NCBI GenBank assembly: GCA_964551295.1
Contig: CAZKDJ010000002.1
Location: 1,096-65,095 of the forward strand
Direction: 5' to 3'
Length of the DNA stretch: 64,000 nucleotides
Origin: an uncultured Anaerolineales bacterium
GTDB lineage: Bacteria; Chloroflexota; Anaerolineae; B4-G1
Shown: in pieces, positions 1 through 64,000 of the stretch
Layout of the letters: each line of letters starts with the position of its first letter
Numbering within the stretch: position 1 is the first letter of the stretch
Program-made: the position numbers and the translations under genes
Notes under the pieces: generated by a model
Told to the model about the DNA's origin: nothing
The model's database searches: none
The model's input: only the letters and a program-made list of their open reading frames with translations

Positions 1-1000
1 AGTGGATTTTGAACACCGTCAGATCATACGTAGGTCTCTCGACCACGACCTCCAATCGGGGCGGCTTCTCGCCTTTGCGCCCCTGGGGACGTTTCTTGGC
101 TCCAAAGATGGTTTTCAGCCTTTTGACGTCCAACCGGCTGCGGGTGCGATCAACGATGCCCTGTAAAATCTCCTCCATTACACTCCCACGTGTGAACACC
201 AGATTGCGACTGTACTCCGCCTGATAGATCGAGTAGTCGTAGTGGAAGCCCGTTCTTTCCTGATCCTCCAAGCTCAACCCAAAGCACAGGCACGCCGAGT
301 AAATCCAACGCTCGCACATCTGGATCAATCGCCCTATCGTCTCCGGAGAGTACAAGGTATCTGCGATTTCGGCCAACTGCGCAGCGTCGGGAACTTCTGT
401 GAAGCAGTTGCCTTCCTTTGTGAACTCAACACCTTCCTTCTTTGCCTGGCGGGCAACGAACTCGTGGCCATTCACCGCGATCTGGGCACTAAACGGAGGG
501 TGCCCACACAGCTTGATCATGACGTGCCCCCATTCAGGGTCCATGATGTGGAACGAGTAGTGGTTCACGTAGGGATATGGTTTCTTCCTTCTGATGTCCA
601 GAGTCTTGCCGTTCTTGGAACGTTCGACCTCCCAAACCGGCGCCGGCGCTCGGCCCACCAGGATCAGAAACACTCCAGCAAAGTCAGGGTCTTCTGGCAA
701 GTACCGCTCGGCTATCTCGTGCTTCCGCTGCCCTTGCTTGCAGTGGATAATGGGAATGCCGTGCTTCTTCGCGTGAGCGTGAACACGCCGGCTGAATCGC
801 CCTGCCATGCGCATCAGGTGAGTCTTGTCCAGATTCTCGTCAGAGCCTTCCAGCCGCCGCTACCATGTGCGGAACCCTCCCGGAGAGCAACCAAGCCGGA
901 AGTAGCCATTGAGCACGATCCGATCTGCACAGTCATAGGTGCCGTCCAGATAATCCGAGTAATACTCGCTGAATTCGTCCGTCGTATTTATCACTCCCAT
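1..1000 (-). pseudogene. IS-associated / transposase-like ORF, 5' part; runs off the left window edge and is interrupted by an in-frame TAG at 860-862
   Basis: My own reverse-strand translation from ATG 1000-998 gives MGVINTTDEFSEYYSDYLDGTYDCADRIVLNGYFRLGCSPGGFRTW*RRLEGSDENLDKTHLMRMAGRFSRRVHAHAKKHGIPIIHCKQGQRKHEIAERYL...HYSFHIMDPEWGHVMIKLCGHPPFSAQIAVNGHEF.... The stop sits where W-W is expected (TGG TAG). The frame stays open to position 1. It abuts and truncates an RHS-repeat remnant. I could not assign a family by eye. Confidence 0.45.
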
Positions 1001-1124
1001 CGCCCCCTCTGGTCGGATGATGGGAGCTTAGGAGAAATCGTGTTTCTTGTCAACTGCCCCGAAGGGGCCCTGTCTTCCGGGCGCAGTCCCGGACGACGCG
1101 TAGTCCCTTTTACTCCCCACGGGT

Positions 1125-1458
1125 TGCCATCTGGATGATATGCATAGTCGCGCAGCTCGAGCAGGTCGCTGACCACACTCGCGGCCTGAATGGATTGCAA
1201 TGCGAACGGGGGCTCTGCGCTGACCTCGCCGGCGGTGTAATATTGGATCGTGGTGCTGATCACCCCCGCCCCCAGCGCCAGCGACGTCGGCTGCCCCAGC
1301 GCGTCGTACCCCGCGTCCTGCAAGTAGACCGCCGCGCCCTCGTCGGCGGTGAGGCCATTGACCCGCCCGGCCCTGTCGTAGGTATAGGTCACCACCTCGC
1401 CGTCGGGGTAGGTCAGGGTCTCCGGGCGGTTCAGCGGATCGTAGGTGAAGGCGGTTTT
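1125..1458 (-). pseudogene. RHS / YD-repeat protein remnant, truncated at both ends
   Basis: Minus-strand ORF 991..1509 contains consecutive YD-type repeats (FTYDPLNRPETLTYPDGEVVTYTYDRAGRVNGL...LQDAGYDALGQP...LRDYAYHPDGN). It has no plausible N-terminus, and the repeat signal is lost next to the transposase-like gene. Confidence 0.55.
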
Positions 1459-1644
1459 GGAGCAAAAGCCCAGACAACAAGTGACCGGCACCCGTAAGGT
1501 ACCGGTCACTTCCGGGACGTGAATCCCAGGTGAGATGTGTGGAACGATGGGCTAGCAGCTACTGGAGCCGATTACACAATGACAAGAAAAACGAGACGGT
1601 GTTGCTGTACCCTAGCCCAATCCTTCAACCGCCGCTAAACTCCC

Positions 1645-1926
1645 CTACGAACTGTGAACCGTCTCGAGGCCCCGGTTGCTCAAGCTCAGGGCAAAGAAAT
1701 CCGGCTGCCAGAAGGCGGACAGGGGTGACTCTTTCAGCAGGTAGAACAGGCTGGCAAAGTAGATGGTCTTGCCGTGCCCGCGCAGGCCGACGGCGCTGAC
1801 GACCAGAGGCGGGTACTCTTTGTAGCCCCGCACGTACATGGGGGGCACCTGCTCGTTACATTCGGGGCAGAAATAGCCTTTCTCCAGGATGAACTGGACG
1901 TCGTCAAGGCAGTATGGACACAGCAT
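1645..1926 (-). CDS. Short ORF with an N-terminal zinc ribbon plus Walker-A P-loop; probably a 3'-truncated NTPase
   Basis: Sequence MLCPYCLDDVQFILEKGYFCPECNEQ (CxxC...CxxC) is followed by VVSAVGLRGHGKTIYFASL (GxxGxGKT). A good SD (GGAGGT) precedes ATG 1926. The ORF stops only about 40 aa after the P-loop, too short for a complete NTPase. Confidence 0.45.
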   Translation of the reverse strand: MLCPYCLDDVQFILEKGYFCPECNEQVPPMYVRGYKEYPPLVVSAVGLRGHGKTIYFASLFYLLKESPLSAFWQPDFFALSLSNRGLETVHSS

Positions 1927-2087
1927 GAGCTACCTCCGTAGCGCCTCTTCCGGCCGCTGCTCCCTGGGCTTGAGAGGGGGTTCCACGCCGCAGGATCGAG
2001 GTGATGGAAGGGAGCAGTCCCTCCCACAGACCTGGCAGGGATTGTAACACAGTTCGACATGGGGGGCAAACGGGCGCCAAATGCCAG

Positions 2088-2116
2088 TTGCAACACCATA
2101 TCGGAAGTGATATAAT
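2088..2116 (+). promoter_or_regulatory. Sigma70-type promoter for the mazEF-like pair: TTGCAA-17-TATAAT
   Basis: TTGCAA at 2088-2093, a 17-nt spacer, TATAAT at 2111-2116. AAGGAGG SD and ATG 2146 lie downstream. Confidence 0.55.
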
Positions 2117-2145
2117 CAAGCTGAGGCTTTTGAAGGAGGCGCAAA

Positions 2146-2424
2146 ATGAGTAGTGTACCAGAGGTCGTCGAAAAGCGCATCCGGTTGTCGGCAGAATGCG
2201 CGGACCGTCTTGATCGCCTAGCCCAGACTCATCGTCTGCGCGAAGATCAGGTCATCGAGAAGGCTCTGGACATTCTCTTCAGTTTGACCGATCTGCTGGA
2301 CGAGGACGCCGAACGGCGAGGATGGTCGTTCCTCTCTGAATCCGCCTTGCAGTGCGTGTGGGATAACGAAAAAGACGCCGTCTACGATAACTGGAGGGAA
2401 TTGTATGCCGTTCCAGCGCAGTAG
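2146..2424 (+). CDS. Type II antitoxin, RHH/MazE-like
   Basis: 92-aa ORF with an N-terminal RHH-like segment (KRIRLSAECADRLDRLAQTH). It overlaps the downstream PemK/MazF-like toxin by 20 nt and has a strong SD. Confidence 0.65.
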   Translation: MSSVPEVVEKRIRLSAECADRLDRLAQTHRLREDQVIEKALDILFSLTDLLDEDAERRGWSFLSESALQCVWDNEKDAVYDNWRELYAVPAQ

Positions 2425-2752
2425 CGTGGTCCTGGTTCCCTTCCCGTTCAGCGATCTCAGCACAACCAAGGTGAGACCGGCAGTCGTCGTGAGTAGCGCT
2501 CTGTATCACACAACCGAGCCCGACCTTCTCCTGGCTGCGCTCACTTCCAAGGTTGCAGCGGCCACAGGCCCTCTGGACTATGTATTAGGCGACTGGCAGT
2601 CGGCCGGGTTGCGCTATCTCTCGGCGCTCAAGCCCGTTTTGTTCACGCTCGACCCCGCCCGTGTGCTTCACTGCATTGGCACGTTGACACCGGCGGATAT
2701 GGCGCAAATAGACCTACGGCTGCTTCGTGCCCTGGGTTTGAAAACGCCCTAA
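2405..2752 (+). CDS. mazF: Type II toxin, PemK/MazF-family mRNA interferase
   Basis: N-terminus SSVVLVPFPFSDLSTTKVRPAVVVS plus ...LAALTSKV... matches the canonical PemK/MazF pattern (VxFPFSDxSxxKxRPAlVlS). Confidence 0.85.
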   Translation: MPFQRSSVVLVPFPFSDLSTTKVRPAVVVSSALYHTTEPDLLLAALTSKVAAATGPLDYVLGDWQSAGLRYLSALKPVLFTLDPARVLHCIGTLTPADMAQIDLRLLRALGLKTP

Positions 2753-2795
2753 AGCCGCAAAAGATGGGTTAGCGGCTTCCGAGGCCGGTTGCGAG

Positions 2796-3464
2796 GTGGC
2801 AAGGGAAACAAGGCGCACGCACAAGCCCTGGCTCTACCCTCCGGCCCGCCTCTACCCATTCTACGGCATCAAACAGGTGCTCAACATCAATCCCGGCACG
2901 GTGCTGCTGGGCCACTTTTTGCACAAGATCGTCGTCGATAACGAGTTCAAGATCAGCGTCTATATGGGCAACGACAATGCCTACGCCGCGCTGTGGACGC
3001 TGATCGGGGCCAAGCTCTTCTCCCGCGAGGATGGCACCAGTCCCCTCATCGGCTTCAATTGGTCCAACTCGGTGAATAACGAGACCATGGAGATCACAGC
3101 CCAGTTTCGCCGCCGGTTGGGCTTTGAGGACGTCGTGCGCTTCGAGCATCACATCACCGAGACGTACAAATCCATCGTGCGCCAGCCCTATGATCGGTTG
3201 GACGAATTGGTCGAGATCGCGGATCACGTGGCCAACATCTCGGCCAAGCACGAGGGCGCGCCCCCGGCGAACGAGACGAGACGCGAGCACCCGTCTGACA
3301 TCCTCGACTATTTCCGCGACAAGGACGAGGTGGAGGACGCGGGCGATATGCCGTTCCTGCTGCGCAACTATCTTGATAAGCACGACGCGGTGAATCGCAC
3401 CGCGCGGGCGCTGACGGAGAATGGGCTGGCGTTCGTGGCGGCACAGGAGTTGCACCGAGCGTGA
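2796..3464 (+). CDS. Hypothetical protein, no family recognised
   Basis: 222-aa ORF (GTG start) with protein-like composition. The overlapping minus-strand ORF 2769..3575 has typical antisense R/L/V/G/H-rich composition. The start codon is uncertain. Confidence 0.5.
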   Translation: MARETRRTHKPWLYPPARLYPFYGIKQVLNINPGTVLLGHFLHKIVVDNEFKISVYMGNDNAYAALWTLIGAKLFSREDGTSPLIGFNWSNSVNNETMEITAQFRRRLGFEDVVRFEHHITETYKSIVRQPYDRLDELVEIADHVANISAKHEGAPPANETRREHPSDILDYFRDKDEVEDAGDMPFLLRNYLDKHDAVNRTARALTENGLAFVAAQELHRA

Positions 3465-3561
3465 TGCGTGAAACGTAAATGCAGTTGGGTGGCCCGACGA
3501 TCTAGTCCCAGAGTACAATCCCAATCTCATTCTCAAGGCCAATGAGAGATTTGGCAAAGTG

Positions 3562-3570
3562 TGGTATACT
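3562..3570 (+). promoter_or_regulatory. Possible extended -10 element (TGGTATACT) upstream of the vWA gene
   Basis: TGnTATACT at 3562-3570. No convincing -35. About 105 nt upstream of ATG 3676. Confidence 0.3.
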
Positions 3571-3587
3571 CTCACTATCTGAAACTT

Positions 3588-3645
3588 TAGCCGTGGTTTC
3601 TGTCCGCGCTTGCACGGCCCGCGCGATTTGGAAATCGCGGCTACA
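3588..3645. repeat. REP/REPIN-like inverted doublet (TAGCCGTGGTTTC ... GAAATCGCGGCTA) with central palindrome CGCGATTTGGAAATCGCG
   Basis: Palindrome at 3622-3639. The 33-nt block 3613-3645 recurs at 4418-4450 with 4 differences (3 substitutions plus a 1-nt indel). Confidence 0.55.
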
Positions 3646-3675
3646 CATCATTATCATCATCACAAGGAGGATGTA

Positions 3676-4380
3676 ATGGAAAGCAGACTTGAAGACGTAG
3701 TCGAGTTCGAGGATAATCCCGAACCCCGTTGTCCCGTGGTGTTGCTCCTCGATACCTCGGGGTCGATGACGGGGCAGCCCGTCGCTGAGTTGAACCAGGC
3801 GCTGTTAGAGTTCGATGAGGCGATGAAGGCGGATGCGCTGGCCGCGCTGCGCGTCGAGGTGTCCATCGTCACCTTTGGCGGGCGCGTGGAGGTGGCCGAC
3901 GTCGCGGGGACCGGCACGTCGCTGGATGCCAGCGATGCCTTTATCACCGCCGATGGCTTTCAGCCGCCCACGCTGACGGCGAATGGCGATACGCCGATGG
4001 GTGAGGCGGTACGCAAAGCGCTGACGCTGATCCGGGAGCGCAAGGAAATCTACAAGCGGAACGGCCTCGACTACTTTCGCCCGTGGATCTTTCTCATCAC
4101 CGATGGGGAGCCGACCGATTTCGGCTGGGAGTCGGCCGCCGACCAGGTCAAGCAGGAGGAGGCGCGCAAGGGGGTGCTGTTCTACGCCGTGGGCGTTGAG
4201 GGTGCCGACATCCAGAACCTATCGCGCTTCTCCGACCAGCGCCAGCCGCTCAAGCTGAAGGGGCTGGCGTTCCGCGAGCTGTTCCAGTGGCTCTCCAGCA
4301 GCCTGTCGGCGGTGGCCAAGTCGCGCCCCGGCGACCAGGTGCCGCTGCCGGCCGTCGGCTGGGCCTCGATAGACACCTAG
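3676..4380 (+). CDS. vWA-domain protein, TerY-like; first gene of the TerY-P-type triad
   Basis: MIDAS motif in VVLLLDTSGSMTGQPV, then ...VSIVTFGG...TPMGEA...IFLITDGEPTD. AAGGAGGA SD precedes ATG 3676. The ORF-track start at 3610 lies inside the REP element. Confidence 0.85.
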   Translation: MESRLEDVVEFEDNPEPRCPVVLLLDTSGSMTGQPVAELNQALLEFDEAMKADALAALRVEVSIVTFGGRVEVADVAGTGTSLDASDAFITADGFQPPTLTANGDTPMGEAVRKALTLIRERKEIYKRNGLDYFRPWIFLITDGEPTDFGWESAADQVKQEEARKGVLFYAVGVEGADIQNLSRFSDQRQPLKLKGLAFRELFQWLSSSLSAVAKSRPGDQVPLPAVGWASIDT

Positions 4381-4393
4381 CGCGCCAGATAGA

Positions 4394-4450
4394 GTAGCCG
4401 CGACTTTGGCCGTGCTTCACGGCGCGCGCGATTGCGAAATCGCGGCTACA
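4394..4450. repeat. REP/REPIN-like inverted doublet (GTAGCCGCGA ... TCGCGGCTAC) with central palindrome CGCGATTGCGAAATCGCG
   Basis: 10-bp outer inverted repeat at 4394-4403 / 4440-4449. Palindrome at 4427-4444. Second copy of the 3588-3645 element, same orientation, again just upstream of a gene start. Confidence 0.55.
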
Positions 4451-4466
4451 AGGCGGGGTAAGGCAG

Positions 4467-5240
4467 ATGAACGACAAGTGGCGCGTATTTGGAGCGTCGG
4501 TGCGGGGGACGTCCCACCAGGCAAACGACGTGCCCTGCCAGGACGCTCACGCATATCGGGTGTTCCCCCGGGGCGAGCTGGTCGTCGCCGTGGCCGATGG
4601 CGCCGGGTCGAGCGAGCGCTCGGACGAGGGAGCACAAGTGGCCGTGCGAGAGGCTGTGGCCTCGTTGGCCTCGGTGATCGAGGGTCGCTTTGACTGGAGC
4701 CAGTCATCGTGGCAAGAGGCGATGCAGGAGGCGTTCCGCCAGGCGCGTGCGGCACTCGATGAGCTGGCCGCGCGCGAGGAGGTGGATCTGCGCGCCTTTG
4801 CCGCGACGCTGACGTGCGCAGTCGCCACCGACGACCGGTTGGTCGTGGGCCAGATCGGCGACTGTGTCGCCATCGCCGCCGACACGTTCGGTGATCTGTC
4901 CACTGTGGTCCAACCCCAGAAGGGCGAGTACGCCAGCGAGACCTATTTCCTCACCGGGCCCGACGCGCTGGACACTGTCGAGGTTGAGATCGTCTCCCGC
5001 CAGGTCAAGTCGCTGGCCGTGATCAGCGACGGACTGACGCGGCTGGCGGTCAAGCTGCCCGATTACGCGCCTGCCGCCCGGTTCTTTGATCCCCTGTGGG
5101 CCTTTGCCGTCGAGGCGGAGGATGAGGCGCAGGCCAAAGCGGAGATGGCCGCCTTCCTGGCCTCCGAGCGGGTGTGCGCCCGCAGCGACGACGACAAGAC
5201 CCTCGTGCTGGCTGTCCGGCCGAAAGGGCCCTTTGCGTAA
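4467..5240 (+). CDS. PP2C-family Ser/Thr phosphatase; second gene of the triad
   Basis: FGASVRGTSHQANDVPCQDAHAY...VAVADGAGSSERSDEGAQVA...VGQIGDC...VISDGL is the typical PP2C_2-type pattern. Confidence 0.85.
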   Translation: MNDKWRVFGASVRGTSHQANDVPCQDAHAYRVFPRGELVVAVADGAGSSERSDEGAQVAVREAVASLASVIEGRFDWSQSSWQEAMQEAFRQARAALDELAAREEVDLRAFAATLTCAVATDDRLVVGQIGDCVAIAADTFGDLSTVVQPQKGEYASETYFLTGPDALDTVEVEIVSRQVKSLAVISDGLTRLAVKLPDYAPAARFFDPLWAFAVEAEDEAQAKAEMAAFLASERVCARSDDDKTLVLAVRPKGPFA

Positions 5241-5252
5241 AAGAGATCATCG

Positions 5253-8165
5253 ATGATCGTCGTCTATGACTCCGCAAAGCGCCGCATCCTCCTCGGCAGG
5301 GAGGTAGGCCACGGGGGTGAGGCTGCCATCTACCGTGTGCAGGGGCAGGAGACCCTCCTGGCCAAGGTCTATATGCCTCCCATCCACCCGCACTATGCGC
5401 CCAAGGTGGCGTGGATGAGGGACCATCCCCCCGAGGAGCCGGATTACTCTGTAGATATCGACGAGCACAAGGCGCTGGCCTGGCCCATCGAGCTGCTCTA
5501 CGATCGCAAGGGCAGGTTTACCGGCTATCTGATGCCCCGCATCCGGGGGGGCGTGACCCTTTTAAAGGTCTTTAACCCGCGCCTGCGGGCCCAGTCCCTG
5601 CCCTTCGACCACAAGTACCTGCACCGCACGGCGCGCAACCTGGCGGCGGCGGTGGCCTCGCTGCACGCCAAGGGGTACGTGGTAGGGGATCTGCACGAGA
5701 GCAACGCGATCGTGACGCCGCAGGCGTTGGTGACGATGATCGACACCGACTCGTTCCAGGTGCGGGCGAAGGTACGGGGCGAGGAGGTGTGCTACCGCTG
5801 CGTGGTGGGCAAGCCGGAGTACACGGCGCCGGAGCTGCAGGGCAAGCACCTGGCGGACGTGACGCGCGGGCCGGAGCAGGACAACTTTGCTTTGGCGGTG
5901 CTGATCTTCCAGTTGTTGATGTGGGGGAACCACCCGTTCCGCTCGCTGTGGAAGCGGGCGGGGGAACCGCCGCCGCTGGAGGTCAAGATCGCGCGCGGGC
6001 TGTTCCCGCACGTCAAGCCGCCGCCGGACCCGGTGGAGCTGCCGCCCAACGTCCCTTCTCTGGGCACGCTGCATCCCGGGCTTTCGGCCCTGATGCAGCG
6101 CTGCTTCGTGGACGGACACAATGATCCGCACCTGCGCCCCACGGCGGCGGAGTGGCGGGGCGGGCTGGAGGAGGCGGAGGCGGCGCTGATGCAGTGCGCC
6201 AAGGGGCACTACCACTCGAACCTCCTGGTCAAGTGTCCCCAGTGCGAGGCGGATAAACGCACGGCCAAGCGGGCCAAGCATATTGCCGCGGCTCGACGCC
6301 GGCGGGCTGCCGCTGCGCGTCAGCAGCGGAGAATAACCTTTTCGTCTTGGCTTCAGCATGGGCAACGGCAGACGGCGAGGCCTGCACAGCCGAGGGTGGC
6401 CCGGACGCGGGTTCGTCCTACGACCCGCGCTCCGGTGCTGAAGCAGGCCTTGCGACCGAGGTTGGTCGTAATGGGGTTCTTATTGCTGGCTGTGATATGC
6501 TTGATATACTCCTTTGCGAATATCTCGCCACCTGAACGTTCGAGGCCGGCGATGGGGGTGCCGACTGCGACGCTAAGGCCAACTCCAACCCTGTCTCCTC
6601 CACTGTCGGGCGCATCTTTGTCGCAATCTATGGTTGCTATATCGCCTGAAAATTGCGAACAAGTTACACAGCTAGATAATTGGGCCTATACTTCTGATGT
6701 GTTAAATGTAGTGTTCTCTCCAGATGGGACTTTGTTGGCCTTAAGGGGACGGGACGGAGAGGTGAGGATACAGGAAGTAGCAAGCGGGCGTGGAGTGCGC
6801 ACTTTTTCTGGGAGTACGATTGACGGCGATATAGCCTTCTCGTCTGATGGGGTGTTTTTGGCTTTTAAAGGTTCTAATGATACAGTGGAAGTATGGGAGG
6901 TCTCAACTCAACGCAGGGTTTATAGCCTGAAGGGTATTGGCAAAGTGACGAGTTTAGCCTTTTCCCCCAATGGAACGTTGCTAGCTGTGGGAGGAGAGTA
7001 TAGGAGTAACGCTGGAGTAGACTTATGGGATGTTGCCACCGGGGATAAGGTGTATACGTTGTCTGGTGATAGTGACAGCGTTAATAGCGTTGCTTTTTCT
7101 CCTGATGGGTCGCTGTTAGCCGGGTCAGGTGGCGGTGTAGTGGAATTGTGGAGGGTAACAAGCGGCGATTACTTTAATCGCCGTGTCCGTATCTTTTTTC
7201 ATGAGGATGTGAAGGGGATGGCTTTTTCTCCGGATGGAGCGCTGTTGATGACATGGGCGAGGGATGGCAAGGTAAGAATGTGGCGAGTGCTGGGTGAGGG
7301 TGAGGAGTTCACGCTGGTCCATGATTTCCCTGTGTATGCTGTCGCTTTCTCTCCTACTGGAGCGTTACTGGTCACGGCATCGCAGGACAGGGTGCTAAGT
7401 CTGTGGGAAGTGTCAACCAAGTCAAGGATACATGCATTTTCTGGGGATTCTAAAGTGTATAGCTTGGCCTTTTCTCCTGATGGGACGCTGCTGGCTTCGG
7501 GGCACTCGGGCGGAACGGTAACTTTGTGGGGAATCCCCCCTGGGGCAATGTCTCCCCTGCCCGACACAACCCTGGGCGCGATCAGCGGTGTCGTCACCTA
7601 TTTTGGCACCGGCCTGCCTGTAATCGGGGCCAGCGTCACCACGGACCCGCCTACTGCCTCGATCACGACCGACGCCGAGGGCGAGTTCTCGATCCCCAAC
7701 GTGCCGCCTGGGAGTTACACCGTTACAGTCACAAAGTCCGGCTATGCGATCGATAGCATGCGCGTCAGCGTCCAGGCAGATGGGATGGTGGATGACGTCA
7801 TCTTGCTGGTCTTCCCGCAGCCGTTGGTGACGCTCACGTCACCCCCGATGTTTCCGGGCGCCACATCTGACGCCACATCGGGCGTGATCAGTGGCGTTGT
7901 CTTCGACATGAAGACCGAACTGCCTATGTTGGGGGTCAACGTCACCACCGATCTGCCCACCAGTTCGGTCATGACCGACGCCGAGGGCAGGTTCACGATC
8001 CCCGCCGTGCCACCTGGCTCCTACCTGGTCGAGGCTGCGAAGCACGGCTTGACCATCGGCAAGGAGGCGGCCGTTGTGGCGTGCAAACAGACGGTGGTCG
8101 ATTTTGGAATGTTGGATGTTTCGGGGCTATCGGTGACGTCGATGCCGGCTCCTGGAGTGCCGTGA
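5253..8165 (+). CDS. Ser/Thr protein kinase (TerY-P type) fused to a Zn-ribbon, basic linker, TM helix, 7 WD40 repeats and 2 CarboxypepD_reg-like domains
   Basis: Kinase motifs GGEAAIYRV, LLAKVY, VVGDLHESN, MIDTDSF and KPEYTAPEL. C-x2-H...CPQC ribbon. KRTAKRAKHIAAARRRRAAAARQQRR linker. TM helix LVVMGFLLLAVICLIYSFANI. Seven FSPDG...LW blades. Two copies of ISGVV...TTD..G.F.IP.VPPGSY.V. Confidence 0.85.
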   Translation: MIVVYDSAKRRILLGREVGHGGEAAIYRVQGQETLLAKVYMPPIHPHYAPKVAWMRDHPPEEPDYSVDIDEHKALAWPIELLYDRKGRFTGYLMPRIRGGVTLLKVFNPRLRAQSLPFDHKYLHRTARNLAAAVASLHAKGYVVGDLHESNAIVTPQALVTMIDTDSFQVRAKVRGEEVCYRCVVGKPEYTAPELQGKHLADVTRGPEQDNFALAVLIFQLLMWGNHPFRSLWKRAGEPPPLEVKIARGLFPHVKPPPDPVELPPNVPSLGTLHPGLSALMQRCFVDGHNDPHLRPTAAEWRGGLEEAEAALMQCAKGHYHSNLLVKCPQCEADKRTAKRAKHIAAARRRRAAAARQQRRITFSSWLQHGQRQTARPAQPRVARTRVRPTTRAPVLKQALRPRLVVMGFLLLAVICLIYSFANISPPERSRPAMGVPTATLRPTPTLSPPLSGASLSQSMVAISPENCEQVTQLDNWAYTSDVLNVVFSPDGTLLALRGRDGEVRIQEVASGRGVRTFSGSTIDGDIAFSSDGVFLAFKGSNDTVEVWEVSTQRRVYSLKGIGKVTSLAFSPNGTLLAVGGEYRSNAGVDLWDVATGDKVYTLSGDSDSVNSVAFSPDGSLLAGSGGGVVELWRVTSGDYFNRRVRIFFHEDVKGMAFSPDGALLMTWARDGKVRMWRVLGEGEEFTLVHDFPVYAVAFSPTGALLVTASQDRVLSLWEVSTKSRIHAFSGDSKVYSLAFSPDGTLLASGHSGGTVTLWGIPPGAMSPLPDTTLGAISGVVTYFGTGLPVIGASVTTDPPTASITTDAEGEFSIPNVPPGSYTVTVTKSGYAIDSMRVSVQADGMVDDVILLVFPQPLVTLTSPPMFPGATSDATSGVISGVVFDMKTELPMLGVNVTTDLPTSSVMTDAEGRFTIPAVPPGSYLVEAAKHGLTIGKEAAVVACKQTVVDFGMLDVSGLSVTSMPAPGVP

Positions 8166-8885
8166 GCGCTGGCGAATGAGTCCGCCAGCTAAAACGCCTG
8201 GGGCTAAAGCCCCCAGGCCCAGGAATGGAAGGACGCTTTAGCGTCCTCGATTCCTTTCAAAATGAGGAGATGGTTTGTTTTAGCAAGTTTGGTAGCACGC
8301 TTCAGCGTGCTTTGGTTTTCAGCCCGAGGATTTATCCTCGGGCAAATGGAGGTAGATGCAATGCCTTATTGGCGGCTGCACTATCATCTTGTGTGGGCCA
8401 CCAAGAATCGCATGCCCCTCATCACACCTGACCTCGAGTCAGGGCTGCACGGCTACCTGATCGGCAAAGCCGACGAGCTTGGAGCTATCGTGCACGAGGT
8501 GGAGAGCGTTGAAGATCACATTCATCTGGTTGCCTCCGTGCCACCCAAGGTCAGCATCTCCGATTTTGTCGGCCAGCTCAAGGGGGCCAGCGCCCATCAC
8601 GTCAACCACTTGCCTGGTGCTCTTGGAAGCTTTGGCTGGCAGCGTGGCTACGGGGTCGTATTGGTTAGTCCGTCGGGCCTTGACAAGGCAATCGAATACG
8701 TCCGCGATCAAAGGACGCATCATAGGGAGAACACGGCTGTCAGAGCATTGGAGTGTATTGAGGTTGAATCGTTGCCCAGGGCTGGCGAATGAATCCGCCA
8801 GCTAAAAGCTCAACCCTGCTAAAGCAGGCTGGGCAGCACGCTTTAGCGTGCTTTAGCTCTCAGCCTGAGGATTTATCCTCGGGCC
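8166..8885 (+). mobile_element. IS200/IS605-family element (~0.72 kb) or RAYT locus: Y1 transposase flanked by directly repeated hairpin blocks
   Basis: A 27-nt block at 8168-8194 repeats at 8781-8807 (1 mismatch). A 50-nt two-hairpin block at 8294-8343 repeats at 8835-8884 (5 mismatches). tnpA lies between them. The overall size is typical of IS200. Confidence 0.6.
8361..8792 (+). CDS. tnpA: IS200/IS605-family Y1 (HUH) transposase TnpA / REP-associated tyrosine transposase-like
   Basis: MPYWRLHYHLVWATKNRMPLI..., HUH motif in EDHIHLVASVPPKVSISDFVGQLKGASAH, W-x-x-GY, and the C-terminal Tyr helix AIEYVRDQ. GGAGG SD precedes ATG 8361. Confidence 0.8.
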   Translation: MPYWRLHYHLVWATKNRMPLITPDLESGLHGYLIGKADELGAIVHEVESVEDHIHLVASVPPKVSISDFVGQLKGASAHHVNHLPGALGSFGWQRGYGVVLVSPSGLDKAIEYVRDQRTHHRENTAVRALECIEVESLPRAGE

Positions 8886-8901
8886 GGCTAGGAGGTGCAC
8901 A

Positions 8902-10776
8902 ATGATCCCCAAACGTATGAGCGAATTCCTGCACGACGCGCTCCCCGAGCGCACCTGGCGCAACCGGCTGCGCCGGGAGGATGGGCTGGCCTTTATCGAG
9001 TTCGGCCCGCTCGATGTGGACCGCTTGCAGCGGCTGGGCATCACCGCCGACCGGCTGGGGCCGCGGTTGGTGGTCTGCATGTGGGACGAGGAGGCGGCAC
9101 TCGAGACCGGCGGCTATCTCGTCGTCGATAACCTGGCCATGGGACGCCCGTCGATGGGCGGCATCCGCATGCTGCCCGACGTGACGCCTCTGGCGATCCA
9201 CAACCTGGCCCGCGGCATGACGCTCAAGAATGCCGCGGCGGACCTGCCCTACGGCGGCGGCAAGGCGGGCATCGTCGCGCCGGAGCGCGATCTCACTCCA
9301 GAGGAGCACACCGAGATCGTGCGCCGCTTTGCCCACCTGATCTACCGCTACCGCGACATCTACCTCCCCGGCCCGGACGTGGGCACCAACGACGCCGACA
9401 TGAAGACGGTGGCCATCGAGAATGGCCTCGATTGCGCGCTCTCCAAGCCGGCCGACATGGGGGGCAACCGCATCGACCTGTTGGGCGCCGCCGGTGGCAG
9501 CGTGGTCATCGCCATCGACGCCTTGCTGGATGAGGTCGAACGTCTGCGCGCCCTGCCGCAGTTCGCCAATCTGCAGGTCCCCTCCCGCGCCGAGATGACC
9601 GTCTTGATCCAGGGCTTTGGCGCGGTGGGCGCAAATGCCGCCAAAATTCTGCAGGCGCGCGATCCCGCCACACGCATCGTCGGCATCAGCGACGCCACGG
9701 GCTATCTCTACGACGAGGTCGGGCTGCCCGTCTCGGAGCTGTTCGACGCGCGGGACGCGCACGGCGTGGTGACCTTTCCCTATTTTCTCGAGCATCTTAT
9801 CGACGTGCGCTCGCCTGATCCCCAGTGTAAGTTCTCCAACGCGCCCAACGACCTGCTGCGCGAGTCGGCCTTTTGCTTCGTGCCGGCCGCGCCGGTGGCC
9901 AATTACCTGGACGTGGACGCGGGCTCCAATCCCTCAATGACGGTGGATCGTATGGGGCGCTGGGGGATGATCGTCGAGGGGGCCAACACCTACTCGCCCG
10001 ACCCGGCCCGCAAGGCCGCCCGCGCCCGGATGGAGCGCGCCGTCTACTGGCAGGCGGGGGTACTCATCGCCACCGACTATCTGGTCAACTCTGGCGGTGT
10101 GATCTATGCCGCGCAGGAGCGCATGATCAAGACGCCCGATCACCTGCGCATCCCTGACGAGATGCTGGGCGACGGGGAGGCGGTGGAGCAGTGGCTGGTC
10201 GACCACCAGGCCGACCTGGAGGCGCTGGCCGAACAGCGGCAGGTCGCCGGGGAGGCCAAGCGGGACGAGGTGATTCGGCGCAATATGAAGGAGTTGGTGG
10301 ATCGCCTGGTGGCCGATCCCGACATGCTGCCCTGCGAGGCCGCCGAGCAGATCAGCGTCAGCCGCATCGCCTCCAGCGAGCGCTACCGCACCGTGGCCGA
10401 CGTCATGTCGCCCATTCCTACCATCGCCGATGACCTTACCGTGCGCGACGCGGCGCAGATGCTGGTCGACGAGGGATGCGACCTGCTGGTCGTCGTCTCG
10501 GCGGGCGGCGAGTTGGTGGGCGTCGTCACCGACTGGGACGTCACCCGCGCCTCGGCCATAGCCTGCGCCGAGGACTTGGGACTGGCCGAGATCATGACCC
10601 GCCAGGTGGTCACCGCCCGCCCCGACGAACCCGTCCTCGATGTGGTGCGCCGGTTGGAGCATCACGAGATATCCGCTATGCCGGTGGTGGATGATGGCGG
10701 CGTGCGCGGTATCATCAGCGGCGATCTGCTGGCCCGGCGGACGCTCTACCGGCTGTTGCAGGCGGAGGGGGATTGA
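8902..10776 (+). CDS. Glu/Leu/Phe/Val-family amino-acid dehydrogenase fused to a C-terminal CBS pair
   Basis: GGYLVVDNLAMGRPSMGGIRM...MTLKNAAADLPYGGGKAGIV (catalytic Lys box). Rossmann motif IQGFGAVGANAA. The C-terminus has two CBS-like units (VADVMSP...LLVVVSAGGELVGVVTDWDV and LAEIMTRQVV...AMPVVDDGGVRGIISGDLL). AGGAGG SD. Confidence 0.88.
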   Translation: MIPKRMSEFLHDALPERTWRNRLRREDGLAFIEFGPLDVDRLQRLGITADRLGPRLVVCMWDEEAALETGGYLVVDNLAMGRPSMGGIRMLPDVTPLAIHNLARGMTLKNAAADLPYGGGKAGIVAPERDLTPEEHTEIVRRFAHLIYRYRDIYLPGPDVGTNDADMKTVAIENGLDCALSKPADMGGNRIDLLGAAGGSVVIAIDALLDEVERLRALPQFANLQVPSRAEMTVLIQGFGAVGANAAKILQARDPATRIVGISDATGYLYDEVGLPVSELFDARDAHGVVTFPYFLEHLIDVRSPDPQCKFSNAPNDLLRESAFCFVPAAPVANYLDVDAGSNPSMTVDRMGRWGMIVEGANTYSPDPARKAARARMERAVYWQAGVLIATDYLVNSGGVIYAAQERMIKTPDHLRIPDEMLGDGEAVEQWLVDHQADLEALAEQRQVAGEAKRDEVIRRNMKELVDRLVADPDMLPCEAAEQISVSRIASSERYRTVADVMSPIPTIADDLTVRDAAQMLVDEGCDLLVVVSAGGELVGVVTDWDVTRASAIACAEDLGLAEIMTRQVVTARPDEPVLDVVRRLEHHEISAMPVVDDGGVRGIISGDLLARRTLYRLLQAEGD

Positions 10777-10840
10777 GATGCCCAAAAATTGATGGCAGTT
10801 GAACATCTTATCGTGGGCATAAAATATTGCAGAAACAAAC

Positions 10841-10869
10841 TTGACTGTCTAGTAAATTTGCGGTATACT
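10841..10869 (+). promoter_or_regulatory. Sigma70-type promoter TTGACT-17-TATACT
   Basis: TTGACT at 10841-10846, 17-nt spacer, TATACT at 10864-10869. AGGAGG and ATG 10905 lie downstream. Confidence 0.55.
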
Positions 10870-10904
10870 GGGAGCGATCATGGTGAATTCAGGAGGAAAA
10901 GATT

Positions 10905-11207
10905 ATGCTCTCAGATGTACTTAGTCAGGTGTTGCTCAACGTTGTCAGTTTTGCTCGGGAGAGTGAGACAAGAACAATCTCTTATGCTTGTGATCCAGGG
11001 GATCAAGTAGGCGCTTTTGATTGTAAGGTCAAGCATCCCGTAACAGGAGAAGATGTTATGATTGGTGAAGGGTTGCAGGAGGATCCGATCATGCTGTTGG
11101 AAGAATATGGCTATGTAAAACGCACTGGTCTAAACAGCCTGATTGTTCTTTCCACTGCTTTCGACTTTGCTGCGAAACATCAACTACCATTTGAGCCCGG
11201 TTCCTAG
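10905..11207 (+). CDS. Hypothetical protein (100 aa) in a low-GC islet
   Basis: ORF with a canonical promoter and SD. No family recognised. Confidence 0.5.
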   Translation: MLSDVLSQVLLNVVSFARESETRTISYACDPGDQVGAFDCKVKHPVTGEDVMIGEGLQEDPIMLLEEYGYVKRTGLNSLIVLSTAFDFAAKHQLPFEPGS

Positions 11208-11231
11208 TTCATACAATCGAAAATACGTTCT

Positions 11232-11260
11232 TTGACTTCCCCGTGGAGTTGCATTATACT
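11232..11260 (+). promoter_or_regulatory. Sigma70-type promoter TTGACT-17-TATACT for hicBA
   Basis: TTGACT at 11232-11237, 17-nt spacer, TATACT at 11255-11260. These are the same hexamers as the promoter at 10841. Confidence 0.55.
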
Positions 11261-11301
11261 GACTACAGATCAGGTGTTGAGCAAGACCACACGAGGGAAC
11301 T

Positions 11302-11529
11302 ATGAGACAGTTCAAAATTATCGTTGAAAAACACCCGGATGGGTACGTCGCTTACCCACTTGGGCTGAAAGGCGTCGTCGTTGGGGAAGGGGACACCTAC
11401 GAAGAGGCTCTTGCCGACGTCGGGTCAGCGATCCAGTTCCACGTTGAAACCTTCGGCCCCGAGGTCATCCTTGATATGGAAGACTCCGTGATCGAAGCGT
11501 TCGTAGCAGAAGCTGGAGTACCTGTCTAG
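11302..11529 (+). CDS. hicB: HicB-family antitoxin (UPF0150-like)
   Basis: MRQFKIIVEKHPDGYVAYPLGLKGVVVGEGDTYEEALADVGSAIQFHVE is the typical HicB N-domain pattern. Its stop overlaps the hicA start. Confidence 0.8.
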   Translation: MRQFKIIVEKHPDGYVAYPLGLKGVVVGEGDTYEEALADVGSAIQFHVETFGPEVILDMEDSVIEAFVAEAGVPV

Positions 11530-11768
11530 TGCCAAAATTCCCCGTTGACGCGCCTCGCGCCAAGGTGATCAAAGCGTTTGAGCGACTGGGATTCCGAACA
11601 GTGCGAGAAGGAACGCACATCGCTATGGCACGGGAAAATCCTGATGGAACACTGACACCGCTCACAATGCCCAACCATCGGCGCATCAAAGCCTCTACCC
11701 TGCGAACCATTTGCACCCAGGCAGGGATTCCACGCCAGGACTTTTTGGAAGCTTACCAGGAAGCATAG
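11529..11768 (+). CDS. hicA: HicA-family mRNA-interferase toxin
   Basis: KVIKAFERLGFRTVREGTHIAMAR...MPNHRRIKASTLRTICTQAGIPRQDF is the typical HicA/YcfA pattern. GTG start shares one base with the hicB TAG. Confidence 0.8.
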   Translation: MPKFPVDAPRAKVIKAFERLGFRTVREGTHIAMARENPDGTLTPLTMPNHRRIKASTLRTICTQAGIPRQDFLEAYQEA

Positions 11769-11776
11769 CCTTCCTC

Positions 11777-11805
11777 TTGCCCAATTCGCTTGCCTGGGTT
11801 ACAAT
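11777..11805 (+). promoter_or_regulatory. Array promoter P1: TTGCCC-17-TACAAT
   Basis: TTGCCC at 11777-11782, 17-nt spacer, TACAAT at 11800-11805. ATG 11815 follows 9 nt later. Confidence 0.6.
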
Positions 11806-11814
11806 GCTGGCTCG

Positions 11815-13962
11815 ATGGGGCGCGCTGCCTTGCGGCAGCGCCCTTTATTAGAGGATTCTATGGGCAACCGGCAACGACTTGGGCGATGGGCGCTCGTGGC
11901 TCTCTTTCTGCTGGCCTTCGTGCCACGGGCCATACACCCCGTCTCCCGCCCCCTCCAGTGGTACTTTCGCTCGGCGCAGTTCTTCCAGGCCGTTCTGCAC
12001 GGCGATCTGGCGGGCACGCTTTTCTCCGAGCATCCCGGCGTGACGGTGATGTGGCTTTCGGGGGCGGCGCTGTGGGGTTGGTACGGCCTGCAGTCCCTCT
12101 TGGGCCTGAACCTGCCCCCGCCGCTGGAGACGGAGGGGTACGCCTTCGCCGACCGGGTTGCGGTGGGCGTGGTACCGCTGGCGCTGGTGGTTTCTTTGGG
12201 CATCGTCTGGGGGTGGTTCCTCCTGCGCCGCCTGTTTGGGCGGCGGGTGGCTTGGGTAGCGGCGCTCCTGTGGGCGATCGATCCCTTCTTCCTGGCGAAC
12301 TCCAAGGCGCTTCACCTGGACGCCACGCTTTCCACACTGATGACGCTCTCCGCCCTGTGGATGCTGATCTACCTGCGGGAGCGCCGCTGGCGGCAGTTGG
12401 TCCTCTCCGCCATCCTGGGCGGCCTGGCCATCTCGACCAAGATATCGGCGGTCTTTATGTTCCCCTTCTGGGGCCTCTGCCTCCTGGTGGATTGGCTTCT
12501 ATCGCTCCGCAACTCTCAATCTCCAATCTCCAATCTCTACCCCCTGATCTTGAATCTTGTGCTCTGGGCTCTCATTGCCGTCTTTGTTTTCACTGCCCTC
12601 TGGCCCGCCCTGTGGGTACGTCCAGGGGATAGCTTTGGCTGGCTGATCGACGAGGGGGTGCTTTTGCACAAGGACGACGTCCGCAACCAGCCCCTGTTCT
12701 ACCGGGGGACGCTGGCCGTGCAGGATCCCGGCGTCCGATTTTACGCGGACACGCTGCTCTTTCGCACCACGTTTCTGACACTGCCCTTCTCTTTGGTCGG
12801 CCTGCTGGCGTTGTGGCGGCGGGAGGAACGCCTGCCGCTGCTGCTGTTGGTCGGTTTTGCCCTGTTCTTTTTCGTGCAGATGTCGCTGGGAGGATGGAAG
12901 GACACGCGTTACATGCTGCCTGTGCTGCTGGCTCTCGATGTGCTGGCCGCGTGCGGCTTAGTCTGGTGGGTGGGACGCTTGCCGATAAGGGGCTGTGGGC
13001 AGATCGTCGTCATCGTGGGATTGCTGGCGGTTCAGGCCGTCGTCGTGCTCTCCCGTCATCCTTACTACGGTACCCATTACAACGCGCTGATGGGCGGCGC
13101 GCGCGCGGCGGCACGGGTCTTTCCCCTGGCCGAGTGGGGGGAGGGGTTGGATCGGGCCGGGCAGTACGTGGACGGCCAGCCCGGCGTGGAGGATTTCGTC
13201 GTCGGCACCCAGTTCCTGGCCAACGAGATGCTGGCCCAACACATCCGCGCGCCGGTCTACGAAACGGGCCAGGTGGAGGACGAGGCGGACTATTTGGTGT
13301 TCGGCGTGCAGTACACGATGCGCGGAAAAAACTATGGCCGTTGGGGCGAGGAGTGGGAGCAGACCTACAAGTTCCGCCAGCCGGAGTTCGTCGCGTCCTT
13401 CGGCGGCATTCCTTACGCCTGGGTTCATCGACCTGGCGCGGAGCCCGCTGTCCCTCACAAGCTAGATGCCGGGTTAGGGGGGGCGATTCGGCTGGTGGGC
13501 TACCGCCTGGCCCAGGAGGCGGTCTCGGCGGGAGATACGCTGGTGTTGACCCTCTATTGGCAGGCGGAGCAGCCTGTCAAAGGTGACTATACCGTTTTCG
13601 TTCACCTGCAAGGGCCGGACGGCAGCCTGATGGCGCAGCAGGATAACCCGCCCGTGCGCGGCACGCGGCCCACGAGCGGTTGGGCGCCCGGCGCGCTGGT
13701 CGAGGACCCCTACGAGGTTCAGGTACCCGCCGACGCCGCTTTCGGCCGGTATACGCTCAACGCGGGGATGTACGATCCGGCGACGGTGGAGCGATTGGAG
13801 GCGGTCGACGCTGATGGTAGGCGGTTGTCTGAGAATCGCGTCGTGCTGACCGGCGTGATGGTGCGGCCGGCGGTGCCCTGGTGGCGATGGGTGCTCTCTG
13901 GGGCGTGGCTAGTGGTCGTGGCGGCTGGTGTTTTGCAGGCTTGGTTCGGGAGGCGGGAGTGA
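11815..13962 (+). CDS. GT-C-like (GT39/ArnT-like) polytopic membrane protein, class A-short, with 1 C-terminal module and a terminal TM anchor
   Basis: Loop motif PVSRPLQWY...HPGVTVMW and IDPFFLANSKALHLDA, shared with the genes at 39218, 43024 and 56854. Module LTLYWQAEQPVKGDYTVFVHL...RPTSGW...GRYTL. Final helix WVLSGAWLVVVAAGVLQAW. Alternative start ATG 11860 with a GAGGA SD. Confidence 0.8.
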   Translation: MGRAALRQRPLLEDSMGNRQRLGRWALVALFLLAFVPRAIHPVSRPLQWYFRSAQFFQAVLHGDLAGTLFSEHPGVTVMWLSGAALWGWYGLQSLLGLNLPPPLETEGYAFADRVAVGVVPLALVVSLGIVWGWFLLRRLFGRRVAWVAALLWAIDPFFLANSKALHLDATLSTLMTLSALWMLIYLRERRWRQLVLSAILGGLAISTKISAVFMFPFWGLCLLVDWLLSLRNSQSPISNLYPLILNLVLWALIAVFVFTALWPALWVRPGDSFGWLIDEGVLLHKDDVRNQPLFYRGTLAVQDPGVRFYADTLLFRTTFLTLPFSLVGLLALWRREERLPLLLLVGFALFFFVQMSLGGWKDTRYMLPVLLALDVLAACGLVWWVGRLPIRGCGQIVVIVGLLAVQAVVVLSRHPYYGTHYNALMGGARAAARVFPLAEWGEGLDRAGQYVDGQPGVEDFVVGTQFLANEMLAQHIRAPVYETGQVEDEADYLVFGVQYTMRGKNYGRWGEEWEQTYKFRQPEFVASFGGIPYAWVHRPGAEPAVPHKLDAGLGGAIRLVGYRLAQEAVSAGDTLVLTLYWQAEQPVKGDYTVFVHLQGPDGSLMAQQDNPPVRGTRPTSGWAPGALVEDPYEVQVPADAAFGRYTLNAGMYDPATVERLEAVDADGRRLSENRVVLTGVMVRPAVPWWRWVLSGAWLVVVAAGVLQAWFGRRE
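12515..12538 (+). repeat. Heptanucleotide tandem repeat (TCTCCAA)n inside a CDS
   Basis: tctcaa tctccaa tctccaa tctc, encoding SQSPISNL. Confidence 0.7.
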
Positions 13963-16478
13963 GTCAGCAGGCAGAGTCACTGCATCGAGGACGTAGGCTC
14001 ATACCCCTGGCCGTGTTGGTCCTGTACGCCGTTGCGACCGTCGCGATGACCTGGCCGCTGGCAGCCCAGTTGAGCACCCACGCAGCCGGCAGCGGGAACG
14101 ACATGTGGATCTACCACTGGGGCAACTGGTGGACCCGCAAGGTGCTGACCGAAGGGGGTAGGCTGTATTGGACGTCGTATATGTTCTATCCCCAGGGCAT
14201 CAGCCTCACGTGGTACGCGTTTAGCTGGCTCAACACGGCCATCTGGCTGCCGCTGCAGGCCCTGATAGGCGCTCTGGCGGCCTATAACGTCGTGGTGCTG
14301 CTTTCCTACCTGATCAGCGCCTTCACGGCGTACCTGTTGGCGAGAGAGTTGACCGGCGCGTACCTTGCCGCTTTTATCGGCGGGCTGGTCTTTGCGTTCT
14401 ATCCGGCGCGCAACTCGTACCACAGTCATCTCAGTTTCTTGAGTGTACAGTGGATTCCGCTCTGCGCGCTGTTCCTGGTTCGGATCACCCGTCAAGGTCG
14501 CTTACGGGATGGCTTGGGGGCGGGGGTCTCCTTCGCGCTGTGCGGTTTGAGCGGGGAGCGCTTGCTCCTGCTCACACTGTTTTGGGCTGCCTTGTGGCTG
14601 GGCTATAGCCTCCTGTTCGAGCGGCGTCATTGGGGCCACAAAACGATCAGGACGTTACTGCTGGCTGTCGTTACGTGTGCCCTGATCGCGGGACCGCTGC
14701 TCGCACCGCTGGCCGTGGGGTTTTTTGACCCCGATACGTCGCAGGATTTGACCGCTTCGACCCCTGCTGAGAAAAGGACCGATCTGTTGGCTTATTTCAT
14801 ACCCAGCCGGTACCATCCGCTCCTGAGCCAAAAGACTGCCTTCAAGAAGCTCTACAAGAGCGTGGTGAACTTTTGGGAGCGCTCGGCTGCTGTTGGATAT
14901 GGCGCGCTGGCACTGGTTGGGTGGGCCGTGTGGAAGCGCTGGCGCGAGGCGCGGCCTTGGGTCTTTGCCGCCTTGATCTCTGCTCTGTTGGCGCTGGGAT
15001 CGACGCTCGAGTTCAACGGGCACGAGCTCATCCCACTGCCCTACAGATTGCTGGCTTTTACACCGCTCAGCACGGCGGTTCGAAACCCGGAGCGGTTCAA
15101 CATCATCTTGGCCCTGCCGATAGCGGTCCTGGTGGCCATCGGAGTTTCCGATCTGCTCGGCCGCCTGCGTGCCGGCATTGTCCCACGAGGTCTGTTAATC
15201 GTCGGTATCACCTGCCTGGTACTTTTCGAGTACCTGGTTGTGCCGTTCCCTACGACGCGGCCCGTTCAATCTGCTTTCTACGAGCAGTTGCGCGAGGAGC
15301 CGGGTGAGTTTGCCGTTGTCGATTTTCCGATTGGCTTTCACTCCCACAACAAGTGGTACGTGTACGCCCAGACCCTCCACGGCCGGCCGACGGTGGAGGG
15401 GAACCTGGCGCGAGTTCCTGCCGGCGCCCACAGTTTCATCGAGAGCGTGCCTGTTCTGAGTGCGGCGCGCGTTTCTCCGCCGCAGGAGGGGGCGTTGGAC
15501 GACGTCACCCGCCAGTTGAGTCCCCTGGCCCAGGTCGGTGTGCGCTATGTGCTGATTCACAAATACCGCGCCAGCAAGGACGAGGTCTCGCGCTGGCGGA
15601 GGTGGTTCGCCTTTGCGCCTTGTTATGAGGATGAGTATCTGCTCGTCTTTCGTACCACGCCGCGCTATGGGGAGGGTTTCGAGTTCACGACCGAGTTAGG
15701 AGATGGCATCGGGGTGATAGATACAAGCGTTTCGCCGCGTGAAGTGGGGCAGGGAGGATCGGTGGGCGTGAAGGCGGTGTGGGTCTCTCGGGACGCACCA
15801 CGCCAGGACTGGATGGTACGTCTGGCCCTGGTGGATCCGACGGGCCAGGAGGCGCAAGGTGAGGATTTCGAGCTCTTTCCGGATTGGCCGACGTCGCAGT
15901 GGGGCCCAAGCGCCGTGGTACGTGGGCAATGGACGTTGCAGGTAGATCCGTACATACCGGGCGGTACGTATTCGATGACCCTGGGCTTGGTGGATTCGGT
16001 GACGGGCGAGCGATCGGATGAATCGATCGCGTTGGGTCGGTTGAATGTGCAGGCGATTGAGCGGGTATTTGAGGCGCCCGAAGTGGAAACGGAGAGCGAA
16101 GCGGTCTTTGGACAACTGCGGCTGCTGGGGTACGATCTGCATCAGGGGAACGATCAGGTGAGGATAACGCTCCACTGGCAGGCATTGCAGCGAATGGACG
16201 AGGCCTACAAGTTCTTTGTACACCTGGTCGATCCGGTCAGTGGGCGGTTGGTCGCCCAGGCCGACGTGATGCCCTACGATTGGACCTATCCGACTTTTTG
16301 GTGGGAGGCAGGGGAGTTCGTCTCCGATGAGATTACGTTGTCGTTGGAAGGCGTTCCACCAGGCGTGTATAACCTGTACGTGGGCGTCTACCGTGCTGAT
16401 GGTGAGCGATTGCCGGTTAGTTTGGGAGGAGATCGGTACGAGCTTGAGGATGAGATAACGGTCCCGAAAGGACTTTGA
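13959..16478 (+). CDS. GT-C-like polytopic membrane protein, class B, with 2 C-terminal modules
   Basis: N-terminus VAMTWPLAAQLSTHAAGSGNDMWIYHWGNWW (class-B signature). GTG 13959 overlaps the upstream TGA (GTGA). Modules contain VWVSRDAPRQDWMVRLALVD...WPTSQW and ITLHWQALQRMDEAYKFFVHLVD...YPTFWWEAGE. Confidence 0.8.
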   Translation: MSQQAESLHRGRRLIPLAVLVLYAVATVAMTWPLAAQLSTHAAGSGNDMWIYHWGNWWTRKVLTEGGRLYWTSYMFYPQGISLTWYAFSWLNTAIWLPLQALIGALAAYNVVVLLSYLISAFTAYLLARELTGAYLAAFIGGLVFAFYPARNSYHSHLSFLSVQWIPLCALFLVRITRQGRLRDGLGAGVSFALCGLSGERLLLLTLFWAALWLGYSLLFERRHWGHKTIRTLLLAVVTCALIAGPLLAPLAVGFFDPDTSQDLTASTPAEKRTDLLAYFIPSRYHPLLSQKTAFKKLYKSVVNFWERSAAVGYGALALVGWAVWKRWREARPWVFAALISALLALGSTLEFNGHELIPLPYRLLAFTPLSTAVRNPERFNIILALPIAVLVAIGVSDLLGRLRAGIVPRGLLIVGITCLVLFEYLVVPFPTTRPVQSAFYEQLREEPGEFAVVDFPIGFHSHNKWYVYAQTLHGRPTVEGNLARVPAGAHSFIESVPVLSAARVSPPQEGALDDVTRQLSPLAQVGVRYVLIHKYRASKDEVSRWRRWFAFAPCYEDEYLLVFRTTPRYGEGFEFTTELGDGIGVIDTSVSPREVGQGGSVGVKAVWVSRDAPRQDWMVRLALVDPTGQEAQGEDFELFPDWPTSQWGPSAVVRGQWTLQVDPYIPGGTYSMTLGLVDSVTGERSDESIALGRLNVQAIERVFEAPEVETESEAVFGQLRLLGYDLHQGNDQVRITLHWQALQRMDEAYKFFVHLVDPVSGRLVAQADVMPYDWTYPTFWWEAGEFVSDEITLSLEGVPPGVYNLYVGVYRADGERLPVSLGGDRYELEDEITVPKGL

Positions 16479-16570
16479 ATGGCGGGCTGCCTCTGGCTGA
16501 CGACCGGTACTCGCAAGCTAGAATTTGCAAATTCTTTGAAGTCGAATACAATAGCAAACTTGAGCGCGAA

Positions 16571-16672
16571 GTATCATCTCAATAATCCGGGGGGCGGGGG
16601 GGGGGGGGGGGGGGGGGGGCCCCCCCCCCCCCCCCCCCACCCCCCATCTTCCCCTATTTATTGAGAAGATAC
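16571..16672. mobile_element. MITE copy 1 (102 bp) with an 8-bp target-site duplication AGCGCGAA
   Basis: TIRs GTATCATCTCAATAA (16571-) and the reverse complement GTATCTTCTCAATAA (-16672). Identical AGCGCGAA at 16563-16570 and 16673-16680. The core is a G/C homopolymer palindrome. Confidence 0.75.
16589..16645. repeat. Homopolymer palindrome G6-C-G24 / C19-A-C6
   Basis: Direct count: G 16589-16594, C 16595, G 16596-16619, C 16620-16638, A 16639, C 16640-16645. Confidence 0.9.
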
Positions 16673-16690
16673 AGCGCGAATTTAATCTGA

Positions 16691-18667
16691 ATGGAGGAAA
16701 ACATGTTGCCAGTAATAACATCTTTCAATGCAAGAAGGCTGGGTGTTTTGTTTTTAACTATGTGCATAGCGGGCTTTGGGCTGACGACGTTCAGTCGGGC
16801 TTCTGCGCCAGAGCGCGCAGCCGCGCCGGCAGGGACGACGATTGGATCCGATATCACGGTCGACACGACCTGGACACTGGCCGGGAGTCCTTACTACGTG
16901 ACAAAGAAAGAGATTCAGATCAACCCTGGGGTCACCCTGACGATAGATCCGGGTGTACAAGTCCTCCTCAGAGATCAGGGCAAGATACACATTGCCGGTG
17001 GTGCATCCTTGATCGCCAGAGGGACCCCCAGTCAACACATTGCTTTCACGCAGATTGACGCTTACAGTCGCTGGAAGACGATCAACCACTACGCTGGATC
17101 GACCTCCTATTATCGTTACGTTGATTTCACCATAGGCGGTAAGGATATGGCGATGTTGCACTACGAGGGGTCGGGAACGCACACGCTGAATAACTGTACG
17201 CTCGATCATTCTTCGAAACACGGTATCTATGCCCATGGCAGTGGATTGAATCTGAGAATCGCCGGGGTCAGTATTACCCACTTTGGGCTTTACGCGCTGG
17301 CAGTTGACGAAGGTGCTGCGGTCCACATGACCGGATCCAACGTCTTTCATACGGGGCCGAAAAACGGAGTGAGTCTGAACGGTGCAACGTCGGCGCTTAC
17401 GATCACGCATTCGAACGTCTTCGTTCCCAACTTGGGCATCTACAACCAAGTCCCCGGCAGTTTCTGCGTTAACGCCCAGTACAATTGGTGGAATGACGCC
17501 AGTGGGCCCGCCGGCGGTGGCGGAGGAGTCTGTGGGGTGGGAGGTAATGGCGGCAGTGGTACGATTCTGAGTACCGGCGTGGACTGGCGCAACTATCTTG
17601 CCTCCCCTGCTCCCATCGTCGGCATCGAGACCACCCCCGTTCCATCCTTTACCGTCTCTCCCGATCCTAGCGTTGCGCAGCCTCCGGGTACCACTTACAC
17701 TTTCAACGCCTCCATCAGCACCGACGCTGAGGATTATCTCTCTTCCCTCGATTTCTGCTGGGATTGGGAGGATGACGGAGGCGGGTGCGACGCCACGACC
17801 GTCGTCGCGACCCACAGCTATGCCTCCGGTGGTCTACACACAGCGCGCCTGACCGTCACGGATACCGATGGCATGGTCGGCACGCTGACGCAGGATATCC
17901 AGGCCGGGTATGTGCCCACCGCGACCTTCACACTCACTAAAACGTCCTGGGCACAGATCGAGGTCGATCCTTCCGCCTCGAGTGACGTCGAGGATGCCCC
18001 GGGGGATCTGCTGGTCCGCTGGGACTGGGAGGGGGATGGCGTGTGGGATACAGGCGCGTACAGCGTCACCGATATTCTCACCCACGCATACGATCACATT
18101 GGACGTTACTGGCCCACTCTCAGTGTAGAGGATACAGATGGACTGGTCGACACATCGAGCATGGCGGTGGACATCATTCCGCCAGCGGCGACGAAAGTCA
18201 TCAGCGGCAGTGGAGGCACGCTGACCTCGGTGGATGGCACCGTTTGGGTCAATGTGTACACCGATACGGTGGCAGGCACCGTCATTAGCGATGGGTTGGT
18301 GATCACCCATACGCCCTGGATCACTGTGCCCATCGGCTGTAGCGCCGTGCCGGGAGATTTCACTTACCAGGGGTTCACACTGGCCGCCGAGTCGCAAGCC
18401 GATGGACAACCCATTGAACAGATCAGCGGCACTTATACGATCACGATTGCGTATGATCTCGATTACTATCGCGACGTGCTTGGCCTGCTGGTGGCCGAGA
18501 ATGTGCTCAAACTGTACCGTTGGTCGGATGCCGATGGCGAGTGGGTGCTGGTGTCGTTCACGGTCGACTCCGGGCAGCTCGTGGCAACGACGAACAGCTT
18601 TGGCGACTTTGCTTTGGTTCTGGAGCCGCATAAGGTTTACTTGCCGCTAGTCTGCAGGTCATACTAG
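16691..18667 (+). CDS. Secreted/anchored right-handed beta-helix protein with two PKD domains
   Basis: N-terminal hydrophobic signal/anchor (LGVLFLTMCIAGFGLTTF). Parallel beta-helix-like repeats (TIGSDITVDTTWTLAGSPYYV...INPGVTLTIDPGVQV...). Two PKD units (FNASISTDAEDY...HSYASGGLHTARLTVTDTDG and VDPSASSDVEDAPGDLLVRWDWEGDG...HAYDHIGRYWPTLSVEDTDG). Alternative start ATG 16703 after GGAGGA. Confidence 0.8.
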   Translation: MEENMLPVITSFNARRLGVLFLTMCIAGFGLTTFSRASAPERAAAPAGTTIGSDITVDTTWTLAGSPYYVTKKEIQINPGVTLTIDPGVQVLLRDQGKIHIAGGASLIARGTPSQHIAFTQIDAYSRWKTINHYAGSTSYYRYVDFTIGGKDMAMLHYEGSGTHTLNNCTLDHSSKHGIYAHGSGLNLRIAGVSITHFGLYALAVDEGAAVHMTGSNVFHTGPKNGVSLNGATSALTITHSNVFVPNLGIYNQVPGSFCVNAQYNWWNDASGPAGGGGGVCGVGGNGGSGTILSTGVDWRNYLASPAPIVGIETTPVPSFTVSPDPSVAQPPGTTYTFNASISTDAEDYLSSLDFCWDWEDDGGGCDATTVVATHSYASGGLHTARLTVTDTDGMVGTLTQDIQAGYVPTATFTLTKTSWAQIEVDPSASSDVEDAPGDLLVRWDWEGDGVWDTGAYSVTDILTHAYDHIGRYWPTLSVEDTDGLVDTSSMAVDIIPPAATKVISGSGGTLTSVDGTVWVNVYTDTVAGTVISDGLVITHTPWITVPIGCSAVPGDFTYQGFTLAAESQADGQPIEQISGTYTITIAYDLDYYRDVLGLLVAENVLKLYRWSDADGEWVLVSFTVDSGQLVATTNSFGDFALVLEPHKVYLPLVCRSY

Positions 18668-18683
18668 TTTTGATCGCTGTTTC

Positions 18684-18731
18684 AAAGGTGCCAGGCGCTG
18701 CTCGGGCGAGCGCTTGGCACCTTTATTTCTT
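18684..18731 (+). terminator. Rho-independent terminator
   Basis: 15-bp stem AAAGGTGCCAGGCGC / GCGCTTGGCACCTTT (one G-U pair), 11-nt loop, followed by ATTTCTT. Confidence 0.65.
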
Positions 18732-18741
18732 GATCATGGCC

Positions 18742-18770
18742 TTGCCTCAAACGGTTACTTGCATTACAAT
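18742..18770 (+). promoter_or_regulatory. Array promoter P2: TTGCCT-17-TACAAT
   Basis: TTGCCT at 18742-18747, 17-nt spacer, TACAAT at 18765-18770. ATG 18779 follows 8 nt later (leaderless-type spacing). Confidence 0.6.
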
Positions 18771-18778
18771 GCCTGCCG

Positions 18779-21289
18779 ATGAGATGGCTCAAGACGAATC
18801 TCTGTAAACCCATTTGGTTAATTGACATAGGGGTTTTTCTACTCTATTGCTCGCTTGCAGTGGTCATGACCTGGCCCGTGGCCGAGTATCTGACCACACG
18901 TCTCATCGGACATGGCGGTGATACTTACGTCCACTACTGGAACAACTGGTGGATCGGCCAGGCCCTGGCGCGGGGAACCAGTCCATATCATACCGACCTG
19001 TTGTTTCACCCTAACGGAGCCAGCCTCGTCTATCACAACTTTGGCTGGCTGAACATCGCCGGGGCGTTGGCCTTAAAGCCTCTGGCAGGCCCGGTGGGTG
19101 CCTACAACATTGTCTTTTTGCTCAACATCGCGCTGTGTGGATACGCGATGTACAATCTGGCAGGGTGTCTTTTGCACAGTCGTTCCGCTGCCTTTGTGGC
19201 CGGGCTGGTCCACGCCTTTTGGCCCTATCGTTTCATCCACGTCGATCACCCCAATCTGGTCTGCACGCAATGGCTCGTCTGGCTTCTGCTGTTTCTGATA
19301 CGGGCGGTGCGCGAGGGCGGGCGGCGCCACGTCTTGCTCGCTGCTCTATTCCTCATCCTGACGGCTTTTGCTCGCTTGCAGCTTTTCGTCCTGGCGCTCT
19401 TTCCGGCCGCGATCTGTCTTCTATACAGCCTGTTTGCCGAACGCGAGTGTTGGAATCGGCGAACCTGGTGCCGATTGGTTCTGATCGGCGCGTTGACCAT
19501 GGTTGTGCTGGCCTATCCACTTTTCCCATTAGTGCGCGAACAACTCGCAGGCGATTATCCCGATGACGTCTTTATCGACGAGCAGTCTGAGAATCAAACG
19601 GACTTGCTTGCTTACATCTTGCCCAACACCAACCACGCCCTACGCAAGCGGTATCTTCCGGATATCCTGGAAACCCACGTGGCGTTTGTCGGTTACACCG
19701 TTCTGGCGGTGGGGGTCTATGGCGCCTTTCGCGCCGGTCGGGGCGCTCGCTTGTGGGTGCTGATTGCCGCATTTAGTCTTGGCATGGCCTTGGGGCCCTA
19801 TCTCAAGGTGGGCGGAAAGGTCTACCCCGGAATACCCACGCCCTACCGGCTCATCGGCTGGAGCTTTCCCGTGCGCATCCTGCGCAACCCGCATCGCTTC
19901 AATATTCTGCTGGCTGTGCCGGTGGCTGTTCTCGTGGGCTATGGAGTTCATTATCTATCGCAATCAAAGTGGCGCGCCCGCCTGGTTCCCTTGCTGATGG
20001 CCGGGCTGGTCCTGTTCGAGTACCTGCGCACGCCCGTGCCCACGGCGAGACTGCAATACTCTCCCTTTTACGACCAACTGGCTGCTGAATCAGAGTCGTT
20101 CGGTCTGTATGACCTGCCGATGGGGTTCAGCGGCCCGGCCAAGTTCTACATGTATCTCCAGACGGTCCACGGCAAGTCCATCGTTCAGGGCAAAATGGCG
20201 CGGCCAACCCGGTGGATCAATGACTTTATCGACGGAGATCCCTTTACAGAGGGTATGCGGCTGAACGACAACAAAATAGATCCCGAACTGACGGCCGTGT
20301 CGCGCCACCTGGCCTATCTGGCCGATGCCGACGTGCGCTACCTGATCATGCACCGCGAGCCGGCGTTTCGCAAGTACCCGGAATATCCGTTCACCGAGCA
20401 ATGGGCCGAGTGGCAGGATTGGCTGACGATGGCGCCACTCTATCAGGACGATTTGATCGCCGTCTACAACACGCGTCCTCGCTACGGGCATGACTTTGAG
20501 TTCGATTTCGACTTGGGTGCCGACGTGGGCATCATTCAGGTTGGTTCTATGCCCACCTCCTTGGGTCAAGGTGACGTCATGGATTTGGATGTGCATTGGG
20601 GCAACCGAGGGGCGCCGGAGCGAGATTTGCTGGCTCGTCTGTCGCTGGTGGACGAGGCCAGCGAGGTTCAGCAGTCGCTGGAGTCGCCGCCCTGCGCCGA
20701 TTGGCCGACCGGCGATTGGCCGGATGGCGCGATCGCTATCGGCCGTTATCAGTTCCAGGTAGACCCTCACTTGCCGCCGGGTCGGTACGCTCTGACGGCC
20801 GAGTTGGTCGATGTCGGTCAACCGGCTGTTTTGGCTTACCTCGATATCGCTGCGTTGACGCGGGTGTTCGAGCCGCCCAGCCAGATGGAGCACACTGCTG
20901 GCGCTCGTTTCGGGGACGACCTGCGGCTGCTGGGGTACGACCTGACTCAAGAAGGCGATACGTTGGAATTGACCCTGCACTGGCAGGCCCTTCGACGGCC
21001 GACCGCTTACTACAAGGTATTCGTGCACCTGTTCGATCCGCAGACGGATGCCGTCGTCGCTCAAGATGATGCGGTCCCCCGCCGCTGGACGTACCCGACG
21101 ACGTGGTGGGAGGCCGGCGAGGTGGTGAGCGATGGGATACCACTGTCAGTGGAGAAAGTGCCCGCCGGGCGGTATCGCTTGGCGGTTGGGGTGTACCATC
21201 CCGAAATTGGCGATAGACTCCCGGTTTCTGGCGCGACGCTGGCTGTGCTCTCCGATGCCCTCGTCTTGCAGGAGGTCATAGTGCCGTGA
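18779..21289 (+). CDS. GT-C-like polytopic membrane protein, class B, with 2 C-terminal modules
   Basis: VVMTWPVAEYLTTRLIGHGGDTYVHYWNNWW. Modules contain VHWGNRGAPERDLLARLSLVD and LTLHWQALRRPTAYYKVFVHLFD...YPTTWWEAGE. Confidence 0.82.
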   Translation: MRWLKTNLCKPIWLIDIGVFLLYCSLAVVMTWPVAEYLTTRLIGHGGDTYVHYWNNWWIGQALARGTSPYHTDLLFHPNGASLVYHNFGWLNIAGALALKPLAGPVGAYNIVFLLNIALCGYAMYNLAGCLLHSRSAAFVAGLVHAFWPYRFIHVDHPNLVCTQWLVWLLLFLIRAVREGGRRHVLLAALFLILTAFARLQLFVLALFPAAICLLYSLFAERECWNRRTWCRLVLIGALTMVVLAYPLFPLVREQLAGDYPDDVFIDEQSENQTDLLAYILPNTNHALRKRYLPDILETHVAFVGYTVLAVGVYGAFRAGRGARLWVLIAAFSLGMALGPYLKVGGKVYPGIPTPYRLIGWSFPVRILRNPHRFNILLAVPVAVLVGYGVHYLSQSKWRARLVPLLMAGLVLFEYLRTPVPTARLQYSPFYDQLAAESESFGLYDLPMGFSGPAKFYMYLQTVHGKSIVQGKMARPTRWINDFIDGDPFTEGMRLNDNKIDPELTAVSRHLAYLADADVRYLIMHREPAFRKYPEYPFTEQWAEWQDWLTMAPLYQDDLIAVYNTRPRYGHDFEFDFDLGADVGIIQVGSMPTSLGQGDVMDLDVHWGNRGAPERDLLARLSLVDEASEVQQSLESPPCADWPTGDWPDGAIAIGRYQFQVDPHLPPGRYALTAELVDVGQPAVLAYLDIAALTRVFEPPSQMEHTAGARFGDDLRLLGYDLTQEGDTLELTLHWQALRRPTAYYKVFVHLFDPQTDAVVAQDDAVPRRWTYPTTWWEAGEVVSDGIPLSVEKVPAGRYRLAVGVYHPEIGDRLPVSGATLAVLSDALVLQEVIVP

Positions 21290-23784
21290 AAGACCGGCGA
21301 CGGGTTTTGTGGACGTGTGGGGGAGTTCTCCTCATATACACGCTACTGTCGTTAGTGATGACGTATCCTGCGATTACCCAACTGTCCACGCACCTGCTTG
21401 GGGATACGACAGACGTGTATATCAACCCTTGGGCCAACTGGTGGACGATGAAAGCCCTGAGGGAAGGGCTTGATCTCTACGAGATGAACTATTTGTTCTA
21501 TCCACGCGGTGTACACCTTCACTTTCACAGCTTCAGCCACGTCAACACTCTTTTGTGGATACCGCTGGCACCTTTGCTGGGCGACATCGCGGCCTATAAT
21601 CTGACCGTATTGATCTCGTACCCATTGGCTGCTTTCGCGATGTATCTGTTGGCCAAAGACCTGGAGCTGTCCGGTCCTGCCGCTTTTCTTGCGGGTCTGG
21701 TGTATGGCTTTTCGCCTTACCACTTGGCCAAGGCGGATAATCCTGTGCTCTGTAGCACTCAATGGATTCCATTGTTTGTCCTCTTTTTCTTGCGCGGGAT
21801 ACGCGAGAAGGATTTACGCAGCAGCGCACTCGCTGCCATTTTTATGGCTCTTACGGCGTTGACGAGTTGGCATCTGATGACACTGACCAGTATGTGGGTG
21901 GGGGTGTATTTACTTTACAGTGTCGCATTCGAAAGAAACATGTGGGATCGCCGAGCTCTGCACGCACTCCTGTTGACTGTTGCGCTTAGCGGCTTGATCC
22001 TGGTGCCGTTCCTGTATCCATTGGTGCGAGAGGTGCTGACGGTGGATCAACCATATATAGCGCGCCCCGATATGGCAGGCAACGACCTCCTCGCGTTTTT
22101 CGTGCCGGGGCCGGGCCATCCATTTCTGGGCGCTCTCCTGCGCCCAATTCACTCGAATCTGAGGATGCTGCCTGGGGCTGGGCGCACTCCACCGGTGTAC
22201 GTGGGCACGGTCGTTTACCTGTTGGCCCTGTGGGCTGCAATAAAGAGATGGCGCAAAAGCCTTTTCTGGTTGATGGCCGCGACTGTGTTTGCCTTTTTCT
22301 CCCTTAATTCTCCGCTGACGATCAATGGTGTCAGGTTAGAGCGGCTGCGTCTACCGCGGCCCGGTTCGATTATGGGGATAATCTCTTATCCTTTTCGATT
22401 CAACGATCTCTTTGCATTCAACCTTGCCATTCTTGGAGCCATAGGGTGGGATACGCTGCAAGTGCAGTTGCAGGCCAAGTGGTCAAGGGTTTCTCCAGCT
22501 TGGACCACGGGTGCGCTCGCTGTGTTGCTGCTATTTGTTTATGCAAAAATTCCGTTTCCAGCAGTTGAGCTTCAGACCCCTGCATTCTACGATCGATTGA
22601 GTGACGAGGAGGGGGATTTTGGCATCATCGAGGTACCGATGGGCCGTGCCAGGGAAAAGCGATACATGTTCTTTCAGATGTATCATGGCAAGAAGCTTGT
22701 AGGGGGGACTATATCTCGTCCCCCTCGTGACGCCTGGGATTTCATGGACACGGTGCCGATACTTCGTGCCATAAACCATACCGGCAAACCGCCGGATCGT
22801 GCCACCTTTGGCGTACGAGAGCAACTGGGAGAACTCGCGGCCCAGGATATTCGGTATTTGATTTTCCATGCGGATCAGCTTTCGGACGAGCGGTTGACTC
22901 TCTGGAAGGCGTACCTGGCTGTTCCTCCCATCTGTGAGGATCCTGTGGTGTATGATACGGCGTCTGACTTTGCGCCGCGCTGGCAGGCCAGCGACGATTT
23001 AGTGATACTGGACGCTGAGTGGATACCTGGCGATATCTCCCAAGCCGGGTGGGGAGAGCTATCGGTGACCTGGCTGGCGGATCGGCCACCAGAGAGGGAT
23101 CTAGACGTACGTGCGTCGTTTGTGGATGATGAAGGGCGGGTGGCTCAACGCGAGTTGTTTCGAATAGGCGATGAGGATTGGCCGACTTCGAAATGGCCTG
23201 TGGGGGCAGCGGCGACGTACGTGTATCCCATGCAGATTGGGCCGTTCGTCCGGCCAGGTGAGTATGCACTCGTGTTGGAGTTGGTCGATTCGGTTTCCGG
23301 GCGGATGCATGGAGATCCGGTGACCATCGGAAGGATTGAGGTTGCTGCGCTGCCACGGGTGTTTGCTCCTCCCACTGTGATGCACGCGCTATCTGTAGAC
23401 TTTGGAGACGATATTGCCCTGTTGGGATACGATGTCGAGCAAGGCGATGAAGTGTTACGATTGACGCTCCACTGGCAGGCCAGAAGAAAGATGGACGTCT
23501 TTTACAAATTCTTTGTGCATTTGTACGACGTGGATAGCGGCGCTTTGGTGGCGCAAACGGACGTGGTCCCGCGTGACTGGACCTATCCCACGACGTGGTG
23601 GGAGGCCGGCGAGGTGGTGAGCGACGAGATAATCCTATCGCTGAAGGATGTGCCGCCCGGACAATACCAACTGGCGGTTGGGATGTACGACCCGGAAAGG
23701 GGTGAGCGTCTGCTCGTCGTGGACGCTGCGGGAGAGGAGTTGCCCGGCGGGCGGTTGGTGCTGCCAGAGGAGATCGTGCGGTGA
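21286..23784 (+). CDS. GT-C-like polytopic membrane protein, class B (lower-GC subclade), with 2 C-terminal modules
   Basis: GTG 21286 overlaps TGA (GTGA). LVMTYPAITQLSTHLLGDTTDVYINPWANWW. Second module contains LTLHWQARRKMDVFYKFFVHLYD...YPTTWWEAGE. Confidence 0.82.
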   Translation: MKDRRRVLWTCGGVLLIYTLLSLVMTYPAITQLSTHLLGDTTDVYINPWANWWTMKALREGLDLYEMNYLFYPRGVHLHFHSFSHVNTLLWIPLAPLLGDIAAYNLTVLISYPLAAFAMYLLAKDLELSGPAAFLAGLVYGFSPYHLAKADNPVLCSTQWIPLFVLFFLRGIREKDLRSSALAAIFMALTALTSWHLMTLTSMWVGVYLLYSVAFERNMWDRRALHALLLTVALSGLILVPFLYPLVREVLTVDQPYIARPDMAGNDLLAFFVPGPGHPFLGALLRPIHSNLRMLPGAGRTPPVYVGTVVYLLALWAAIKRWRKSLFWLMAATVFAFFSLNSPLTINGVRLERLRLPRPGSIMGIISYPFRFNDLFAFNLAILGAIGWDTLQVQLQAKWSRVSPAWTTGALAVLLLFVYAKIPFPAVELQTPAFYDRLSDEEGDFGIIEVPMGRAREKRYMFFQMYHGKKLVGGTISRPPRDAWDFMDTVPILRAINHTGKPPDRATFGVREQLGELAAQDIRYLIFHADQLSDERLTLWKAYLAVPPICEDPVVYDTASDFAPRWQASDDLVILDAEWIPGDISQAGWGELSVTWLADRPPERDLDVRASFVDDEGRVAQRELFRIGDEDWPTSKWPVGAAATYVYPMQIGPFVRPGEYALVLELVDSVSGRMHGDPVTIGRIEVAALPRVFAPPTVMHALSVDFGDDIALLGYDVEQGDEVLRLTLHWQARRKMDVFYKFFVHLYDVDSGALVAQTDVVPRDWTYPTTWWEAGEVVSDEIILSLKDVPPGQYQLAVGMYDPERGERLLVVDAAGEELPGGRLVLPEEIVR

Positions 23785-26555
23785 GAAAAGCGCTTGATTC
23801 GTATCCTCTCAATATTCTGGGGAAAATGGCGAATGTAGGTCGGATTTGCTATCCGACCAGGCAGCGGTTAGCAAAACCGCCCTACATCTGCCCCGATTTA
23901 TTGAGAAGATACCTTGATTCCATCCTGCGCTTTGTCCGCCGTTCGGGCGTCCGGGACTCGCTGGTGGCTCTGCTCATCTATGTGCTGATCGCGATCGTGG
24001 TATTCTATCCGGTCGCATTTCACTTGAACTCGGTTATCGCCGGGTTCACCGGCCGTGACGGCTGGGAGCACGCCTGGTGGCTCTGGTTCGCTCGGCGGTT
24101 GTTCTTGCAAGGGCGTGGCCTGGGTGACCTGTATCTGCTCAACCATCCCGTTGGCTTGCAGCACCCTTACCAGTGGTCGCTTGTGAGTTACAGTCTGATC
24201 GCCTCTTCTTTGTCGAGCCTTTTTCCGCCCGCAGCGACGTACAACTTGATGGTGTTGAGTTCCTTCGTCCTGGGCGGCTTGGCTGCCTATCATCTGTGCC
24301 GGGAGCTGACGGGAGAGCACTGGCCTGCCGTGGTGGGCGGCGCGATCTTTGCCTTTTGTCCCAATCGGTTGGGCCATGCCTTGGCCGGCTGGCTGCCTCA
24401 GATGACGGTCTACCTATTCCCGTGGTACGCTTTGCTCCTGATCCGCACGCTGCGCCGCCCGACGTGGCGACGTAGCCTCGGACTGGGGATACTGGCGGGG
24501 ATGGCGGCCTTGATTTGGCCCATTCATCTGGTTTTCTTCATGGTGCCTGTCACGCTTGTCGTCGTTGGAGAGAATCTGGTGCGCCGCAGACGCGCTTTCT
24601 TCGAGGACCGCCGGGTTCTTTACCTGGGGTTGGCGTTTGGCATTGCGCTGTTGATGGCATTGCCATTTCTGCTGCCTGTGGTTTTAGGACGATTCGAGGG
24701 AGAGACCGACTACCTGGCGATGTCGGGTTTCGTAGAGCATTCCACCGACCTACTGGCCTTTTTCACACCTTCTCCTTACCATCCCGTCTTGGCCTCTCTC
24801 GGGCTCGTCCCCTCATTTGCCCAGCGCGTGTTTGCCGATCCAGGGGCTCTGAGAGCCGGGTTGGCTTATCCCGGCCTGATCGCCGTGCTGCTGGGGGCGT
24901 GGGGTATTCTGAAGGCTCGACCAAGACCTTGGTCGTGGCTCGTGCTGGCGGTGGGCGCTGCTGTCTTATCCCTGGGCCCGATCCTCGTCGCAGGCGGAGC
25001 GCCGGTTCAGTACACGGTCGACGGCTACCGCACCTACGTCTCGATGCCCTACGCGCTCGCGCAGTTTGTGCCTTTCCTCGATTGGGTCCGCACGCCCGGG
25101 CGCATCAACACCACCGGGATGCTGGGTCTCGGCGTGCTGGCCGCTTTTGGCGTGAAGGCGCTCGTAGCTCGCTTTTCGGCCCGGCGCTGGTTCGTCGTTT
25201 CGTTCGCTCTGGTCATTGTGGCCCTCGTCGTCTTTGAATACCTGCCGATGTGGCCTTTTCCGGCCGGCGACGCCTCTATCCCTGCCGCGATTCAGTACAT
25301 TGCCGGTAGCCCCGGTGACGGTGGACTGCTGCACATCCCTATGCGCCGCCGCAGCGTCAACAACCGGGCACTGTACTTTCAGACGGCCGCTGCCCGGCCC
25401 ATCGTCGGCGGCATCGTGCTCCGTACACTGCCGGATGTCCCGCCTTGGCAGGAGACGATCGAGGGGCTGGCAAAGGCCGACCCCTCGCCTGATGTGGTTT
25501 CGCGCCCTTCTGTGGCCCAGCGACGGACTTGGTTGAATCACTTTGATGTTGATTGGGTTTTGCTTCACCGTTTATATCCAGGCGATGAAGAGCGGTATCG
25601 TCCCTTTGTGGAGGAACTGCTGGGGCCTGCGGTGGTGGAGGACGAGACGTTGATCGCTTTTTCTGTGCCCGCCGACGGTCCGGCTCCGGGAGATTCGCGC
25701 CTCTATACCTTTAGCCAGTACGGATGGCACGCGCCGGAGCAGGATGGGGACGTGTGGCGGCGATGGATGTACAACGATGGCCGGTTGTACGTCTACTCTG
25801 CAGTTGAGGAGACAGGCAGCCTGCGTCTCACGGTGGATTCCCACCTGGCGTTCCCCGTGTTGGAGGTGTACTTGGGAGAGCGGTTGGTGGACACCTTTGT
25901 AGTGGGCGAGCGCACCGCGTACACCACGCGCCCGTTCACCCTCACACAGGGGATGAACGTCTTGCGCTTCCACGCGCCCGGCGGGTGCCCCGACGTGTTG
26001 GACGATCCCCGCTGCTGGGGCGACGCGCTGCTCGATCCACCCGCGGGCGATGGTACGCCTCCCTGCGACACGCCGGTGACTTGCCGCACGTTTGTGTTCG
26101 ACGACGTGTCCTTCATCTCGCAGAGTGATCTGCCTGCGGGTGCGGCGCTCGACGTCAACTTTGGCGGCCAGGTGCGCCTGCGCGGCTGGGAGCTGGAGAA
26201 CGAACGAGTGCGTCCGGGCGACACGCTGACGATGACGTTGGCCTGGGAGCCGGTGGTCGAATTGAACGATACGTACGTCGCGTTTGTGCACGTGATGGCC
26301 GCCGATGGCTCATTAGTGGCTCAGCACGACGGGGCGCTGGTGGGGGAACGCATCCTTCCATCGGCCTGGCCGGCGGGAGCTGTCTTTCGCTATCCGGTGC
26401 CCCTCGAACTCCCCGCTGACTTGCCAGCGGGTGACTATCGACTCCTGGCCGGCGTCTATCTATGGCCGGGCCTGGAGCGGCTGCCGGTGCTCGCGGGCGT
26501 GCCGGGGGCCGAGGACGACGTGATCGAACTGGGAACAGTGAGGGTCGCGCCGTGA
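23781..26555 (+). CDS. Divergent class-B GT-C-like membrane protein with a distinct Cys-containing beta-sandwich-like region and 1 C-terminal module; N-terminus carries a 40-codon MITE-derived insert
   Basis: GTG 23781 overlaps the upstream TGA. FTGRDGWEHAWWLWF first loop. Module LTMTLAWEPVVELNDTYVAFVHVMAADGS. An internal restart (for example ATG 23826 or TTG 23901) cannot be excluded. Confidence 0.75.
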   Translation: MRKALDSYPLNILGKMANVGRICYPTRQRLAKPPYICPDLLRRYLDSILRFVRRSGVRDSLVALLIYVLIAIVVFYPVAFHLNSVIAGFTGRDGWEHAWWLWFARRLFLQGRGLGDLYLLNHPVGLQHPYQWSLVSYSLIASSLSSLFPPAATYNLMVLSSFVLGGLAAYHLCRELTGEHWPAVVGGAIFAFCPNRLGHALAGWLPQMTVYLFPWYALLLIRTLRRPTWRRSLGLGILAGMAALIWPIHLVFFMVPVTLVVVGENLVRRRRAFFEDRRVLYLGLAFGIALLMALPFLLPVVLGRFEGETDYLAMSGFVEHSTDLLAFFTPSPYHPVLASLGLVPSFAQRVFADPGALRAGLAYPGLIAVLLGAWGILKARPRPWSWLVLAVGAAVLSLGPILVAGGAPVQYTVDGYRTYVSMPYALAQFVPFLDWVRTPGRINTTGMLGLGVLAAFGVKALVARFSARRWFVVSFALVIVALVVFEYLPMWPFPAGDASIPAAIQYIAGSPGDGGLLHIPMRRRSVNNRALYFQTAAARPIVGGIVLRTLPDVPPWQETIEGLAKADPSPDVVSRPSVAQRRTWLNHFDVDWVLLHRLYPGDEERYRPFVEELLGPAVVEDETLIAFSVPADGPAPGDSRLYTFSQYGWHAPEQDGDVWRRWMYNDGRLYVYSAVEETGSLRLTVDSHLAFPVLEVYLGERLVDTFVVGERTAYTTRPFTLTQGMNVLRFHAPGGCPDVLDDPRCWGDALLDPPAGDGTPPCDTPVTCRTFVFDDVSFISQSDLPAGAALDVNFGGQVRLRGWELENERVRPGDTLTMTLAWEPVVELNDTYVAFVHVMAADGSLVAQHDGALVGERILPSAWPAGAVFRYPVPLELPADLPAGDYRLLAGVYLWPGLERLPVLAGVPGAEDDVIELGTVRVAP
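23801..23912. mobile_element. MITE copy 2 (112 bp) with an 8-bp target-site duplication CTTGATTC, inserted in frame in the 5' end of the next gene
   Basis: TIRs GTATCCTCTCAATAT (23801-) and the reverse complement GTATCTTCTCAATAA (-23912). CTTGATTC at 23793-23800 and 23913-23920. The core holds two REP-like hairpins (TCGGATTTGCTATCCGA and GCGGTTAGCAAAACCGC) inside an ATGTAGG/CCTACAT stem. Confidence 0.8.
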
Positions 26556-28240
26556 CGGAGAAGCGACGCGGGCGACGGTGGGATCTCCTGGCGCTGGGAG
26601 GATATGCGCTTGTGGCGTTGGCCTACGCTTGGCCACTGGTGCGCCAGTTCGGCACGGCGCTGGCGGGCGATGGCTACGACCGGTATGTCTTTCTGTGGAC
26701 CAACTGGTGGGCCACTCACGCTATCAGCCGGGGCAAGCCGCTCTACCAAACAGCGATGATCTTTTACCCTCAGGGAACCAACCTGCATTTTCTCAGCTTC
26801 TCCTGGCTGAACACGTTTGTGTGGTGGGTGCTGCGGCCCGTCGTCGGCAGCGTGGCGGCCTACAACTTTACCGTGTGGTGGAGTTGGCCACTGGCCGGGT
26901 TCGGGGCGTACTTGCTGGCGCGGAAGGTAACGGGCAACCGGTGGGCGGCCTTTGTCGCCGGTTTGATCTATGCCTTCTACCCCTATCACTTTGCCCAGCG
27001 CAACCATCTGAACCTGCTCAGCGTGCAATGGACGCCCTTTGCGCTCCTTTTCCTGATGCGGGCGACACGGCGCGGGCGGGTGGTCGATGGCCTCCTGGCC
27101 GGGTTTTTCTTTGCCTGCGCCGGTCTCTCCAGTTGGCACCAGTTGACGCTGGCCGGGCTGCTGGGCGGGCTGTGGCTGCTCTACGCTTGGCTGACGGAGC
27201 GGGGCGAGTGGCTGCGCGGGAACTGGCGCGCCCTGGCGGTGGTGGCGGTGACGGTGGCGGTGCTCGTCGGTCCGCTCCTCGCCCCCCTGGTCTGGGAACA
27301 GTTCGTGAGTCCAGAGGGGCAAGATCCTTACCTCGGTAAGGAGGGAGAGACGCAGACCGACCTGGTCGCCTACGTCCTGCCTAATCTGTACCATCCATTG
27401 TGGGGCCACGTCGCTGCCCCGGTCCATCAGCGTTTCCTGCGCAACAAGGATCATGTCGTCGCCCTGGGTTACGTGCCTCTGGCTCTGACGGGGTACGGCT
27501 TGCTGCGCTGGCGGGCTGTCAAGCAGGTGCGATTCTGGCTTCTGGCGCTGTTGACTTTCTTCATGTTGGCCATCGGGCCGTTCCCGCGCATCAACGGCGT
27601 CGCTTACCCTCGGGTGCCGCTGCCTTACCGCTTGGTCGGATGGACGTTTTCCGTGAGTTCCCTGCGCAACCCGGAGCGGTTCAATATCGCGGTGGGGTTG
27701 TGCCTGGCGCTGGTGGTGGGGGTTGCAGTGAGCGACCTGCTGCGCCGCCTGTCCGCTCGCCGGATGGCTGCCATCATCGCCATCGCTGTGGCGGCGCTGG
27801 TGCTTTTGGAGTACTGGTCTTGGCCCTTCCCCACGCGCCCACCCGATGTGCCCGAGTTCTACCACCAATTGGCCCGCGAACCCGGCGACTTTGTCATCGT
27901 CGATCTGCCGATCACCAACGATCTATCCAAGCGCTACATGTACTATCAGACCGTGCACGGCAAGGCGACCGTCACCGGGCACGTCTCTCGGCCGCCGGAG
28001 GGAGCGTACGACTTTATCGTGGGCAACGGCCTGTTGCGGGCGTTGTGGCAGGGCCGCCGGCCCGATCCAGCGGGTGACCCAGCGGCGGAGATGGCGGCGC
28101 TGGCCGATGCCGGCGTGCGCTACGTCGTCGTCCACAGGGAGCACCTGGACGAGGATGAATTGTCTGCCCTGAGTGCTTACCTGTCCATACCCCCCACTTT
28201 CGCCGACGACGAGGTGCTGGTCTATCGTACCGTGCCGTGA
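26552..28240 (+). CDS. Class-B GT-C-like membrane protein, module-less short form
   Basis: GTG 26552 overlaps TGA (GTGA). LAYAWPLVRQFGTALAGDGYDRYVFLWTNWW. Ends ...FADDEVLVYRTVP, directly where the paralogues continue into their modules. Confidence 0.78.
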   Translation: MTEKRRGRRWDLLALGGYALVALAYAWPLVRQFGTALAGDGYDRYVFLWTNWWATHAISRGKPLYQTAMIFYPQGTNLHFLSFSWLNTFVWWVLRPVVGSVAAYNFTVWWSWPLAGFGAYLLARKVTGNRWAAFVAGLIYAFYPYHFAQRNHLNLLSVQWTPFALLFLMRATRRGRVVDGLLAGFFFACAGLSSWHQLTLAGLLGGLWLLYAWLTERGEWLRGNWRALAVVAVTVAVLVGPLLAPLVWEQFVSPEGQDPYLGKEGETQTDLVAYVLPNLYHPLWGHVAAPVHQRFLRNKDHVVALGYVPLALTGYGLLRWRAVKQVRFWLLALLTFFMLAIGPFPRINGVAYPRVPLPYRLVGWTFSVSSLRNPERFNIAVGLCLALVVGVAVSDLLRRLSARRMAAIIAIAVAALVLLEYWSWPFPTRPPDVPEFYHQLAREPGDFVIVDLPITNDLSKRYMYYQTVHGKATVTGHVSRPPEGAYDFIVGNGLLRALWQGRRPDPAGDPAAEMAALADAGVRYVVVHREHLDEDELSALSAYLSIPPTFADDEVLVYRTVP

Positions 28241-28241
28241 G

Positions 28242-30788
28242 ATGATGATGAAGACGAATGTGAAAAAGTGGCTGCAATTTCACTGGAAGAGCCTGGTCGT
28301 CATCGGCGCTTACGTCGTCCTGACGCTGGTGATGACGTGGCCGCTGGCGAAACAGCTCGGCACGCACCTACCCGGCCGCGGCGACGACTTGCTGGTCCGC
28401 TACTGGAACCGCTGGTGGATCAAGCGGGTGCTGACCCAAGGGGGCGACCTGTTCTACACCGACATGATCTTTTACCCCACCGGCGTGAACCTGCTCTATC
28501 ACAACATCGCCTGGGCCAACATTGCGCTGTGGCTGCCGCTGCAATTCCTGGTCGGCGGGATCGTGGCCTTCAATCTGATCTATTTGCTCAACCTCTTCCT
28601 GAGCGCCGTGGGGATGTACGTCCTGGCGCGTTACCTCACGCGCTCGACGGGCGCGGCCTTTGTCGCCGGCTTGGTGTACGCTTTCTTTCCCTATCGCCTG
28701 TTCGAGATCGACCACTCCAACCTGATCGCCGTGCAGTGGCTGCCCCTTTTCCTGCTGTACCTGATGCGCGTCGTGCGTGAAGAAAAGTTCCGGCATGCCA
28801 CACTGGCGGCCCTTTTCCTAGCCCTCACCGGCTATACGCGCTGGCAGTTGCTGGTTTTCGTGGCCATCGTCGCCGGGCTGTATGTCGTGTATAGCCTGGT
28901 GTTTGAGCGCCGGCATTGGAGCTTGCACGTCGTCCTCGCACTTGGCATGATGGGCGTCATTTCCCTGGCATTGATGACTCCCGCGCTCTACCCGCTGGTT
29001 CGAGCGCAGCTCACGCGGCAGCATCCCGAGGACCTGTTCGTCCCCAGCCTCATATCCAAGCAGACCGACCTGCTGGCCTACGTGGTGGTGCCGCACAATC
29101 ACCTGCTCGATGGCCTCTTTGACGGGCTGCTGTACGCCGATTCCTACACCCGGGCCTGGTACAGCAACGCCTACCTGGGGTATTTCGTGATTCTCCTCGT
29201 CATTCTCGGCGTCGGTCGAGCGCGCCGGATGCGGTGGTTCTGGGCGGGGCTGGGGCTCGTGGCCTGGCTGCTGGCCATGGGGCCGTCGGTGCGGTTCAAC
29301 AAGCAGATATACGATAGCCTCCCCTTGCCATACGTGCTGGTGAAGGACTTTTTGCCGGTCAAGATCATGCGCGAGGAGCGCCGCTTCAATATCCTGCTGG
29401 CGCTGCCCGTCGCCGCGATGGCGGCCTACGGCGTCGTGTTCCTGCGGGATTGGGCACGCAGGAACAACGTCGCGCCTCGCTACAAGTCGACCCTGTTCGC
29501 GGCGCTGGTGCTGCTGCTCAGTCTGGATTACCTACAGATCCCCGTGCAGACGTTCGATACCGAGATTTCACCTTTCTATCAGTCGCTGGCCGAGGAGCCG
29601 GGTCGCTTTGCCCTGCTCAACCTGCCCACCGGGCGCGACAGGAGCCCTTTCTTGATGCTGTGCCAGACGACGCACGGCAAGCCCATCGTCGAGGGCAGCA
29701 TCGCCCGCCCGCCGCGCGAGGCGCGAGCGTTCGTGGAAGATAACCCGTTCCTCCTTCACCTGCGCGACACCCGCAAGATGAACCCCGATCTGCCGGACGT
29801 GTCGCGCCAGTTGGCCGTCCTTGCGGAGGCCGGTGTCCGGTACGTGATTCTCAACGAGCAGTACGCCTTCCCCTGGGATAAGGAAAACTGGCACGCGTAC
29901 CTGGCCTTTCGTCCCTTCTATGAAGACGAATTCATCGAGGTCTACCACACGGACCTAAAGGCCGGGCGGGACTTTGACGTGAGCCGTGAGTTGCTCGATG
30001 GCATCGGCCTGACGCAGGTCGTTTCCGTAACCGACTCCATTGCCCCGGAGAGCACGATGGAGGTGGCGGTCGTGTGGGGGACGACGGCGGCGCAGCGCGA
30101 GGATTTCGCGGTCGAGCTGGCGCTGGTGGACGAGGCGAGCCAGGCCCAGCAGCGCGCCATCTTTCCCCCGGTTGCAGGCTGGCCCACCAGCGAGTGGCCG
30201 GCCAGCGCGCTGAGCCACGGACGCTACGTCTTCAAGGTCGATCCTCGGCTCCCCAGCGGCACCTACGTGCTGACCCTATCGCTGGTCGAAGAGGACACGC
30301 TCGAGCGGGTGGGCGAAACGGTCGTGATCCAGGAGGGGCTGGAGATGCCCATTCCCCCGCGCGTCTTTACACCGCCCGCCATGCAGACCGAGGTGGATGC
30401 CACGTTCGGCGAGGATCTGAGCTTGCTGGGATACGATCTGGAGCCGGCGGGCGACGCATTGAGCGTGATGCTACACTGGCAAGCTTTGCGCCGCATGGAC
30501 AAGAGCTACAAGTTCTTCCTGCACCTGTACGACGCCGAGAGCAACGAGTTGGCGGCCCAGGTGGACGTCGTGCCGCGCAATTGGACCTATATCACGACCT
30601 GGTGGGAGGCGGGAGAGATCGTCTCCGACGAGATACAGTTGCCCCTAGAGGGGGAGGTGTCGCCGGGGACGTACCGGCTGGCCGTGGGGGTGTATCATCC
30701 CGAGACTGGCGACCGGCTCACGGTCTCCAGTGAGACGTTGCCCGTGCTCTCGGATGCACTGATCCTGCAAGAGGTGACGGTGCCGTGA
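28242..30788 (+). CDS. GT-C-like polytopic membrane protein, class B, with 2 C-terminal modules
   Basis: MMMKTNVKKW...LVMTWPLAKQLGTHLPGRGDDLLVRYWNRWW. Modules contain VVWGTTAAQREDFAVELALVD and VMLHWQALRRMDKSYKFFLHLYD. Confidence 0.82.
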   Translation: MMMKTNVKKWLQFHWKSLVVIGAYVVLTLVMTWPLAKQLGTHLPGRGDDLLVRYWNRWWIKRVLTQGGDLFYTDMIFYPTGVNLLYHNIAWANIALWLPLQFLVGGIVAFNLIYLLNLFLSAVGMYVLARYLTRSTGAAFVAGLVYAFFPYRLFEIDHSNLIAVQWLPLFLLYLMRVVREEKFRHATLAALFLALTGYTRWQLLVFVAIVAGLYVVYSLVFERRHWSLHVVLALGMMGVISLALMTPALYPLVRAQLTRQHPEDLFVPSLISKQTDLLAYVVVPHNHLLDGLFDGLLYADSYTRAWYSNAYLGYFVILLVILGVGRARRMRWFWAGLGLVAWLLAMGPSVRFNKQIYDSLPLPYVLVKDFLPVKIMREERRFNILLALPVAAMAAYGVVFLRDWARRNNVAPRYKSTLFAALVLLLSLDYLQIPVQTFDTEISPFYQSLAEEPGRFALLNLPTGRDRSPFLMLCQTTHGKPIVEGSIARPPREARAFVEDNPFLLHLRDTRKMNPDLPDVSRQLAVLAEAGVRYVILNEQYAFPWDKENWHAYLAFRPFYEDEFIEVYHTDLKAGRDFDVSRELLDGIGLTQVVSVTDSIAPESTMEVAVVWGTTAAQREDFAVELALVDEASQAQQRAIFPPVAGWPTSEWPASALSHGRYVFKVDPRLPSGTYVLTLSLVEEDTLERVGETVVIQEGLEMPIPPRVFTPPAMQTEVDATFGEDLSLLGYDLEPAGDALSVMLHWQALRRMDKSYKFFLHLYDAESNELAAQVDVVPRNWTYITTWWEAGEIVSDEIQLPLEGEVSPGTYRLAVGVYHPETGDRLTVSSETLPVLSDALILQEVTVP

Positions 30789-33271
30789 AAGGGCGCTATC
30801 GGCACCTGGCTATCCTGGGAGCCTATCTGCTCCTGACGCTGGTGATGACGTACCCGTTCAGCGTCAGGCTGAACACGCATCTGCTGAGCAGCACCAACGA
30901 CTTTTGGATCTATCCCTGGAACAACTGGTGGGTCAAAAAGGCGCTGACCGAGGGTCACAGTGTATATAGGACACCCTGCCTTTTCTACCCCCGGGGCGTC
31001 GAGCTGTACTGGCACGGGTTCAACTGGTTCAGTACCCTGGTGTGGCTGCCTCTCCAAGCCGTGTTCGGCGCGCTGGCGGGGCACAACGTCACCATCCTGC
31101 TCACCTACGTCGTGGGCGCCTACACGACCTATCTGCTGGCCTACGAGGTCACGCGCTCCCATCCAGCGGCTTTTGTGGCAGGGCTGATCTATGCTTTCTA
31201 TCCGCATCGCTTCTCCCACCGCGGCCAGCTCAAGTTGCTCAGCAACCAGTGGAATCCACTGTTCGCCTTTTTCCTCGTCCGGCTGACGCGGCGCGGACGG
31301 CTGCGTGACGGCGTGGGGGCCGGTGTGGGGCTGGCGCTCGCCGCGTTGTGCGGCTGGCACCAGATGCTGCTTTCGGGCCTGTGGGGCGCGATGTGGCTGG
31401 CGTGGAGCCTGCTGAGCGAGCGCCGGCGGTGGAATCGGCGTACGCTCATGGCGTTGGCGCTTGGCGGGTTGCTGTGCGTCGCGTTGATCGCGCCGTTCCT
31501 GGTACCCATGCTCGCGGCGCTAGGGCGGGCCCAGGAAGCGGACCTGGTGCCTTCGGGGTCGAATGAGAAGAGCACGGACCTGTTGGCTTACATGCTCCCC
31601 AACCGGGAGCATTCACTCTTCCTGCTCGACGGACTCGGCGGCCTGTACGACCGTTACTTTCACTTTGGTGGACCCGCTGCGGCGGTGGGGTGGGTGACCC
31701 TGCTGCTGGCAGGATGGGGGGCGCTCAAGCGGTGCAGGGAGGCGCTGCCCTGGCTCCTCTCCGCCGCGATCCTCGCCGTCCTGGCGCTGGGCCCCGAGCT
31801 GCAAGTGAACGGACGCGTGGTGCCGGGTTTCCCTCTGCCGTATGCGCTGATCAAGCCCACCATCGTCGGCGATTTTATCCGTCACCCCAATCGGTTCAAC
31901 ATCGTCCTGCCGCTGCCCATCTCCGTGCTGGCGGCGATGGGGGTGCAGGCGATCCTGGAGCGCTGGCGAACGCGCGGTACAGCCCTCGGTCTGGCCCTGC
32001 TGATCCTGTTCGAGTACAGCGTCGCGCCGGTGCCCACCGTGCGCCCGCCCGACTCGGCCTTTTACCAGCGCCTGCGGGAGGAGGCGGGGACGTTCGCCGT
32101 GGCTGATTTCCCCATCGACCTCTCCGAGGACAAGATCTATTTGTTCGTGCAGACTCTTCACGAGCGTCCCATCGTCGGCGGGCACGTATCGCGGCCGCCG
32201 ACGGACGCGCACGCCTTCGTCGAGAGCGTGCCGCTTCTGGCCGCGGCCCGGGAGGGGCCGCCCGCGCCGGGCGATCTCGCGGACGTCTCGCGGCAGTTGG
32301 AGCCGCTGACCGAGGCGGGGGTGCGCTATGTGATCGTCCACAAAGATCGCACCGAGGCCGAGGCGGTGGCGGGCTGGCGGCGCTGGTTTGGCTTCCGCCC
32401 GGCGTATGAGGACGATTTGCTCCTGGCCTACCACACCGAGCCCGCCCACGGACGGGAGTTCGATCTGGCGCGGGAGCTTGTCCCCGGGCTGGGGTTCGTG
32501 CAGGCGACCGTGTCAACGGATACGGATGTGGAACGCGCGCCGGGCCAGGTGGAGGTTTCGGTGCTATGGGGCGCGGTGGAGCCGCAGCGCGAGGATTGGA
32601 TGGTAGAGCTGGCCCTGGTGGACAAGGCCGGGCGGCGGCTGCAGACCGCCGTTTTCCCCCTGGTGGATGGCTGGCCCACCGACGAGTGGTCGTCCGGCGC
32701 GCTGGGCCGCGGGCGCTACGCGCTGCAGGTCGATCCGCAACTGCCCAGCGGTTCCTACGCGTTGACCCTGGCGCTGGTCCGGGCCGATACGGGCGAGCGG
32801 GTGGAGGAGTCGGTCGTGACCATCGCCGCGCTGGACGTGCCGTGGCAGCTTCGTACCTTTGTCCGGCCACCCGTGCAGATTGAGACAGGGGCCGCGTTCG
32901 GCGACGCGCTCGAATTGCTGGGGTATGACCTGCGGCCAGAGGGCGACGCGTTGATGGTGACGCTTCACTGGCAGGCGTTGCGCAGTATGGAAGAGAGCTA
33001 CAAGTTCTTCCTGCACCTGTACGACGCGGAGAGCGGCGCGCTGGCGGCCCAGGTGGACGTGGTGCCGCGCGACTGGACCTATCCCACCACGTCGTGGCAG
33101 GCGGGGGAGACGGTCTCCGATGAATTGCACCTGCCCTTGAGTGAGGTGCCGGCGGGGAGGTATGATCTGGCGGTCGGCGTGTACGACCCTGATGCCGGCG
33201 AGCGGTTGCCCGTGCGTGGCGCGGAGGCCTCCTCCGGCGCCTTGATCCTGCAGGAGATAGTGCTGCCGTGA
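30785..33271 (+). CDS. GT-C-like polytopic membrane protein, class B, with 2 C-terminal modules
   Basis: GTGA overlap. LVMTYPFSVRLNTHLLSSTNDFWIYPWNNWW. Modules contain VLWGAVEPQREDWMVELALVD and VTLHWQALRSMEESYKFFLHLYD. Confidence 0.82.
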   Translation: MKGRYRHLAILGAYLLLTLVMTYPFSVRLNTHLLSSTNDFWIYPWNNWWVKKALTEGHSVYRTPCLFYPRGVELYWHGFNWFSTLVWLPLQAVFGALAGHNVTILLTYVVGAYTTYLLAYEVTRSHPAAFVAGLIYAFYPHRFSHRGQLKLLSNQWNPLFAFFLVRLTRRGRLRDGVGAGVGLALAALCGWHQMLLSGLWGAMWLAWSLLSERRRWNRRTLMALALGGLLCVALIAPFLVPMLAALGRAQEADLVPSGSNEKSTDLLAYMLPNREHSLFLLDGLGGLYDRYFHFGGPAAAVGWVTLLLAGWGALKRCREALPWLLSAAILAVLALGPELQVNGRVVPGFPLPYALIKPTIVGDFIRHPNRFNIVLPLPISVLAAMGVQAILERWRTRGTALGLALLILFEYSVAPVPTVRPPDSAFYQRLREEAGTFAVADFPIDLSEDKIYLFVQTLHERPIVGGHVSRPPTDAHAFVESVPLLAAAREGPPAPGDLADVSRQLEPLTEAGVRYVIVHKDRTEAEAVAGWRRWFGFRPAYEDDLLLAYHTEPAHGREFDLARELVPGLGFVQATVSTDTDVERAPGQVEVSVLWGAVEPQREDWMVELALVDKAGRRLQTAVFPLVDGWPTDEWSSGALGRGRYALQVDPQLPSGSYALTLALVRADTGERVEESVVTIAALDVPWQLRTFVRPPVQIETGAAFGDALELLGYDLRPEGDALMVTLHWQALRSMEESYKFFLHLYDAESGALAAQVDVVPRDWTYPTTSWQAGETVSDELHLPLSEVPAGRYDLAVGVYDPDAGERLPVRGAEASSGALILQEIVLP

Positions 33272-35814
33272 AGGATTGGAGACGGGCGCCGTGGATCTAT
33301 GGGGGCGTGTTCCTGGCCTATATCCTCCTTACCCTGGCGATGACGTGGCCGGCGGCTGGCCAACTGGGCACGCATCTGCTGGGCAGCGGCGACGACATGT
33401 GGGTGCACTATTGGAACAACTGGTGGGTCAAGCGCGTGTTGCAGCATGGGGGAAACGTCTACTACACGCCGCTGCTGTTTCACCCCACCGGCGTCAGCCT
33501 GGTGTACCACAACTTTGCCTGGGTCAACATCGCCCTGTGGTTGGTGCTGGAGCCGCTCACGGGTGGCGTCGCCGCGTACAACCTCGTTCACCTGGTCCAC
33601 GTTCCCCTGTGTGGCCTGGCGATGTTCGCGTTGGCACACCGCCTGACCGGGTCGCACGCCGCGGCCTTTATCGCCGGTTTGGTGTATGCCTTCTGGCCCT
33701 ACCGCATGCTGGACACCAATCATCCCAACATGGTCTCTACCGAGGGGTTCCCGCTGCTCATGCTGGCCCTGTGGAACCTGTTCCGCAGCGGGAGGCCGGT
33801 TCGGGACGGCCTGATCGCCGGCGTGCTTCTGGCGCTGATTGGATACATGCGCTGGCAGTTGTTGATCCTGGCCAGTTTCTTGATCGTCCTTTACTTGCTC
33901 TACTCCCTCATCGGCGAGCGGCGGCGGTGGAACCGGCGTGTGATGGGCGGGCTGGCCCTGATGGCTGTGGTTGCCCTGGCGCTGATGACGCCTGCCTTAC
34001 TGCCCATGGCGCGCGAGGCGCTGGCGGGCGATTCCGCCGAAGAGCTGTACGTCGTGAGTACGTCGGACCCTGAGCAGGACCTCTTGGCGTGGATCATCCC
34101 CCAGCATCAGCACCTCTTGGGCGGGCTGTACACGCGGGTTTTTCCGGGATACGGTCAGGACGAGGCGCGTGCGCATCATTCGGCTTTCTTGGGCTACGTC
34201 GCCGTCGGGTTGAGCGTGGTGGGGATCGTCAAGCAGCGCGGTCACCGAGAGACCTGGTTCTGGGTGGGGCTGGCGATCGTGTGCTTTGTATTCGCCCTGG
34301 GACCTTACCTGCGGTTCGACGGCGTCGAGTATCCCCACATCCCTTTGCCATACCGGTTGATCGGCTGGCTGCCGCCCGTCCAGATGTTGCGGCATCCACA
34401 TCGCTTTACCGCTCTCCTCGGCCTGCCCGTCGCGGTCTTGGCCGGGTGTGGGGCATCGGCCCTCAAAACGTGGCTGGTGTGCCGTCGGCGTAGGGCAAAT
34501 TGGCAATTTGCCCTACATATTTTCGGAGCAGCAGTCACGGTTCTCCTGGGAGCGCTGATTCTGGTGGACTATCTTAGCATTCCCACCGACATGGTCTCGG
34601 CCCGCGTGCCGGCCTTTTACGCTGCGCTGGCCGAGGAACCGGGCGACTTTGCCATCGTGGGGCTGCCGGGCAAGCGGCAGATCACCGAGCGCTACATGTT
34701 CTACCAGACGGTCCACGGCCGGCCTCTCCTCAGCGGCCACGTCTCCCGCCTCCCTCCTCAGGCGATGGCATTCTCCGATTCGGTGCCGCTGATAGCGGGC
34801 GCGTACAGGAGCTCAACGGGGGGGATAAACACGGAGCTTTCCGATATCTCGCGCCAATTGGCCGCGCTATCTGAGGCCGGTTTTCGGTACATTGTCATAC
34901 ACAAGGAACTGACCCAGGCGGCGCTCGTCGAGGAGTGGCGGTCCTATCTGGTGATAGCGCCCCACTACGAAGATAGCGAGGTGGCCGTCTACTCGACGGC
35001 CCCTGTCGCGGGTGGGGATTTCACCCTGGCGCACGACCTGGGGGCGGGGGTGGGCATTGTCCGGATCGACTTGAAGCGGCTCGGCTCGGCCCTGGCATTG
35101 GAGATCGTCTGGGGCACGACGGCCGCGCCGGGAATGGACCACCAGGTCGACATCGCCCTGGTGGATGAAGCGGGTCACGTGAGTCAGGTCCGGCGATTCA
35201 AGATTTCGCCCGCCTGGCCCTCACGGGAGTGGCCGGCCAACGCCGTCGTGCGGGACGAGTTTCCCATCCAGCCCGCGCCGGACTTGGACGAAGGGGTCTA
35301 TGCCATCGTCTTGAATCTGGTGCGCGATGGTCAAGCGGTGGGCCGGGAGGCGACGGTCGGGGACTTGGTCGTGGCGGGGGCCGACGAGGGGCGCGGCGTG
35401 TTCCCATTGGCGCGTAGGATGGACGCACGCTTTGGCGACGCGATGCGCCTCCTGGGATACGGTGTGGAGGTGGCGGGTGACGAGGCGCGTGTCACCCTGC
35501 ACTGGCAAGCGCTGGGGCGGATGGAAGACTTCAAGTTCTTTGTGCACCTCGATGACGCCGAGAGCGGCGCGCTTGCAGCGCAGGCGGACGTGATGCCCCG
35601 TGGGTGGGCGTATCCTACCTCCCAGTGGCGGGTGGGGGAGATCGTGCCCGACGAGATCACCCTCTCGCTGGAGGGAGTGCCTGCGGGCGAGTACACGCTG
35701 TGGGTGGGCGTCTACCGGCCCGATACCGGAGAGCGCCTGTCCATTGAGATCATTTCTCCCGCCCTCACTACACGCGATGGCCGGTTGATGCTGCCGGGGA
35801 GGGTTGTCAGGTGA
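33268..35814 (+). CDS. GT-C-like polytopic membrane protein, class B, with 2 C-terminal modules
   Basis: GTGA overlap. LAMTWPAAGQLGTHLLGSGDDMWVHYWNNWW. Modules contain IVWGTTAAPGMDHQVDIALVD and VTLHWQALGRMEDFKFFVHLDD. Confidence 0.82.
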   Translation: MKDWRRAPWIYGGVFLAYILLTLAMTWPAAGQLGTHLLGSGDDMWVHYWNNWWVKRVLQHGGNVYYTPLLFHPTGVSLVYHNFAWVNIALWLVLEPLTGGVAAYNLVHLVHVPLCGLAMFALAHRLTGSHAAAFIAGLVYAFWPYRMLDTNHPNMVSTEGFPLLMLALWNLFRSGRPVRDGLIAGVLLALIGYMRWQLLILASFLIVLYLLYSLIGERRRWNRRVMGGLALMAVVALALMTPALLPMAREALAGDSAEELYVVSTSDPEQDLLAWIIPQHQHLLGGLYTRVFPGYGQDEARAHHSAFLGYVAVGLSVVGIVKQRGHRETWFWVGLAIVCFVFALGPYLRFDGVEYPHIPLPYRLIGWLPPVQMLRHPHRFTALLGLPVAVLAGCGASALKTWLVCRRRRANWQFALHIFGAAVTVLLGALILVDYLSIPTDMVSARVPAFYAALAEEPGDFAIVGLPGKRQITERYMFYQTVHGRPLLSGHVSRLPPQAMAFSDSVPLIAGAYRSSTGGINTELSDISRQLAALSEAGFRYIVIHKELTQAALVEEWRSYLVIAPHYEDSEVAVYSTAPVAGGDFTLAHDLGAGVGIVRIDLKRLGSALALEIVWGTTAAPGMDHQVDIALVDEAGHVSQVRRFKISPAWPSREWPANAVVRDEFPIQPAPDLDEGVYAIVLNLVRDGQAVGREATVGDLVVAGADEGRGVFPLARRMDARFGDAMRLLGYGVEVAGDEARVTLHWQALGRMEDFKFFVHLDDAESGALAAQADVMPRGWAYPTSQWRVGEIVPDEITLSLEGVPAGEYTLWVGVYRPDTGERLSIEIISPALTTRDGRLMLPGRVVR

Positions 35815-35854
35815 GCCCAGGGATTTTCACCCCAAAGACGCAAATTCTTACTCC

Positions 35855-35883
35855 TTGTCAGCCCCAACTGGACACGGTATAAT
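35855..35883 (+). promoter_or_regulatory. Array promoter P3: TTGTCA-17-TATAAT
   Basis: TTGTCA at 35855-35860, 17-nt spacer, TATAAT at 35878-35883. Confidence 0.6.
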
Positions 35884-35918
35884 GCTGTCCCGTTCGATGC
35901 GATGGAGACCCCCTGGCG

Positions 35919-38900
35919 GTGACGGCTGACGCGACTATGAAACGATTCTCACGCTTGGAAATTGCGATAGTTGCCCTCGTGTTGCTGGCGAGCCTCGCGG
36001 CGCGCCTCATCGGCCTGGACGCCTTTCGGGTCGCCGATGAGGCGCGCTGGACGTGTCGCGTCGTCGGGTTCCGGCATGCCCTGCTGCGAGGGGATTGGGC
36101 GAACACCTTCCGCGTCGGCCATCCCGGCGTGGTGACCACCTGGTTGGGCGCCATCTTCGCCCCAGCCGAAAGCGACGGCCTCCGCGCCATGTGCCGGGAC
36201 AGCCTGGATGGCAGGCAGCTCGAAAAAGCCGGCGGCTCTCAGGCAGAGCGGCACCGGCTTCTGGGCGAGTTGAACCACCTGCTGCTCGAGGCGCGGGTCG
36301 GTGTGGCTTTGTTCAGTTGGGTGTGCATCGTGGGTATCTACGTCCTGGCGCGGCTGCTGTGGGGCTCGAAGGTCGCCGTGGTGGGCCTGGCGCTGGTGGC
36401 CCTGGACCCGTTCTACCTGGCCATGTCGCGCTTTCTACATCTGGATGCCGTGCTGACCGGCGCGATGACGGTGTCGGTGTTGAGCCTGCTGGTCTCTCTC
36501 GGCCGCTCGCGGTCGTCCCTCTGGCGGCTGGCTTTTCTGGCGCTATCGGGCGTGTTGGGTGGGCTGGCCATCCTGCAAAAGTCGCCGGCGATGTTCCTGG
36601 CTCCTTTTGTGGCGTTGGTGGAGGGATGGGACGCGCTGCGCGGGACCGCGCGGCGAGAGCGGCTGTTGCAGGCTGCGCGAGGCGTGGCGATCTGGGGGCT
36701 GGTGGCGGCGGCGGTGTACGTGGCGCTGTGGCCGGCGGCGTGGGTGGACCCGGTGGGCACGATGCAGGGGGTGTTGGGCCAGGCCATCGGGTATGCGGAA
36801 GAGGGCCACTCGTCGGGGAGCTATTTCTTTGGCCGCCCGGTGGACGATCCCGGCTGGCTGTTCTACCCGGTAGCGCTGGCGTTCCGCCTGAGCCCTCTGG
36901 CGCTCGTGGGCTTGGTCGCGGGCGTCGTGTGGATGGTGAGTTCAAGGAACGATGCCGGGCGGCGTTTTGGGATGGGCGTGCTCTTGGCCTACAGCTTGCT
37001 CTTTGGCATATTCATGAGCCTGGGCGCCAAAAAGTTCGACCGGTACCTACTGCCCGTGTTTCCCGCGCTGGATATCGTGGCGGGGGTAGGGTTGCTGTGG
37101 GCAGCGGAGGCCGTGTGGCAGCGGCTAGAGGGCCTTAAGCGCTCCCTGCCATCTTACCTGGCCGTCACTGTGGTGGTGCTGGTTGTCCAGATCGCGTTGG
37201 TTGTGCTCCACTATCCGTACTATCTGACGTATTACAACCCGCTGCTGGGCGGGATTCGGCAGGCCGAGCGGGTGCTCTTGATGGGCTGGGGCGAGGGATA
37301 CGAGCGGGCGGCGGCGTATCTGAACGCCAAACCCGGCGTCGAACGACTGCAGGTCAGCGAGGCGGTCTTTCCCGTCTTTGCGCCGCAGTTTGACGGTGAG
37401 ACCCGCCGTCTGCAGCGGTACTGCGTTTGGGACAACGACTATGTGATCTTTTACCTCTCCTACGTGCAGCGCCAGCGGTTTGACGACCTGCTGGCAGAGT
37501 ACGTGGTCAATCCCCAGGTTGAGCCCGAGTACGTGGTCAATCTGCACGGCGTGGACTACTTGTGGATCTATCGTAACGACCGGCATTACGTCGAGCCGAT
37601 GGCGTACATCGAGGCGCGCGCGCGGCCCGGCGAGGGGGAGTGCCTCCTGGTCAATGGCGATTCCCTGTTCGCCGAGAATTACAAGGGGCGACTCTCCGTG
37701 TACGCGTTCCAGGCCGACTGGATCTCCGAGGACGAGTCCTATGCCTACTGGAGCGCCGAACGGGTGGCGGGAATGTTGGAGGATATGTCGTCCGAGTGCG
37801 AGCGGGTGTGGTACGCGCGCTACTCGGAGTGGGAACCGGGGGCATATCTGGATGTGCTCGACATGCACGGCGCGCTGCTGGAGCGGGCGAGCTTCCCACA
37901 CATGGAGGTGACGCTGCACCGGTTGGTGGGTGCTGGCGTGGCGACCCGGCCGTTGGACGTGCAGTTCGGCGGATTGCGGTTGACGGGCTACGGAGCGACA
38001 CAGCCGCTGCCGGCGTGGGGACGGGATGGGGGCGTGGTTCTGGCGTGGGAGGCGATGGAAGAGATGGGGAAGGACTATGCAGTGTTCCTGCACCTGTACG
38101 ACGCGCGCGGGGAGCGCGTGGCGCAGGAGGACGAGCCGGTACTGGATCGGGCGCTACGCCCGACGTCGCAGTGGCAGGCGGGGACATCGAGCGTGGTGCT
38201 GTACCATCTGCCGATCGGGCCGGGCACGCCGCCCGGTGAGTACGATCTGGAGCTAGGGGTGTACGACCAGGAAACGGGGAAACGGCTGCCGCTGGAGGGT
38301 CCGCAGGGTGAAACGGCAGTACGGGTGAAAGCCGGGGTAGGCGTCGCAGAGGGGGCGCCGACGGTAGAGGAACTGGACGTGCCGTACGTGATGGAGCGGG
38401 AGGTGGTCCCGGAGCTAAGCTTGGTGGGCTATGGCATCGATCGGGAGGCTGTGCTGGCGGGGCAGACGGTGACGCTGCGCGTGGTCTGGGAGGCGCTGGG
38501 AAAGATGGCGCAGTCGTACCGGCTGGTGGTGGACCTGCGGGGCGCGGATGGTGAGGTGTACGGGAGCGGCGAGTACGGGTTGGTGAACACAGCGTATGCG
38601 ACGACAGAGTGGCGGGAGGGCGAGGTGTTGCGCGGTGTGTACGACGTGGCGGTTAGCGAGGGAGCGCCGACGGGCGAGATGGCTCTGGTAGTGGATTTGG
38701 TGGGTGAGGAAGACGAGCGGGTACTGGACGAGCCGGTGATGGTGGGCGTCGTGTGGATACAGTCGACCGAGCCGAATTTCGGCAAGCCCCAGGAAATGGA
38801 GACAGCGTCCGGGGTCACGCTGGGCGACAAAGTGAAACTGTTGGGCTATGATTTAGCCCCCGGGCCGGCGAGGGCGGGCGGGAATCTCTACGTGACGCTG

Positions 38901-39218
38901 TACTGGCAGGGACAGCGCGAGATGGCGCAGAGCTACAAGGTGTTCGTGCACGTGTACGATGACGCGGGGAACATCGTGGCACAGCGGGACTGGCTGCCGG
39001 GGTTGGGTGTAAAGCCGACATCGGGGTGGGCAGCGGGCGAGGTGGTGGCGGATCGGCACATCGTGCCGGTGGGAGAGGACGTGGCGGCGGGTGAGTACCG
39101 GGTGGCGGTGGGGATGTACGACGAGGGGAGCGGAGATCGGTTAGCCGCGTATGGGCCGGATGGGGACCGCTTGGCTCAGGACCGGATCATCCTGGGCCGC
39201 GTGGAGGTCGGGCCCTGA
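35919..39218 (+). CDS. GT-C-like (GT39/ArnT-like) membrane protein, class A-long, with 3 C-terminal modules
   Basis: RVADEARWTCRVVGF...HPGVVTTW first loop, LDPFYLAMSRFLHLDA. Three modules (VLAWEAMEEMGKDYAVFLHLYD, LRVVWEALGKMAQSYRLVVDL, VTLYWQGQREMAQSYKVFVHVYD). Start is GTG 35919 or ATG 35937. Confidence 0.82.
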   Translation: MTADATMKRFSRLEIAIVALVLLASLAARLIGLDAFRVADEARWTCRVVGFRHALLRGDWANTFRVGHPGVVTTWLGAIFAPAESDGLRAMCRDSLDGRQLEKAGGSQAERHRLLGELNHLLLEARVGVALFSWVCIVGIYVLARLLWGSKVAVVGLALVALDPFYLAMSRFLHLDAVLTGAMTVSVLSLLVSLGRSRSSLWRLAFLALSGVLGGLAILQKSPAMFLAPFVALVEGWDALRGTARRERLLQAARGVAIWGLVAAAVYVALWPAAWVDPVGTMQGVLGQAIGYAEEGHSSGSYFFGRPVDDPGWLFYPVALAFRLSPLALVGLVAGVVWMVSSRNDAGRRFGMGVLLAYSLLFGIFMSLGAKKFDRYLLPVFPALDIVAGVGLLWAAEAVWQRLEGLKRSLPSYLAVTVVVLVVQIALVVLHYPYYLTYYNPLLGGIRQAERVLLMGWGEGYERAAAYLNAKPGVERLQVSEAVFPVFAPQFDGETRRLQRYCVWDNDYVIFYLSYVQRQRFDDLLAEYVVNPQVEPEYVVNLHGVDYLWIYRNDRHYVEPMAYIEARARPGEGECLLVNGDSLFAENYKGRLSVYAFQADWISEDESYAYWSAERVAGMLEDMSSECERVWYARYSEWEPGAYLDVLDMHGALLERASFPHMEVTLHRLVGAGVATRPLDVQFGGLRLTGYGATQPLPAWGRDGGVVLAWEAMEEMGKDYAVFLHLYDARGERVAQEDEPVLDRALRPTSQWQAGTSSVVLYHLPIGPGTPPGEYDLELGVYDQETGKRLPLEGPQGETAVRVKAGVGVAEGAPTVEELDVPYVMEREVVPELSLVGYGIDREAVLAGQTVTLRVVWEALGKMAQSYRLVVDLRGADGEVYGSGEYGLVNTAYATTEWREGEVLRGVYDVAVSEGAPTGEMALVVDLVGEEDERVLDEPVMVGVVWIQSTEPNFGKPQEMETASGVTLGDKVKLLGYDLAPGPARAGGNLYVTLYWQGQREMAQSYKVFVHVYDDAGNIVAQRDWLPGLGVKPTSGWAAGEVVADRHIVPVGEDVAAGEYRVAVGMYDEGSGDRLAAYGPDGDRLAQDRIILGRVEVGP

Positions 39219-41263
39219 TGTGTAGCGATAAAAACGCGCGCCTGTTCTGGTACGGCCTGGTGGTCGTATTCCTCCTGGCGCTGATCCTGCGCGTGATCTA
39301 TCCCGTCTCGCGGCCCCTGGAGTGGTACGAGCGCTCGGTGCGCTTCTGGGATGCGCTGCTGGCGGGGGACCCCGCCGGTACCTATCAGCGATACCATCCC
39401 GGCGTCACCACGATGTGGGTGGCGGGCCTGGGGCTGCGGGTTTACGCGGCGGCGCACGGTTTGTCGGGAGATGATCTATTGGACCCGCCTCAGTCGTCCG
39501 CGGACTATCGGCCTTACCCCATCGGGGCGGGCGTGGCGGCGCTGGGCGTGGCCATTGCCCTGTGCATCGGTCTGGCTTATGTGCTGTTGGTTCGGTTGTG
39601 GAATTGGCGGGTCGGCGTCGTCGGTGGATGCTTGCTGGCATTGGATCCTTTCTACCTGGAAGAGAGCAAGGTCCTTCACATAGACGCGATGCTGGCGACG
39701 TTGATGCTGGTGAGCGTGCTGTTCCTGCTCGACTACGTACAGCGGGAGCGCCGGGTGTCCCTCGTCCTCAGCGGGATTTTCGCCGGGCTGGCTTTCCTGA
39801 CCAAGAGCCCGGCCGGTGTCCTGATTCCTCTGTTGGCTCTGGCTGTGTCCTATCGCCATCTGGCGGACACTCGTATCTCTTGGCCGGGTAGAATCGGCGA
39901 GATCGCTCGTGATCTCGTGATTTGGGGGTCTACGGCGGCGTGTATATTCGTGCTGTTGTGGCCTGCCATGTGGGTCATGCCGGGGGAAGCGCTGTCCAAG
40001 TTGGTGCAGCGGGTCGAGTTTCACATGGAGACGGTGCACCGTAACCCCAACTTTTTCGCCGGGCAAGTGATCACCGACGACCCCGGGCCTCTCTTTTACC
40101 TGGCCACGCTCGGCTGGAAGACGACCGCGATCACGCTGCCGTCAGTTTTGCTGGCGGCTGCGCTCCTGATACGACGCTTGAGACGTTGGCGGGACAATGT
40201 ATCGGTGTGGGGGATGCTAGTGTATGCCTGCGGGTTTACGGCGGCGATGATGCTCGCGGCCAGAAAGGAGCTGCGCTACCTGATTCCTGTCTTTCCCGCC
40301 CTGGATGTGCTGGCGGCCTGGGGGCTGGTGCAAGTGGCGAGCGCGGTCGGGAAACTGGGGTGGCTTCGGAAGCGTGGGTGGATTCCAGCGGCGATCATCG
40401 TGGCCGCGCTAACCTTTCAGGCCGTCGCGGTTCTCAGGCTCCATCCCTACTATGGCACCCATCACAACCTGCTGTTGGGCGGCTCGCGAGTGGCGCAGCA
40501 CGTTCTTCCCTTGGGCGATCAAGGGGAGGGTGCGGATCTGGCCGCGCGCTTCCTTAACGGCTATCCGGGGGCGGAGCGCAGATTGGCCGGCGTGCACCGG
40601 CGGTTGGAGGAACTGTCGGAGCGCATCTTTGTCGGGCGCAGCGACGGCATAGAGCTGCCCGAGGCGGATTATTACGTCTTTACCATCAATTCTATCCAGC
40701 GTCGGAACCGCGTCGAGTACTGGGGCGAGGCCTGGGATGCCTGCCAGGAGAAGGAGCCCCTGTGGACGATCTCCTTCGATGGGGTGCCTTATGTGTGGGT
40801 CTACCCGGCGTACCAGACCGATCCGGAGGTGTTCGACGTTGACCACCGCCTGGACGTGCAACTGGGCGATCACGTGCGCCTGCTGGGTTACGACTTGGCT
40901 TCGGACGACTTCTCGGCGGGAGATACGCTGACGGCGACGCTCTTCTGGCAGTCGGATGGCCGAGTGACCGAGGACTATCACGTCTTTGTGCACCTGCAAG
41001 ACGCCGATGGGCAGATGGTGGCGCAGGACGACGGCGTGCCGATGCAGGGCGCGCGACCGACCTGGGACTGGCGGGATAGGGAGGTGTTGGAGGACGAGCA
41101 CAACCTCATTACCGACATAAGTTTGCCCGGCGGTGCGTACACGCTCTCTGTCGGAATGTACGATCATGCGACCGGCGTGCGGCTGTCGGCGATTGGGCCG
41201 GCTGGCGAGCGTTTTCCCGATGGCCGCATCGTGCTTCGGACTGTTCGCAAGACGTCGCCTTGA
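39218..41263 (+). CDS. GT-C-like membrane protein, class A-short, with 1 C-terminal module
   Basis: TGATG junction with the upstream gene. PVSRPLEWYERSVRFWDALLAGDPAGTYQRYHPGVTTMW. Module TATLFWQSDGRVTEDYHVFVHLQD. Confidence 0.82.
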   Translation: MCSDKNARLFWYGLVVVFLLALILRVIYPVSRPLEWYERSVRFWDALLAGDPAGTYQRYHPGVTTMWVAGLGLRVYAAAHGLSGDDLLDPPQSSADYRPYPIGAGVAALGVAIALCIGLAYVLLVRLWNWRVGVVGGCLLALDPFYLEESKVLHIDAMLATLMLVSVLFLLDYVQRERRVSLVLSGIFAGLAFLTKSPAGVLIPLLALAVSYRHLADTRISWPGRIGEIARDLVIWGSTAACIFVLLWPAMWVMPGEALSKLVQRVEFHMETVHRNPNFFAGQVITDDPGPLFYLATLGWKTTAITLPSVLLAAALLIRRLRRWRDNVSVWGMLVYACGFTAAMMLAARKELRYLIPVFPALDVLAAWGLVQVASAVGKLGWLRKRGWIPAAIIVAALTFQAVAVLRLHPYYGTHHNLLLGGSRVAQHVLPLGDQGEGADLAARFLNGYPGAERRLAGVHRRLEELSERIFVGRSDGIELPEADYYVFTINSIQRRNRVEYWGEAWDACQEKEPLWTISFDGVPYVWVYPAYQTDPEVFDVDHRLDVQLGDHVRLLGYDLASDDFSAGDTLTATLFWQSDGRVTEDYHVFVHLQDADGQMVAQDDGVPMQGARPTWDWRDREVLEDEHNLITDISLPGGAYTLSVGMYDHATGVRLSAIGPAGERFPDGRIVLRTVRKTSP

Positions 41264-41300
41264 GGCTATGATTGTGCGGAAAGCTAGTGGAGCATTCGGG

Positions 41301-42989
41301 ATGAAGCAATATGATTGGGCAGTCTTGGGACTGTATGGCCTGTTGACTTTGATATTAACCTCATCGTTGGCTTCGAACTTGAACACGGTGCTGGCTGGAC
41401 AGAGCAGCGACGTCTACATCAATCCCTGGGCCGACTGGTGGACGAAAAAAGCCCTGACGGAAGGCCTGGACTTTTACTACACCGACTATGTGTTCTACCC
41501 ACAGGGTACCAGCCTTGCTTTCCATAGCTTTACCCATATCAACACCTTCATCATATTGTTTTTGGCTCCGTTGGTGGGTTATTTCGCTGCTTACAACCTG
41601 ACCATATTGCTTGCATATGTATTGAGCGGTTTTAGTATGTACTTGCTCGTGACCTATCTCACGGGCTGCCGTTCTGCTGCCTTTGTCGCTGGCCTCGTTT
41701 TTGCCTTTTACCCCTATCACATCTTTGAGAGTGCCCACCCAGTTTTGGTGACCACTCAATGGATGCCCCTTTTTGCGCTGGCTCTTATGCGGTCGCTTCG
41801 CAGTACCGGTTCAAGTCGAGTCAAGCAGGTACTGCTGGCTGCCCTGTGGTTTCTGGTTACAGCGTTATCGAGTTGGCATCTCATGATCATGCTGTCTATG
41901 TGGACATTTCTCTATCTGCTCTATAAAATCATCTTTGAGCGCTCCGAGTGGGCGCCGCGGGCGTTTCGTGCCCTGGCTTTGCTCGCCGTCGTCGTTGGTC
42001 TGGTGCTGATCCCCTTCTTGTGGCCGATGATGCGTGAACTGATGACTTCGGATGCGGGTTATGTGACCAAGAGTAGCGGCCATGGATGTGATTTGCTCTC
42101 TTTCATTGTTCCCAATCAGCATAATCCATTGCTTGGTTCTCTGGTGTACACGTTAGGCCTTGAGGACAAAAGCGGGTTTACCAGAAAGCACTCGGCTTAC
42201 CTGAGTTATGTTGCCCTAGGGCTTGCTGTTATTGGAGTTGTCCAGGCTCGTCGAAAGCCACGTTTCTGGCTGTTGGCGGGAGTGATATTTTTCGTGCTCT
42301 CGCTAGGCTCGCAGATCAATCTTAATGAGGTTCCCCTGCACTCCTTCTCGTTGCCTTGGGCGGTTCCCATTATCGGCATCTTGCGGCACCCTCGCCGTCT
42401 CCACGTACTCGTTTTCTTTTGTTTCGCTGTTTTGGTCGGCTACGGTGGTCGTTGGCTGCATAACAGGATTGTATTGCGAAACCGGGCGCTGGCTCACATA
42501 GCCCTGGCTTCTGTTGCAGCGTTTATCCTGTTGGAATATCTGATCTGCCCTTTTCCCACTACCCCGGTGACTCTCTCTTCTTTCTGGCACCAACTGGCTC
42601 AGGAAGAGGGAGATTTTGCCGTGGCTGATTTTCCCAAGGATAATAAGAGTGAAAAGTATGCCATGTTTTGTCAGATATTTCACGGAAAAAAGATCGTCAG
42701 TGGCCGTGTATCGCGTACTCCCCAGGATGCCGAGGCTTTTTTGGAGGCCAATCCCTTGTTGGAGCGGCTGAACGAAGGGACCGCGCCCGATCCAGATTGG
42801 GATATGGAAGTCGAGTTCGCCCGGTTGGCTGCTCAAGATATTCGATACATTGTCGTGCACAAACATCTTCTCAAATCCGACGAGGTGGAGAATTGGCGGG
42901 GATGGCTTGGCGACTCTCATCTTTTCTACGAGGACGAGAGGCTAATGGTCTACTGCACCGAATCTATATCGGAAAAAGGAACACCGTAA
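41301..42989 (+). CDS. Class-B GT-C-like membrane protein (lower-GC subclade), module-less short form
   Basis: MKQYDWAVLGLYGLL...LAGQSSDVYINPWADWW. Ends ...FYEDERLMVYCTESISEKGTP with no module. The ORF-track start 41133 overlaps the upstream gene and lacks support. Confidence 0.78.
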   Translation: MKQYDWAVLGLYGLLTLILTSSLASNLNTVLAGQSSDVYINPWADWWTKKALTEGLDFYYTDYVFYPQGTSLAFHSFTHINTFIILFLAPLVGYFAAYNLTILLAYVLSGFSMYLLVTYLTGCRSAAFVAGLVFAFYPYHIFESAHPVLVTTQWMPLFALALMRSLRSTGSSRVKQVLLAALWFLVTALSSWHLMIMLSMWTFLYLLYKIIFERSEWAPRAFRALALLAVVVGLVLIPFLWPMMRELMTSDAGYVTKSSGHGCDLLSFIVPNQHNPLLGSLVYTLGLEDKSGFTRKHSAYLSYVALGLAVIGVVQARRKPRFWLLAGVIFFVLSLGSQINLNEVPLHSFSLPWAVPIIGILRHPRRLHVLVFFCFAVLVGYGGRWLHNRIVLRNRALAHIALASVAAFILLEYLICPFPTTPVTLSSFWHQLAQEEGDFAVADFPKDNKSEKYAMFCQIFHGKKIVSGRVSRTPQDAEAFLEANPLLERLNEGTAPDPDWDMEVEFARLAAQDIRYIVVHKHLLKSDEVENWRGWLGDSHLFYEDERLMVYCTESISEKGTP

Positions 42990-43023
42990 AAGATCATTTT
43001 AGCGAGGAAGGATATATCGAAAA

Positions 43024-45123
43024 GTGGATTCCCATTTGTCTGCGACCAGGGTGGCTAGAAGCCAAAGGTTTTTTTGGGCGGGCTTGGTCTTTGTTTTTCT
43101 TTTGGCGCTCCTGCTACGCTTAATCTATCCGGTAACGCGGCCTATGCTGTGGTACAAACGCTCTGTGCGCTTTTGGGATGCTTTGCAGGAGGGAGACCTG
43201 AGCGGCACCTACCAGCGATATCATCCGGGTGTTAGTGTGATGTGGATCGCAGGTCTGGGATTGCGCATATATGCAGTCGCGCACGGCTGGTCGGGTGATG
43301 AACTCTTGAATCCACCGCCGGGTCCTCTGGGCCGCCGGGATTATCCAGATGAGGCAGGCGTGGCTGCGTTGAGTATTGTCATCGCCGCCTGTGTTGGATT
43401 GGCCTACGTCTTGTTGACCCGCCTGACAGATTGGCCGGTGGCGTTTAGCTCCGGATGTCTACTGGCATTGGATCCGTTTTACATATACTTGAGCAAGATG
43501 ATTCATTTGGATGCTATATTGGCGAGTTTTATGCTGATCAGCGTGCTGTTTCTTATATGTTATTTGCAACACAAGATGAGGTCGGACTTGATTCTTGGCG
43601 GGGCATTTGCCGGGTTGGCCTTTTTGACCAAGAGCCCCTCCGGTTTTCTATTGCCTTACACCCTAATGGTGATTGGGTATTTCTCTCTCTCTCATTCGTT
43701 GACCTTACGGGACAGCTCAGTCAAGAGTTCAGAGAAAGGACATCGGTGTGTCCAGTTACTATGGGGCGTAGTTCGCACGATGGGCGGGTGGGGGATTGTC
43801 GCTGGCCTCGTTTTCTTTCTTGTATGGCCTGCGGCGTGGTTTGCCCCCTTGGACACGCTCTCCAAAGTGGTTCAAGAGGCACTTTTCCGCGCCGAGGTGC
43901 CTCATCACGATGTGTTCTTTGCCGGTCGAGTGTTTGATGACCCGGGTTGGCTCTTTTATGGAGCGACCATAGCGTGGAAGACGACCGTCATTACACTACC
44001 GGCAATCTGCATAGCCCTGGTCTTTTTGGTTCTGCAGTGGAGAGGGGGGAGGGACGTCCGGCATATGTGGTGGCTGTTGATTTATGCCGGGGGATTTCTT
44101 TTGATGATGACTCTAGCGGCCAAGAAAGGAGAACGCTATGTCTTGCCCGCTTTTCTACCATTGGATATACTGGCCGCCTGGGGATTGAACCGGATGGCGA
44201 GGACCGTTGGACGATGCAATCGACTGCGAAACCAGAGCTGGGTTCCGGCGGCGATGATTGCGACGGCGTTTGTTGTCCAATCTGGCGTGGTGCTTGAGCA
44301 TTACCCTTACTACAGTACGCACCATAATTCCCTGTTGGGTGGTTCGCGAGTGGCGCAGAGGGTTCTCTCTCTGGGCGATCAGGGAGAGGGTTTGGATTTA
44401 GCCGCGCGTTTCCTCAACAGCTATCCGGGGGCGGAGCGGAGGACAGTCGGTTTGCAGAAAAGATTCATCGATTCATTTGAGCGCGACTTTGTCGGGCGTA
44501 CTCGGCGCATCAACGAGCCTGGCGTAGATTACAGGGTCTTTGCCGTCAACGTCAACCAACGCGGACTGAACGCTGAGGAATGGGAGCGGATGTGGGAAGC
44601 TTGCCAGCAAGAGGGATCGCTGTGGTCGGTAGCCTTTGATAGCGTGCCTTATGTCTGGATTTGTCCGGCTTACCCGCACGATCCGGCGGTGTTCACCATC
44701 GACCATCGCTTGGATGTACAGTTAGGCGATCACATCGGTCTGCTGGGATATCGACTGAACTCCACTCAGCTTTCGGCGCGAGATGCGCTGACCGTGACGC
44801 TGTTTTGGCAGTCGGACGGGCGATTGGTCGAGGACTGTCACGTCTTTGTACATCTTGTAGCCCCGGATGGACGGATAGCCGCTCAGCACGATGGCGTTCC
44901 GGTGGAGGGCGAGCGGCCTACCTGGGATTGGCGAGACGGGGAGGTTTTCCAAGATGAGCACATACTGAGCATTGACCCGAGTCTGCCCGGCGGCGTTTAC
45001 ACGCTTTCTACTGGGATGTATGATCATTTGACCGGAGTTCGGCTGCCGGCGGTCAGTCCATTCGGCGATCGCCAGCCCGAGGATCGCATCGTGCTTCAGG
45101 GAGTTTGGGTGATAGCGCCATGA
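43024..45123 (+). CDS. GT-C-like membrane protein, class A-short, with 1 C-terminal module; close paralogue of 39218..41263
   Basis: PVTRPMLWYKRSVRFWDALQEGDLSGTYQRYHPGVSVMW. Module TVTLFWQSDGRLVEDCHVFVHLVAPDG. The exact start is uncertain (GTG 43024). Confidence 0.8.
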   Translation: MDSHLSATRVARSQRFFWAGLVFVFLLALLLRLIYPVTRPMLWYKRSVRFWDALQEGDLSGTYQRYHPGVSVMWIAGLGLRIYAVAHGWSGDELLNPPPGPLGRRDYPDEAGVAALSIVIAACVGLAYVLLTRLTDWPVAFSSGCLLALDPFYIYLSKMIHLDAILASFMLISVLFLICYLQHKMRSDLILGGAFAGLAFLTKSPSGFLLPYTLMVIGYFSLSHSLTLRDSSVKSSEKGHRCVQLLWGVVRTMGGWGIVAGLVFFLVWPAAWFAPLDTLSKVVQEALFRAEVPHHDVFFAGRVFDDPGWLFYGATIAWKTTVITLPAICIALVFLVLQWRGGRDVRHMWWLLIYAGGFLLMMTLAAKKGERYVLPAFLPLDILAAWGLNRMARTVGRCNRLRNQSWVPAAMIATAFVVQSGVVLEHYPYYSTHHNSLLGGSRVAQRVLSLGDQGEGLDLAARFLNSYPGAERRTVGLQKRFIDSFERDFVGRTRRINEPGVDYRVFAVNVNQRGLNAEEWERMWEACQQEGSLWSVAFDSVPYVWICPAYPHDPAVFTIDHRLDVQLGDHIGLLGYRLNSTQLSARDALTVTLFWQSDGRLVEDCHVFVHLVAPDGRIAAQHDGVPVEGERPTWDWRDGEVFQDEHILSIDPSLPGGVYTLSTGMYDHLTGVRLPAVSPFGDRQPEDRIVLQGVWVIAP

Positions 45124-45187
45124 CCGGTTGAGGAGACGACCGGTGACGGAGGGCATAGGGCGTAATCGGGGAATGAGAGGAGACAGC

Positions 45188-47683
45188 ATGAAACGATACA
45201 ATGTCGCAGTCTTTGGTCTTTACGGGTTAGTGACCATCGTGCTGGCATTACCTTTGGTCTTGAATCTGAACGCCATGCTGATTGGGAAAAGCAGTGACGT
45301 CTACATCAATCCCTGGGCCGACTGGTGGACGAAAAAGGCGTTTACAGAAGGATTGGATTTTTATCGTACTGACTATTTGTTTTATCCGCCGGGTGCGAGC
45401 CTCGTTTTTCACAGCTTTAGCCACACGAACGCCTTCGTCTCGCTACTTCTAACTCCGTTGATTGGGCATCTCGCTGCCTTCAATGTCGCTATCCTGCTTA
45501 TCTATGTCTTGAGCGGCTTTAACATGTACCTGCTGGTCAGCTATCTCACGGACTGCCGCCCGGCGGCCTTTGTCGCCGGTCTCATCTTTGCTTTCTTTCC
45601 CTACCACGTCTTTGAGAGCGCTCACCCTAACTTGACGTCAACCCATTGGATTCCCCTCTTTGTGCTGGCGCTTATACGTGCGCTCCGCGAAACCGGCGTG
45701 AGTCGGATCAAGCAGACGTTGCTGGCTGTCCTGTGGTTCCTGTTGACGGCGCTGTCGAGTTGGCTCGTTATGATCATGCTGGGCATATGGACGGCCCTCT
45801 ACCTGCTCTATGGGTTGTTTTTCGAGCGCTCCGAGTGGGCGCCGCAGGCGTTTCACTCCCTGGTTTTGTTGGCCATTGTGATCAGTTTGATCGTGACTCC
45901 GCTGTTGTGGCCTATCATTCGTGCGCTGGTGACGTCCAATACTGGATATGTCATTAGCTCCAGCGGCACGTCGAACGATTTGCTCTCTTTCGTCACCCCC
46001 AATCGGGGGCATCCGGTGGTTGGTTCCTTCGTGGAGATTCTGGATTTCGACGACGAACTGAGATTGACCAGAAAAGACACGGGATATCTTGGCTTCGTCG
46101 CTTTGGGACTCGCCATTGCTGGAGCGATCACCGCCGGTCGGCGGGCCCGTTTCTGGTGGGTGGGAGGACTGGTGCTCCTTGTCCTTACACTAGGTCCGCA
46201 AATCAGCTTCAATGGGGTTCCCCTGCACGCGTTCAAGTTGCCCTGGGCGATTCCCATCATCGGTGTCTTGAAGAATCCCCTCCGTCTCAATCTGGTTCTC
46301 TTCATTTGCCTGGCCGTCCTGTCTGGCTACGGCAGCCTGTGGTTGTACCAGAGGATTGCCGCGTTGCAGAGCCGAACGCTGGCCCTCGTGGCTCTGACCC
46401 TGGTTGCGGTGCTTGTGCTTCTAGAGTATTTGATCTGGCCGTTTCCTACCACCTCGTTGTCCCTCTCTCCTTTTTGGGACCAACTGGCTCGTGAAGAGGG
46501 AAACTTTGCCGTGGCTAACTATCCTCGGGGCAATCGACCCGAAAAGTACTACATGTTCTGTCAGATTTCTCATAATAAAAAGATTGTTGGCGGTCACGTG
46601 TCGCGTTCTGTCGCCGACGCTGATAATTTGAGTATCCCTTTGCTGGAGCGCTTGGGCGAAAATCCGGCCCCCAATCCAGCCTGGGCCATTGGCGAGGAAT
46701 TCGCCCAGTTGGCCGGTCAAGGCATTCGACACATCATCTTGCACAAGCGTTTCCTAGAGTCTGACGAGGTGGATGATTGGCGGGCGTGGTTTCCTTTCCA
46801 ACCATACTACGAGGACGAGCATCTGCTCGTCTTTCGCACTGCGCCTCGCTATGGGGAGGATTTCCAATTCGCGACCGAGTTAGGGGATGGCATCGGGGTA
46901 TTGGACGCCGGCGTCTCGACGCACAGCGTGGTGCAGGGCGAGTCGTTGGACGTAACGGTTGTGTGGGGCTCCCGGAAAGCGCCGTGCCAGGACTGGACGG
47001 CTTTTCTGAAGCTGGTGAGCCCGACCGGTCAGGAGGTGCAGCGAGCGTACTTTGATCTCTTTCCCGATTGGCCAACCTCAGAGTGGGGCGATAGCGCTGT
47101 GCTGCGTGGGCAGTGGACGCTGCAGGTGGATCCGTATATTGCGCAGGGTGGCACATACGCTATGGCCCTGGGCCTGGTGGATTTGGAGGCGGGCGAGCAG
47201 TTAGACACGTCGATCGAGTTGGGTCAGTTGGACGTACAGGTTGTCGAGCGGACGTTTGAGATACCTCGGGTAGAGATAGAAAGCGATGCCGTTTTTGGCA
47301 GTCAGTTGCGACTGCTGGGGTACGATACACGTCAGGCGGACGGTCAGATGAAGATAACGCTCCACTGGCAAGCGCTGCAGCGGACGGACACAGCGTACCA
47401 GTTCTTTGTACACATGATCGATCCAACGAGTGAAAAACTGGTCACTCAGGCCGACGTGATGCCCTATCATTGGACCTATCCGACCTTCTGGTGGGAGGCC
47501 GGCGAGATCGTCAGCGACGAGATCGCGCTTTCGCTGGCGGATGTGCCTCAAGGGAACTATCGCCTGGAGATAGGCGTCTATGATCCCGACTCTGGGGAGC
47601 GGTTGCTCCTCGTCTCAGGGCGTGACCATCAACAACCAGCGGATCGGCTCGTTCTGCCTGAGATGGTCGAGATTGTTGGATGA
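45188..47683 (+). CDS. Class-B GT-C-like membrane protein, mosaic: membrane part closest to 41301..42989, 2 C-terminal modules closest to 13959..16478
   Basis: MKRYNVAVFGLYGLV...LIGKSSDVYINPWADWW. C-terminus PRYGEDFQFATELGDGIGV...ITLHWQALQRTDTAYQFFVHMID...YPTFWWEAGE. GAGAGGA SD precedes ATG 45188. Confidence 0.82.
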   Translation: MKRYNVAVFGLYGLVTIVLALPLVLNLNAMLIGKSSDVYINPWADWWTKKAFTEGLDFYRTDYLFYPPGASLVFHSFSHTNAFVSLLLTPLIGHLAAFNVAILLIYVLSGFNMYLLVSYLTDCRPAAFVAGLIFAFFPYHVFESAHPNLTSTHWIPLFVLALIRALRETGVSRIKQTLLAVLWFLLTALSSWLVMIMLGIWTALYLLYGLFFERSEWAPQAFHSLVLLAIVISLIVTPLLWPIIRALVTSNTGYVISSSGTSNDLLSFVTPNRGHPVVGSFVEILDFDDELRLTRKDTGYLGFVALGLAIAGAITAGRRARFWWVGGLVLLVLTLGPQISFNGVPLHAFKLPWAIPIIGVLKNPLRLNLVLFICLAVLSGYGSLWLYQRIAALQSRTLALVALTLVAVLVLLEYLIWPFPTTSLSLSPFWDQLAREEGNFAVANYPRGNRPEKYYMFCQISHNKKIVGGHVSRSVADADNLSIPLLERLGENPAPNPAWAIGEEFAQLAGQGIRHIILHKRFLESDEVDDWRAWFPFQPYYEDEHLLVFRTAPRYGEDFQFATELGDGIGVLDAGVSTHSVVQGESLDVTVVWGSRKAPCQDWTAFLKLVSPTGQEVQRAYFDLFPDWPTSEWGDSAVLRGQWTLQVDPYIAQGGTYAMALGLVDLEAGEQLDTSIELGQLDVQVVERTFEIPRVEIESDAVFGSQLRLLGYDTRQADGQMKITLHWQALQRTDTAYQFFVHMIDPTSEKLVTQADVMPYHWTYPTFWWEAGEIVSDEIALSLADVPQGNYRLEIGVYDPDSGERLLLVSGRDHQQPADRLVLPEMVEIVG

Positions 47684-47725
47684 GCCGATTCCCCAATCCG
47701 TGATTTGGTGTATTGGATGAATTGC

Positions 47726-47753
47726 TTGTCAGCCAGCAGGGGGAGGCTATAAT
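47726..47753 (+). promoter_or_regulatory. Array promoter P4: TTGTCA-16-TATAAT
   Basis: TTGTCA at 47726-47731, 16-nt spacer, TATAAT at 47748-47753. A leader of about 100 nt follows, containing two hairpins. Confidence 0.55.
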
Positions 47754-47858
47754 GCCATGGTCTGCCACCATGGCCCGTGAGACCCGTTTTCTGCCAGGGG
47801 AGCACTTGGACTTCTCCCCATGCGTTGTTGGGGTGTAGAAATAAAAGGTGCAAGATAG

Positions 47859-50429
47859 TTGCCAGTAGACGCGCTGAAACAGATTAGATCGAAAGGCTTG
47901 GTGGGAGTGATCCTCTTGGCCCTCCTGAGCAATGTGGTCATCCTCTGGGGGCCTTCCCGCCTGCTGATCTTTGCGGCTGGGCTTGTTCTCGTCTGTCTGT
48001 TGCCTGGCTATCTGCTGGCCCGCGTTATCTTGCCCGGAGTCGGCTCGCTGAAGCGGTCGGAGTGGGCGGTGCTGACCATCGGACTGGGATATGCCGCCCT
48101 GATTCTGGGGACCTTGGTGCTCCACTACCTGCCTGGCCCGTTGATCCGCCCGTCTATCCTGGCACTGTACGATGGGCTGATCCTTCTGCTCGTGGTCGTT
48201 CTCTTCTGGCGTCGCCGGGATGACGCAACTCCTTCGGTCGGTCGCTCTTCGACGTACCACGATCTGCTCCTCTTGGCCGTGCTGCTGGTGGCTGCCTTTT
48301 TGCGATTCGGCAATCTCGGCTACTCCGAGTTCCAGGGGGACGAGTCGCGTGCTGCGCTGATGGCCGCTGCAGTCGTTCGGGGCCAGGAAGAGATTCTGTT
48401 CCTGCACAAGAAGGGCCCGGTCGAGATTTTGATCCCGGCCGTGTTCTATGCGCTGGATGGCACGCTCACCGAGCTTACGGCGCGCCTCCCTTTCGCCCTG
48501 GCAAACGTGACCGCTATCGCGACCATGTATCTCCTGGTCCGGCGGCTGTTCCCCCGCCAGGCGCTTGCCGCCCCGATAGCCGCCGGCCTGTTGGCCGTCG
48601 ACGGCTACCTGACGGCCTTTGGACGACTCCTGCAGTACCAAAGCGTGGTGTTCCTCATGATTGCGCTGGCGGCGTGGAGCGCGTGCGTCTGGCGTCGCCG
48701 GAAGCATCCGGCACTGATCCTGCTCGCGGCTTTGTTCCTGGCCGTGGGCGCGCTGGCCCATTACGAGGCTCTCCTGGCGGCCCCCTTCGTCGCCTGGATG
48801 TTTCTGGATCGCGGGCGGCGTGAGGGGTGGTCCGTCCGCCAGTGGCTCCGGCGCGCCTGGCGGCCCGTCGCCGTCGCAGTCCTCATCCTGGGCATGTTCT
48901 ACGTGCCCTTTGTCCGCCACCCCCACTTTGCCGAGACCGCCGAGTACATCACCGAGCGGCGCATCGGGGGCGGGTTGCTGTACAACCAACTGCACGAGTT
49001 CTTTTTCCGGGCCACCTTTTACAACTCGGTGTATTACATCCTATTTCTGCTGTTGGGGATGCTGTTGTTCGTGATGGACCAGCTTCGGATGGCGCTGCGC
49101 GCCTTTGGTTTGGCTGTGGGGATCGTGCTGCTTGCTGCTATGGCGGCCGTGGCAGCCTTTCCCCAAGCGGTCGTCGTCGGTGAACTGAACTTGGCCGTGG
49201 TGCCCTTTGCAGCGACGCTGCTTCTATTGATTGCCCTGCCGCGCGTCGAGACCAAGGTCCGGGCCACGCTCCTGTGGTTCAGTGTGCCGTGCTTGATCGC
49301 GCTCTTCCTGATGCAGAAACCCAAGACCCACGTGTATACGATGTTCCCGGCGGGGGCCGCTTTGATCGGCGTGACCATCAGCCGCATCGTCACCGGCCTC
49401 GATCGGCGCGTCGAGCGGGTGCTGAGGTCAGCGCGGGTCCGCCGGTTGGGACTGCTTCTGATCGGCGCGGCTGTGCTGGCGGTGTTTGGCTATTACACCT
49501 ATATCGTGTTCGTGCGGCACGAGCCGGACTTTCGACGTGGCTATCCCGAGACGCGGCCGGCCTTTTACCCCACGTTCTACGGCGACGAGTCCCCCAAGGG
49601 GGGTGGCTTTGGGTTCCCCCACCGTGGCGGCTGGAAGGCCGTCGGCGCGCTCTACGCCCAGGGCGTGCTGCAGGGCAGCTACAGCGCCAACGAGGAGACG
49701 ATCACCACGTCCTGGTACGTGCGCGGGGTGCCGTGGTGCCGCGAAGAGGCGGACTATTACTTCATCACCAGCGTCGTCCACGATCGCGACAAGATCCCCG
49801 AGGACCGCATTCTCCGGGAGAAACACCTGTTAGGCCGCGTCTGGTCTGAGGGCCAACGGGTGCTCGAGATCTATAGCGATCAGCCCGTGGATGAGTCGGC
49901 CGACTATGACCTGGCCGAGCTGGAGGGTGTGTTTGACGACGCGGCCCGACCCGACGTGTGGCTGTGGGCGCTGGAGCCTACGGCCCCTCGGCGCCGCGTG
50001 GACGCGCGCGTGGGGAAGTGGGCTGTCTTGGTGGGCGCTGACTTGCCCGATCAGGTGGTCGCCGGTGAGACGATGGTGCTGGCGCTGCACTGGCAGCCCA
50101 TCACTGCCTTCGATAGCGACTATATCGTCTTTGCGCACGTCGAGTTCGAAGGTCAGGCGCTGTGGGGCCAGCACGATGGGACTCCGGTGTGCGGCTCTAT
50201 GCCGACGACCGATTGGGAGCCCGGCGAGATGGTCATCGATGGCCGCTTCCTGCACATAGACCCGACCACGCCGCCGGGGGAGTATCCCGTGATCGTAGGT
50301 ATGTACGATTACCGGACGGGGGAGCGGCTGCCGGTGTCGGGCCGCGACGCCAACGTGTGGGGTAACGCGATACGTGTGGGAACAGTGCAGGTCTTGCCTT
50401 CAGCCGATGTTCAGGAGGGCACACCATGA
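47859..50429 (+). CDS. GT39/ArnT-like GT-C membrane glycosyltransferase homologue, class C, with 1 C-terminal module
   Basis: Extra N-terminal TM bundle, then LRFGNLGYSEFQGDESRAALMA...FLHKKGP (PMT_2/ArnT-type first loop). Module LALHWQPITAFDSDYIVFAHVEF...PTTDWEPGE. TTG start is uncertain. Confidence 0.8.
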   Translation: MPVDALKQIRSKGLVGVILLALLSNVVILWGPSRLLIFAAGLVLVCLLPGYLLARVILPGVGSLKRSEWAVLTIGLGYAALILGTLVLHYLPGPLIRPSILALYDGLILLLVVVLFWRRRDDATPSVGRSSTYHDLLLLAVLLVAAFLRFGNLGYSEFQGDESRAALMAAAVVRGQEEILFLHKKGPVEILIPAVFYALDGTLTELTARLPFALANVTAIATMYLLVRRLFPRQALAAPIAAGLLAVDGYLTAFGRLLQYQSVVFLMIALAAWSACVWRRRKHPALILLAALFLAVGALAHYEALLAAPFVAWMFLDRGRREGWSVRQWLRRAWRPVAVAVLILGMFYVPFVRHPHFAETAEYITERRIGGGLLYNQLHEFFFRATFYNSVYYILFLLLGMLLFVMDQLRMALRAFGLAVGIVLLAAMAAVAAFPQAVVVGELNLAVVPFAATLLLLIALPRVETKVRATLLWFSVPCLIALFLMQKPKTHVYTMFPAGAALIGVTISRIVTGLDRRVERVLRSARVRRLGLLLIGAAVLAVFGYYTYIVFVRHEPDFRRGYPETRPAFYPTFYGDESPKGGGFGFPHRGGWKAVGALYAQGVLQGSYSANEETITTSWYVRGVPWCREEADYYFITSVVHDRDKIPEDRILREKHLLGRVWSEGQRVLEIYSDQPVDESADYDLAELEGVFDDAARPDVWLWALEPTAPRRRVDARVGKWAVLVGADLPDQVVAGETMVLALHWQPITAFDSDYIVFAHVEFEGQALWGQHDGTPVCGSMPTTDWEPGEMVIDGRFLHIDPTTPPGEYPVIVGMYDYRTGERLPVSGRDANVWGNAIRVGTVQVLPSADVQEGTP

Positions 50430-53400
50430 GCCAAGCGCTCCGCCTGGAGGTCGCAGCCGTCCTCCTGATATTGGCCGCGAGCTTGGTCCTGCGCCTGCTG
50501 GATCTGGATGCCTTTGTCGCCTCCGATGAACTCCGTTGGACCTGCCGCTCGATCGCGTTTCGCCAGGCCCTGCGGCAAAGGGATTGGCCCGGCACTTTTC
50601 GTGTCGGTCATCCCGGTGTGGTCACGACCTGGCTGGGTGCCCTGTTCATCCCCCGCAATGATGTGCGTGCCTTGGAAACCTGCCGCGCCACGGGCGACGC
50701 CAAGAACCCCGAGACGGCCGGCGATACCCCCGCCGAGCAGACGGAGCGCCTGCGCGAGTTGGGCCGGCTGCTCTTTGCCGGCCGCGTCGGCATAGCCTTG
50801 GCGACGTGGCTGTGCATCGGCGTGCTCTATCTGCTGACGCGGTTGATATGGGGTCCAAAGGTCGCCCTGGTGGGCCTGATCCTGGTGGCGTTGAATCCCT
50901 TTTACCTGGCCCACTCGCGTTTCATTCACCTGGACGCTGTGCTGGCTGGCCTGATGGTTGTTTCCTTGCTCAACTTTCTGGTCTCGCGCCAGTCCGCGAG
51001 GCCGGGCCGGTGGCGCCTGGCTTTTGTGGCGCTCTCCGGCGGCGTGGGCGGGCTGGCGTGCCTGCAAAAGTCGCCGGCCCTGTTCCTGGCTCTCTTCGTG
51101 GGACTCGTTCTGGTCGCTGATGTCCTGCGAAACGGCGTCAGCCGCCGCAGGATCCTGGAGGCCTCCCGCGACCTGGCGCTGTGGGGCCTGGCGGCCGGGG
51201 TCGTCTACGTGGCCCTGTGGCCGGCCATGTGGATTGATCCGCTGGGCACGGTCGGGCGGGTGTTGGATACCGCCATCGGCTACGCCGAGGAGGGCCACGA
51301 GCCGGGTAACTTCTTTTTGGGCCGTCCCGTTCACGACCCCGGTTGGGCGTTTTATCCGACGGCGGTGCTGTTTCGCACGACGCCCTTGGCCCTCCTGGGC
51401 CTGATCGGCGGGCTGATTGGGATGGCGAGGGTTGGGAAGGGAGAGCGTCGATTGGGCCTGGCGCTCCTCTTGCTCTACAGCCTGCTGTTCGGCATCTTTA
51501 TGGGCTTGGGAAAAAAGATGTTCGATCGCTATCTGCTGCCCATCTTTCCGCCCCTGGAGATCGTGGCCGCTGCCGGGCTTGTGTGGATGGGCGAGGCCCT
51601 GTGGGCTCGTCTGCCGGGCAGGCTGCGCCCTCTGCTATTGACCGGACTGCCCGTCTACCTGATCGTTTTGATCGTCCGCCTCGTCCTGGTGTTGCCCCAC
51701 CATCCCCATTACCTGACGTATTACAACCCCTTGCTGGGCGGAGCGCCCCGGGCGCGCCAGGTGTTGCTGATGGGTTGGGGAGAGGGGTACGGAGAGGCGG
51801 CGTCCTATCTGAACGCCCAACCCGGCGCGCAGGATTTGCAGGCCACGGTGCCCGGCTTTCCCGTGTTTGCCGCCCTGTTCCGTGGCGAGACGCGCGACAT
51901 GAGGTGGTACAGCGTCTGGGAAAGCGACTATGTCCTGGCCTACGTCTCTCAGGTGCAGCGGGAACGGGACAAGGTCTCGACCACTGAATACTACGACGAT
52001 CCGCAAGTGCAACCAGAGCACGTCGTCACCTTGCACGGCGTCGATTACGTCTGGATCTATCGCAACGAGCACCATCTCAAGCCGCTCAGGTATCTGGAGG
52101 AACACGGCCGACCTGCTCAGGGGGAGTGCCTGTTGGTCAACGGTGGCTCGCTCATCGCCGAGAACTACGGGGGTGGGCTTCCGGTGTATGCGTTCCGCGC
52201 CCAGTGGGTTCCATCCCAAAAGGCGTACGTCTACTGGAGCGCCGAGCAGGTGGCGGCGCTGGTCGACGATATGAGCGGCGACTGCCGGCGGGTGTGGTAC
52301 GTCCGTTATCCCGAACACGAGGAGGAGGCGTATCTCGACGTGCTGCGAACGCGCGCCGTGCAGTTGGAGCGAGCGACCTTTCCGCACGTAGAGATCGGGC
52401 TCTATCAGTTTGTCGAGCAATTGGTTGAGCCTCGGCAATTCGACCTGCAGTTTGAGTCTCTACGCCTGCGCAGTTATGCCCTCACTAACCCGCCGCCGGC
52501 GTGGGGGCGGGACGGCGGCGTGATCCTGGAGTGGGAGGCCGTGCAGCCGCTGCAACGCGATTACAGCCTCTTTCTCCATCTCTACGATGGCCACGGCCAG
52601 CGCATCGCCCAGACCGATAGCCTGTTGATCGACCGGCGCCTGCGCCCGACCTCCCAGTGGGAGCCGGGGACACCGAATCGGGTCCTGTATCACGTGTCCA
52701 TCCCGCCGGGGATACCGCCCGGCAGGTACGAGCTGGAGTTGGGGGTCTATCTGCTCGAGACGGGTGAGCGGCTGGATTTGAGCGACACGGGCGAAAGCTC
52801 GTTCCGGCTGGCACTGGAGGTGGGTGTCCCGGACGTGCAGCCGGATGCATCGGACCTGGCGATTCCGCATCCGGCGGCGCGCGACGTTCTCCCCGAGTTG
52901 AGGTTGCTGGGCTACGATCTGGAGCGGGACGCGGTGTTGGCGGGAGAGGGGGTCACGCTGCGCCTCTACTGGCAGGCATTGGCCGAGATGGCGCAGGCGT
53001 ACCGGCTCCAACTGGCGTTGCAAGGCGCCGACGGGCAGGTCCACTGGCAGGCCGAGTCCGACCTGGTGCACACGGATCACCCGACGACGGAATGGCAGCC
53101 GGGTGAGCTGCTTCACGATCTCTACCCGCTCCCCACCGACGCGATAACGGCCACGGGCGAGGTGACCATCGCGCTCAACCTGTTGGATGCGCAGGGTGGC
53201 CCTCTGCTGGATCGTCCTGTCGAACTGGCGCAGTTGTGGGTTCAATCGCTGGAACCCAGTTTCGACGTGCCGCCGGAGATCGATCTCACGCATCAAGTCA
53301 ACTTTGGCGATAGCATCATTTTCCTGGGCTATGAATTGGACTCGGAATCGGTCAGGCCGGGGGAGAGCTTTAGCGTCAAGCTGTACTGGCAGGCCCGCCG

Positions 53401-53698
53401 GGAGATGGAGGAGGGCTACAAGGTGTTCGTGCACCTGTACGACGAGGAGGGGAACATCCTGGCACAGCGGGACCGCATGCCCGGGCTGGGCGCGCGGCCG
53501 ACCAGCGGGTGGCAGGCGGGCGAGGTAGTCGCCGATCGCCTCACCGTGCCGGTCGACTCCGAGGTGCCGGTGGGCAGATACCGCCTGGCCGTGGGGCTGT
53601 ACGACGGGGGAACGGGAGATCGTTTGCCGGTCTATGGCCCGGATGGAGAGCAATTGCAGGAGGGCCGGGTCTTTATTGGCCATGTGGGGGTGGAATGA
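50426..53698 (+). CDS. GT-C-like membrane protein, class A-long, with 3 C-terminal modules; paralogue of 35919..39218
   Basis: ATGA overlap with the upstream gene. VASDELRWTCRSIAF...HPGVVTTW. Modules contain ILEWEAVQPLQRDYSLFLHLYD, LRLYWQALAEMAQAYRLQLAL and VKLYWQARREMEEGYKVFVHLYD. Confidence 0.82.
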   Translation: MSQALRLEVAAVLLILAASLVLRLLDLDAFVASDELRWTCRSIAFRQALRQRDWPGTFRVGHPGVVTTWLGALFIPRNDVRALETCRATGDAKNPETAGDTPAEQTERLRELGRLLFAGRVGIALATWLCIGVLYLLTRLIWGPKVALVGLILVALNPFYLAHSRFIHLDAVLAGLMVVSLLNFLVSRQSARPGRWRLAFVALSGGVGGLACLQKSPALFLALFVGLVLVADVLRNGVSRRRILEASRDLALWGLAAGVVYVALWPAMWIDPLGTVGRVLDTAIGYAEEGHEPGNFFLGRPVHDPGWAFYPTAVLFRTTPLALLGLIGGLIGMARVGKGERRLGLALLLLYSLLFGIFMGLGKKMFDRYLLPIFPPLEIVAAAGLVWMGEALWARLPGRLRPLLLTGLPVYLIVLIVRLVLVLPHHPHYLTYYNPLLGGAPRARQVLLMGWGEGYGEAASYLNAQPGAQDLQATVPGFPVFAALFRGETRDMRWYSVWESDYVLAYVSQVQRERDKVSTTEYYDDPQVQPEHVVTLHGVDYVWIYRNEHHLKPLRYLEEHGRPAQGECLLVNGGSLIAENYGGGLPVYAFRAQWVPSQKAYVYWSAEQVAALVDDMSGDCRRVWYVRYPEHEEEAYLDVLRTRAVQLERATFPHVEIGLYQFVEQLVEPRQFDLQFESLRLRSYALTNPPPAWGRDGGVILEWEAVQPLQRDYSLFLHLYDGHGQRIAQTDSLLIDRRLRPTSQWEPGTPNRVLYHVSIPPGIPPGRYELELGVYLLETGERLDLSDTGESSFRLALEVGVPDVQPDASDLAIPHPAARDVLPELRLLGYDLERDAVLAGEGVTLRLYWQALAEMAQAYRLQLALQGADGQVHWQAESDLVHTDHPTTEWQPGELLHDLYPLPTDAITATGEVTIALNLLDAQGGPLLDRPVELAQLWVQSLEPSFDVPPEIDLTHQVNFGDSIIFLGYELDSESVRPGESFSVKLYWQARREMEEGYKVFVHLYDEEGNILAQRDRMPGLGARPTSGWQAGEVVADRLTVPVDSEVPVGRYRLAVGLYDGGTGDRLPVYGPDGEQLQEGRVFIGHVGVE

Positions 53699-53715
53699 CG
53701 AGAACGGCACACCTG

Positions 53716-53747
53716 TCCGTTTATCCGTTCATTCCGTTCAATCCGTT
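53716..53747 (+). repeat. Four TCCGTT motifs at 8-9-bp spacing in the intergenic region
   Basis: TCCGTT at 53716, 53724, 53733 and 53742, in gtccgtt tatccgtt cattccgtt caatccgtt. Confidence 0.7.
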
Positions 53748-53786
53748 GAATATCTTTGGGGCAGCCGATTGGACAAAGGAGCAAAC

Positions 53787-56700
53787 GTGACGGGAAACAC
53801 ATACGTTTGGCGCATTCTGGGGGTCTTTGTGGCCCTGTTCGCCGTCTACCTTGCCGTGGCCCTCGTCGTCCTGGAGCCGGTAGGGTACTATGGCACGGCG
53901 GAGAAATCCGGCTTTACCGATCCGTGGATCGAGCGGGTGGAGACGATCCTCAGCGGCGGGCTGCTGTACCGCGACGTGTTCACCACCACGCCGCCCTTGA
54001 TCAACTTTCTGCTGATACCGCCGGTCTTGGTATCCGGGCTGTTCGATCACCAGTATCTGTGGGCCACTGTATCCTTCATGGCTTACTATTCGATCTTCAA
54101 CCTGTTCGCCGCCTACGCCCTTCTGTACACGCCCGATGATCGCAAAGAGGGATATCGCTCCGCGCTCATCTTTCTTCTGAATCCGCTGACGTTCGGGAAC
54201 TCCCTCCTGCGCCGCCAGGACGAGTCGATCCTGGTCTTTTTTCTCGCGCTGGCGGTGCTGTTTTTCGCGCACCGCCGGCCGGCGATGACGGGTGTAGCCA
54301 TGGGGTTGGGCTCGCTGGTCAAGTTGACGGGAGCGCCCGTCATCCCTGTGGCGTTCCTGCAGACGCGAGATTGGAGGTATCTGGTCATCCCGGCGCTGGT
54401 CTTTGCGCTGGTCTTTGCGCCGTTCTTGATCGCAGCGGGGCGGTCGGCCGTCTTTTGGGACGTGACGCAGCGTGATACCGAGCATCCCTTCCAGTTTGCC
54501 GGCATCAGCCTGGGCCATCTCTGGTCGCGCGCCCACGATGGCGAGCTGTTGGTCGGCCTGACGACTTACTCGGCCATGTTCGTGGTGGGCGTCCTCGTGG
54601 TTCTGGCGATTATCGCCTGGCGTCCCCTGGGCCTGTTGGAGGATTTGGCCCTCCTGCTGACGACGATCTTTTTGTTGACGGCCAAGCTGCACTGCGGGTA
54701 TTTCTCGCTCCTGGTGCTGGCGCTGGCTCCCCTGGTGCGCAAGTACCGCGTCGGGGACCTCTATTTTCTTTCTGGCCTGGTGATCCTGTTGGCGGATATG
54801 CACAAGTCTCCGCTGGACGACTATGCGACTGCTTTCAATTTGATGGTGGTGGGGTTCTTGCTTCTGGTCGCGGCGATGGTCTTGATCCGCCGGTCGCGCA
54901 GGGCGGATGAATCTGGCTCCGGGGAGGTCATTTTCCGCTTGCCGGGCCGTGGTTGGATGCGGGCGGCCTATTGGGTGGTGTGGGGCGTGGTTATCGCGCT
55001 TTACCTGGCCTGGCCTCTGGCTCACCTTAACGACTATCTGTGGACCAACGACGAAGGACTGTACATGCAGCGGGCGGCCCTTGCCAACGCGGGATATCCT
55101 CTATACGCAGAGATCTATTTGAACAAGCCGCCGCTGTTGGTCTGGATATTGCAGTTGGCTTTTCAGCTTGCTGGCCCGACAGTTGCCACGGCCCGCTTCA
55201 CCGTTCTGTGCCTGACGCTGGTGGGATTTGTCGCCACGGCGATTGTGGCGAGGCAATTGTGGTCCAGGTGGGCCGGGCTGGCCGCCGCTGGTGTGTTGCT
55301 GGCATTGCCCGAGGTGCCCGCTAGAGCAAACGTCGTGATGGCCGACCTGCCGGCGCTGGCCTTGGCCCTGGTCGCTATGGCGGCAGCTCTGTGCTTTCGG
55401 CGCAGTGGGCGACGCGACTGGATGGTGCTCTCGGGAGCGACTTTCGCCGGGGCGTTGTTGATCCATCCGGTGCTGGTTTACATGGCGTTGCCGTTGGCAA
55501 TGATCCTCTTTTGGCCTGCAGACAAATCCTGGTGCAGGATCGCCCCGCTTGATGTACTCATCTTTGTAGGCACGGCGGCTGTCGCCGGCTTGCTCGTGCT
55601 TATAGCGGTCGATCGGCGCGCCTTCTTTCGTTGGGTTTTCCAGTTCAACTATGGGGCGGGCGCGGACTTGTTGGAGCCACAAAAGAACTGGGAGCGGATC
55701 ACGGGCTACTTGAAAGACATCTGGCCTTTGGTAGGGTTATCCGCGCTTTCGGCAGCGGCGTTGAGTCTTTCGCCGGAGAAACGACGTCCGTTGTTGATTG
55801 CGGTCGTCTGGTGGCTTGCCACCGTGGCCATCCTGATGGCCAGCTCGCCGCTGCAGAAACAATACCTGTTGTTCCTGGCATTTCCATTGGTGGTTATAGC
55901 CGGCGGTGGGTTGATCGCCGTAGGTAAATGGGTCATCGGGCACGTTCAAGGAGGGCGGTTCCTGCGAGGCTGGCGCGCGGTGCTGGCCCTGCTGATGCTT
56001 ATCAGCGCGGTCTTACTGGCAGTGGACAGGTGGGAGGAGACCAAGCCATATTTTGCGCTGGCGGCGGAGTGGTCCGCGGATCACCTGGCGGCCCGTGCGT
56101 TTCTTGAGCAGCAGGTCTCTCCGGGTGGATTTGTGGCTACCGATGATCCTTTTCTCGCTTTCGCCGCCGGGCGGCTGGTGCCCCCGTCATTGACGGAGCT
56201 CTCGACCAAGCAGATCAAGGTGGGCAACCTGATGGCGAACGACGTAAAGGGAACCGTTTTGTGGTACGAGGCGCAGGTGGTACTGTTCAGCACCAATCGC
56301 CTGGAGCGCTTGCCCGGCTTGGAGGATTGGGTCGCCTCCGTGGCTGCCGAGCGGCGCGATTTCGGCGAGCTGCGGGCCTATCGGCTGGAATTGCCGCCCT
56401 CGGTTTCCCTCTCCGATCCTGTGCGCCTGGGAAGCGAGATCGAACCGCGCGGGTATGCACTTTCTGGTAATGAGCTGCACCCTGGCGAGATGTTGGCGGT
56501 GATGTTGCTCTGGCGATGCGAGACGCCGCCGTCAGCGGACTATCACGTCTTTGTGCACCTGGTGGATGGAGAGGGTCGTGTTTGGGGGCAGCACGATGGG
56601 CCGCCGGCTATGGGCAGTCGCCCAACCAGCCAGTGGATGGCGGGGCAACGAGTGTTCGACGTACACCCTATTGAGGTTGAGCAAATCCCGCCGGGAAGGT

Positions 56701-56825
56701 ATCATCTGCGTGTGGGTATGTACGGTTGGCCGTCCCTTGAACGGCTGCCCGCTTTTCGTCCCGATGGGAGCCGCTGGCCCGACGATCAGGTCCTTTTGGG
56801 CGATGTTCGCGTTGTCTTGCCCTAA
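53787..56825 (+). CDS. Double GT-C fusion, class D: DUF2029/GT87-like N-terminal half plus GT39/ArnT-like second half plus 1 C-terminal module
   Basis: GTG 53787 after an AAAGGAG SD. First half has LLYRDVFTTTPPLINFLLIP. Second half has YLWTNDEGLYMQRAALANAGYPLYAEIYLNKPPLLVWIL (classic DE...KPPL ArnT/PMT_2 loop). Module VMLLWRCETPPSADYHVFVHLVD...RPTSQW. Confidence 0.78.
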   Translation: MTGNTYVWRILGVFVALFAVYLAVALVVLEPVGYYGTAEKSGFTDPWIERVETILSGGLLYRDVFTTTPPLINFLLIPPVLVSGLFDHQYLWATVSFMAYYSIFNLFAAYALLYTPDDRKEGYRSALIFLLNPLTFGNSLLRRQDESILVFFLALAVLFFAHRRPAMTGVAMGLGSLVKLTGAPVIPVAFLQTRDWRYLVIPALVFALVFAPFLIAAGRSAVFWDVTQRDTEHPFQFAGISLGHLWSRAHDGELLVGLTTYSAMFVVGVLVVLAIIAWRPLGLLEDLALLLTTIFLLTAKLHCGYFSLLVLALAPLVRKYRVGDLYFLSGLVILLADMHKSPLDDYATAFNLMVVGFLLLVAAMVLIRRSRRADESGSGEVIFRLPGRGWMRAAYWVVWGVVIALYLAWPLAHLNDYLWTNDEGLYMQRAALANAGYPLYAEIYLNKPPLLVWILQLAFQLAGPTVATARFTVLCLTLVGFVATAIVARQLWSRWAGLAAAGVLLALPEVPARANVVMADLPALALALVAMAAALCFRRSGRRDWMVLSGATFAGALLIHPVLVYMALPLAMILFWPADKSWCRIAPLDVLIFVGTAAVAGLLVLIAVDRRAFFRWVFQFNYGAGADLLEPQKNWERITGYLKDIWPLVGLSALSAAALSLSPEKRRPLLIAVVWWLATVAILMASSPLQKQYLLFLAFPLVVIAGGGLIAVGKWVIGHVQGGRFLRGWRAVLALLMLISAVLLAVDRWEETKPYFALAAEWSADHLAARAFLEQQVSPGGFVATDDPFLAFAAGRLVPPSLTELSTKQIKVGNLMANDVKGTVLWYEAQVVLFSTNRLERLPGLEDWVASVAAERRDFGELRAYRLELPPSVSLSDPVRLGSEIEPRGYALSGNELHPGEMLAVMLLWRCETPPSADYHVFVHLVDGEGRVWGQHDGPPAMGSRPTSQWMAGQRVFDVHPIEVEQIPPGRYHLRVGMYGWPSLERLPAFRPDGSRWPDDQVLLGDVRVVLP

Positions 56826-56845
56826 ACGGCCTCTTACGTTACAAT
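56818..56845 (+). promoter_or_regulatory. Array promoter P5: TTGCCT-16-TACAAT
   Basis: TTGCCT at 56818-56823 (overlapping the upstream TAA), 16-nt spacer, TACAAT at 56840-56845. ATG 56854 follows 8 nt later (leaderless-type spacing). Confidence 0.6.
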
Positions 56846-56853
56846 CTCTGCCA

Positions 56854-58986
56854 ATGAAACGGCTCAAGTCCTTCGTTTCTCACATCTTTCCAATTGCGCT
56901 CTTCGTCGTCGCCTTCCTCCCCCGCGCCATCCGACCGGTCTCCCGGCCCCTGGTCTGGTATCTGCGCTCTGCCCACTTCATCGACGCGGTGCTGGCGGGC
57001 GATTGGGCGAACACGGTCTACTCGGAGCATCCAGGCGTGGCGCTGATGTGGCCAGCGAGCCTAGGCCTCAAGCTCTACTGGGCGCTCTTCGACATCACTC
57101 CGGCGGCCCAAAGCGTGCCGCCCGACTTTGAGCCGATCAAGTTCTTTGGCCCCGTGCCCGTGAACGAGATCGCCGCCGCGCTGCTGCCGTTGGCGCTGCT
57201 GATCTCGCTGGGCGTCGTGGGAGCCTATTTCTTGCTGCGCCGCCTCTTTGGCGCGCGAGTCGCCGCGGTCGCCGCCCTGCTCCTGGCCCTCGATCCCTAC
57301 TACCTGGCCCAATCCAAGATCCTCCATCTGGATGCGTGGCTGGCGACGTTGATGCTGCTCTCGGCGCTGGTATTGCTCCTGTACTGCCGTGAGCGCCGCG
57401 CGCGCTGGCTAATCCTTTCGGCTGCGTTAGGCGGGCTGGCCCTCCTGACCAAACCTACTGCCTTGTTTCTAGTTCCCTTTGGTGGCCTCGTTCTCCTGGT
57501 CAACGCGGCACGCAGCACGCAGCCGAGTTGGACTCTGCGCAATCTCCAATCTCTAATCTCCAGTCTCTTTGTCTGGCTCCTCATCGCCGCCCTCATCTAT
57601 TTCGCCCTCTGGCCCGCCATGTGGGTGGACCCGGTGCGGGCACTGAAGGCAATTGAGGGGGGACTGTCTCGCCACGTGAGCAGCGCCCACGACTCGCCGA
57701 CCTTTTTCCTAGAGCAGGTCACGTACGAGGATCCCGGGCCGGTGTTCTACCCTGTTTCGATGCTCTTTCGCACCGGCGAGGTGGCGCTGCTCTTTTCGCT
57801 CGTCGCGGGGGTTTTGGGCGTGGTCTATCTACTCCGCCGCCGCCGGCTTTCGCAAGCCGGGGTTGATTATCTGCTTCTCCTGGCTTACATCATCTTCTTC
57901 CTGGCTCAGATGAGCCTGGGGGCGAAAAAGATGCCGCGCTACGTCCTGCCGGCCGTCTTGGCGCTGGACGTGCTGGCGGCAGCGGGAATCGTCGTCTGGG
58001 CGCGCGCGCTGGCAGGCAGGTGGCGCGCCTTGACACTGGTCTTGATGGCGCTCCCTGTGCTGGTTCAGGCTGCGCTGGTTTTGCCGCGCCATCCCTATTA
58101 CGGCACGGCCGCCAACTGGCTGGCCGGCGGCCCTCAGGCAGCCGCGCGCGCCATCCTCACCGGCGAGGAGGGCGAAGGACTGGCAGAGCTGGCCGCGACG
58201 CTCAACGCCCGCTCCGATGCGGAGGAGTTAACTGTCGCAGCGCAGCTCAAGCACGTGTTCAACCAGTGTTTTCGCGGCGCTACGTTGGATATTCACGAGC
58301 GCCCGGCCGACTATTTTGTCTTTCACCGCAACTATACCGTGCGCGATTACAAGATCGAGCAGTGGGATGCATTGTGGGAGCGGCACGCTGCTCGCACGCC
58401 GGAGCGGCAGATCGACTTTGATGGCGTGCCCTACGCCTGGCTCTATGCGGCGGTGCCCGCCGAGGCGGAACCCGAGCACGCACTGGAGGTTCACCTGGGC
58501 GACCGGCGGCGCTTCCTGGGACACGACCTACGCTCGACGGAAGTGGCCCCCGGCGACCGCGTTCCGCTCGTGCTGTATTGGCAGGCGGTGGAAGCGAGTG
58601 AGGATGACCTGAGCATCTTCCTTCACTTGATGGGACCAAGCGGTGAGTTGATCTGGCAGGACGACGGGGCGGCTGCCCACGGCACGCGCCCCACGTGGAG
58701 CTGGGAGATCGGTGAGGTGGTCGTCGATCCTCATACGTTGATGCTGCCACGGGATCTGCCCGAAGGGGACTATCGGCTGGTGACCGGCCTCTACAACTGG
58801 CAGACGGGCGAACGGCTGCCTGCGACCACGCCAGGGGGCGAGGGGCTCGCCGACGATCAGATCGCCGTGGCCACGCTCGTCGTCCGGCGGCCGCGCGTCC
58901 ATCCGGCAGCTTGGGTCGCATGGGGGCTTGGCGGGTTGGTGCTGCTCTCTGCATTGGTGATGCCGGTTCGGAGGTCCGATGGCTGA
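56854..58986 (+). CDS. GT-C-like membrane protein, class A-short, with 1 C-terminal module and a terminal TM anchor; paralogue of 11815..13962
   Basis: MKRLKSFVSHIFPIALFVVAFLPRAIRPVSRPLVWY...HPGVALMW. Module LVLYWQAVEASEDDLSIFLHLMG...RPTWSW. Final helix WVAWGLGGLVLLSALVM. The ORF-track start 56551 overlaps the previous gene. Confidence 0.82.
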   Translation: MKRLKSFVSHIFPIALFVVAFLPRAIRPVSRPLVWYLRSAHFIDAVLAGDWANTVYSEHPGVALMWPASLGLKLYWALFDITPAAQSVPPDFEPIKFFGPVPVNEIAAALLPLALLISLGVVGAYFLLRRLFGARVAAVAALLLALDPYYLAQSKILHLDAWLATLMLLSALVLLLYCRERRARWLILSAALGGLALLTKPTALFLVPFGGLVLLVNAARSTQPSWTLRNLQSLISSLFVWLLIAALIYFALWPAMWVDPVRALKAIEGGLSRHVSSAHDSPTFFLEQVTYEDPGPVFYPVSMLFRTGEVALLFSLVAGVLGVVYLLRRRRLSQAGVDYLLLLAYIIFFLAQMSLGAKKMPRYVLPAVLALDVLAAAGIVVWARALAGRWRALTLVLMALPVLVQAALVLPRHPYYGTAANWLAGGPQAAARAILTGEEGEGLAELAATLNARSDAEELTVAAQLKHVFNQCFRGATLDIHERPADYFVFHRNYTVRDYKIEQWDALWERHAARTPERQIDFDGVPYAWLYAAVPAEAEPEHALEVHLGDRRRFLGHDLRSTEVAPGDRVPLVLYWQAVEASEDDLSIFLHLMGPSGELIWQDDGAAAHGTRPTWSWEIGEVVVDPHTLMLPRDLPEGDYRLVTGLYNWQTGERLPATTPGGEGLADDQIAVATLVVRRPRVHPAAWVAWGLGGLVLLSALVMPVRRSDG
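57543..57570 (+). repeat. Degenerate heptanucleotide repeat (TCTCCAA-like x4) inside a CDS
   Basis: tctccaa tctctaa tctccag tctcttt, at the loop position homologous to 12515-12538. Confidence 0.6.
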
Positions 58987-61228
58987 GCGAATGGCCCAGT
59001 GGATACTGGCGGTGATCCTCGCGCTCTTTGTAGGCTTGGGGGTGGCGTATGCCTTTACCACACCCACGCTGGAGGCCCCCGACGAGATTCATCACTATGA
59101 TTACATCCGCAGCCTGGTCAACACCGGCAGTCCACCGGGGGCAAAAGAGGGCCAGAAGAGCTTTAGCAATCACGCGCCGCTTTACTATGTGATAGGCGCG
59201 CTGGGTTCTGCCTGGGTGGGTGAGGACGACCTGGATACCTGGCGTACGCGCTACAACCCGTACTTTGGTTATCGCTTCGGCGACATGGGGCGGGATAACA
59301 AGAACATCTACTTTCATCCCGACGAGGATCGTTTCGGCGCCAGCGATACCTGGCTGGGCGTCCGAGTTGTGCGCGTAATGTCCGTTCTGATGAGTGCGGC
59401 TACCATCTGGGTTATCTATCGCGTCGGGCGGGAGGTGTTCCCCGATAGGCCCGAGATGGCGGTCGGAGCGGCCGGGTTAGCGGCTTTTATCCCCGAGTTC
59501 CTTTTCATCTCGGGCGCGGTCAACGATGACAATGGCGCGGCCCTCTTTGGCGCGCTGTCTCTGTGGACGATGGTGCGCATCGTGCGCCGGGGGTTTAGCC
59601 CGCGCCGCTGCGTTGGGCTGGGGGTGGCCTTGGGGTTGGGATGGCTCTCCAAGCTGACGACGGCAGCGTTGATACCGGCGGCGGGCCTGGTGATGGCGCT
59701 GGTCGCGTGGCGCAATCGATCCTGGCGAGATCTGCTTATTTGGGGTTTGGTGGTCTTTGGGGTGGCGGCGCTGCTCATCGCGCCCTGGGCTGCCCGCCAG
59801 TATGTGCTTCACGGCGACCCTATCGGCCTGGCACAGGAAATGGAGGGGTTTGGAGAGCCGGAACGTGCGCCCTCCCTGGCCGATCTGTGGCCCGACCTCT
59901 ACTGGCTGCGCACCTCCTTCTGGGGCCGTTTGGGCGCCAACCAAGTTCCTCTCGCTGGCTGGATATACATCGTGCTGGACGCGGTGACCCTGTTGGCCCT
60001 TGCCGGTCTCGTGCGGTCCCTAATCCGCTGCCACAGCCTCCTCCAATCTCCAATCTCCAATCTCCATTCCCCATTTGCCGAGCGCTTCCAGCAGTTCGCT
60101 ATCCTTGCGGCAGCTTTTCTCCTTACCTTCGGCCCCATGGTCGCGCGGCGCTTCCTGCGTCCCATGCCCAACTTTGGACGTTATTTGTTCCCGGTGCTGC
60201 CGGCTATGGCGTTGCTGCTGTTCACCGGCCTGGCGGCCTGGCTGCCCCGCCGCCGTCACGCGCTGCTGGCCTTGGGTGTCACAGTGGCGATGCTGGTGCT
60301 GGGGATCGCTGCGCTGGTCTTTTTCCTGGCGCCCGCCTATGCCCGCCCGCCTATCTATGACGCCGCTTCTGCGCCGGAGCCCAAATATCGGCTGGACTGG
60401 GTCTACCTGGAGGATGACTGTCCTATCGCTCGCCTGCTCGGTTACGATCTCGGCAAGAAGCGGGTCGAGCCGGGGGGGACGCTGCGAGTGGTGCTGTACT
60501 GGGAGGTGCTGGGCGAGACCGAGACGAATTACACGCTCTTTGCGCAGTTGTTCGGGCGCCAGGCGGCGACGGTGGGCCAGCGGGATACCCACACCGGGCT
60601 GGGTCATTATCCAACCTCCTTCTGGCAGACCGGGCAGGTGATCGCCGGCGAGGTGTTTATCCCCGTTGCCTCAGACGCCCTTGGTCCCACCAAGCTGCGG
60701 CTCGACGTGGGCCTTTACCGGCGCGGCGGTGGAGAACGCTTGGCGGTCGTGGACGCTGCAGGCGACCCGGTGGGCGCGGCGACGATCGGCTGGCTGAAGT
60801 TGAACGCTGTGAAAGAACTCCCCCCGCCCGAGGTCGCCACCGATTATCGCTTTGGAGAGTGCATTGCTCTCGTCGGCTATGATTTGGAAAGAGATGCCGA
60901 GGGAGCGCAACTCATTCTCCATTGGGCCTCCCTGGGGTCGGTGGATCAGGACTATACCGTGTTCGTGCACCTGGTCGGTCCCGACGGCGAGCTGGCTGCC
61001 CAGGCGGACGGCCCACCCACGGGCGGCGATTATCCCACGTCGATGTGGGAGTTCGGCGAGATCATCTTTGACGAGCGGCTCGTCGCGACGCAGAACCTGC
61101 CCGCGGGTACCTATCACCTGCGCCTGGGGATGTACCTGCTGGAGACCGGCGCGCGGTTGCCCGCCCTGGATGCCAGCGGCGAGCGTCTGCCGGATGACGT
61201 GGTGGAGCTGACGGAGGTGGAGCTGTGA
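58979..61228 (+). CDS. GT39-like GT-C membrane protein, class E (PDExxH first loop), with 2 C-terminal modules
   Basis: TPTLEAPDEIHHYDYIRSL...HAPLYYV. Modules contain VVLYWEVLGETETNYTLFAQLF and LILHWASLGSVDQDYTVFVHLVG...YPTSMWEFGE. 8-nt overlap with the upstream gene. Confidence 0.82.
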   Translation: MAERMAQWILAVILALFVGLGVAYAFTTPTLEAPDEIHHYDYIRSLVNTGSPPGAKEGQKSFSNHAPLYYVIGALGSAWVGEDDLDTWRTRYNPYFGYRFGDMGRDNKNIYFHPDEDRFGASDTWLGVRVVRVMSVLMSAATIWVIYRVGREVFPDRPEMAVGAAGLAAFIPEFLFISGAVNDDNGAALFGALSLWTMVRIVRRGFSPRRCVGLGVALGLGWLSKLTTAALIPAAGLVMALVAWRNRSWRDLLIWGLVVFGVAALLIAPWAARQYVLHGDPIGLAQEMEGFGEPERAPSLADLWPDLYWLRTSFWGRLGANQVPLAGWIYIVLDAVTLLALAGLVRSLIRCHSLLQSPISNLHSPFAERFQQFAILAAAFLLTFGPMVARRFLRPMPNFGRYLFPVLPAMALLLFTGLAAWLPRRRHALLALGVTVAMLVLGIAALVFFLAPAYARPPIYDAASAPEPKYRLDWVYLEDDCPIARLLGYDLGKKRVEPGGTLRVVLYWEVLGETETNYTLFAQLFGRQAATVGQRDTHTGLGHYPTSFWQTGQVIAGEVFIPVASDALGPTKLRLDVGLYRRGGGERLAVVDAAGDPVGAATIGWLKLNAVKELPPPEVATDYRFGECIALVGYDLERDAEGAQLILHWASLGSVDQDYTVFVHLVGPDGELAAQADGPPTGGDYPTSMWEFGEIIFDERLVATQNLPAGTYHLRLGMYLLETGARLPALDASGERLPDDVVELTEVEL
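60040..60067 (+). repeat. Heptanucleotide tandem repeat (TCTCCAA)n, 4 units, inside a CDS
   Basis: cctccaa tctccaa tctccaa tctccat, encoding LLQSPISNLHS. Absent from the sister gene at the aligned position. Confidence 0.7.
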
Positions 61229-63540
61229 TGAGCGAGCGGGTGGCGCGGTGGACGCTGTCCCTCATCGTGGGAAGTTACCTGATTCTGGGGCTGGCCTACA
61301 GCCTGGTCAATCCCGTTTTCGAAAGTCCCGACGAGGCGCTGAACTATGCCAACATCCGCTTCTTTGTCGAGCAGCGCAGCCTACCGGTGCTGGAGCCGGA
61401 CGAGGTGAGCAAGGCCCATCACCCGCCGCTCTACTACGCGCTGGGGGCGTTCGTTACCTTCTGGGTGCCAGACGACAATTTTGATGCCATCGTCGCGCGG
61501 GAGAATCCCTTCTGGGCATACAAGTTGGAACCCGGAGTGGATAACAAAAGCCTGTACCTACACGATCCAGAGTTGGAGGGCTTTCGGGATGCGGCCCTGG
61601 GTGTGCTGCTGGTGCGCTGGTTATCGCTGCTGATGGGGGCGGGGACGGTCCTGTGCGTGTACGGTACGGCGCGGGAGTTGTTCCCCCGCCGGATGGGACT
61701 GGCGGTAGGCGCGGCGGCGCTGGTGGCCTTTAACCCCATGTTTCTGTTCATCAACGCATCCGTTCACGACGATCCGCTGGCGAACCTGGTGGCGGCGGGT
61801 GTGCTTTACGTGACCACGAGAATCCTCGTGCGCGGCGTGACGGTACGGCGGGGGGCGGTCCTGGGTCTGCTGGTCGGATTGGCCATCCTGACCAAGTTGA
61901 CCTGCCTGCTGGTGCTGCCCACGGTTGGACTGGCCCTGCTGTACGGCTCCCTGGTTGGACATGGTGCCGTAGCCGCGATTTCCGATCTCGCGCGGTTGGG
62001 AAACCGCGCCTACGGCGTGCGCGATGGGTGGCGGCAGCTTCTACAAGTCGGAGCCACCGTCGCCCTGGTGGCGCTCCTGGTCGGCGGGTGGTGGTTCGTG
62101 CGCAACCAGATTCTCTACGGCGACCCAACCAGTATGAGTCGCCAGATGGAGGCGTGGGAGGACGAACGGCCGGGCGGCCCGGATATCGTGGCGGCGGTAC
62201 GCGAACTGGGTTTTTTGCACGACTCGGCCTGGGGCGCCTTTGGCTACGGGCAAATCCCGCTGCCGGGCTGGACCTATGGGCTGGCGCGGCTGCTGGGGTT
62301 GGTGGCTTTGGGCGGGCTGGTTCTCTTTTGGATTCGCCGCCACTCTGGACGGGTTCCCTGGGAGCGGCCGTCGCTCGCGCTGCTGATCGTGTTCAGCGGC
62401 CCGCTGGTGGTCTTGGCGACCATTTTTGTCCGCATGGTCTTCATCGACACGGCCAACTTTGGCCGCTACCTGTTCGTCTCGTTGGCGTTTCTGTCGCCGC
62501 TCTATGTGCTGGGGTTGAGCGAGTGGCTGCGGCCACGCGCCCGCCGCTGGTTGCCGATTGGGCTGGCGCTCGCCACGCTGGCCCTGGCGCTCTTTGCCCT
62601 CTTTGGCGTCTTGCGGCCCGCCTACGCGTCCCTGGCGATGCGCTCTGTCGAAGAGATTCAGGCCCGCACCCAACCTGCCGATTTGCGCTTTGGCGATTCG
62701 ATTCGCCTGGTGGGTTACGCCATCGACCGCGGCTGCGTTCTGCCCGGTGGTGAGGTGACCATCACCCTGTGCTGGCAGGCGCTCGCGCCGACGGAGGAGG
62801 ACTATGTCTACTTTGTCCACATCCTCGGGCCGGAGGAGAGCAAGGCGGGAGCGCGCGATACCCACCCCGGCCTAGGCCGCTACCCCACGGGGCGCTGGTC
62901 GCCTGGCGATGCCTTTTGCGACGACGTGCGTGTCACGGTGGGGAAGGATGCCCCTGCCCCGGCAGTCTATGACGTTGCGGTGGGGTGGTACTTGTACGAG
63001 GACGCCCGGTTGAAAGAGCACCTGCCCGCCTACGATGCGAGCGGCGCACCACTGGAGCTGGTGACGCTGGGCAAGGTCAAGGTCCGGCCTGAGGCGTATG
63101 CCACCGTCGAGGTGCCCCATCGGCTCGACGCCAACCTGGGCGGACGGGTCATGTTGCTCGGCTACGACATAGACCGGCGGGCGGTCGCGCCTGGTGGAGA
63201 GATCAACGTCACCCTCTACTGGGCGGCCCAGGTCCCCGTGCCCGTCGACTACAGCGTCTTCCTGCACCTCGCCGCTCCCGAGGGGGCGCCGTATGCCCAG
63301 GCCGATGGTCATCCCCAGCACGGCGCTTACCCAACCTCCTTCTTGGACGTGGGCGAGGTCGTGGCCGATCCCCGTACCGTCGTCGTCCCCGCTGATCTAC
63401 CGCCGGGCGAGTATCCGCTGGTGGCGGGGATGTATTTTCTAGAGACGGGGGAGCGTCTGTCGTGGCTAGCGCCTGATGGAAGCGCTCGGGGCGATGCCGT
63501 GCCGCTGCTGACGCTCGCGGTTAGCGTCGACGCCCCTTGA
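61225..63540 (+). CDS. GT39-like GT-C membrane protein, class E, with 2 C-terminal modules
   Basis: GTGATG junction (start GTG 61225 or ATG 61228). NPVFESPDEALNYANIRFF...HHPPLYYA. Modules contain ITLCWQALAPTEEDYVYFVHILG and VTLYWAAQVPVPVDYSVFLHLAA...YPTSFLDVGE. Confidence 0.82.
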   Translation: MMSERVARWTLSLIVGSYLILGLAYSLVNPVFESPDEALNYANIRFFVEQRSLPVLEPDEVSKAHHPPLYYALGAFVTFWVPDDNFDAIVARENPFWAYKLEPGVDNKSLYLHDPELEGFRDAALGVLLVRWLSLLMGAGTVLCVYGTARELFPRRMGLAVGAAALVAFNPMFLFINASVHDDPLANLVAAGVLYVTTRILVRGVTVRRGAVLGLLVGLAILTKLTCLLVLPTVGLALLYGSLVGHGAVAAISDLARLGNRAYGVRDGWRQLLQVGATVALVALLVGGWWFVRNQILYGDPTSMSRQMEAWEDERPGGPDIVAAVRELGFLHDSAWGAFGYGQIPLPGWTYGLARLLGLVALGGLVLFWIRRHSGRVPWERPSLALLIVFSGPLVVLATIFVRMVFIDTANFGRYLFVSLAFLSPLYVLGLSEWLRPRARRWLPIGLALATLALALFALFGVLRPAYASLAMRSVEEIQARTQPADLRFGDSIRLVGYAIDRGCVLPGGEVTITLCWQALAPTEEDYVYFVHILGPEESKAGARDTHPGLGRYPTGRWSPGDAFCDDVRVTVGKDAPAPAVYDVAVGWYLYEDARLKEHLPAYDASGAPLELVTLGKVKVRPEAYATVEVPHRLDANLGGRVMLLGYDIDRRAVAPGGEINVTLYWAAQVPVPVDYSVFLHLAAPEGAPYAQADGHPQHGAYPTSFLDVGEVVADPRTVVVPADLPPGEYPLVAGMYFLETGERLSWLAPDGSARGDAVPLLTLAVSVDAP

Positions 63541-63555
63541 GTGTATCACGAAAAA

Positions 63556-63613
63556 TCTCTTGCTGGATTGCCAAATCCAGCAGAATGTGGCGGATTTGGC
63601 AATCCGCCAAGAG
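63556..63613. repeat. REPIN-like doublet of inverted REP hairpins
   Basis: TGCTGGATTGCCAAATCCAGCA (63561-63582) and TGGCGGATTTGGCAATCCGCCA (63588-63609). The loops GCCA and TGGC are reverse complements. The pair is bracketed by CTCTTG / CAAGAG. Confidence 0.6.
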
Positions 63614-63633
63614 CATTGCGTGGATTGCTGCTC

Positions 63634-63662
63634 TTGAGGTTTTTGGTGGTATAGGGTAGAAT
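63634..63662 (+). promoter_or_regulatory. Sigma70-type promoter TTGAGG-17-TAGAAT for the ZIP transporter gene
   Basis: TTGAGG at 63634-63639, 17-nt spacer, TAGAAT at 63657-63662. AGGAGGGA SD and ATG 63690 lie downstream. Confidence 0.45.
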
Positions 63663-63689
63663 CCCGAGGACTACAATCAGGAGGGACGC

Positions 63690-64000
63690 ATGACGATCGT
63701 TGAATGGTTGCGGGGACTGAATCCCATTGTACAGGCGCTGATAGGCACGGGCTTTACCTGGTTTTTGACCGCCCTGGGAGCGGGATTGGTCTTTTTTTTC
63801 AAGAGTATCAATCGCAAGGTTCTGGATGGCATGCTGGGCTTTGCCGCGGGCGTCATGATTGCCGCGAGCTACTGGTCGCTTTTGGCACCCGCCATCGAGA
63901 TGGCGGAGGAATCAGGCGGATTGCCTGCCTGGGTTCCGGCCGTCGCCGGGTTTCTGCTAGGCGGCGCGTTCCTCTGGCTGGTGGACAAGCTGCTGCCTCA
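63690..64000 (+). CDS. ZIP-family (ZupT/GufA-like) divalent metal transporter, 5' part; runs off the right window edge
   Basis: My own translation gives MTIVEWLRGLNPIVQALIGTGFTWFLTALGAGLVFFFKSINRKVLDGMLGFAAGVMIAASYWSLLAPAIEMAEESGGLPAWVPAVAGFLLGGAFLWLVDKLLP. The GFAAGVM...SLL.PAIE...D..LPH pattern is typical of ZIP transporters. Confidence 0.75.
   Translation, partial: MTIVEWLRGLNPIVQALIGTGFTWFLTALGAGLVFFFKSINRKVLDGMLGFAAGVMIAASYWSLLAPAIEMAEESGGLPAWVPAVAGFLLGGAFLWLVDKLLP

Follow-up and report, generated by a model that had tools for sequence, protein, structure and literature searches.

Does the perfect G24/C19 palindrome that stands within a small repeat just upstream of a secreted protein gene exist in the organism, or was it written into the contig by the way in which the DNA was sequenced and assembled? 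In the stretch analysed here (the window, 64,000 nucleotides of an uncultured Anaerolineales MAG), the repeat is a 102-bp element at 16571-16672, the deposited core of which consists of G6 (16589-16594), C (16595) and G24 (16596-16619), followed by C19 (16620-16638), A (16639) and C6 (16640-16645). The original prediction allowed for two possibilities, a hyper-expanded stem serving as a contingency or G-quadruplex element and a sequencing or assembly artefact that had landed on the stem of a MITE, and the evidence favours the second. We consider it very likely that a genuine, IS66-mobilised MITE of a ~91-bp subfamily is inserted here, and that its G24/C19 core is an artefact of sequencing and assembly that has replaced a canonical hairpin. 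The parts of the locus are as follows.

16524-16552, plus strand: promoter-like site TTTGCA-17-TACAAT, a consensus match only
16525-16552, plus strand: promoter-like site TTGCAA-16-TACAAT, a consensus match only
16563-16570, no strand: left target-site duplication AGCGCGAA, 8 bp, a perfect match to the right copy
16571-16585, plus strand: left terminal inverted repeat GTATCATCTCAATAA, 15 bp, shared with the autonomous IS66-type element L122:1459-3221
16586-16601, plus strand: left subterminal arm TCC-G6-C-G6, reliable and the same as in canonical copies
16602-16637, no strand: unreliable core, G18 then C18, in the place of the TGTGAGGGCGGC-loop-GCCGCCCTCACA hairpin
16638-16657, plus strand: right subterminal arm C-A-CCCCCC-ATCTTCCCCTAT, reliable and the same in L084 and L085
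16658-16672, minus strand: right terminal inverted repeat, 15 bp, minus-strand reading GTATCTTCTCAATAA
16673-16680, no strand: right target-site duplication AGCGCGAA, 8 bp, a perfect match to the left copy
16703-18667, plus strand: downstream gene for a secreted beta-helix/PKD protein of 654 aa, with domains PKD_4, PKD and Beta_helix
23801-23912, plus strand: copy 2, of a 112-bp subfamily, with duplication CTTGATTC, a control with a reproducible core

The inverted ends and the perfect 8-bp duplication that had been described for this element are all present in the deposited sequence, and both features are common to it and copy 2, so that its assignment to the same MITE family holds. The two terminal repeats are complementary at 14 of 15 positions, and the end-repeat pattern occurs four times in the window where 0.04 matches would be expected, far above chance. 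Across the 4.5-Mb, 368-contig MAG, the end motif has 158 matches as compared to 0 for a reversed control, and more than 100 copies of the family are present in this Anaerolineae genome. An empty site is also available: contigs from two 2025 marsh metagenomes (X11 and X8), which belong to a strain ~91% identical to the window, join 16562 directly to 16673 and thereby skip 110 nt, that is, the element and one copy of the duplication, leaving a single AGCGCGAA in the related strain. The element is thus polymorphic between closely related populations. With inverted ends and a duplication of fixed length, small size, no coding content, many copies, an empty site and an autonomous partner, 16571-16672 is a genuine, ordinary MITE insertion.

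Pairing of ends genome-wide yielded 56 complete elements of 80-112 bp that fall into three subfamilies with common ends and 8-bp duplications; the 80-bp subfamily accounts for 30 copies and the 112-bp subfamily, which includes copy 2, for 6. The right arm of the element had been reported to match copy 2 at 25 of 28 positions (the actual match is 26 of 28), and copy 2 is indeed a relative, but the true template is the third, ~91-bp subfamily rather than the 112-bp one. Members of this third subfamily read GTATCATCTCAATAATCYGGGGGGCGGGGGG-TGTGAGGGCGGC-GTAG-GCCGCCCTCACA-CCCCCCATCTTCCCCTAYTTATTGAGAWGATAC, and their canonical hairpin is GGGGGG-TGTGAGGGCGGC-loop-GCCGCCCTCACA-CCCCCC. The arms of 16571-16672 are of this type, and only the 26-nt hairpin between G6-C-G6 and A-C6 has been exchanged, for G18 and C19. 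As single-stranded DNA, the canonical ~91-bp element has an 18-bp GC-rich stem and a folding energy of -37.2 kcal/mol (z = -10.2), and in an alignment of 36 canonical copies 32 pairs are kept, 7 of them showing compensatory double changes. Of the copies scored, 25 of 46 canonical ones and 12 of 16 degraded ones have a perfect 8-bp duplication, some of the other cases being due to orientation handling or to divergence.

The autonomous partner was found in a congeneric genome (G003:C306), where L122:1459-3221 is a complete insertion sequence of 1,763 bp with the ends GTATCTTCTCAATAA and GCATCTTCTCAATAA (extended, GTATCTTCTCAATAACTGGGGGG... and ...CCCCCCGATTTATTGAGAAGATGC), flanked by a perfect 8-bp duplication, AGAAAACG. 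It contains one transposase-like ORF, of 550 aa, and no tnpA/tnpB accessory genes; an antisense frame of 542 aa is probably a GC-rich shadow frame. The 550-aa protein scores 39.7 bits against PF03050 (cut-off 23.1) and 99.9 bits (E 1.5e-28) against NCBIfam NF033517, and because the latter lies under the 180-bit equivalog cut-off, the transposase is a divergent member of the IS66 family. We traced this element by way of G013, in which an IS66-type gene (G013:C49; L120:1708-3081) ends 110 nt from an exact right family end, and then by a search with the G013 protein, to which the G003 transposase is a 57%-identical homologue; the left family end was not found at the G013 locus. Since L122 combines the same ends, an 8-bp duplication and a single IS66-type gene, the MITE derives from a single-gene IS66-family element and is itself non-autonomous. 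The family resembles MITEs of the single-ORF (ISBst12-like) IS66 elements in its 15-bp ends starting with GTA, its 8-bp duplication, its lack of coding sequence and its high copy number, and L122 is the autonomous partner with matching ends, subterminal G-tracts and one IS66-type DDE transposase gene, although its transposase is divergent. Judged by transposase, duplication and ORF count, the mobilising element is assignable to the IS66 single-ORF (ISBst12-like) group. An autonomous copy was not found in this MAG itself. Twelve other IS66-type loci in relatives were rejected as the parent; they are without the family ends and have other GTA... ends instead (e.g., GTAACTATTCACCTCGT at L108 and GTACTTGTTTAGCGT at L111). 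The MAG does encode a protein of 536 aa (G000:C71:11316-12926; L116:826-2436) that weakly resembles an IS66-type DDE transposase (PF03050, 40.8 bits) and also contains a DUF6431-like zinc-finger region, but ends of the MITE family do not flank this locus.

The core itself can be judged from other assemblies of the same locus, which was retrieved from two independent JGI assemblies through the 654-aa beta-helix/PKD gene (16703-18667). The downstream 836-aa gene as query returned the same two contigs only, there is nothing on record for the upstream 839-, 863- and 810-aa products as queries for left-flank contigs, and an exact search of JGI metagenome contigs for the left junction of this locus gave no match. 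In Ga0307422_1005075, the flanks are identical to the window at 897 of 897 and 4995 of 4995 positions, with ends and duplication unchanged, and the element is 110 nt long with the core G6-C-G15-C-G6-CGCGCCCGCG-C19-A-C6. Ga0315550_1003164, identical to the window at 5028 of 5029 positions, starts inside the element with CACACCCCCCATCTTCCCC... and has a canonical stem edge, its right edge being CACACCCCCC where the window has CCCACCCCCC. Three assemblies of one locus therefore give three cores, which differ by substitutions and mixed-sequence inserts; the letters of the G6-C-G24/C19-A-C6 core are in the record as originally described, but 16602-16637 is not reproduced in the other assemblies. 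Ordinary mutation does not leave 5-6 kb of flank with one difference at most and a neighbouring 40 nt with more than 10 differences and an 8-nt change in length. Almost certainly, the element has the canonical hairpin as its true interior, namely G6-C-G6, TGTGAGGGCGGC, a loop of 3-4 nt, GCCGCCCTCACA and C6, although no assembly joins a full canonical hairpin to both unique flanks of this locus; the right edge, CAC, was seen there directly, and the full canonical sequence at this locus is what we infer.

One could envision instead that the palindrome is real, a MITE stem that has grown into two long homopolymers, is prone to slippage and has a contingency or structural role ahead of the beta-helix/PKD gene. 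The tract is after all in the deposited contig, long runs of G and of C recur in the second assembly of the locus, and in the Logan assemblies contigs of two source runs reach out of the unique right flank into 10-12 C or more. However, the assemblies differ by substitutions and by internal remnants of CGCGCCCGCG and not in tract length alone, and the third has the canonical CAC edge despite flanks that differ at no more than one position in 5-6 kb. The same core switch moreover occurs at seven other loci, none of 23 congener copies has a G/C-run core, and degraded copies run out into junk sequence and N gaps. The original proposal of a hyper-expanded contingency or G-quadruplex stem fares no better against three cores in three assemblies, one with a canonical hairpin edge, and we regard a real palindrome as exceedingly improbable and already largely refuted. 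Homopolymeric contingency loci are well known from the poly-G and poly-C phase-variation tracts of Neisseria, Haemophilus and Campylobacter, which are reproducible and vary only in length. As in those loci, a long G/C homopolymer stands here just upstream of the gene for a surface or secreted protein, but the core changes in composition between assemblies of the same strain and is a mixed-sequence hairpin edge in one of them, so that a reproducible tract in which repeat number alone varies is not what this locus presents.

Other insertion sites behave in the same way. When the element ends of this genome, the JGI contigs and two other MAGs were grouped by their 14-nt outer flank, 24 shared-locus groups were obtained, among which 7 further insertion sites have a canonical core in one assembly but a degraded or G/C-run core in the other (C106/L069, C116/L071, C280/L062, L058/L046, C15 and L063 vs L076, C155/L060, and C33/L074). 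Copy 2, which is 112 bp and less GC-rich, is letter-identical in an independent assembly (L086). In this genome, about 72 arms are of the 91-bp type: 32 lead into G runs, 30 are canonical, 9 are neither and 1, shortened by a contig end, is too short to classify, and 36 of them reach a contig end within 130 nt. Degraded arms number 0 of 73 in the 80-bp type and 0 of 12 in the 112-bp type. Many contigs end 53-55 nt into the element, and some degraded ends trail into G/C/A nonsense (blocks of G/C/G, poly-A) or adjoin N10 gaps. The genome contains 67 runs of G or C of at least 10 nt, 39 of which are within 130 nt of a family end; the remainder are mostly at contig ends, N gaps and other G-rich hairpins.

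Two side observations concern the palindromes themselves. At two insertions, each present in two assemblies (the start of G000 C126 vs L063, and L051 vs L065), the 3-4-nt loop and its adjacent bases have opposite orientations, GCGTAGC in one assembly and GCTACGC in the other; the cause is probably ambiguous k-mers within a perfect palindrome of 40 nt, although the flip may be real. Palindromes of a G run and a C run also occur outside the family (G000 C7:53045-53076, C109:1082-1124, C174:26-75, C48:23434-23493, C165:4643-4773 and C349:2910-2960), either in other hairpin repeats rich in G or where contigs end, and appear to be the same class of artefact.

In a congener MAG from a different dataset (G001), the hairpin is intact in 23 of 23 full copies, which show ordinary point variation and compensatory pairs. 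A second MAG of the genus (G002) shares with this genome its G/C-run cores, its N gaps and its poly-A junk, as do the JGI marsh contigs. Such observations bear on a further explanation, in which template switching or slippage at the palindrome, for instance, makes the hairpin hypervariable in the natural population and each assembly records a real variant. If so, the population would carry many G/C-run variants beside genes such as that for the secreted beta-helix/PKD protein, and different samples do give different cores, with thousands of distinct G-run/C-run unitigs at depths of 5-35. Yet only datasets heavily loaded with poly-G show the variation, the degradation sets in on each strand exactly at the first non-G base after G6, as would be predicted for dephasing, the G/C/A junk in contig ends is impossible sequence, and the congener from the other dataset has ordinary point variation with compensatory pairs only. 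We therefore hold this explanation to be very improbable, and there is equally little probability that even a part of the heterogeneity is biological and the palindrome a hotspot of template switching or slippage in vivo.

Our view of the reads is provided by the Logan k=31 contigs of the source runs. Contigs of the left flank stop at 16600 and those of the right flank start at 16629 (X1) or 16627 (X3), and no Logan contig spans the core. The canonical TGTGAGGGCGGCG and ...GCCGCCCTCA are found on loose ends at 16601 and 16638, respectively, and the right-flank contigs of X1 and X3 have 10-12 C ahead of ACCCCCC. At the level of reads, more than one sample thus has the C-run, which would hold for a real tract as well. 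Summed word depth over 16594-16614 is 60,000-620,000, as compared to 3-22 in the left flank, and the source runs contain thousands of G-run/C-run unitigs of 45-55 nt. A contig of X5 has an Illumina adapter tail, CGTCTTCTGCTTG, that is followed by poly-G. In four further runs, coverage of the locus was too low to be informative. Poly-G is the no-signal call of the two-colour NextSeq/NovaSeq chemistry (fastp paper, PMC6129281), and the succession of adapter and poly-G, together with the poly-G load, looks like that chemistry.

Inverted repeats and GGC motifs are known to trigger consecutive Illumina miscalls by dephasing (Nakamura et al. 2011, PMC3141275), the miscalled base being usually the preceding base, and assemblies break at such places (PMC3141275). 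Both triggers are present in the canonical core, as an 18-bp inverted repeat and GGCGGC, and on each strand the sequence is degraded from the first non-G base past the G6 tract onwards. The locus therefore resembles Illumina sequence-specific errors in its triggers, in miscalls that equal the preceding base (G, or C on the other strand) and in the breakage of assemblies, and it resembles the two-colour poly-G artefact in that the source runs carry adapter and then poly-G. In contrast to the usual Illumina error gaps, however, the errors here were assembled into a contiguous and plausible palindrome inside a 65-kb contig.

This raises the question of whether the reads are at fault at all. The artefact could be purely the assembler's, if poly-G tails of dark cycles from opposite strands, or collapsed palindromic k-mers, had been joined when repeats were resolved or gaps closed. 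Some copies do contain N10 scaffold gaps and poly-A/poly-T junk, many contigs end 53-55 nt into the element, as expected of a k=55 graph, and loop orientation flips between assemblies, all of which would be consistent with this. On the other hand, the independent k=31 Logan assembly of the same runs has G-to-C junction unitigs and a right-flank contig that enters the C-run, which means that degraded reads exist, and by reasoning a de Bruijn walk from G^k to C^k would be impossible without reads that carry the junction. An origin in the assembler alone is thus unlikely: entry of the Logan contigs of two runs into the C-run places the error at read level, and not only in the assembler.

We thus return to a canonical hairpin degraded by sequencing and then by assembly, and with regard to the G24/C19 palindrome by itself our confidence that it is an artefact is very high. 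At the level of reads, the polymerase would stall at the hairpin and clusters would dephase, so that reads entering the GGC-rich inverted repeat from either side would lose phase. Non-G bases after the G6 tract would then be called G, the base that precedes them and also the one that two-colour chemistry leaves dark; forward reads would show G runs, and the G runs of reverse reads would turn up on the plus strand as runs of C. Such noisy words would be threaded by the assembler into a G-run/C-run of arbitrary length, or the contig would break, as at other copies. The observed runs (24 and 19) exceed the lengths that simple base-for-base smoothing of the canonical core would give, and the origin of the direct G-run-to-C-run junction in the reads is one that we infer. 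A G-quadruplex was considered as the main cause and set aside: each strand has only three tracts of G3+ and one GG, and the hairpin is the stronger structure.

A promoter TTGAGA-16-TAATCT had been proposed in the right arm, but it is absent from the consensus scan, its transcription start would fall within GGAGG (16693-16697), the Shine-Dalgarno sequence of the beta-helix/PKD gene, and better promoter-like sites are located upstream of the insertion at 16524-16552. Given these sites, the real element probably lies within the 5' untranslated region of the beta-helix/PKD gene, provided that they are used. Correia elements, MITEs of Neisseria with a TA target duplication, also insert in 5' untranslated regions, where they fold into RNA hairpins. 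The present element is similar in being a palindromic MITE of ~100 bp between a promoter-like site and a start codon, with the possibility of a long hairpin in the transcript, and differs in its transposase family and in its 8-bp duplication as compared to TA. By analogy, Correia elements could serve as a model for what the true element might do.

In biological terms, the consequence is small: an ordinary IS66-type MITE has come to lie between a gene and the site that is probably its promoter. The implication for data quality is wider, as GC-rich palindromic MITEs in metagenomes that seem to come from two-colour Illumina instruments are turned into convincing poly-G/poly-C palindromes, an artefact seen in this MAG, in the second MAG of the genus and in the JGI contigs, and such MITEs explain a share of contig breaks. 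Scans of MAGs for G-quadruplexes, i-motifs, contingency tracts or long perfect stems should be expected to encounter it repeatedly; it is recognisable through comparison of the copies of a repeat family or of independent assemblies of one locus.

Two minor observations concern the family at large. Half-elements (G000 C199:4287, C123:5014, C115:5069, C58:11526 and C4:36021, and JGI locus L080) consist of one end and a partial hairpin fused straight onto coding sequence of an unrelated kind; they may be either truncated copies or contigs made chimeric by a join at the hairpin, and no transposase adjoins the solo half-elements of this MAG (C199, C42 and others). Family ends are present in 24 of 48 genomes of the taxonomic family, and the maximum per genome, 434 exact matches to the 15-nt end motif, is reached in the 4.8-Mb genome G047, which belongs to another genus of the same family; these matches amount to a large expansion of the MITE family.

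Follow-up and report, generated by a model that had tools for sequence, protein, structure and literature searches.

A young IS66-type MITE lies in frame at the 5' end of a Chloroflexota membrane-protein gene and is predicted to be read through

Near the start of one gene in a tandem array of about 20 paralogues, a 112-bp palindromic sequence interrupts the coding region and leaves it open. The locus raises two questions: what kind of element this is, and what has become of the gene that received it. We analysed it within a 64,000-nucleotide stretch of DNA (the window) from an uncultured Anaerolineae-type Chloroflexota lineage, in which mobile elements are poorly catalogued. Our main reading, held with a probability of about 0.82, is that a young MITE of the IS66 type inserted with the frame kept, and that predicted read-through gives a 924-aa protein.

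The interrupted gene (23781 to 26555, plus strand), defined by its ORF and by homologue alignment, has a GTG start and encodes a polytopic membrane protein of 924 aa, ancestrally 884 aa. The Pfam PTPS_related match of its protein is sub-threshold (23.4 bits versus a cutoff of 26.4), and DUF6311 occurs in some homologues. Immediately upstream lies a paralogue of 832 aa (21286 to 23784, plus strand). The initial annotation had described the two genes as coupled by GTGA, and the GTG indeed overlaps the upstream stop; syntenic relatives have the same arrangement. The native initiation region (23767 to 23784, plus strand) consists of an SD-like GAGGAG (23767-23772) and the GTG (23781-23783) overlapping the upstream TGA. 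It is conserved in all orthologues and is unaltered by the insertion, which splits codon 7 between nucleotides 20 and 21 of the gene.

The element extends from 23801 to 23912 (plus strand) and is flanked by perfectly matching 8-bp target-site duplications (TSDs) of CTTGATTC at 23793-23800 and 23913-23920; the initial annotation had all of these coordinates and sequences right. Element plus one TSD amount to 120 bp that contain no stop and keep the frame, as had been noted, and the ORF reads MRKALDS, then 40 additional residues, then ILRFVRRSG. The ends had been described as inverted repeats of 15 bp. Inverted repeats they are, with the first terminus, GTATCCTCTCAATAT, and the reverse-complemented other terminus, GTATCTTCTCAATAA, matching at 13 of 15 positions, but alignment of the family copies places the conserved terminus at 22 bp (GTATCnTCTCAATAnnnnGGGG), here 23801-23822 and 23891-23912. 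Both agree with the consensus of the family and with the ends of autonomous elements described below.

Between the termini lies a palindromic core with arms (23828-23855 and 23865-23892) that are 82% complementary. Its predicted minimum-energy fold is a single long hairpin, and the predicted fold of the whole 112-bp element, which begins 21 nt past the GTG start, has an energy of -49.6 kcal/mol (z = -4.97). The inner hairpins GGTCGGAT/ATCCGACC and the ATGTAGG/CCTACAT stem of the initial annotation are both present; the mutually complementary loops reported with them arise simply because the core is one long imperfect palindrome. A scan of 23500-24200 for promoters and terminators found none, and the element resembles neither an intrinsic terminator nor a source of sigma-70 promoters.

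Further copies, which the annotation had proposed to look for, proved abundant. Within the window, the terminus motif of 14 nt is found 5 times versus 0.23 expected, which places the element beyond chance; among these occurrences is a complete second copy flanked by a TSD of its own. This second copy (16571 to 16672, plus strand; 102 bp) is intergenic, represents another core subtype, whose hairpin is, as assembled, a poly-G/poly-C core (16590-16650), and lies between TSDs of AGCGCGAA at 16563-16570 and 16673-16680. A terminus-like match at 3564-3577 was considered as a third copy; it carries 2 mismatches, has neither a partner end nor a TSD, and was attributed to chance. Beyond the window, the family was found at no fewer than 119 loci in the genome scan and at least 120 in the metagenome scan, so that Chloroflexota MAGs hold well over 100 copies. 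A terminus scan of viral contigs gave 0 matches.

Among the genome-scan matches listed, 125 copies are 90-115 bp long. A perfect 8-bp flanking repeat was found in 75 of these 125 and a repeat with one mismatch in 11 more, while control offsets of at least 2 bp gave flanking repeats in only 0-1 of 124 copies; 8 further listed copies match at an offset of +1, consistent with 9-bp duplications. The perfect TSDs are distinct in 74 of the 75 listed copies. The 8-mers are hence true TSDs in register with the element, as annotated, and not parts of a longer repeat. The GGGG at terminus positions 19-22 is conserved in 93-96% of the listed copies, although it lay outside the search pattern. Scanning independently with one terminus yielded, among the matches listed, 52 MITE-sized elements, with a perfect or one-mismatch TSD in 41 of the 50 that were testable. 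Copies of the 112-bp subtype itself occur elsewhere at 98-99% identity (loci L051 and L103), and orphan termini in the 119 listed genome-scan loci are MITEs with a mutated partner end. Nearly all family copies are intergenic or lie just upstream of genes. Stop-free ORFs of at least 200 codons hold a copy in 29 element-frame combinations, most of them insertions just 5' of genes; the copy has a frame-preserving length in 6, including the window copy. Together, these data establish the 112-bp feature as a MITE of a large family across Chloroflexota, with 22-bp termini and an 8-bp TSD.

Empty sites, likewise proposed as a check, were found cleanly at both window insertions. DNA alignment at the interrupted gene shows one CTTGATTC and an exact 120-bp gap, and the empty-site 8-mer is single in each relative: CTTGATTC in L120, and CTCGATTC or CTTGAGTC in L244-246 and L243. 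The second window copy (16571-16672) has its empty site in L243, L244 and L245. At the protein level, an N-terminal alignment lacks the 40 codons in all 43 of 43 other homologues, and P0121 and P0122, from the same 90% cluster, are 884 aa long, that is 924 minus 40. The 40 codons thus do not represent conserved protein sequence, an outcome that the initial annotation had named among those that would count against it. The empty-site syntenic relatives show 86-88% nucleotide and about 90% protein identity, and because relatives this close have the empty site, the insertion at 23801-23912 is young; the second window copy, also empty in relatives, is young on the same grounds. Almost all of the divergence from these relatives is older than the insertion at 23801-23912. 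The filled allele comes from more than one sample: it was found on two JGI contigs and one NCBI MAG contig, three records in all. One resemblance at the insertion site was set aside: the gene's GTGAGAAAAG is similar to the right end of the element, TTGAGAAGAT. A weak AT-rich TSD centre is all that 85 reconstructed empty sites have in common, and they show no flank motif like GTGAGAAAAG; with a family-wide preference absent, we ascribe this mimicry to chance.

The annotation had also proposed a search for an autonomous partner sharing the termini and the 8-bp TSD, and such elements of the IS66 family were found. Among the metagenome matches listed, about 13 IS-sized elements (1.76-2.34 kb) have the same 22-bp ends (GTATCTTCTCAATAAnnnGGGG) and code for one DDE transposase each, of the IS66 family and an ISBst12-like group. 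In the elements of 1.76-1.9 kb, a single 1.67-kb ORF fills the available length and leaves no space for tnpA or tnpB. Perfect 8-bp TSDs flank the partners at L211 and L160, and in most IS-sized copies on metagenome contigs the 8-bp flanks are mismatched. The partner proteins (about 555 aa) are homologous, with 53-61% identity to the L211 protein. All 5 of 5 tested match Pfam DDE_Tnp_IS66 (PF03050) at 39-56 bits versus a cutoff of 23.1 bits; their best match, NF033517 (the NCBIfam IS66 equivalog), stays below its cutoff (99-119 versus 180 bits). The partner transposases are divergent IS66 members. The ends of the partner elements begin GTAT, whereas the TIRs of IS66-family elements typically begin GTAA, and the partner terminus GTATCTTCTCAATA matches the ISDge4 TIR GTAACTGCTCAGCA at 10 of 14 positions.

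Neither the window nor the listed genome-scan loci yielded a copy of the transposase. The 119 listed loci, a MITE-only set by design, yielded no autonomous elements by wide-spaced or orphan termini or by multi-copy segments, and a 510-aa ORF between MITEs at L097, considered as a transposase, is an M32 carboxypeptidase. We infer from the common termini that the MITE is mobilised in trans by a partner transposase that would bind the 22-bp ends. The cargo between the ends would be irrelevant for transposition, since at least 34 unrelated core types share the same 22-bp termini; 79% of these cores are strong hairpins, and some contain host-specific palindromes.

The strong fold and the REP-like look of the sub-hairpins might instead suggest a non-transposon origin, be it a conserved structured RNA, a palindrome of the REP/BIME type or a conserved protein segment. 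An Rfam gathering scan of the entire window matched zero families, the 8-bp TSDs differ from site to site, and the 40 residues are missing from all other aligned homologues. The precise empty sites, together with transposase-encoding elements that have the same termini, refute such an origin, and we give it almost no weight. The label 'REP-like' in the initial annotation describes only a resemblance; the TSD, the TIRs and the DDE partner set the family apart from REP/BIME.

What the insertion means for the gene depends on where translation starts. The insertion of 112 + 8 = 120 bp preserves the frame by way of the sole stop-free one: only one of the six frames of the element lacks a stop, and the frame in use is that one. 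Because this would happen by chance in about 1 of 6 cases, the open frame speaks only weakly for selection. The ORF is intact and colinear with its orthologues end to end. Predictions made with the MITE and without it agree on the accessibility of the SD (0.51 versus 0.51) and of the start (0.26 versus 0.25). Since the SD, the GTG and the GTGA coupling are intact and predicted accessibility is unchanged, ribosomes most likely initiate at 23781 and would then translate the hairpin. According to this model, translation probably proceeds from the native coupled GTG through the MITE and adds 40 residues.

The same MITE could also be bypassed, with the functional protein starting inside or downstream of it, at ATG 23826, TTG 23901 or GTG 23964, and the stretch from GTG 23781 serving as an incidental leader peptide. 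Such in-frame starts do exist. ATG 23826 is placed in a predicted internal loop (probability unpaired 0.84), three nucleotides past GGGG, but this GGGG is paired in the fold and a spacing of 3 nt is short. TTG 23901 would give an 884-aa product beginning MRRYLDSILRF, equal to the ancestral length, yet it is fully paired (0.00) and has no SD, while GTG 23964 is mostly paired (0.07) and would remove the whole basic tail. Moreover, all three share the frame of the intact SD and GTG, so that ribosomes starting upstream would pass through them anyway. We regard an internal start as unlikely.

Initiation at 23781 would give a 924-aa protein with a basic, non-hydrophobic extension of 40 residues in its N-terminal tail, ahead of TM1 (about residues 58-80). 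The insert contains 7 K+R versus 2 D+E (net +5), and its maximum 19-residue hydropathy is 0.35 versus 2.83 for TM1; by the positive-inside rule, the tail would be cytoplasmic. The protein probably tolerates the extension, with a near-neutral effect. In front of the conserved YPV motif, however, the tail measures 75 residues here versus usually 31-39 in homologues, which makes the long-tailed allele an outlier that could be mildly deleterious.

This outlying tail length also bears on a further reading, in which the same MITE silenced or crippled the gene, through translation impeded by the hairpin or through a misfolded or mis-targeted N-terminus, and the ORF is still intact owing to recency and to the roughly 20 paralogues. 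The array is highly redundant, so that loss of the gene might be neutral and the intact ORF a mere matter of recency. The insertion is young, being 98-99% identical to copies elsewhere and absent from relatives at 86-88% nucleotide identity, and a very stable hairpin lies near the start. Against this, the frame observed is the only stop-free one of six, and the 924 codons contain neither frameshift nor stop. The insertion is predicted to leave the initiation region unaffected, the basic, non-hydrophobic insert suits the presumed orientation of the tail, and more than one sample yielded the filled allele with its ORF intact. Silencing thus seems very unlikely to us, and we retain read-through from the native GTG.

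Through this locus, a large family of MITEs is connected with the ISBst12 branch of IS66, which has been little studied, with the 22-bp end as the presumed transposase recognition site. We found no description of an IS66-derived Chloroflexota MITE family in the literature searched (MITE with Chloroflexi, ISBst12, IS66). Tentatively, and with the odds against it, the copies might constitute an undescribed Chloroflexota MITE superfamily, in which a strictly conserved 22-bp terminus of the IS66/ISBst12 type was repeatedly joined to unrelated cargo. If so, MITE birth would not be a simple internal deletion of a parent IS; it would recur de novo as palindromes are captured between two ends that bind the transposase, or there would be selection for hairpin cargo, and single copies would reshape protein N-termini or weaken translational coupling in tandem arrays. 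In practical terms, such MITEs distort gene calls or inflate them (924 versus 884 aa here, or spurious ORFs over intergenic copies), and they are likely break points and sources of chimeras in Chloroflexota MAG assemblies.

How does this family compare with known systems? The 112-bp element combines the size, TIRs, TSD, dispersed copies, empty sites and autonomous partner by which MITEs are recognised, and at 90-115 bp the family copies lie under the MITE size limit of about 300 bp and have no transposase coding capacity. The closest relatives are IS of the ISBst12 group, namely ISBst12 of Geobacillus stearothermophilus and ISDge4 of Deinococcus geothermalis, an experimentally active element with a single ORF and an 8-bp direct repeat (PMC12898284). 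The partners resemble them in their single DDE_Tnp_IS66 ORF and 8-bp repeats, and differ in their divergent transposases (PF03050 only), in GTAT instead of GTAA ends and in their Chloroflexota hosts; the window MITE lacks a transposase and has only the 22-bp ends in common. REP/BIME sequences, which are linked to RAYT (Y1) transposases, are likewise small G+C-rich palindromes, and some family cores hold host-specific palindromic units. Unlike REP/BIME, which lack TIRs and TSD and are associated with RAYT, the window family has both features and a DDE partner.

Rickettsia palindromic elements (RPEs; Ogata et al. 2000) are short palindromes lying in frame within genes, as PMC10969869 summarises them. 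The window MITE is similarly a short palindromic element that is in frame, adds a peptide and spares the ORF. RPEs, however, are very frequent in ORFs and encode a conserved peptide, whereas this family is nearly always intergenic or upstream of genes, has one open frame of six, and shows neither preferential in-frame residence in ORFs nor a conserved peptide; it has a clear TIR, TSD and DDE partner. Intragenic in-frame copies are also known for ERIC, QMITE1 of Coxiella burnetii, Anabaena MITEs and Correia elements (PMC10969869, PMC5896051). These too are non-autonomous, with TIRs and TSDs, a hairpin transcript and occasional translational fusions, and differ from the window family in parent IS families, TSD lengths and hosts. 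A 2024 review calls in-frame MITE fusions 'not unusual'. In-frame absorption of MITEs is already documented for RPE, ERIC and QMITE1, and general concepts are unchanged by this locus, which is a well-documented natural in-frame MITE with the filled site, empty sites, sibling copies and autonomous parent all found together.

Reading of positions 23401-24300 placed the MITE at 23801-23912, beginning with GTATCCTCTCAATAT and ending with ATTTATTGAGAAGATAC, between two copies of CTTGATTC (23793-23800 and 23913-23920), in every detail as the initial annotation had described it. Besides inverted repeats of 28 nt, both terminal and core, a repeat search recovered the ATGTAGG/CCTACAT stem and an inner hairpin (GGTCGGAT/ATCCGACC); as RNA the element is predicted to form one long hairpin (-49.6 kcal/mol, z = -4.97). 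The REP-like inner hairpins proposed earlier were present, but the mutual complementarity of their loops is an automatic outcome, because the core is one long imperfect palindrome with a sub-palindrome in each arm. Rfam families gave no match anywhere in the window.

The 14-nt terminus motif occurred five times in the window (0.23 expected), and two of the extra matches bounded a second complete, intergenic copy at 16571-16672, with a perfect 8-bp flanking repeat (AGCGCGAA) different from CTTGATTC. A weaker terminus-like match at 3564-3577 (GTATACTCTCACTA, 2 mismatches), for which neither a partner end nor a TSD was found, is probably due to chance. A genome scan (one genome per species, both termini at MITE spacing) yielded at least 119 loci; among the matches listed, those with informative titles were Chloroflexota MAGs (Anaerolineae/-ales, Chloroflexaceae, Caldilineales, Ardenticatenales, Thermoflexales). 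MAG DSAR01 held more than 30 copies, and 98-99% identical copies of the 112-bp subtype were found in loci L051 (one) and L103 (two). For 125 copies of 90-115 bp among the matches listed, a perfect 8-bp direct repeat abutted the termini in 75 and a repeat with one mismatch in 11 more, while moving the right flank by 2-20 bp left 0-1 matches; 74 of the 75 perfect repeats were distinct in sequence, indicating that the flanking 8-mers are real TSDs. Their GC content was 41% versus 58.5% for the loci overall, and target preference was weak, consisting of an AT-rich TSD centre only. GGGG at terminus positions 19-22 was 93-96% conserved among these matches though outside the search pattern, which points to a functional terminus of about 22 bp, GTATCnTCTCAATAnnnnGGGG.

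The nearest homologues of the 924-aa protein were 879-886 aa long (coverage 95-96%), and in the N-terminal alignment the 40 inserted residues were absent from 43 of 43 other sequences; homologue P0002 reads VRRVLDSILRLVRRPG, compared with VRKALDS, the 40 residues and ILRFVRRSG in the window. Two 884-aa members of the window protein's own 90% cluster, P0121 (start VRRVLDSILCLV) and P0122 (start VRRALESILRFV), are real MITE-free alleles rather than alternative start calls; the same cluster also includes a copy of the filled allele from NCBI, on a 65-kb contig. At the DNA level, locus L120 (...GGTGAGGAGAGTG-CTTGATTC-TATCCTGCGC...) carried a lone 8-mer and a gap of exactly 120 bp. The same gap was seen in contigs L243-L246, which are syntenic and 86-88% identical in nucleotide sequence across 16-25 kb; at the second-copy position they have an empty site with a lone AGCGCAAA. 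Both insertions therefore post-date divergence from relatives at 86-88% identity.

By design the genome scan retrieved MITEs alone, and no transposase was found in its loci. Scanning metagenomes for one terminus alone revealed two element classes, MITE-sized and 1.76-2.34 kb. Among the matches listed, 52 elements were MITE-sized, with a perfect or one-mismatch TSD in 41 of 50 testable, and about 13 distinct long elements lay between the same 22-bp ends, L211 (GCATTTTC) and L160 (TGGAAATC) with perfect 8-bp TSDs, providing the autonomous partner. Each long element had one ORF of about 555 aa, its protein 53-61% identical to that of L211 and scoring 39-56 bits against Pfam DDE_Tnp_IS66 (threshold 23.1); NCBIfam transpos_IS66 was the best match, but under its cutoff. 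Their single ORF, 8-bp repeats and size of ~1.8 kb are as expected for the ISBst12 group (IS66 family). ISDge4, an experimentally active member of this group, has 8-bp direct repeats and TIRs GTGACTACTCAGCA / GTAACTGCTCAGCA (PMC12898284), which agree with the MITE/IS terminus GTATCTTCTCAATA at 9 and 10 of 14 positions. IS elements and MITEs had exactly the 22-bp ends in common and nothing further inward.

The IS-sized elements on metagenome contigs include those of L124, L138, L153, L172, L174, L177, L182, L212 and L226. On contig L234 (3003-6006) an IS66-like autonomous element was split by an IS3-like insertion (orfA-like ...FTPEFKAKVVLEVISGQKT...), its transposase aligning in two pieces. 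Unlike MITE copies, most of which had matching 8-bp flanks, full-length IS copies on metagenome contigs mostly did not, L160 and L211 alone being perfect; chimeric assembly of multi-copy repeats could explain this, as could recombination among the copies.

The interrupted ORF (23781..26555, 924 aa) runs uninterrupted through the MITE, and its GTG start overlaps, as GTGA, the TGA stop of the paralogue upstream (21286..23784), so both the in-frame insertion and the coupling claimed initially hold. Insertion occurred within codon 7; 112 + 8 = 120 bp keeps the reading frame, and the one stop-free frame of the six is the one in use. All relatives share an SD-like GAGGAG (23767-23772), the GTG and the overlap, none of which the insertion has altered. 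Partition-function folding with and without the MITE gave unpaired probabilities of 0.51 versus 0.51 for the SD and 0.26 versus 0.25 for the start region, the MITE being predicted to fold its own hairpin within a loop already present. The inserted peptide is not TM-like (maximal 19-residue Kyte-Doolittle mean 0.35 versus 2.83 for TM1) and has 7 K+R versus 2 D+E; it would extend a basic N-terminal tail presumed to be cytoplasmic. The tail before the YPV motif is a length outlier (75 residues versus typically 31-39). No promoter-like or terminator-like site contributed by the MITE was found.

Given the frame, initiation region, accessibility and peptide properties, we favour, within the MITE framework, translation through the element with tolerance of the insert (probability about 0.6). 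Alternatively the protein may initiate downstream, at ATG 23826, TTG 23901 or GTG 23964; these candidates are, however, all in frame with the intact native GTG, and TTG 23901 is fully base-paired in the predicted fold. The first 20 nt of the gene (23781-23800, GTGAGAAAAGCGCTTGATTC) resemble the MITE right end plus TSD (23901-23920, TTGAGAAGATACCTTGATTC), so that a TTG 23901 start would recreate an MRRYLDSILRF product of 884 aa, the ancestral length. We take this resemblance as coincidence because no matching family-wide flank preference was found and because of the pairing of that TTG. As a further alternative to read-through with tolerance, gene function may be lost, the loss being masked by recency and ~20-fold paralogue redundancy. 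The gene belongs to a same-strand tandem array (~11800-63540) that takes up almost the whole window and is syntenic in L243-L246. It encodes ~20 paralogues, polytopic membrane proteins 560-1100 aa in length, many linked by 4-nt stop-start overlaps (GTGA); Pfam matches were weak (PTPS_related, DUF6311, DUF2079; PMT/PMT_2 in relatives).

The most interesting residue is a family-level pattern, one conserved 22-bp end with many unrelated hairpin cargos. Clustering of 137 copies (92 unique sequences) gave at least 34 core clusters unrelated in sequence, the two window copies falling into clusters 5 and 2, and 79% of cores folded much more stably than their shuffled counterparts (median z = -5.1). 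Two subtypes, clusters 5 and 10 (window 23823-23890, L004, L040, L057), keep ATGTAGG-hairpin-hairpin-CCTACAT while stems and loops differ, with compensatory changes; host-specific palindromes are reused in other cores (e.g. CGTTCCCACGCTCTGCGTGGGAACG in L093 and L114). These patterns hint at structural selection on cargo, or at palindrome capture. Most copies were intergenic or just upstream of genes, and few lay within long ORFs. The second-copy core (16590-16650) reads ~28 G then ~25 C, as does L091 (1520-1616), whereas siblings at other loci have GGGGGGTGTGCGGGCGGC...GCCGCCCGCACACCCCCC. An extremely stable GC hairpin may have misled sequencing or assembly here (poly-G from both directions), or the homopolymerisation may be real. 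The GGAGG SD of a PKD/beta-helix gene (start ~16703) follows 12 nt downstream.

The in-frame MITE observation is thus confirmed and its interpretation as a MITE supported. Searches of open-access literature on MITEs with Chloroflexi, ISBst12 or IS66 found no prior description of this Chloroflexota/IS66-type family, and a 2024 MITE review mentions neither IS66 nor Chloroflexota (PMC10969869). The same review calls in-frame fusions from intragenic MITEs 'not unusual', with RPEs, ERIC, QMITE1 and Anabaena MITEs as examples, so the phenomenon is already known. RPEs are enriched in ORFs, whereas the present family is not, and its TIRs, TSDs and DDE partner set it apart from REPs.

Follow-up and report, generated by a model that had tools for sequence, protein, structure and literature searches.

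The window analysed here, 64,000 nucleotides long, was taken from an uncultured salt-marsh Anaerolineae whose genome is a metagenome bin fragmented into 368 contigs. It holds a tandem array of membrane glycosyltransferase genes, in which about 20 paralogues extend over about 50 kb and are all co-directional; array neighbours match PMT_2, PMT and GT87. Gene A (45188-47683, + strand) encodes 831 amino acids, in which a GT-C membrane domain is followed by an alpha/beta domain in the periplasm and by a pair of beta-sandwich modules. Gene B (41301-42989, + strand) is a module-less paralogue of 562 amino acids and the nearest relative of the N-terminal part of A. It ends in ...FYEDERLMVYCTESISEKGTP*, and the next gene begins 34 nt further on; its orthologues P0008, P0010 and P0015 are module-less as well. 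Gene C (13959-16478, + strand; 839 amino acids) is taken to represent the putative donor lineage of the A module pair, and its homologous part lies at 15594-16475. The reading frames of A, B and C are all intact, and the original prediction had located and described the three genes correctly, including the lack of modules in B. Both A and B follow a GT-C gene of the PMT_2 type. Y1 (39218-41263; Pfam PMT_2) and B form the first unit of a tandem two-gene duplication (39218-42989, + strand), while Y2 (43024-45123, + strand), directly upstream of A, belongs to the second. The two units are colinear and 68.6% identical in nucleotides over 2.5 kb, and blastn homology between them stops at 46819, inside A. 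Orthologues of both Y1 and Y2 are present on metagenome contigs from two further organisms (L001 and L013), and Y2 is about 56-60% identical in amino acids to the Y1 orthologues on these contigs.

The AF2 model of A (pLDDT 89.6) shows a GT-C fold followed by two Ig-like beta-sandwiches. The membrane part spans the bilayer many times and has the conserved core of transmembrane helices, of the 13-TM type, and its top Foldseek matches were AglB, STT3, DPY19 and AftA, all at probability 1.0 (residues 1 to about 415; E 5e-9 to 7e-5, TM 0.33-0.47 on target). The first extracytoplasmic loop carries a conserved acid, D37, which lies directly after TM1 within the motif D-x-x-I-N-P-W-x-x-W-W and is invariant in 45 homologues; D37 is probably catalytic. 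Over residues 1 to about 415 A thus shares its predicted fold with the known GT-C enzymes (STT3/AglB/PglB, DPY19, mycobacterial AftA, ArnT/PMT-type), and it likewise has an acidic residue after TM1 and a soluble domain beyond the last TM helix. It differs from them in its tail, a family-specific beta-sandwich pair for which there is no Pfam model. Neither Pfam nor NCBIfam gave a significant match for A, B, C or the isolated module pair, and local hmmscan at E<=0.01 left A, B and C without a match, PTPS_related appearing only at E 0.19. In the same local search A stayed below the gathering threshold of DUF6311 (PF19830). Precomputed PF19830 matches, given without their strength, are attached to many close relatives, and the matches of relatives are only to DUF6311 or PTPS_related. 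As judged from these profiles, A is a relative of DUF6311-annotated proteins rather than a demonstrated member. For the module pair the best structural matches were RbmA of Vibrio cholerae and the C-terminal barrels of transglutaminases (E about 1e-7). These are tandem FnIII/Ig-like pairs to which the A modules are 10-15% identical with a TM of only about 0.3, which indicates a generic likeness of fold; unlike them, the A modules have their own signature (LLGYD, LHWQA, FFVHL, Q-D-P, YPT-W-GE, G-Y-L-G-Y) and are joined to membrane enzymes. The modules are predicted to sit outside the membrane. They would contribute to acceptor or target recognition, in which case their swapping would re-pair catalysis and recognition.

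Within its reading frame, A changes its nearest relative. The B-lineage part (45188-46790, + strand) takes in the GT-C core (about residues 1-415) together with the larger portion of the periplasmic alpha/beta domain (about residues 420-535). From residue 1 to about 530, A is 61% identical to B in amino acids and 68% in nucleotides, so that the 65-70% estimated by eye in the original prediction holds for the DNA and is slightly high for the protein. Identity of A to C over the same part is 34% in amino acids, and the same value is found over residues 1-520, close to the roughly 35% that had been estimated for the membrane domains. In 40-residue windows, A is 42-80% identical to B and 15-52% identical to C over residues 1-520; from residue 521 up to the C-terminus, identity to C climbs to 55-79%. 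From the seam to the end A is 65% identical to C in amino acids and 40-45% identical to other paralogues. This C-like part contains module 1 (46862-47245, + strand; residues 559-686) and module 2 (47270-47656, + strand; residues 695-823), both of which match the module HMM, the latter at 1.9e-67.

The position of the switch can be narrowly bounded. Sliding nucleotide identity between A and C jumps from 41-57% to 80% at 46799, and informative sites place the breakpoint between 46816 and 46821, with 491 B-type and 166 C-type sites to its left and 2 and 16, respectively, to its right. The max-chi2 value of 36.0 was matched by 0 of 10000 permutations, and a site-likelihood scan peaked at residues 524-549. 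The codon-level alignment gives a crossover interval of 46775-46822 (+ strand), which falls in the conserved W-R-x-W...P-x-Y-E-D-E motif, where the periplasmic domain has its final helix and strand, and agrees with the predicted onset of C-like sequence at about 46790. At the other end, aligning A with C revealed no similarity over roughly the final 30 codons or in the sequences flanking the genes on the 3' side.

Separate trees of the two parts conflict with strong support, and the switch of identity inside the reading frame reflects recombination or domain shuffling. The N-part tree contains ((A,B),K) with support of 97/93 and 100/100, and the C-part tree contains an (A,C) clade with support of 100/99. 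AU tests rejected A+C for the N-part (p 2e-38) and A+E for the C-part (p 0.003). The breakpoint in A is statistically supported, and its two sides have different closest relatives. No recombination would be needed if the membrane domains had diverged fast and the modules of A and C had simply been conserved or had converged. Such unequal rates find some backing in module 2, the best-conserved part across paralogues (55-72% among them in the last windows). They do not account for module 1, which is 57-79% identical to C and only about 20-45% identical to all other paralogues, nor for the rejection of congruent topologies, nor for the synonymous and third-position sites, which likewise change partner at the seam. 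We consider this explanation exceedingly improbable.

The direction of the transfer was judged from trees that are unrooted or midpoint-rooted and lack an independent outgroup root, and rests on parsimony and nestedness, under which the most parsimonious reading is that modules moved into A. In the N-part, the sister group of the A-clade is the B-clade, which lacks modules (100/97), and so do the next two outgroups beyond it, which gives the A-clade three successive module-less sister groups. The A modules are nested in the C-type module clade with support of 99-100. Since the enzyme part of A nests among tail-less genes and its tail in the C-type clade, a module-less gene most likely gained a C-type module pair, as opposed to an exchange between two full-length genes. 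The opposite history would have an ancestor of A and B that already carried modules, with B, K, P0012 and others losing them and the C-type genes taking their modules from the A lineage. Loss of modules clearly does occur in the family, and the missing outgroup root leaves room for this reading. Against it stand the three module-less sister groups, as well as the two-module proteins of A's own N-clade (P0004-7, P0011, P0013), whose modules are of unrelated types and only 35-43% identical to those of A. In addition, the clade of C-type modules agrees for the most part with the superclade of C-type N-domains (22 versus 18 rows), and the A-clade is a small branch nested in that module clade. This makes the opposite history very unlikely. 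The donor of the modules now in A was a C-type lineage, and since the A modules group with those of P0009 and not with those of direct orthologues of C, they may have come from elsewhere than the gene C of this array.

The age of the fusion can be assessed from orthologues. A chimera with the same junction and the same gene order was found on L001 and L013; the fusion must therefore be older than the divergence of these organisms. The orthologues there are 71-72% identical to A, and their modules are 81-82% identical to those of A, nearer than those of C are. In the orthologue P0002 the breakpoint lies at residues 529-537. Among the GTDB species representatives belonging to this genus or family, no A orthologue exceeded 58% identity, and only B-like, one-module or C-like relatives turned up; the A orthologues came from metagenome contigs. 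Against the L001 orthologue, dN/dS is 0.14-0.17 in both parts of A, and all family-invariant residues are kept. By these sequence measures A is an old, fixed chimera kept under purifying selection. Synonymous divergence (dS) is 1.05 between the modules of A and C and 1.33 between the N-parts of A and B; both values are close to saturation, so that dS does not fix the order of duplication and fusion.

The N-terminal domain of A has a further history of its own. Between about 45200 and about 46735 (+ strand), nucleotide identity of the window to L013 is 64-74%, versus about 86% on either side, and L001 and L013 are 84-91% identical to each other in this cassette. Three-taxon site patterns flip at about 45200 and about 46735, and dS is 1.3-1.5 in the cassette versus 0.6 in the modules and flanks. 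Accelerated evolution of the N-part is disfavoured as the cause, since synonymous divergence is doubled too and the two sides differ little in root-to-tip length. The pattern reflects a later exchange of the cassette, in one lineage, for a divergent allele. Within the cassette, the 41 nt at 45296-45336 (+ strand) are identical to 41409-41449 in B, a run whose length was reached in 0 of 5000 shuffles. They encode DVYINPWADWWTKK, the catalytic-loop motif with the invariant D37, W43 and W47. A and B share the same state in this tract within each genome, Ile in the window genome and His in L013, and the 41-nt unitig occurs at double depth in four runs. To judge from this pattern, it is the sole trace found of true short-tract conversion.

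If the module pair of C, or a near-identical copy, had been copied into A recently, or were still being copied and so homogenised both genes, then a dS far below that of paralogues genome-wide, near-identity within the genome and absence of the chimera from orthologues would be expected. The sharp 5' boundary of the module segment would fit such a tract, and the 41-nt tract with its concerted Ile/His states is genuinely conversion-like elsewhere in A. However, the modules of A and C are 71% identical in nucleotides at the dS given above, the two other organisms carry the chimera, and repeats in the array never exceed about 80% identity. The original prediction had pointed to long identical runs between A and C. 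The four quoted runs do exist, each once per gene, in module 2 of A (47353/16163, 47400/16210, 47447/16257 and 47469/16279 in A/C). They measure 14-20 nt, and codon-position-preserving shuffles at 71% identity give a mean longest run of 17 nt with a 95th percentile of 23 nt; the longest run of 20 nt is within this expectation and is therefore no evidence of recency. Of the two processes originally proposed, domain shuffling stands, and recent conversion of the module pair is very improbable. The behaviour of the 870-nt module transfer also differs from concerted evolution by short-tract conversion, to which the likeness of this locus is limited to the 41 nt with their genome-specific shared states.

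An assembler could have fused two paralogues or strains at a conserved motif, and the fragmentation of the bin, the position of the seam in just such a motif, and the breaking of k=31 unitigs at the 41-nt A/B repeat are all compatible with an artefact of this kind. The chimera was, however, found in three independent assemblies, and independent contigs of other samples (L001, L002, L013) carry it. Contigs of four independent salt-marsh runs span 46236-47100, and with it the seam and the right boundary of the cassette, without mismatch, and further contigs span the boundary of Y2 and A (44800-45325). An assembly chimera is hardly credible on these data, for the old seam and for the later exchange of the cassette alike.

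Swapping at the seam is not confined to A. Gene I (30785-33271, + strand) is a second mosaic, whose N-part belongs with the C superclade and whose modules belong with those of its upstream neighbour H (28173-30788). The N-tree contains (C,I) with support of 93/98 and the C-tree (H,I) with 99/98; both sliding identity and the site-likelihood scan detect the mosaic, and the switch at about 32429 falls on the same seam (A-equivalent residues 547-557). Family-wide, N-part and C-part trees conflict (global AU p 4e-63 and 2e-85), and at least 8 of these conflicts are supported. Among 43 relatives the architecture has changed at least 10 times, forms with 0, 1 and 2 modules being interspersed, and breakpoints cluster at residues of about 425-475 and 510-570. 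P0009 and P0035, for example, compare at 89/92% in the N-part and at 46/63% in the modules. Swaps, gains and losses of module pairs, and in some cases of the periplasmic part as a whole, have been frequent in the family, and the suggestion of a shuffling pool of membrane domains and modules is well borne out. The array's repeats remain diverged (73-76% nucleotide identity in the repeat families D1 and D6 of gene C), and its only inverted repeat is a G/C homopolymer palindrome at 16565-16678, downstream of C. With no near-identical repeats and all genes co-directional, the repeats and gene orientation do not support programmed diversification by a shufflon, invertible cassettes or a diversity-generating retroelement.

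Taken together, A is very probably an old fixed chimera of a tandem-duplicated B-like gene and a C-type module pair, joined at a seam that has been reused recurrently. A two-gene unit, with a GT-C gene of the PMT_2 type upstream and a module-less, B-like GT-C gene of the DUF6311 type downstream, would first have been duplicated in tandem. The second module-less copy would then have recombined with a C-type paralogue in the W-R-x-W...Y-E-D-E motif, a crossover that would have added the last few codons of the periplasmic domain and the two Ig-like modules. Purifying selection would have kept the chimera, which would have passed to at least three related lineages, and in one of these the N-domain cassette would have been exchanged afterwards. 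The fusion itself was probably a homology-guided, non-reciprocal recombination. It may have proceeded by conversion-like copying, by unequal crossover followed by deletions, or by transfer from another genome; these several routes remain because the comparison of A and C gives no 3' end for the transferred segment. An unequal crossover of C with the B-like copy, in its simple form, was rejected, since the genes after A are unlike those after C and extra deletions would be needed.

Mosaic genes and cassette exchange are familiar from O-antigen and capsule loci, as is module swapping from phage receptor-binding proteins. The array resembles O-antigen and capsule loci in its co-directional layout of glycan enzymes, in segment histories that differ between related strains, and in recombination boundaries at gene and domain borders. 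It differs from them in what is exchanged, namely domains of GT-C enzymes that are paralogues of one another in an array of about 20. Literature searches on DUF6311, on GT-C paralogue arrays in Chloroflexi/Anaerolineae and on GT39 in Anaerolineae returned no description of the family or of the array, and a search for RNA runs found none. The case of A is sound. It is conceptually ordinary, and of moderate surprise to a specialist, as mosaic loci for glycans and chimeric paralogues are well known.

A offers a well-dated and well-bounded case of re-assorted domains, from a family of membrane glycosyltransferases that is strongly expanded and uncharacterised. The recurrent seam marks functional units, the GT-C core with the periplasmic domain on one side and a separate module pair on the other. 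It predicts a separable function of the modules, for example acceptor or target recognition, which the natural chimeras allow to be tested. The array is recombination-prone and evolves fast between related lineages, as expected of a cell-surface diversity locus, in bacteria that are abundant but uncultured. Tentatively, and with more doubt than confidence, the GT-C arrays of salt-marsh Anaerolineae could be viewed as a combinatorial locus for surface-glycan diversification, in which catalytic membrane domains and target-recognising modules are swapped as cassettes between paralogues at two fixed seams under diversifying selection. The seams may then be those between TM core and periplasmic domain and between periplasmic domain and module 1, with different lineages carrying different alleles, and selection may come from phage or grazers, for example. 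If this were true, the array would be a functional analogue of O-antigen and capsule loci and of the module exchange seen in phage receptor-binding proteins, although its building blocks would be a family of enzymes with modules that has not been described so far.

The window corresponds to positions 1096-65095 of contig C2 in a 4.5-Mb metagenome bin (368 contigs, 60% GC), and its DNA is present in salt-marsh metagenomes. Between 11.8 and 63.5 kb almost all genes lie on the + strand and code for polytopic membrane proteins of 560-1100 aa; array homologues found by database search carry annotation as Anaerolineae or Chloroflexi MAG proteins. Ten array genes belong to one family, A to J, beginning at 45188 (A), 41301 (B), 13959 (C), 18779 (D), 21286 (E), 23781 (F), 26462 (G), 28173 (H), 30785 (I) and 33268 (J). 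Further members lie on contigs C8 (K, which has no C-terminal modules), C1, C111 and C21, and the remaining array genes match PMT_2, PMT or GT87. No description of the family or the array was found in the searchable literature; chimeric paralogues and mosaic glycan loci are a phenomenon of known kind. GC content at 42001-46000, for B, the GT-C gene Y2 and the N-terminal part of A, is 0.51-0.55, clearly below that of the genome as a whole (0.60) and of the remainder of the array (0.62-0.67). GC is equal in the modules of A (0.589) and of C (0.589). In the spacer just downstream of C (16565-16678), a G run of ~24 and a C run of ~19 form a palindrome with flanking inverted repeats.

The AF2 model of A (45188-47683; pLDDT 89.6) has three parts: a helical membrane core (residues 1 to ~415), an alpha/beta domain (~420-550), which with the core makes up the N-part, and two beta-sandwiches (563-690 and 697-829), modules 1 and 2 of the C-part. 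In structure-level comparison of the model, the core matched the GT-C enzymes AglB/STT3, DPY19 and AftA, and the module pair matched only generic tandem Ig/FnIII-like sandwiches, for example RbmA and transglutaminase barrels. Among the invariant residues are three of the first loop (D37, W43 and W47) and two located at the seam between N-part and modules (W531 and D543). An HMM of module 2 recovered 30 module copies in 18 of 20 array proteins, and no Pfam family covers the module. By analogy with GT-C topology, the modules would face outside and may help recognise the acceptor. Within the A/B N-domain clade, a large subgroup (P0027-P0063, ~711 aa; loci G001-G004 and G007) has exactly one module, and species representatives of the same genus have a one-module form instead of an A orthologue.

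The original prediction, that A joins a membrane domain like that of B (41301-42989) to a module pair like that of C (13959-16478), was correct in all particulars. From residue 1 to ~530, A is 61% identical to B in protein and 68% in nucleotides, and only 34% identical to C; from residue ~540 to the end it is 64-66% (protein) and 71% (nucleotide) identical to C, compared with 38-45% for the modules of other module-bearing paralogues. B stops without modules 12 residues past the YEDE motif, as do G and K. We located the switch by three methods. Among informative nucleotide sites, B-type outnumbered C-type 491 to 166 to the left of the switch, with 2 B-type against 16 C-type to its right; the maximum, between 46816 and 46821, was matched by 0 of 10000 permutations. 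Summed along the sequence, the site-likelihood difference between the two rival topologies rose to +210 at residues 524-543 and then fell by 43. In the codon alignment A is B-like through S-D-E-V-D-D-W-R-A-W and C-like from L-L-V-F-R-T on, with a stretch common to all three genes in between (TGG CGG ... TGG ... TAC GAG GAC GAG). The four identical A/C runs noticed earlier were confirmed, all of them within module 2, and have the length that chance gives at 71% identity. Separate trees of the two halves were incongruent. In the N-part tree A grouped with B (97/93), joined by K (100/100) and then E (98/94), and C paired with I; in the C-part tree A grouped with C (100/99) and H with I (99/98). 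The AU test rejected an N-part grouping of A with C (p 2e-38) and a C-part grouping of A with E (p 0.003).

Database searches returned full-length A orthologues (P0002, 72%; P0003, 70%), module-less B orthologues (P0008, P0010 and P0015, 77-86%) and C orthologues (P0009, P0018, P0023 and P0024). P0002, whose breakpoint falls at the same residues as in A (529-537), lies on the 49-kb metagenome contig L001, and another A orthologue lies on the 35-kb contig L013. Both contigs keep the gene order of window 35919-53634 (L013 to its contig end), including the units Y1-B and Y2-A, so duplication and chimera are older than the split of the three organisms. The two units, in which the PMT_2-type genes Y1 (39218-41263) and Y2 (43024-45123) precede B and A, are colinear at 68.6% nucleotide identity, with homology ending at 46819. 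The A-clade (99/97) and the module-less B-clade (100/99) form sister groups in the N-domain tree (joint node 100/97), followed by two outgroups, P0012 and P0061, that also lack modules. The module tree places the A-clade within the C-type module clade, beside P0009; other two-module proteins whose N-domains are of A/B type bear unrelated modules that share 35-43% identity with those of A. Given this nestedness, the most parsimonious reading is that a module-less B-like gene acquired a C-type module pair. The A-C modules (dS 1.05) and the A-B N-part (dS 1.33) both point to old events, and these values do not set one before the other. Purifying selection acts on the chimera, as dN/dS between A and its L001 orthologue is 0.14-0.17 in each of the two parts.

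A later event is also visible in A. Neighbouring genes of the window and L013 share 82-87% protein identity and the modules of A are ~81% identical in all three pairs of the window, L001 and L013, whereas the N-part of A is only 65% identical between window and L013 and 87% between L001 and L013. Three-taxon nucleotide site patterns grouped the window with L013 at 39218-44770 and L013 with L001 at ~45200-46735, and none dominated after ~46735. When 45200-46735 is compared with L013:13899-15450 and L001:10001-11550, the window is the outlier (64-74% nucleotide identity), with flanks ~86% identical to L013. Between window and L001, dS is 1.3-1.5 in the N-part, 0.60 in the modules and 0.57-0.62 in flanking genes. 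Pattern and raised dS indicate that, in one lineage, a divergent allele took the place of the N-domain cassette from its start codon up to a point shortly before the seam, a later event ending close to the old seam. A strain-mixing artefact was ruled out, because contigs of four independent salt-marsh runs span the right cassette boundary without mismatch and further contigs span the left one. The Y1-B-Y2 block of L001 (window 39218-45000) is 57-83% identical in nucleotides to the window and L013, much more divergent than the genes on either side; as another segment with its own history, it makes the array mosaic between lineages. For conversion in the strict sense there is just one sign, a perfect 41-nt identity between A (45296-45336) and B (41409-41449), encoding the catalytic-loop motif DVYINPWADWWTKK, against 68% overall. 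No run as long arose in 5000 shuffles, the tract is collapsed at double depth in unitigs of all four runs, and its variable codon specifies Ile in A and B of the window and His in their L013 counterparts, which suggests short-tract conversion between the tandem paralogues.

Swapping recurs across the family. For 46 two-module proteins the N-part alignment rejected the C-part tree (delta lnL 3209, p 4e-63) and the C-part alignment rejected the N-part tree (delta lnL 1143, p 2e-85). At least eight conflicts were well supported, involving the A-clade; I with H; P0005, P0006 and P0011 with J-type modules; L_C1 with P0076; P0020; P0009 and P0035; P0025, P0026 and P0028; and P0058. Breakpoints concentrate at the two domain borders, A-equivalent residues ~425-475 and 510-570. 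Gene I (30785-33271) is a second mosaic: its membrane part clusters with the C superclade, the module pair with that of its neighbour H (28173-30788); its partner switches at ~32429, at the same domain border as in A. Some swaps are fairly recent: P0009 and P0035 are 89% identical in the TM part and 92% in the periplasmic part, but only 46% in module 1 and 63% in module 2. The number of modules (0, 1 or 2) changed at least ten times on a 43-protein tree, and a single origin of the two-module state was rejected by the AU test (p 6e-12). The family-wide conflict between N- and C-parts supports recombination and a shuffling pool, as originally proposed for the array, on an evolutionary time scale, but not as current gene conversion. 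The chimera in A is best described as an ancient, conserved domain acquisition at a recurrent seam.
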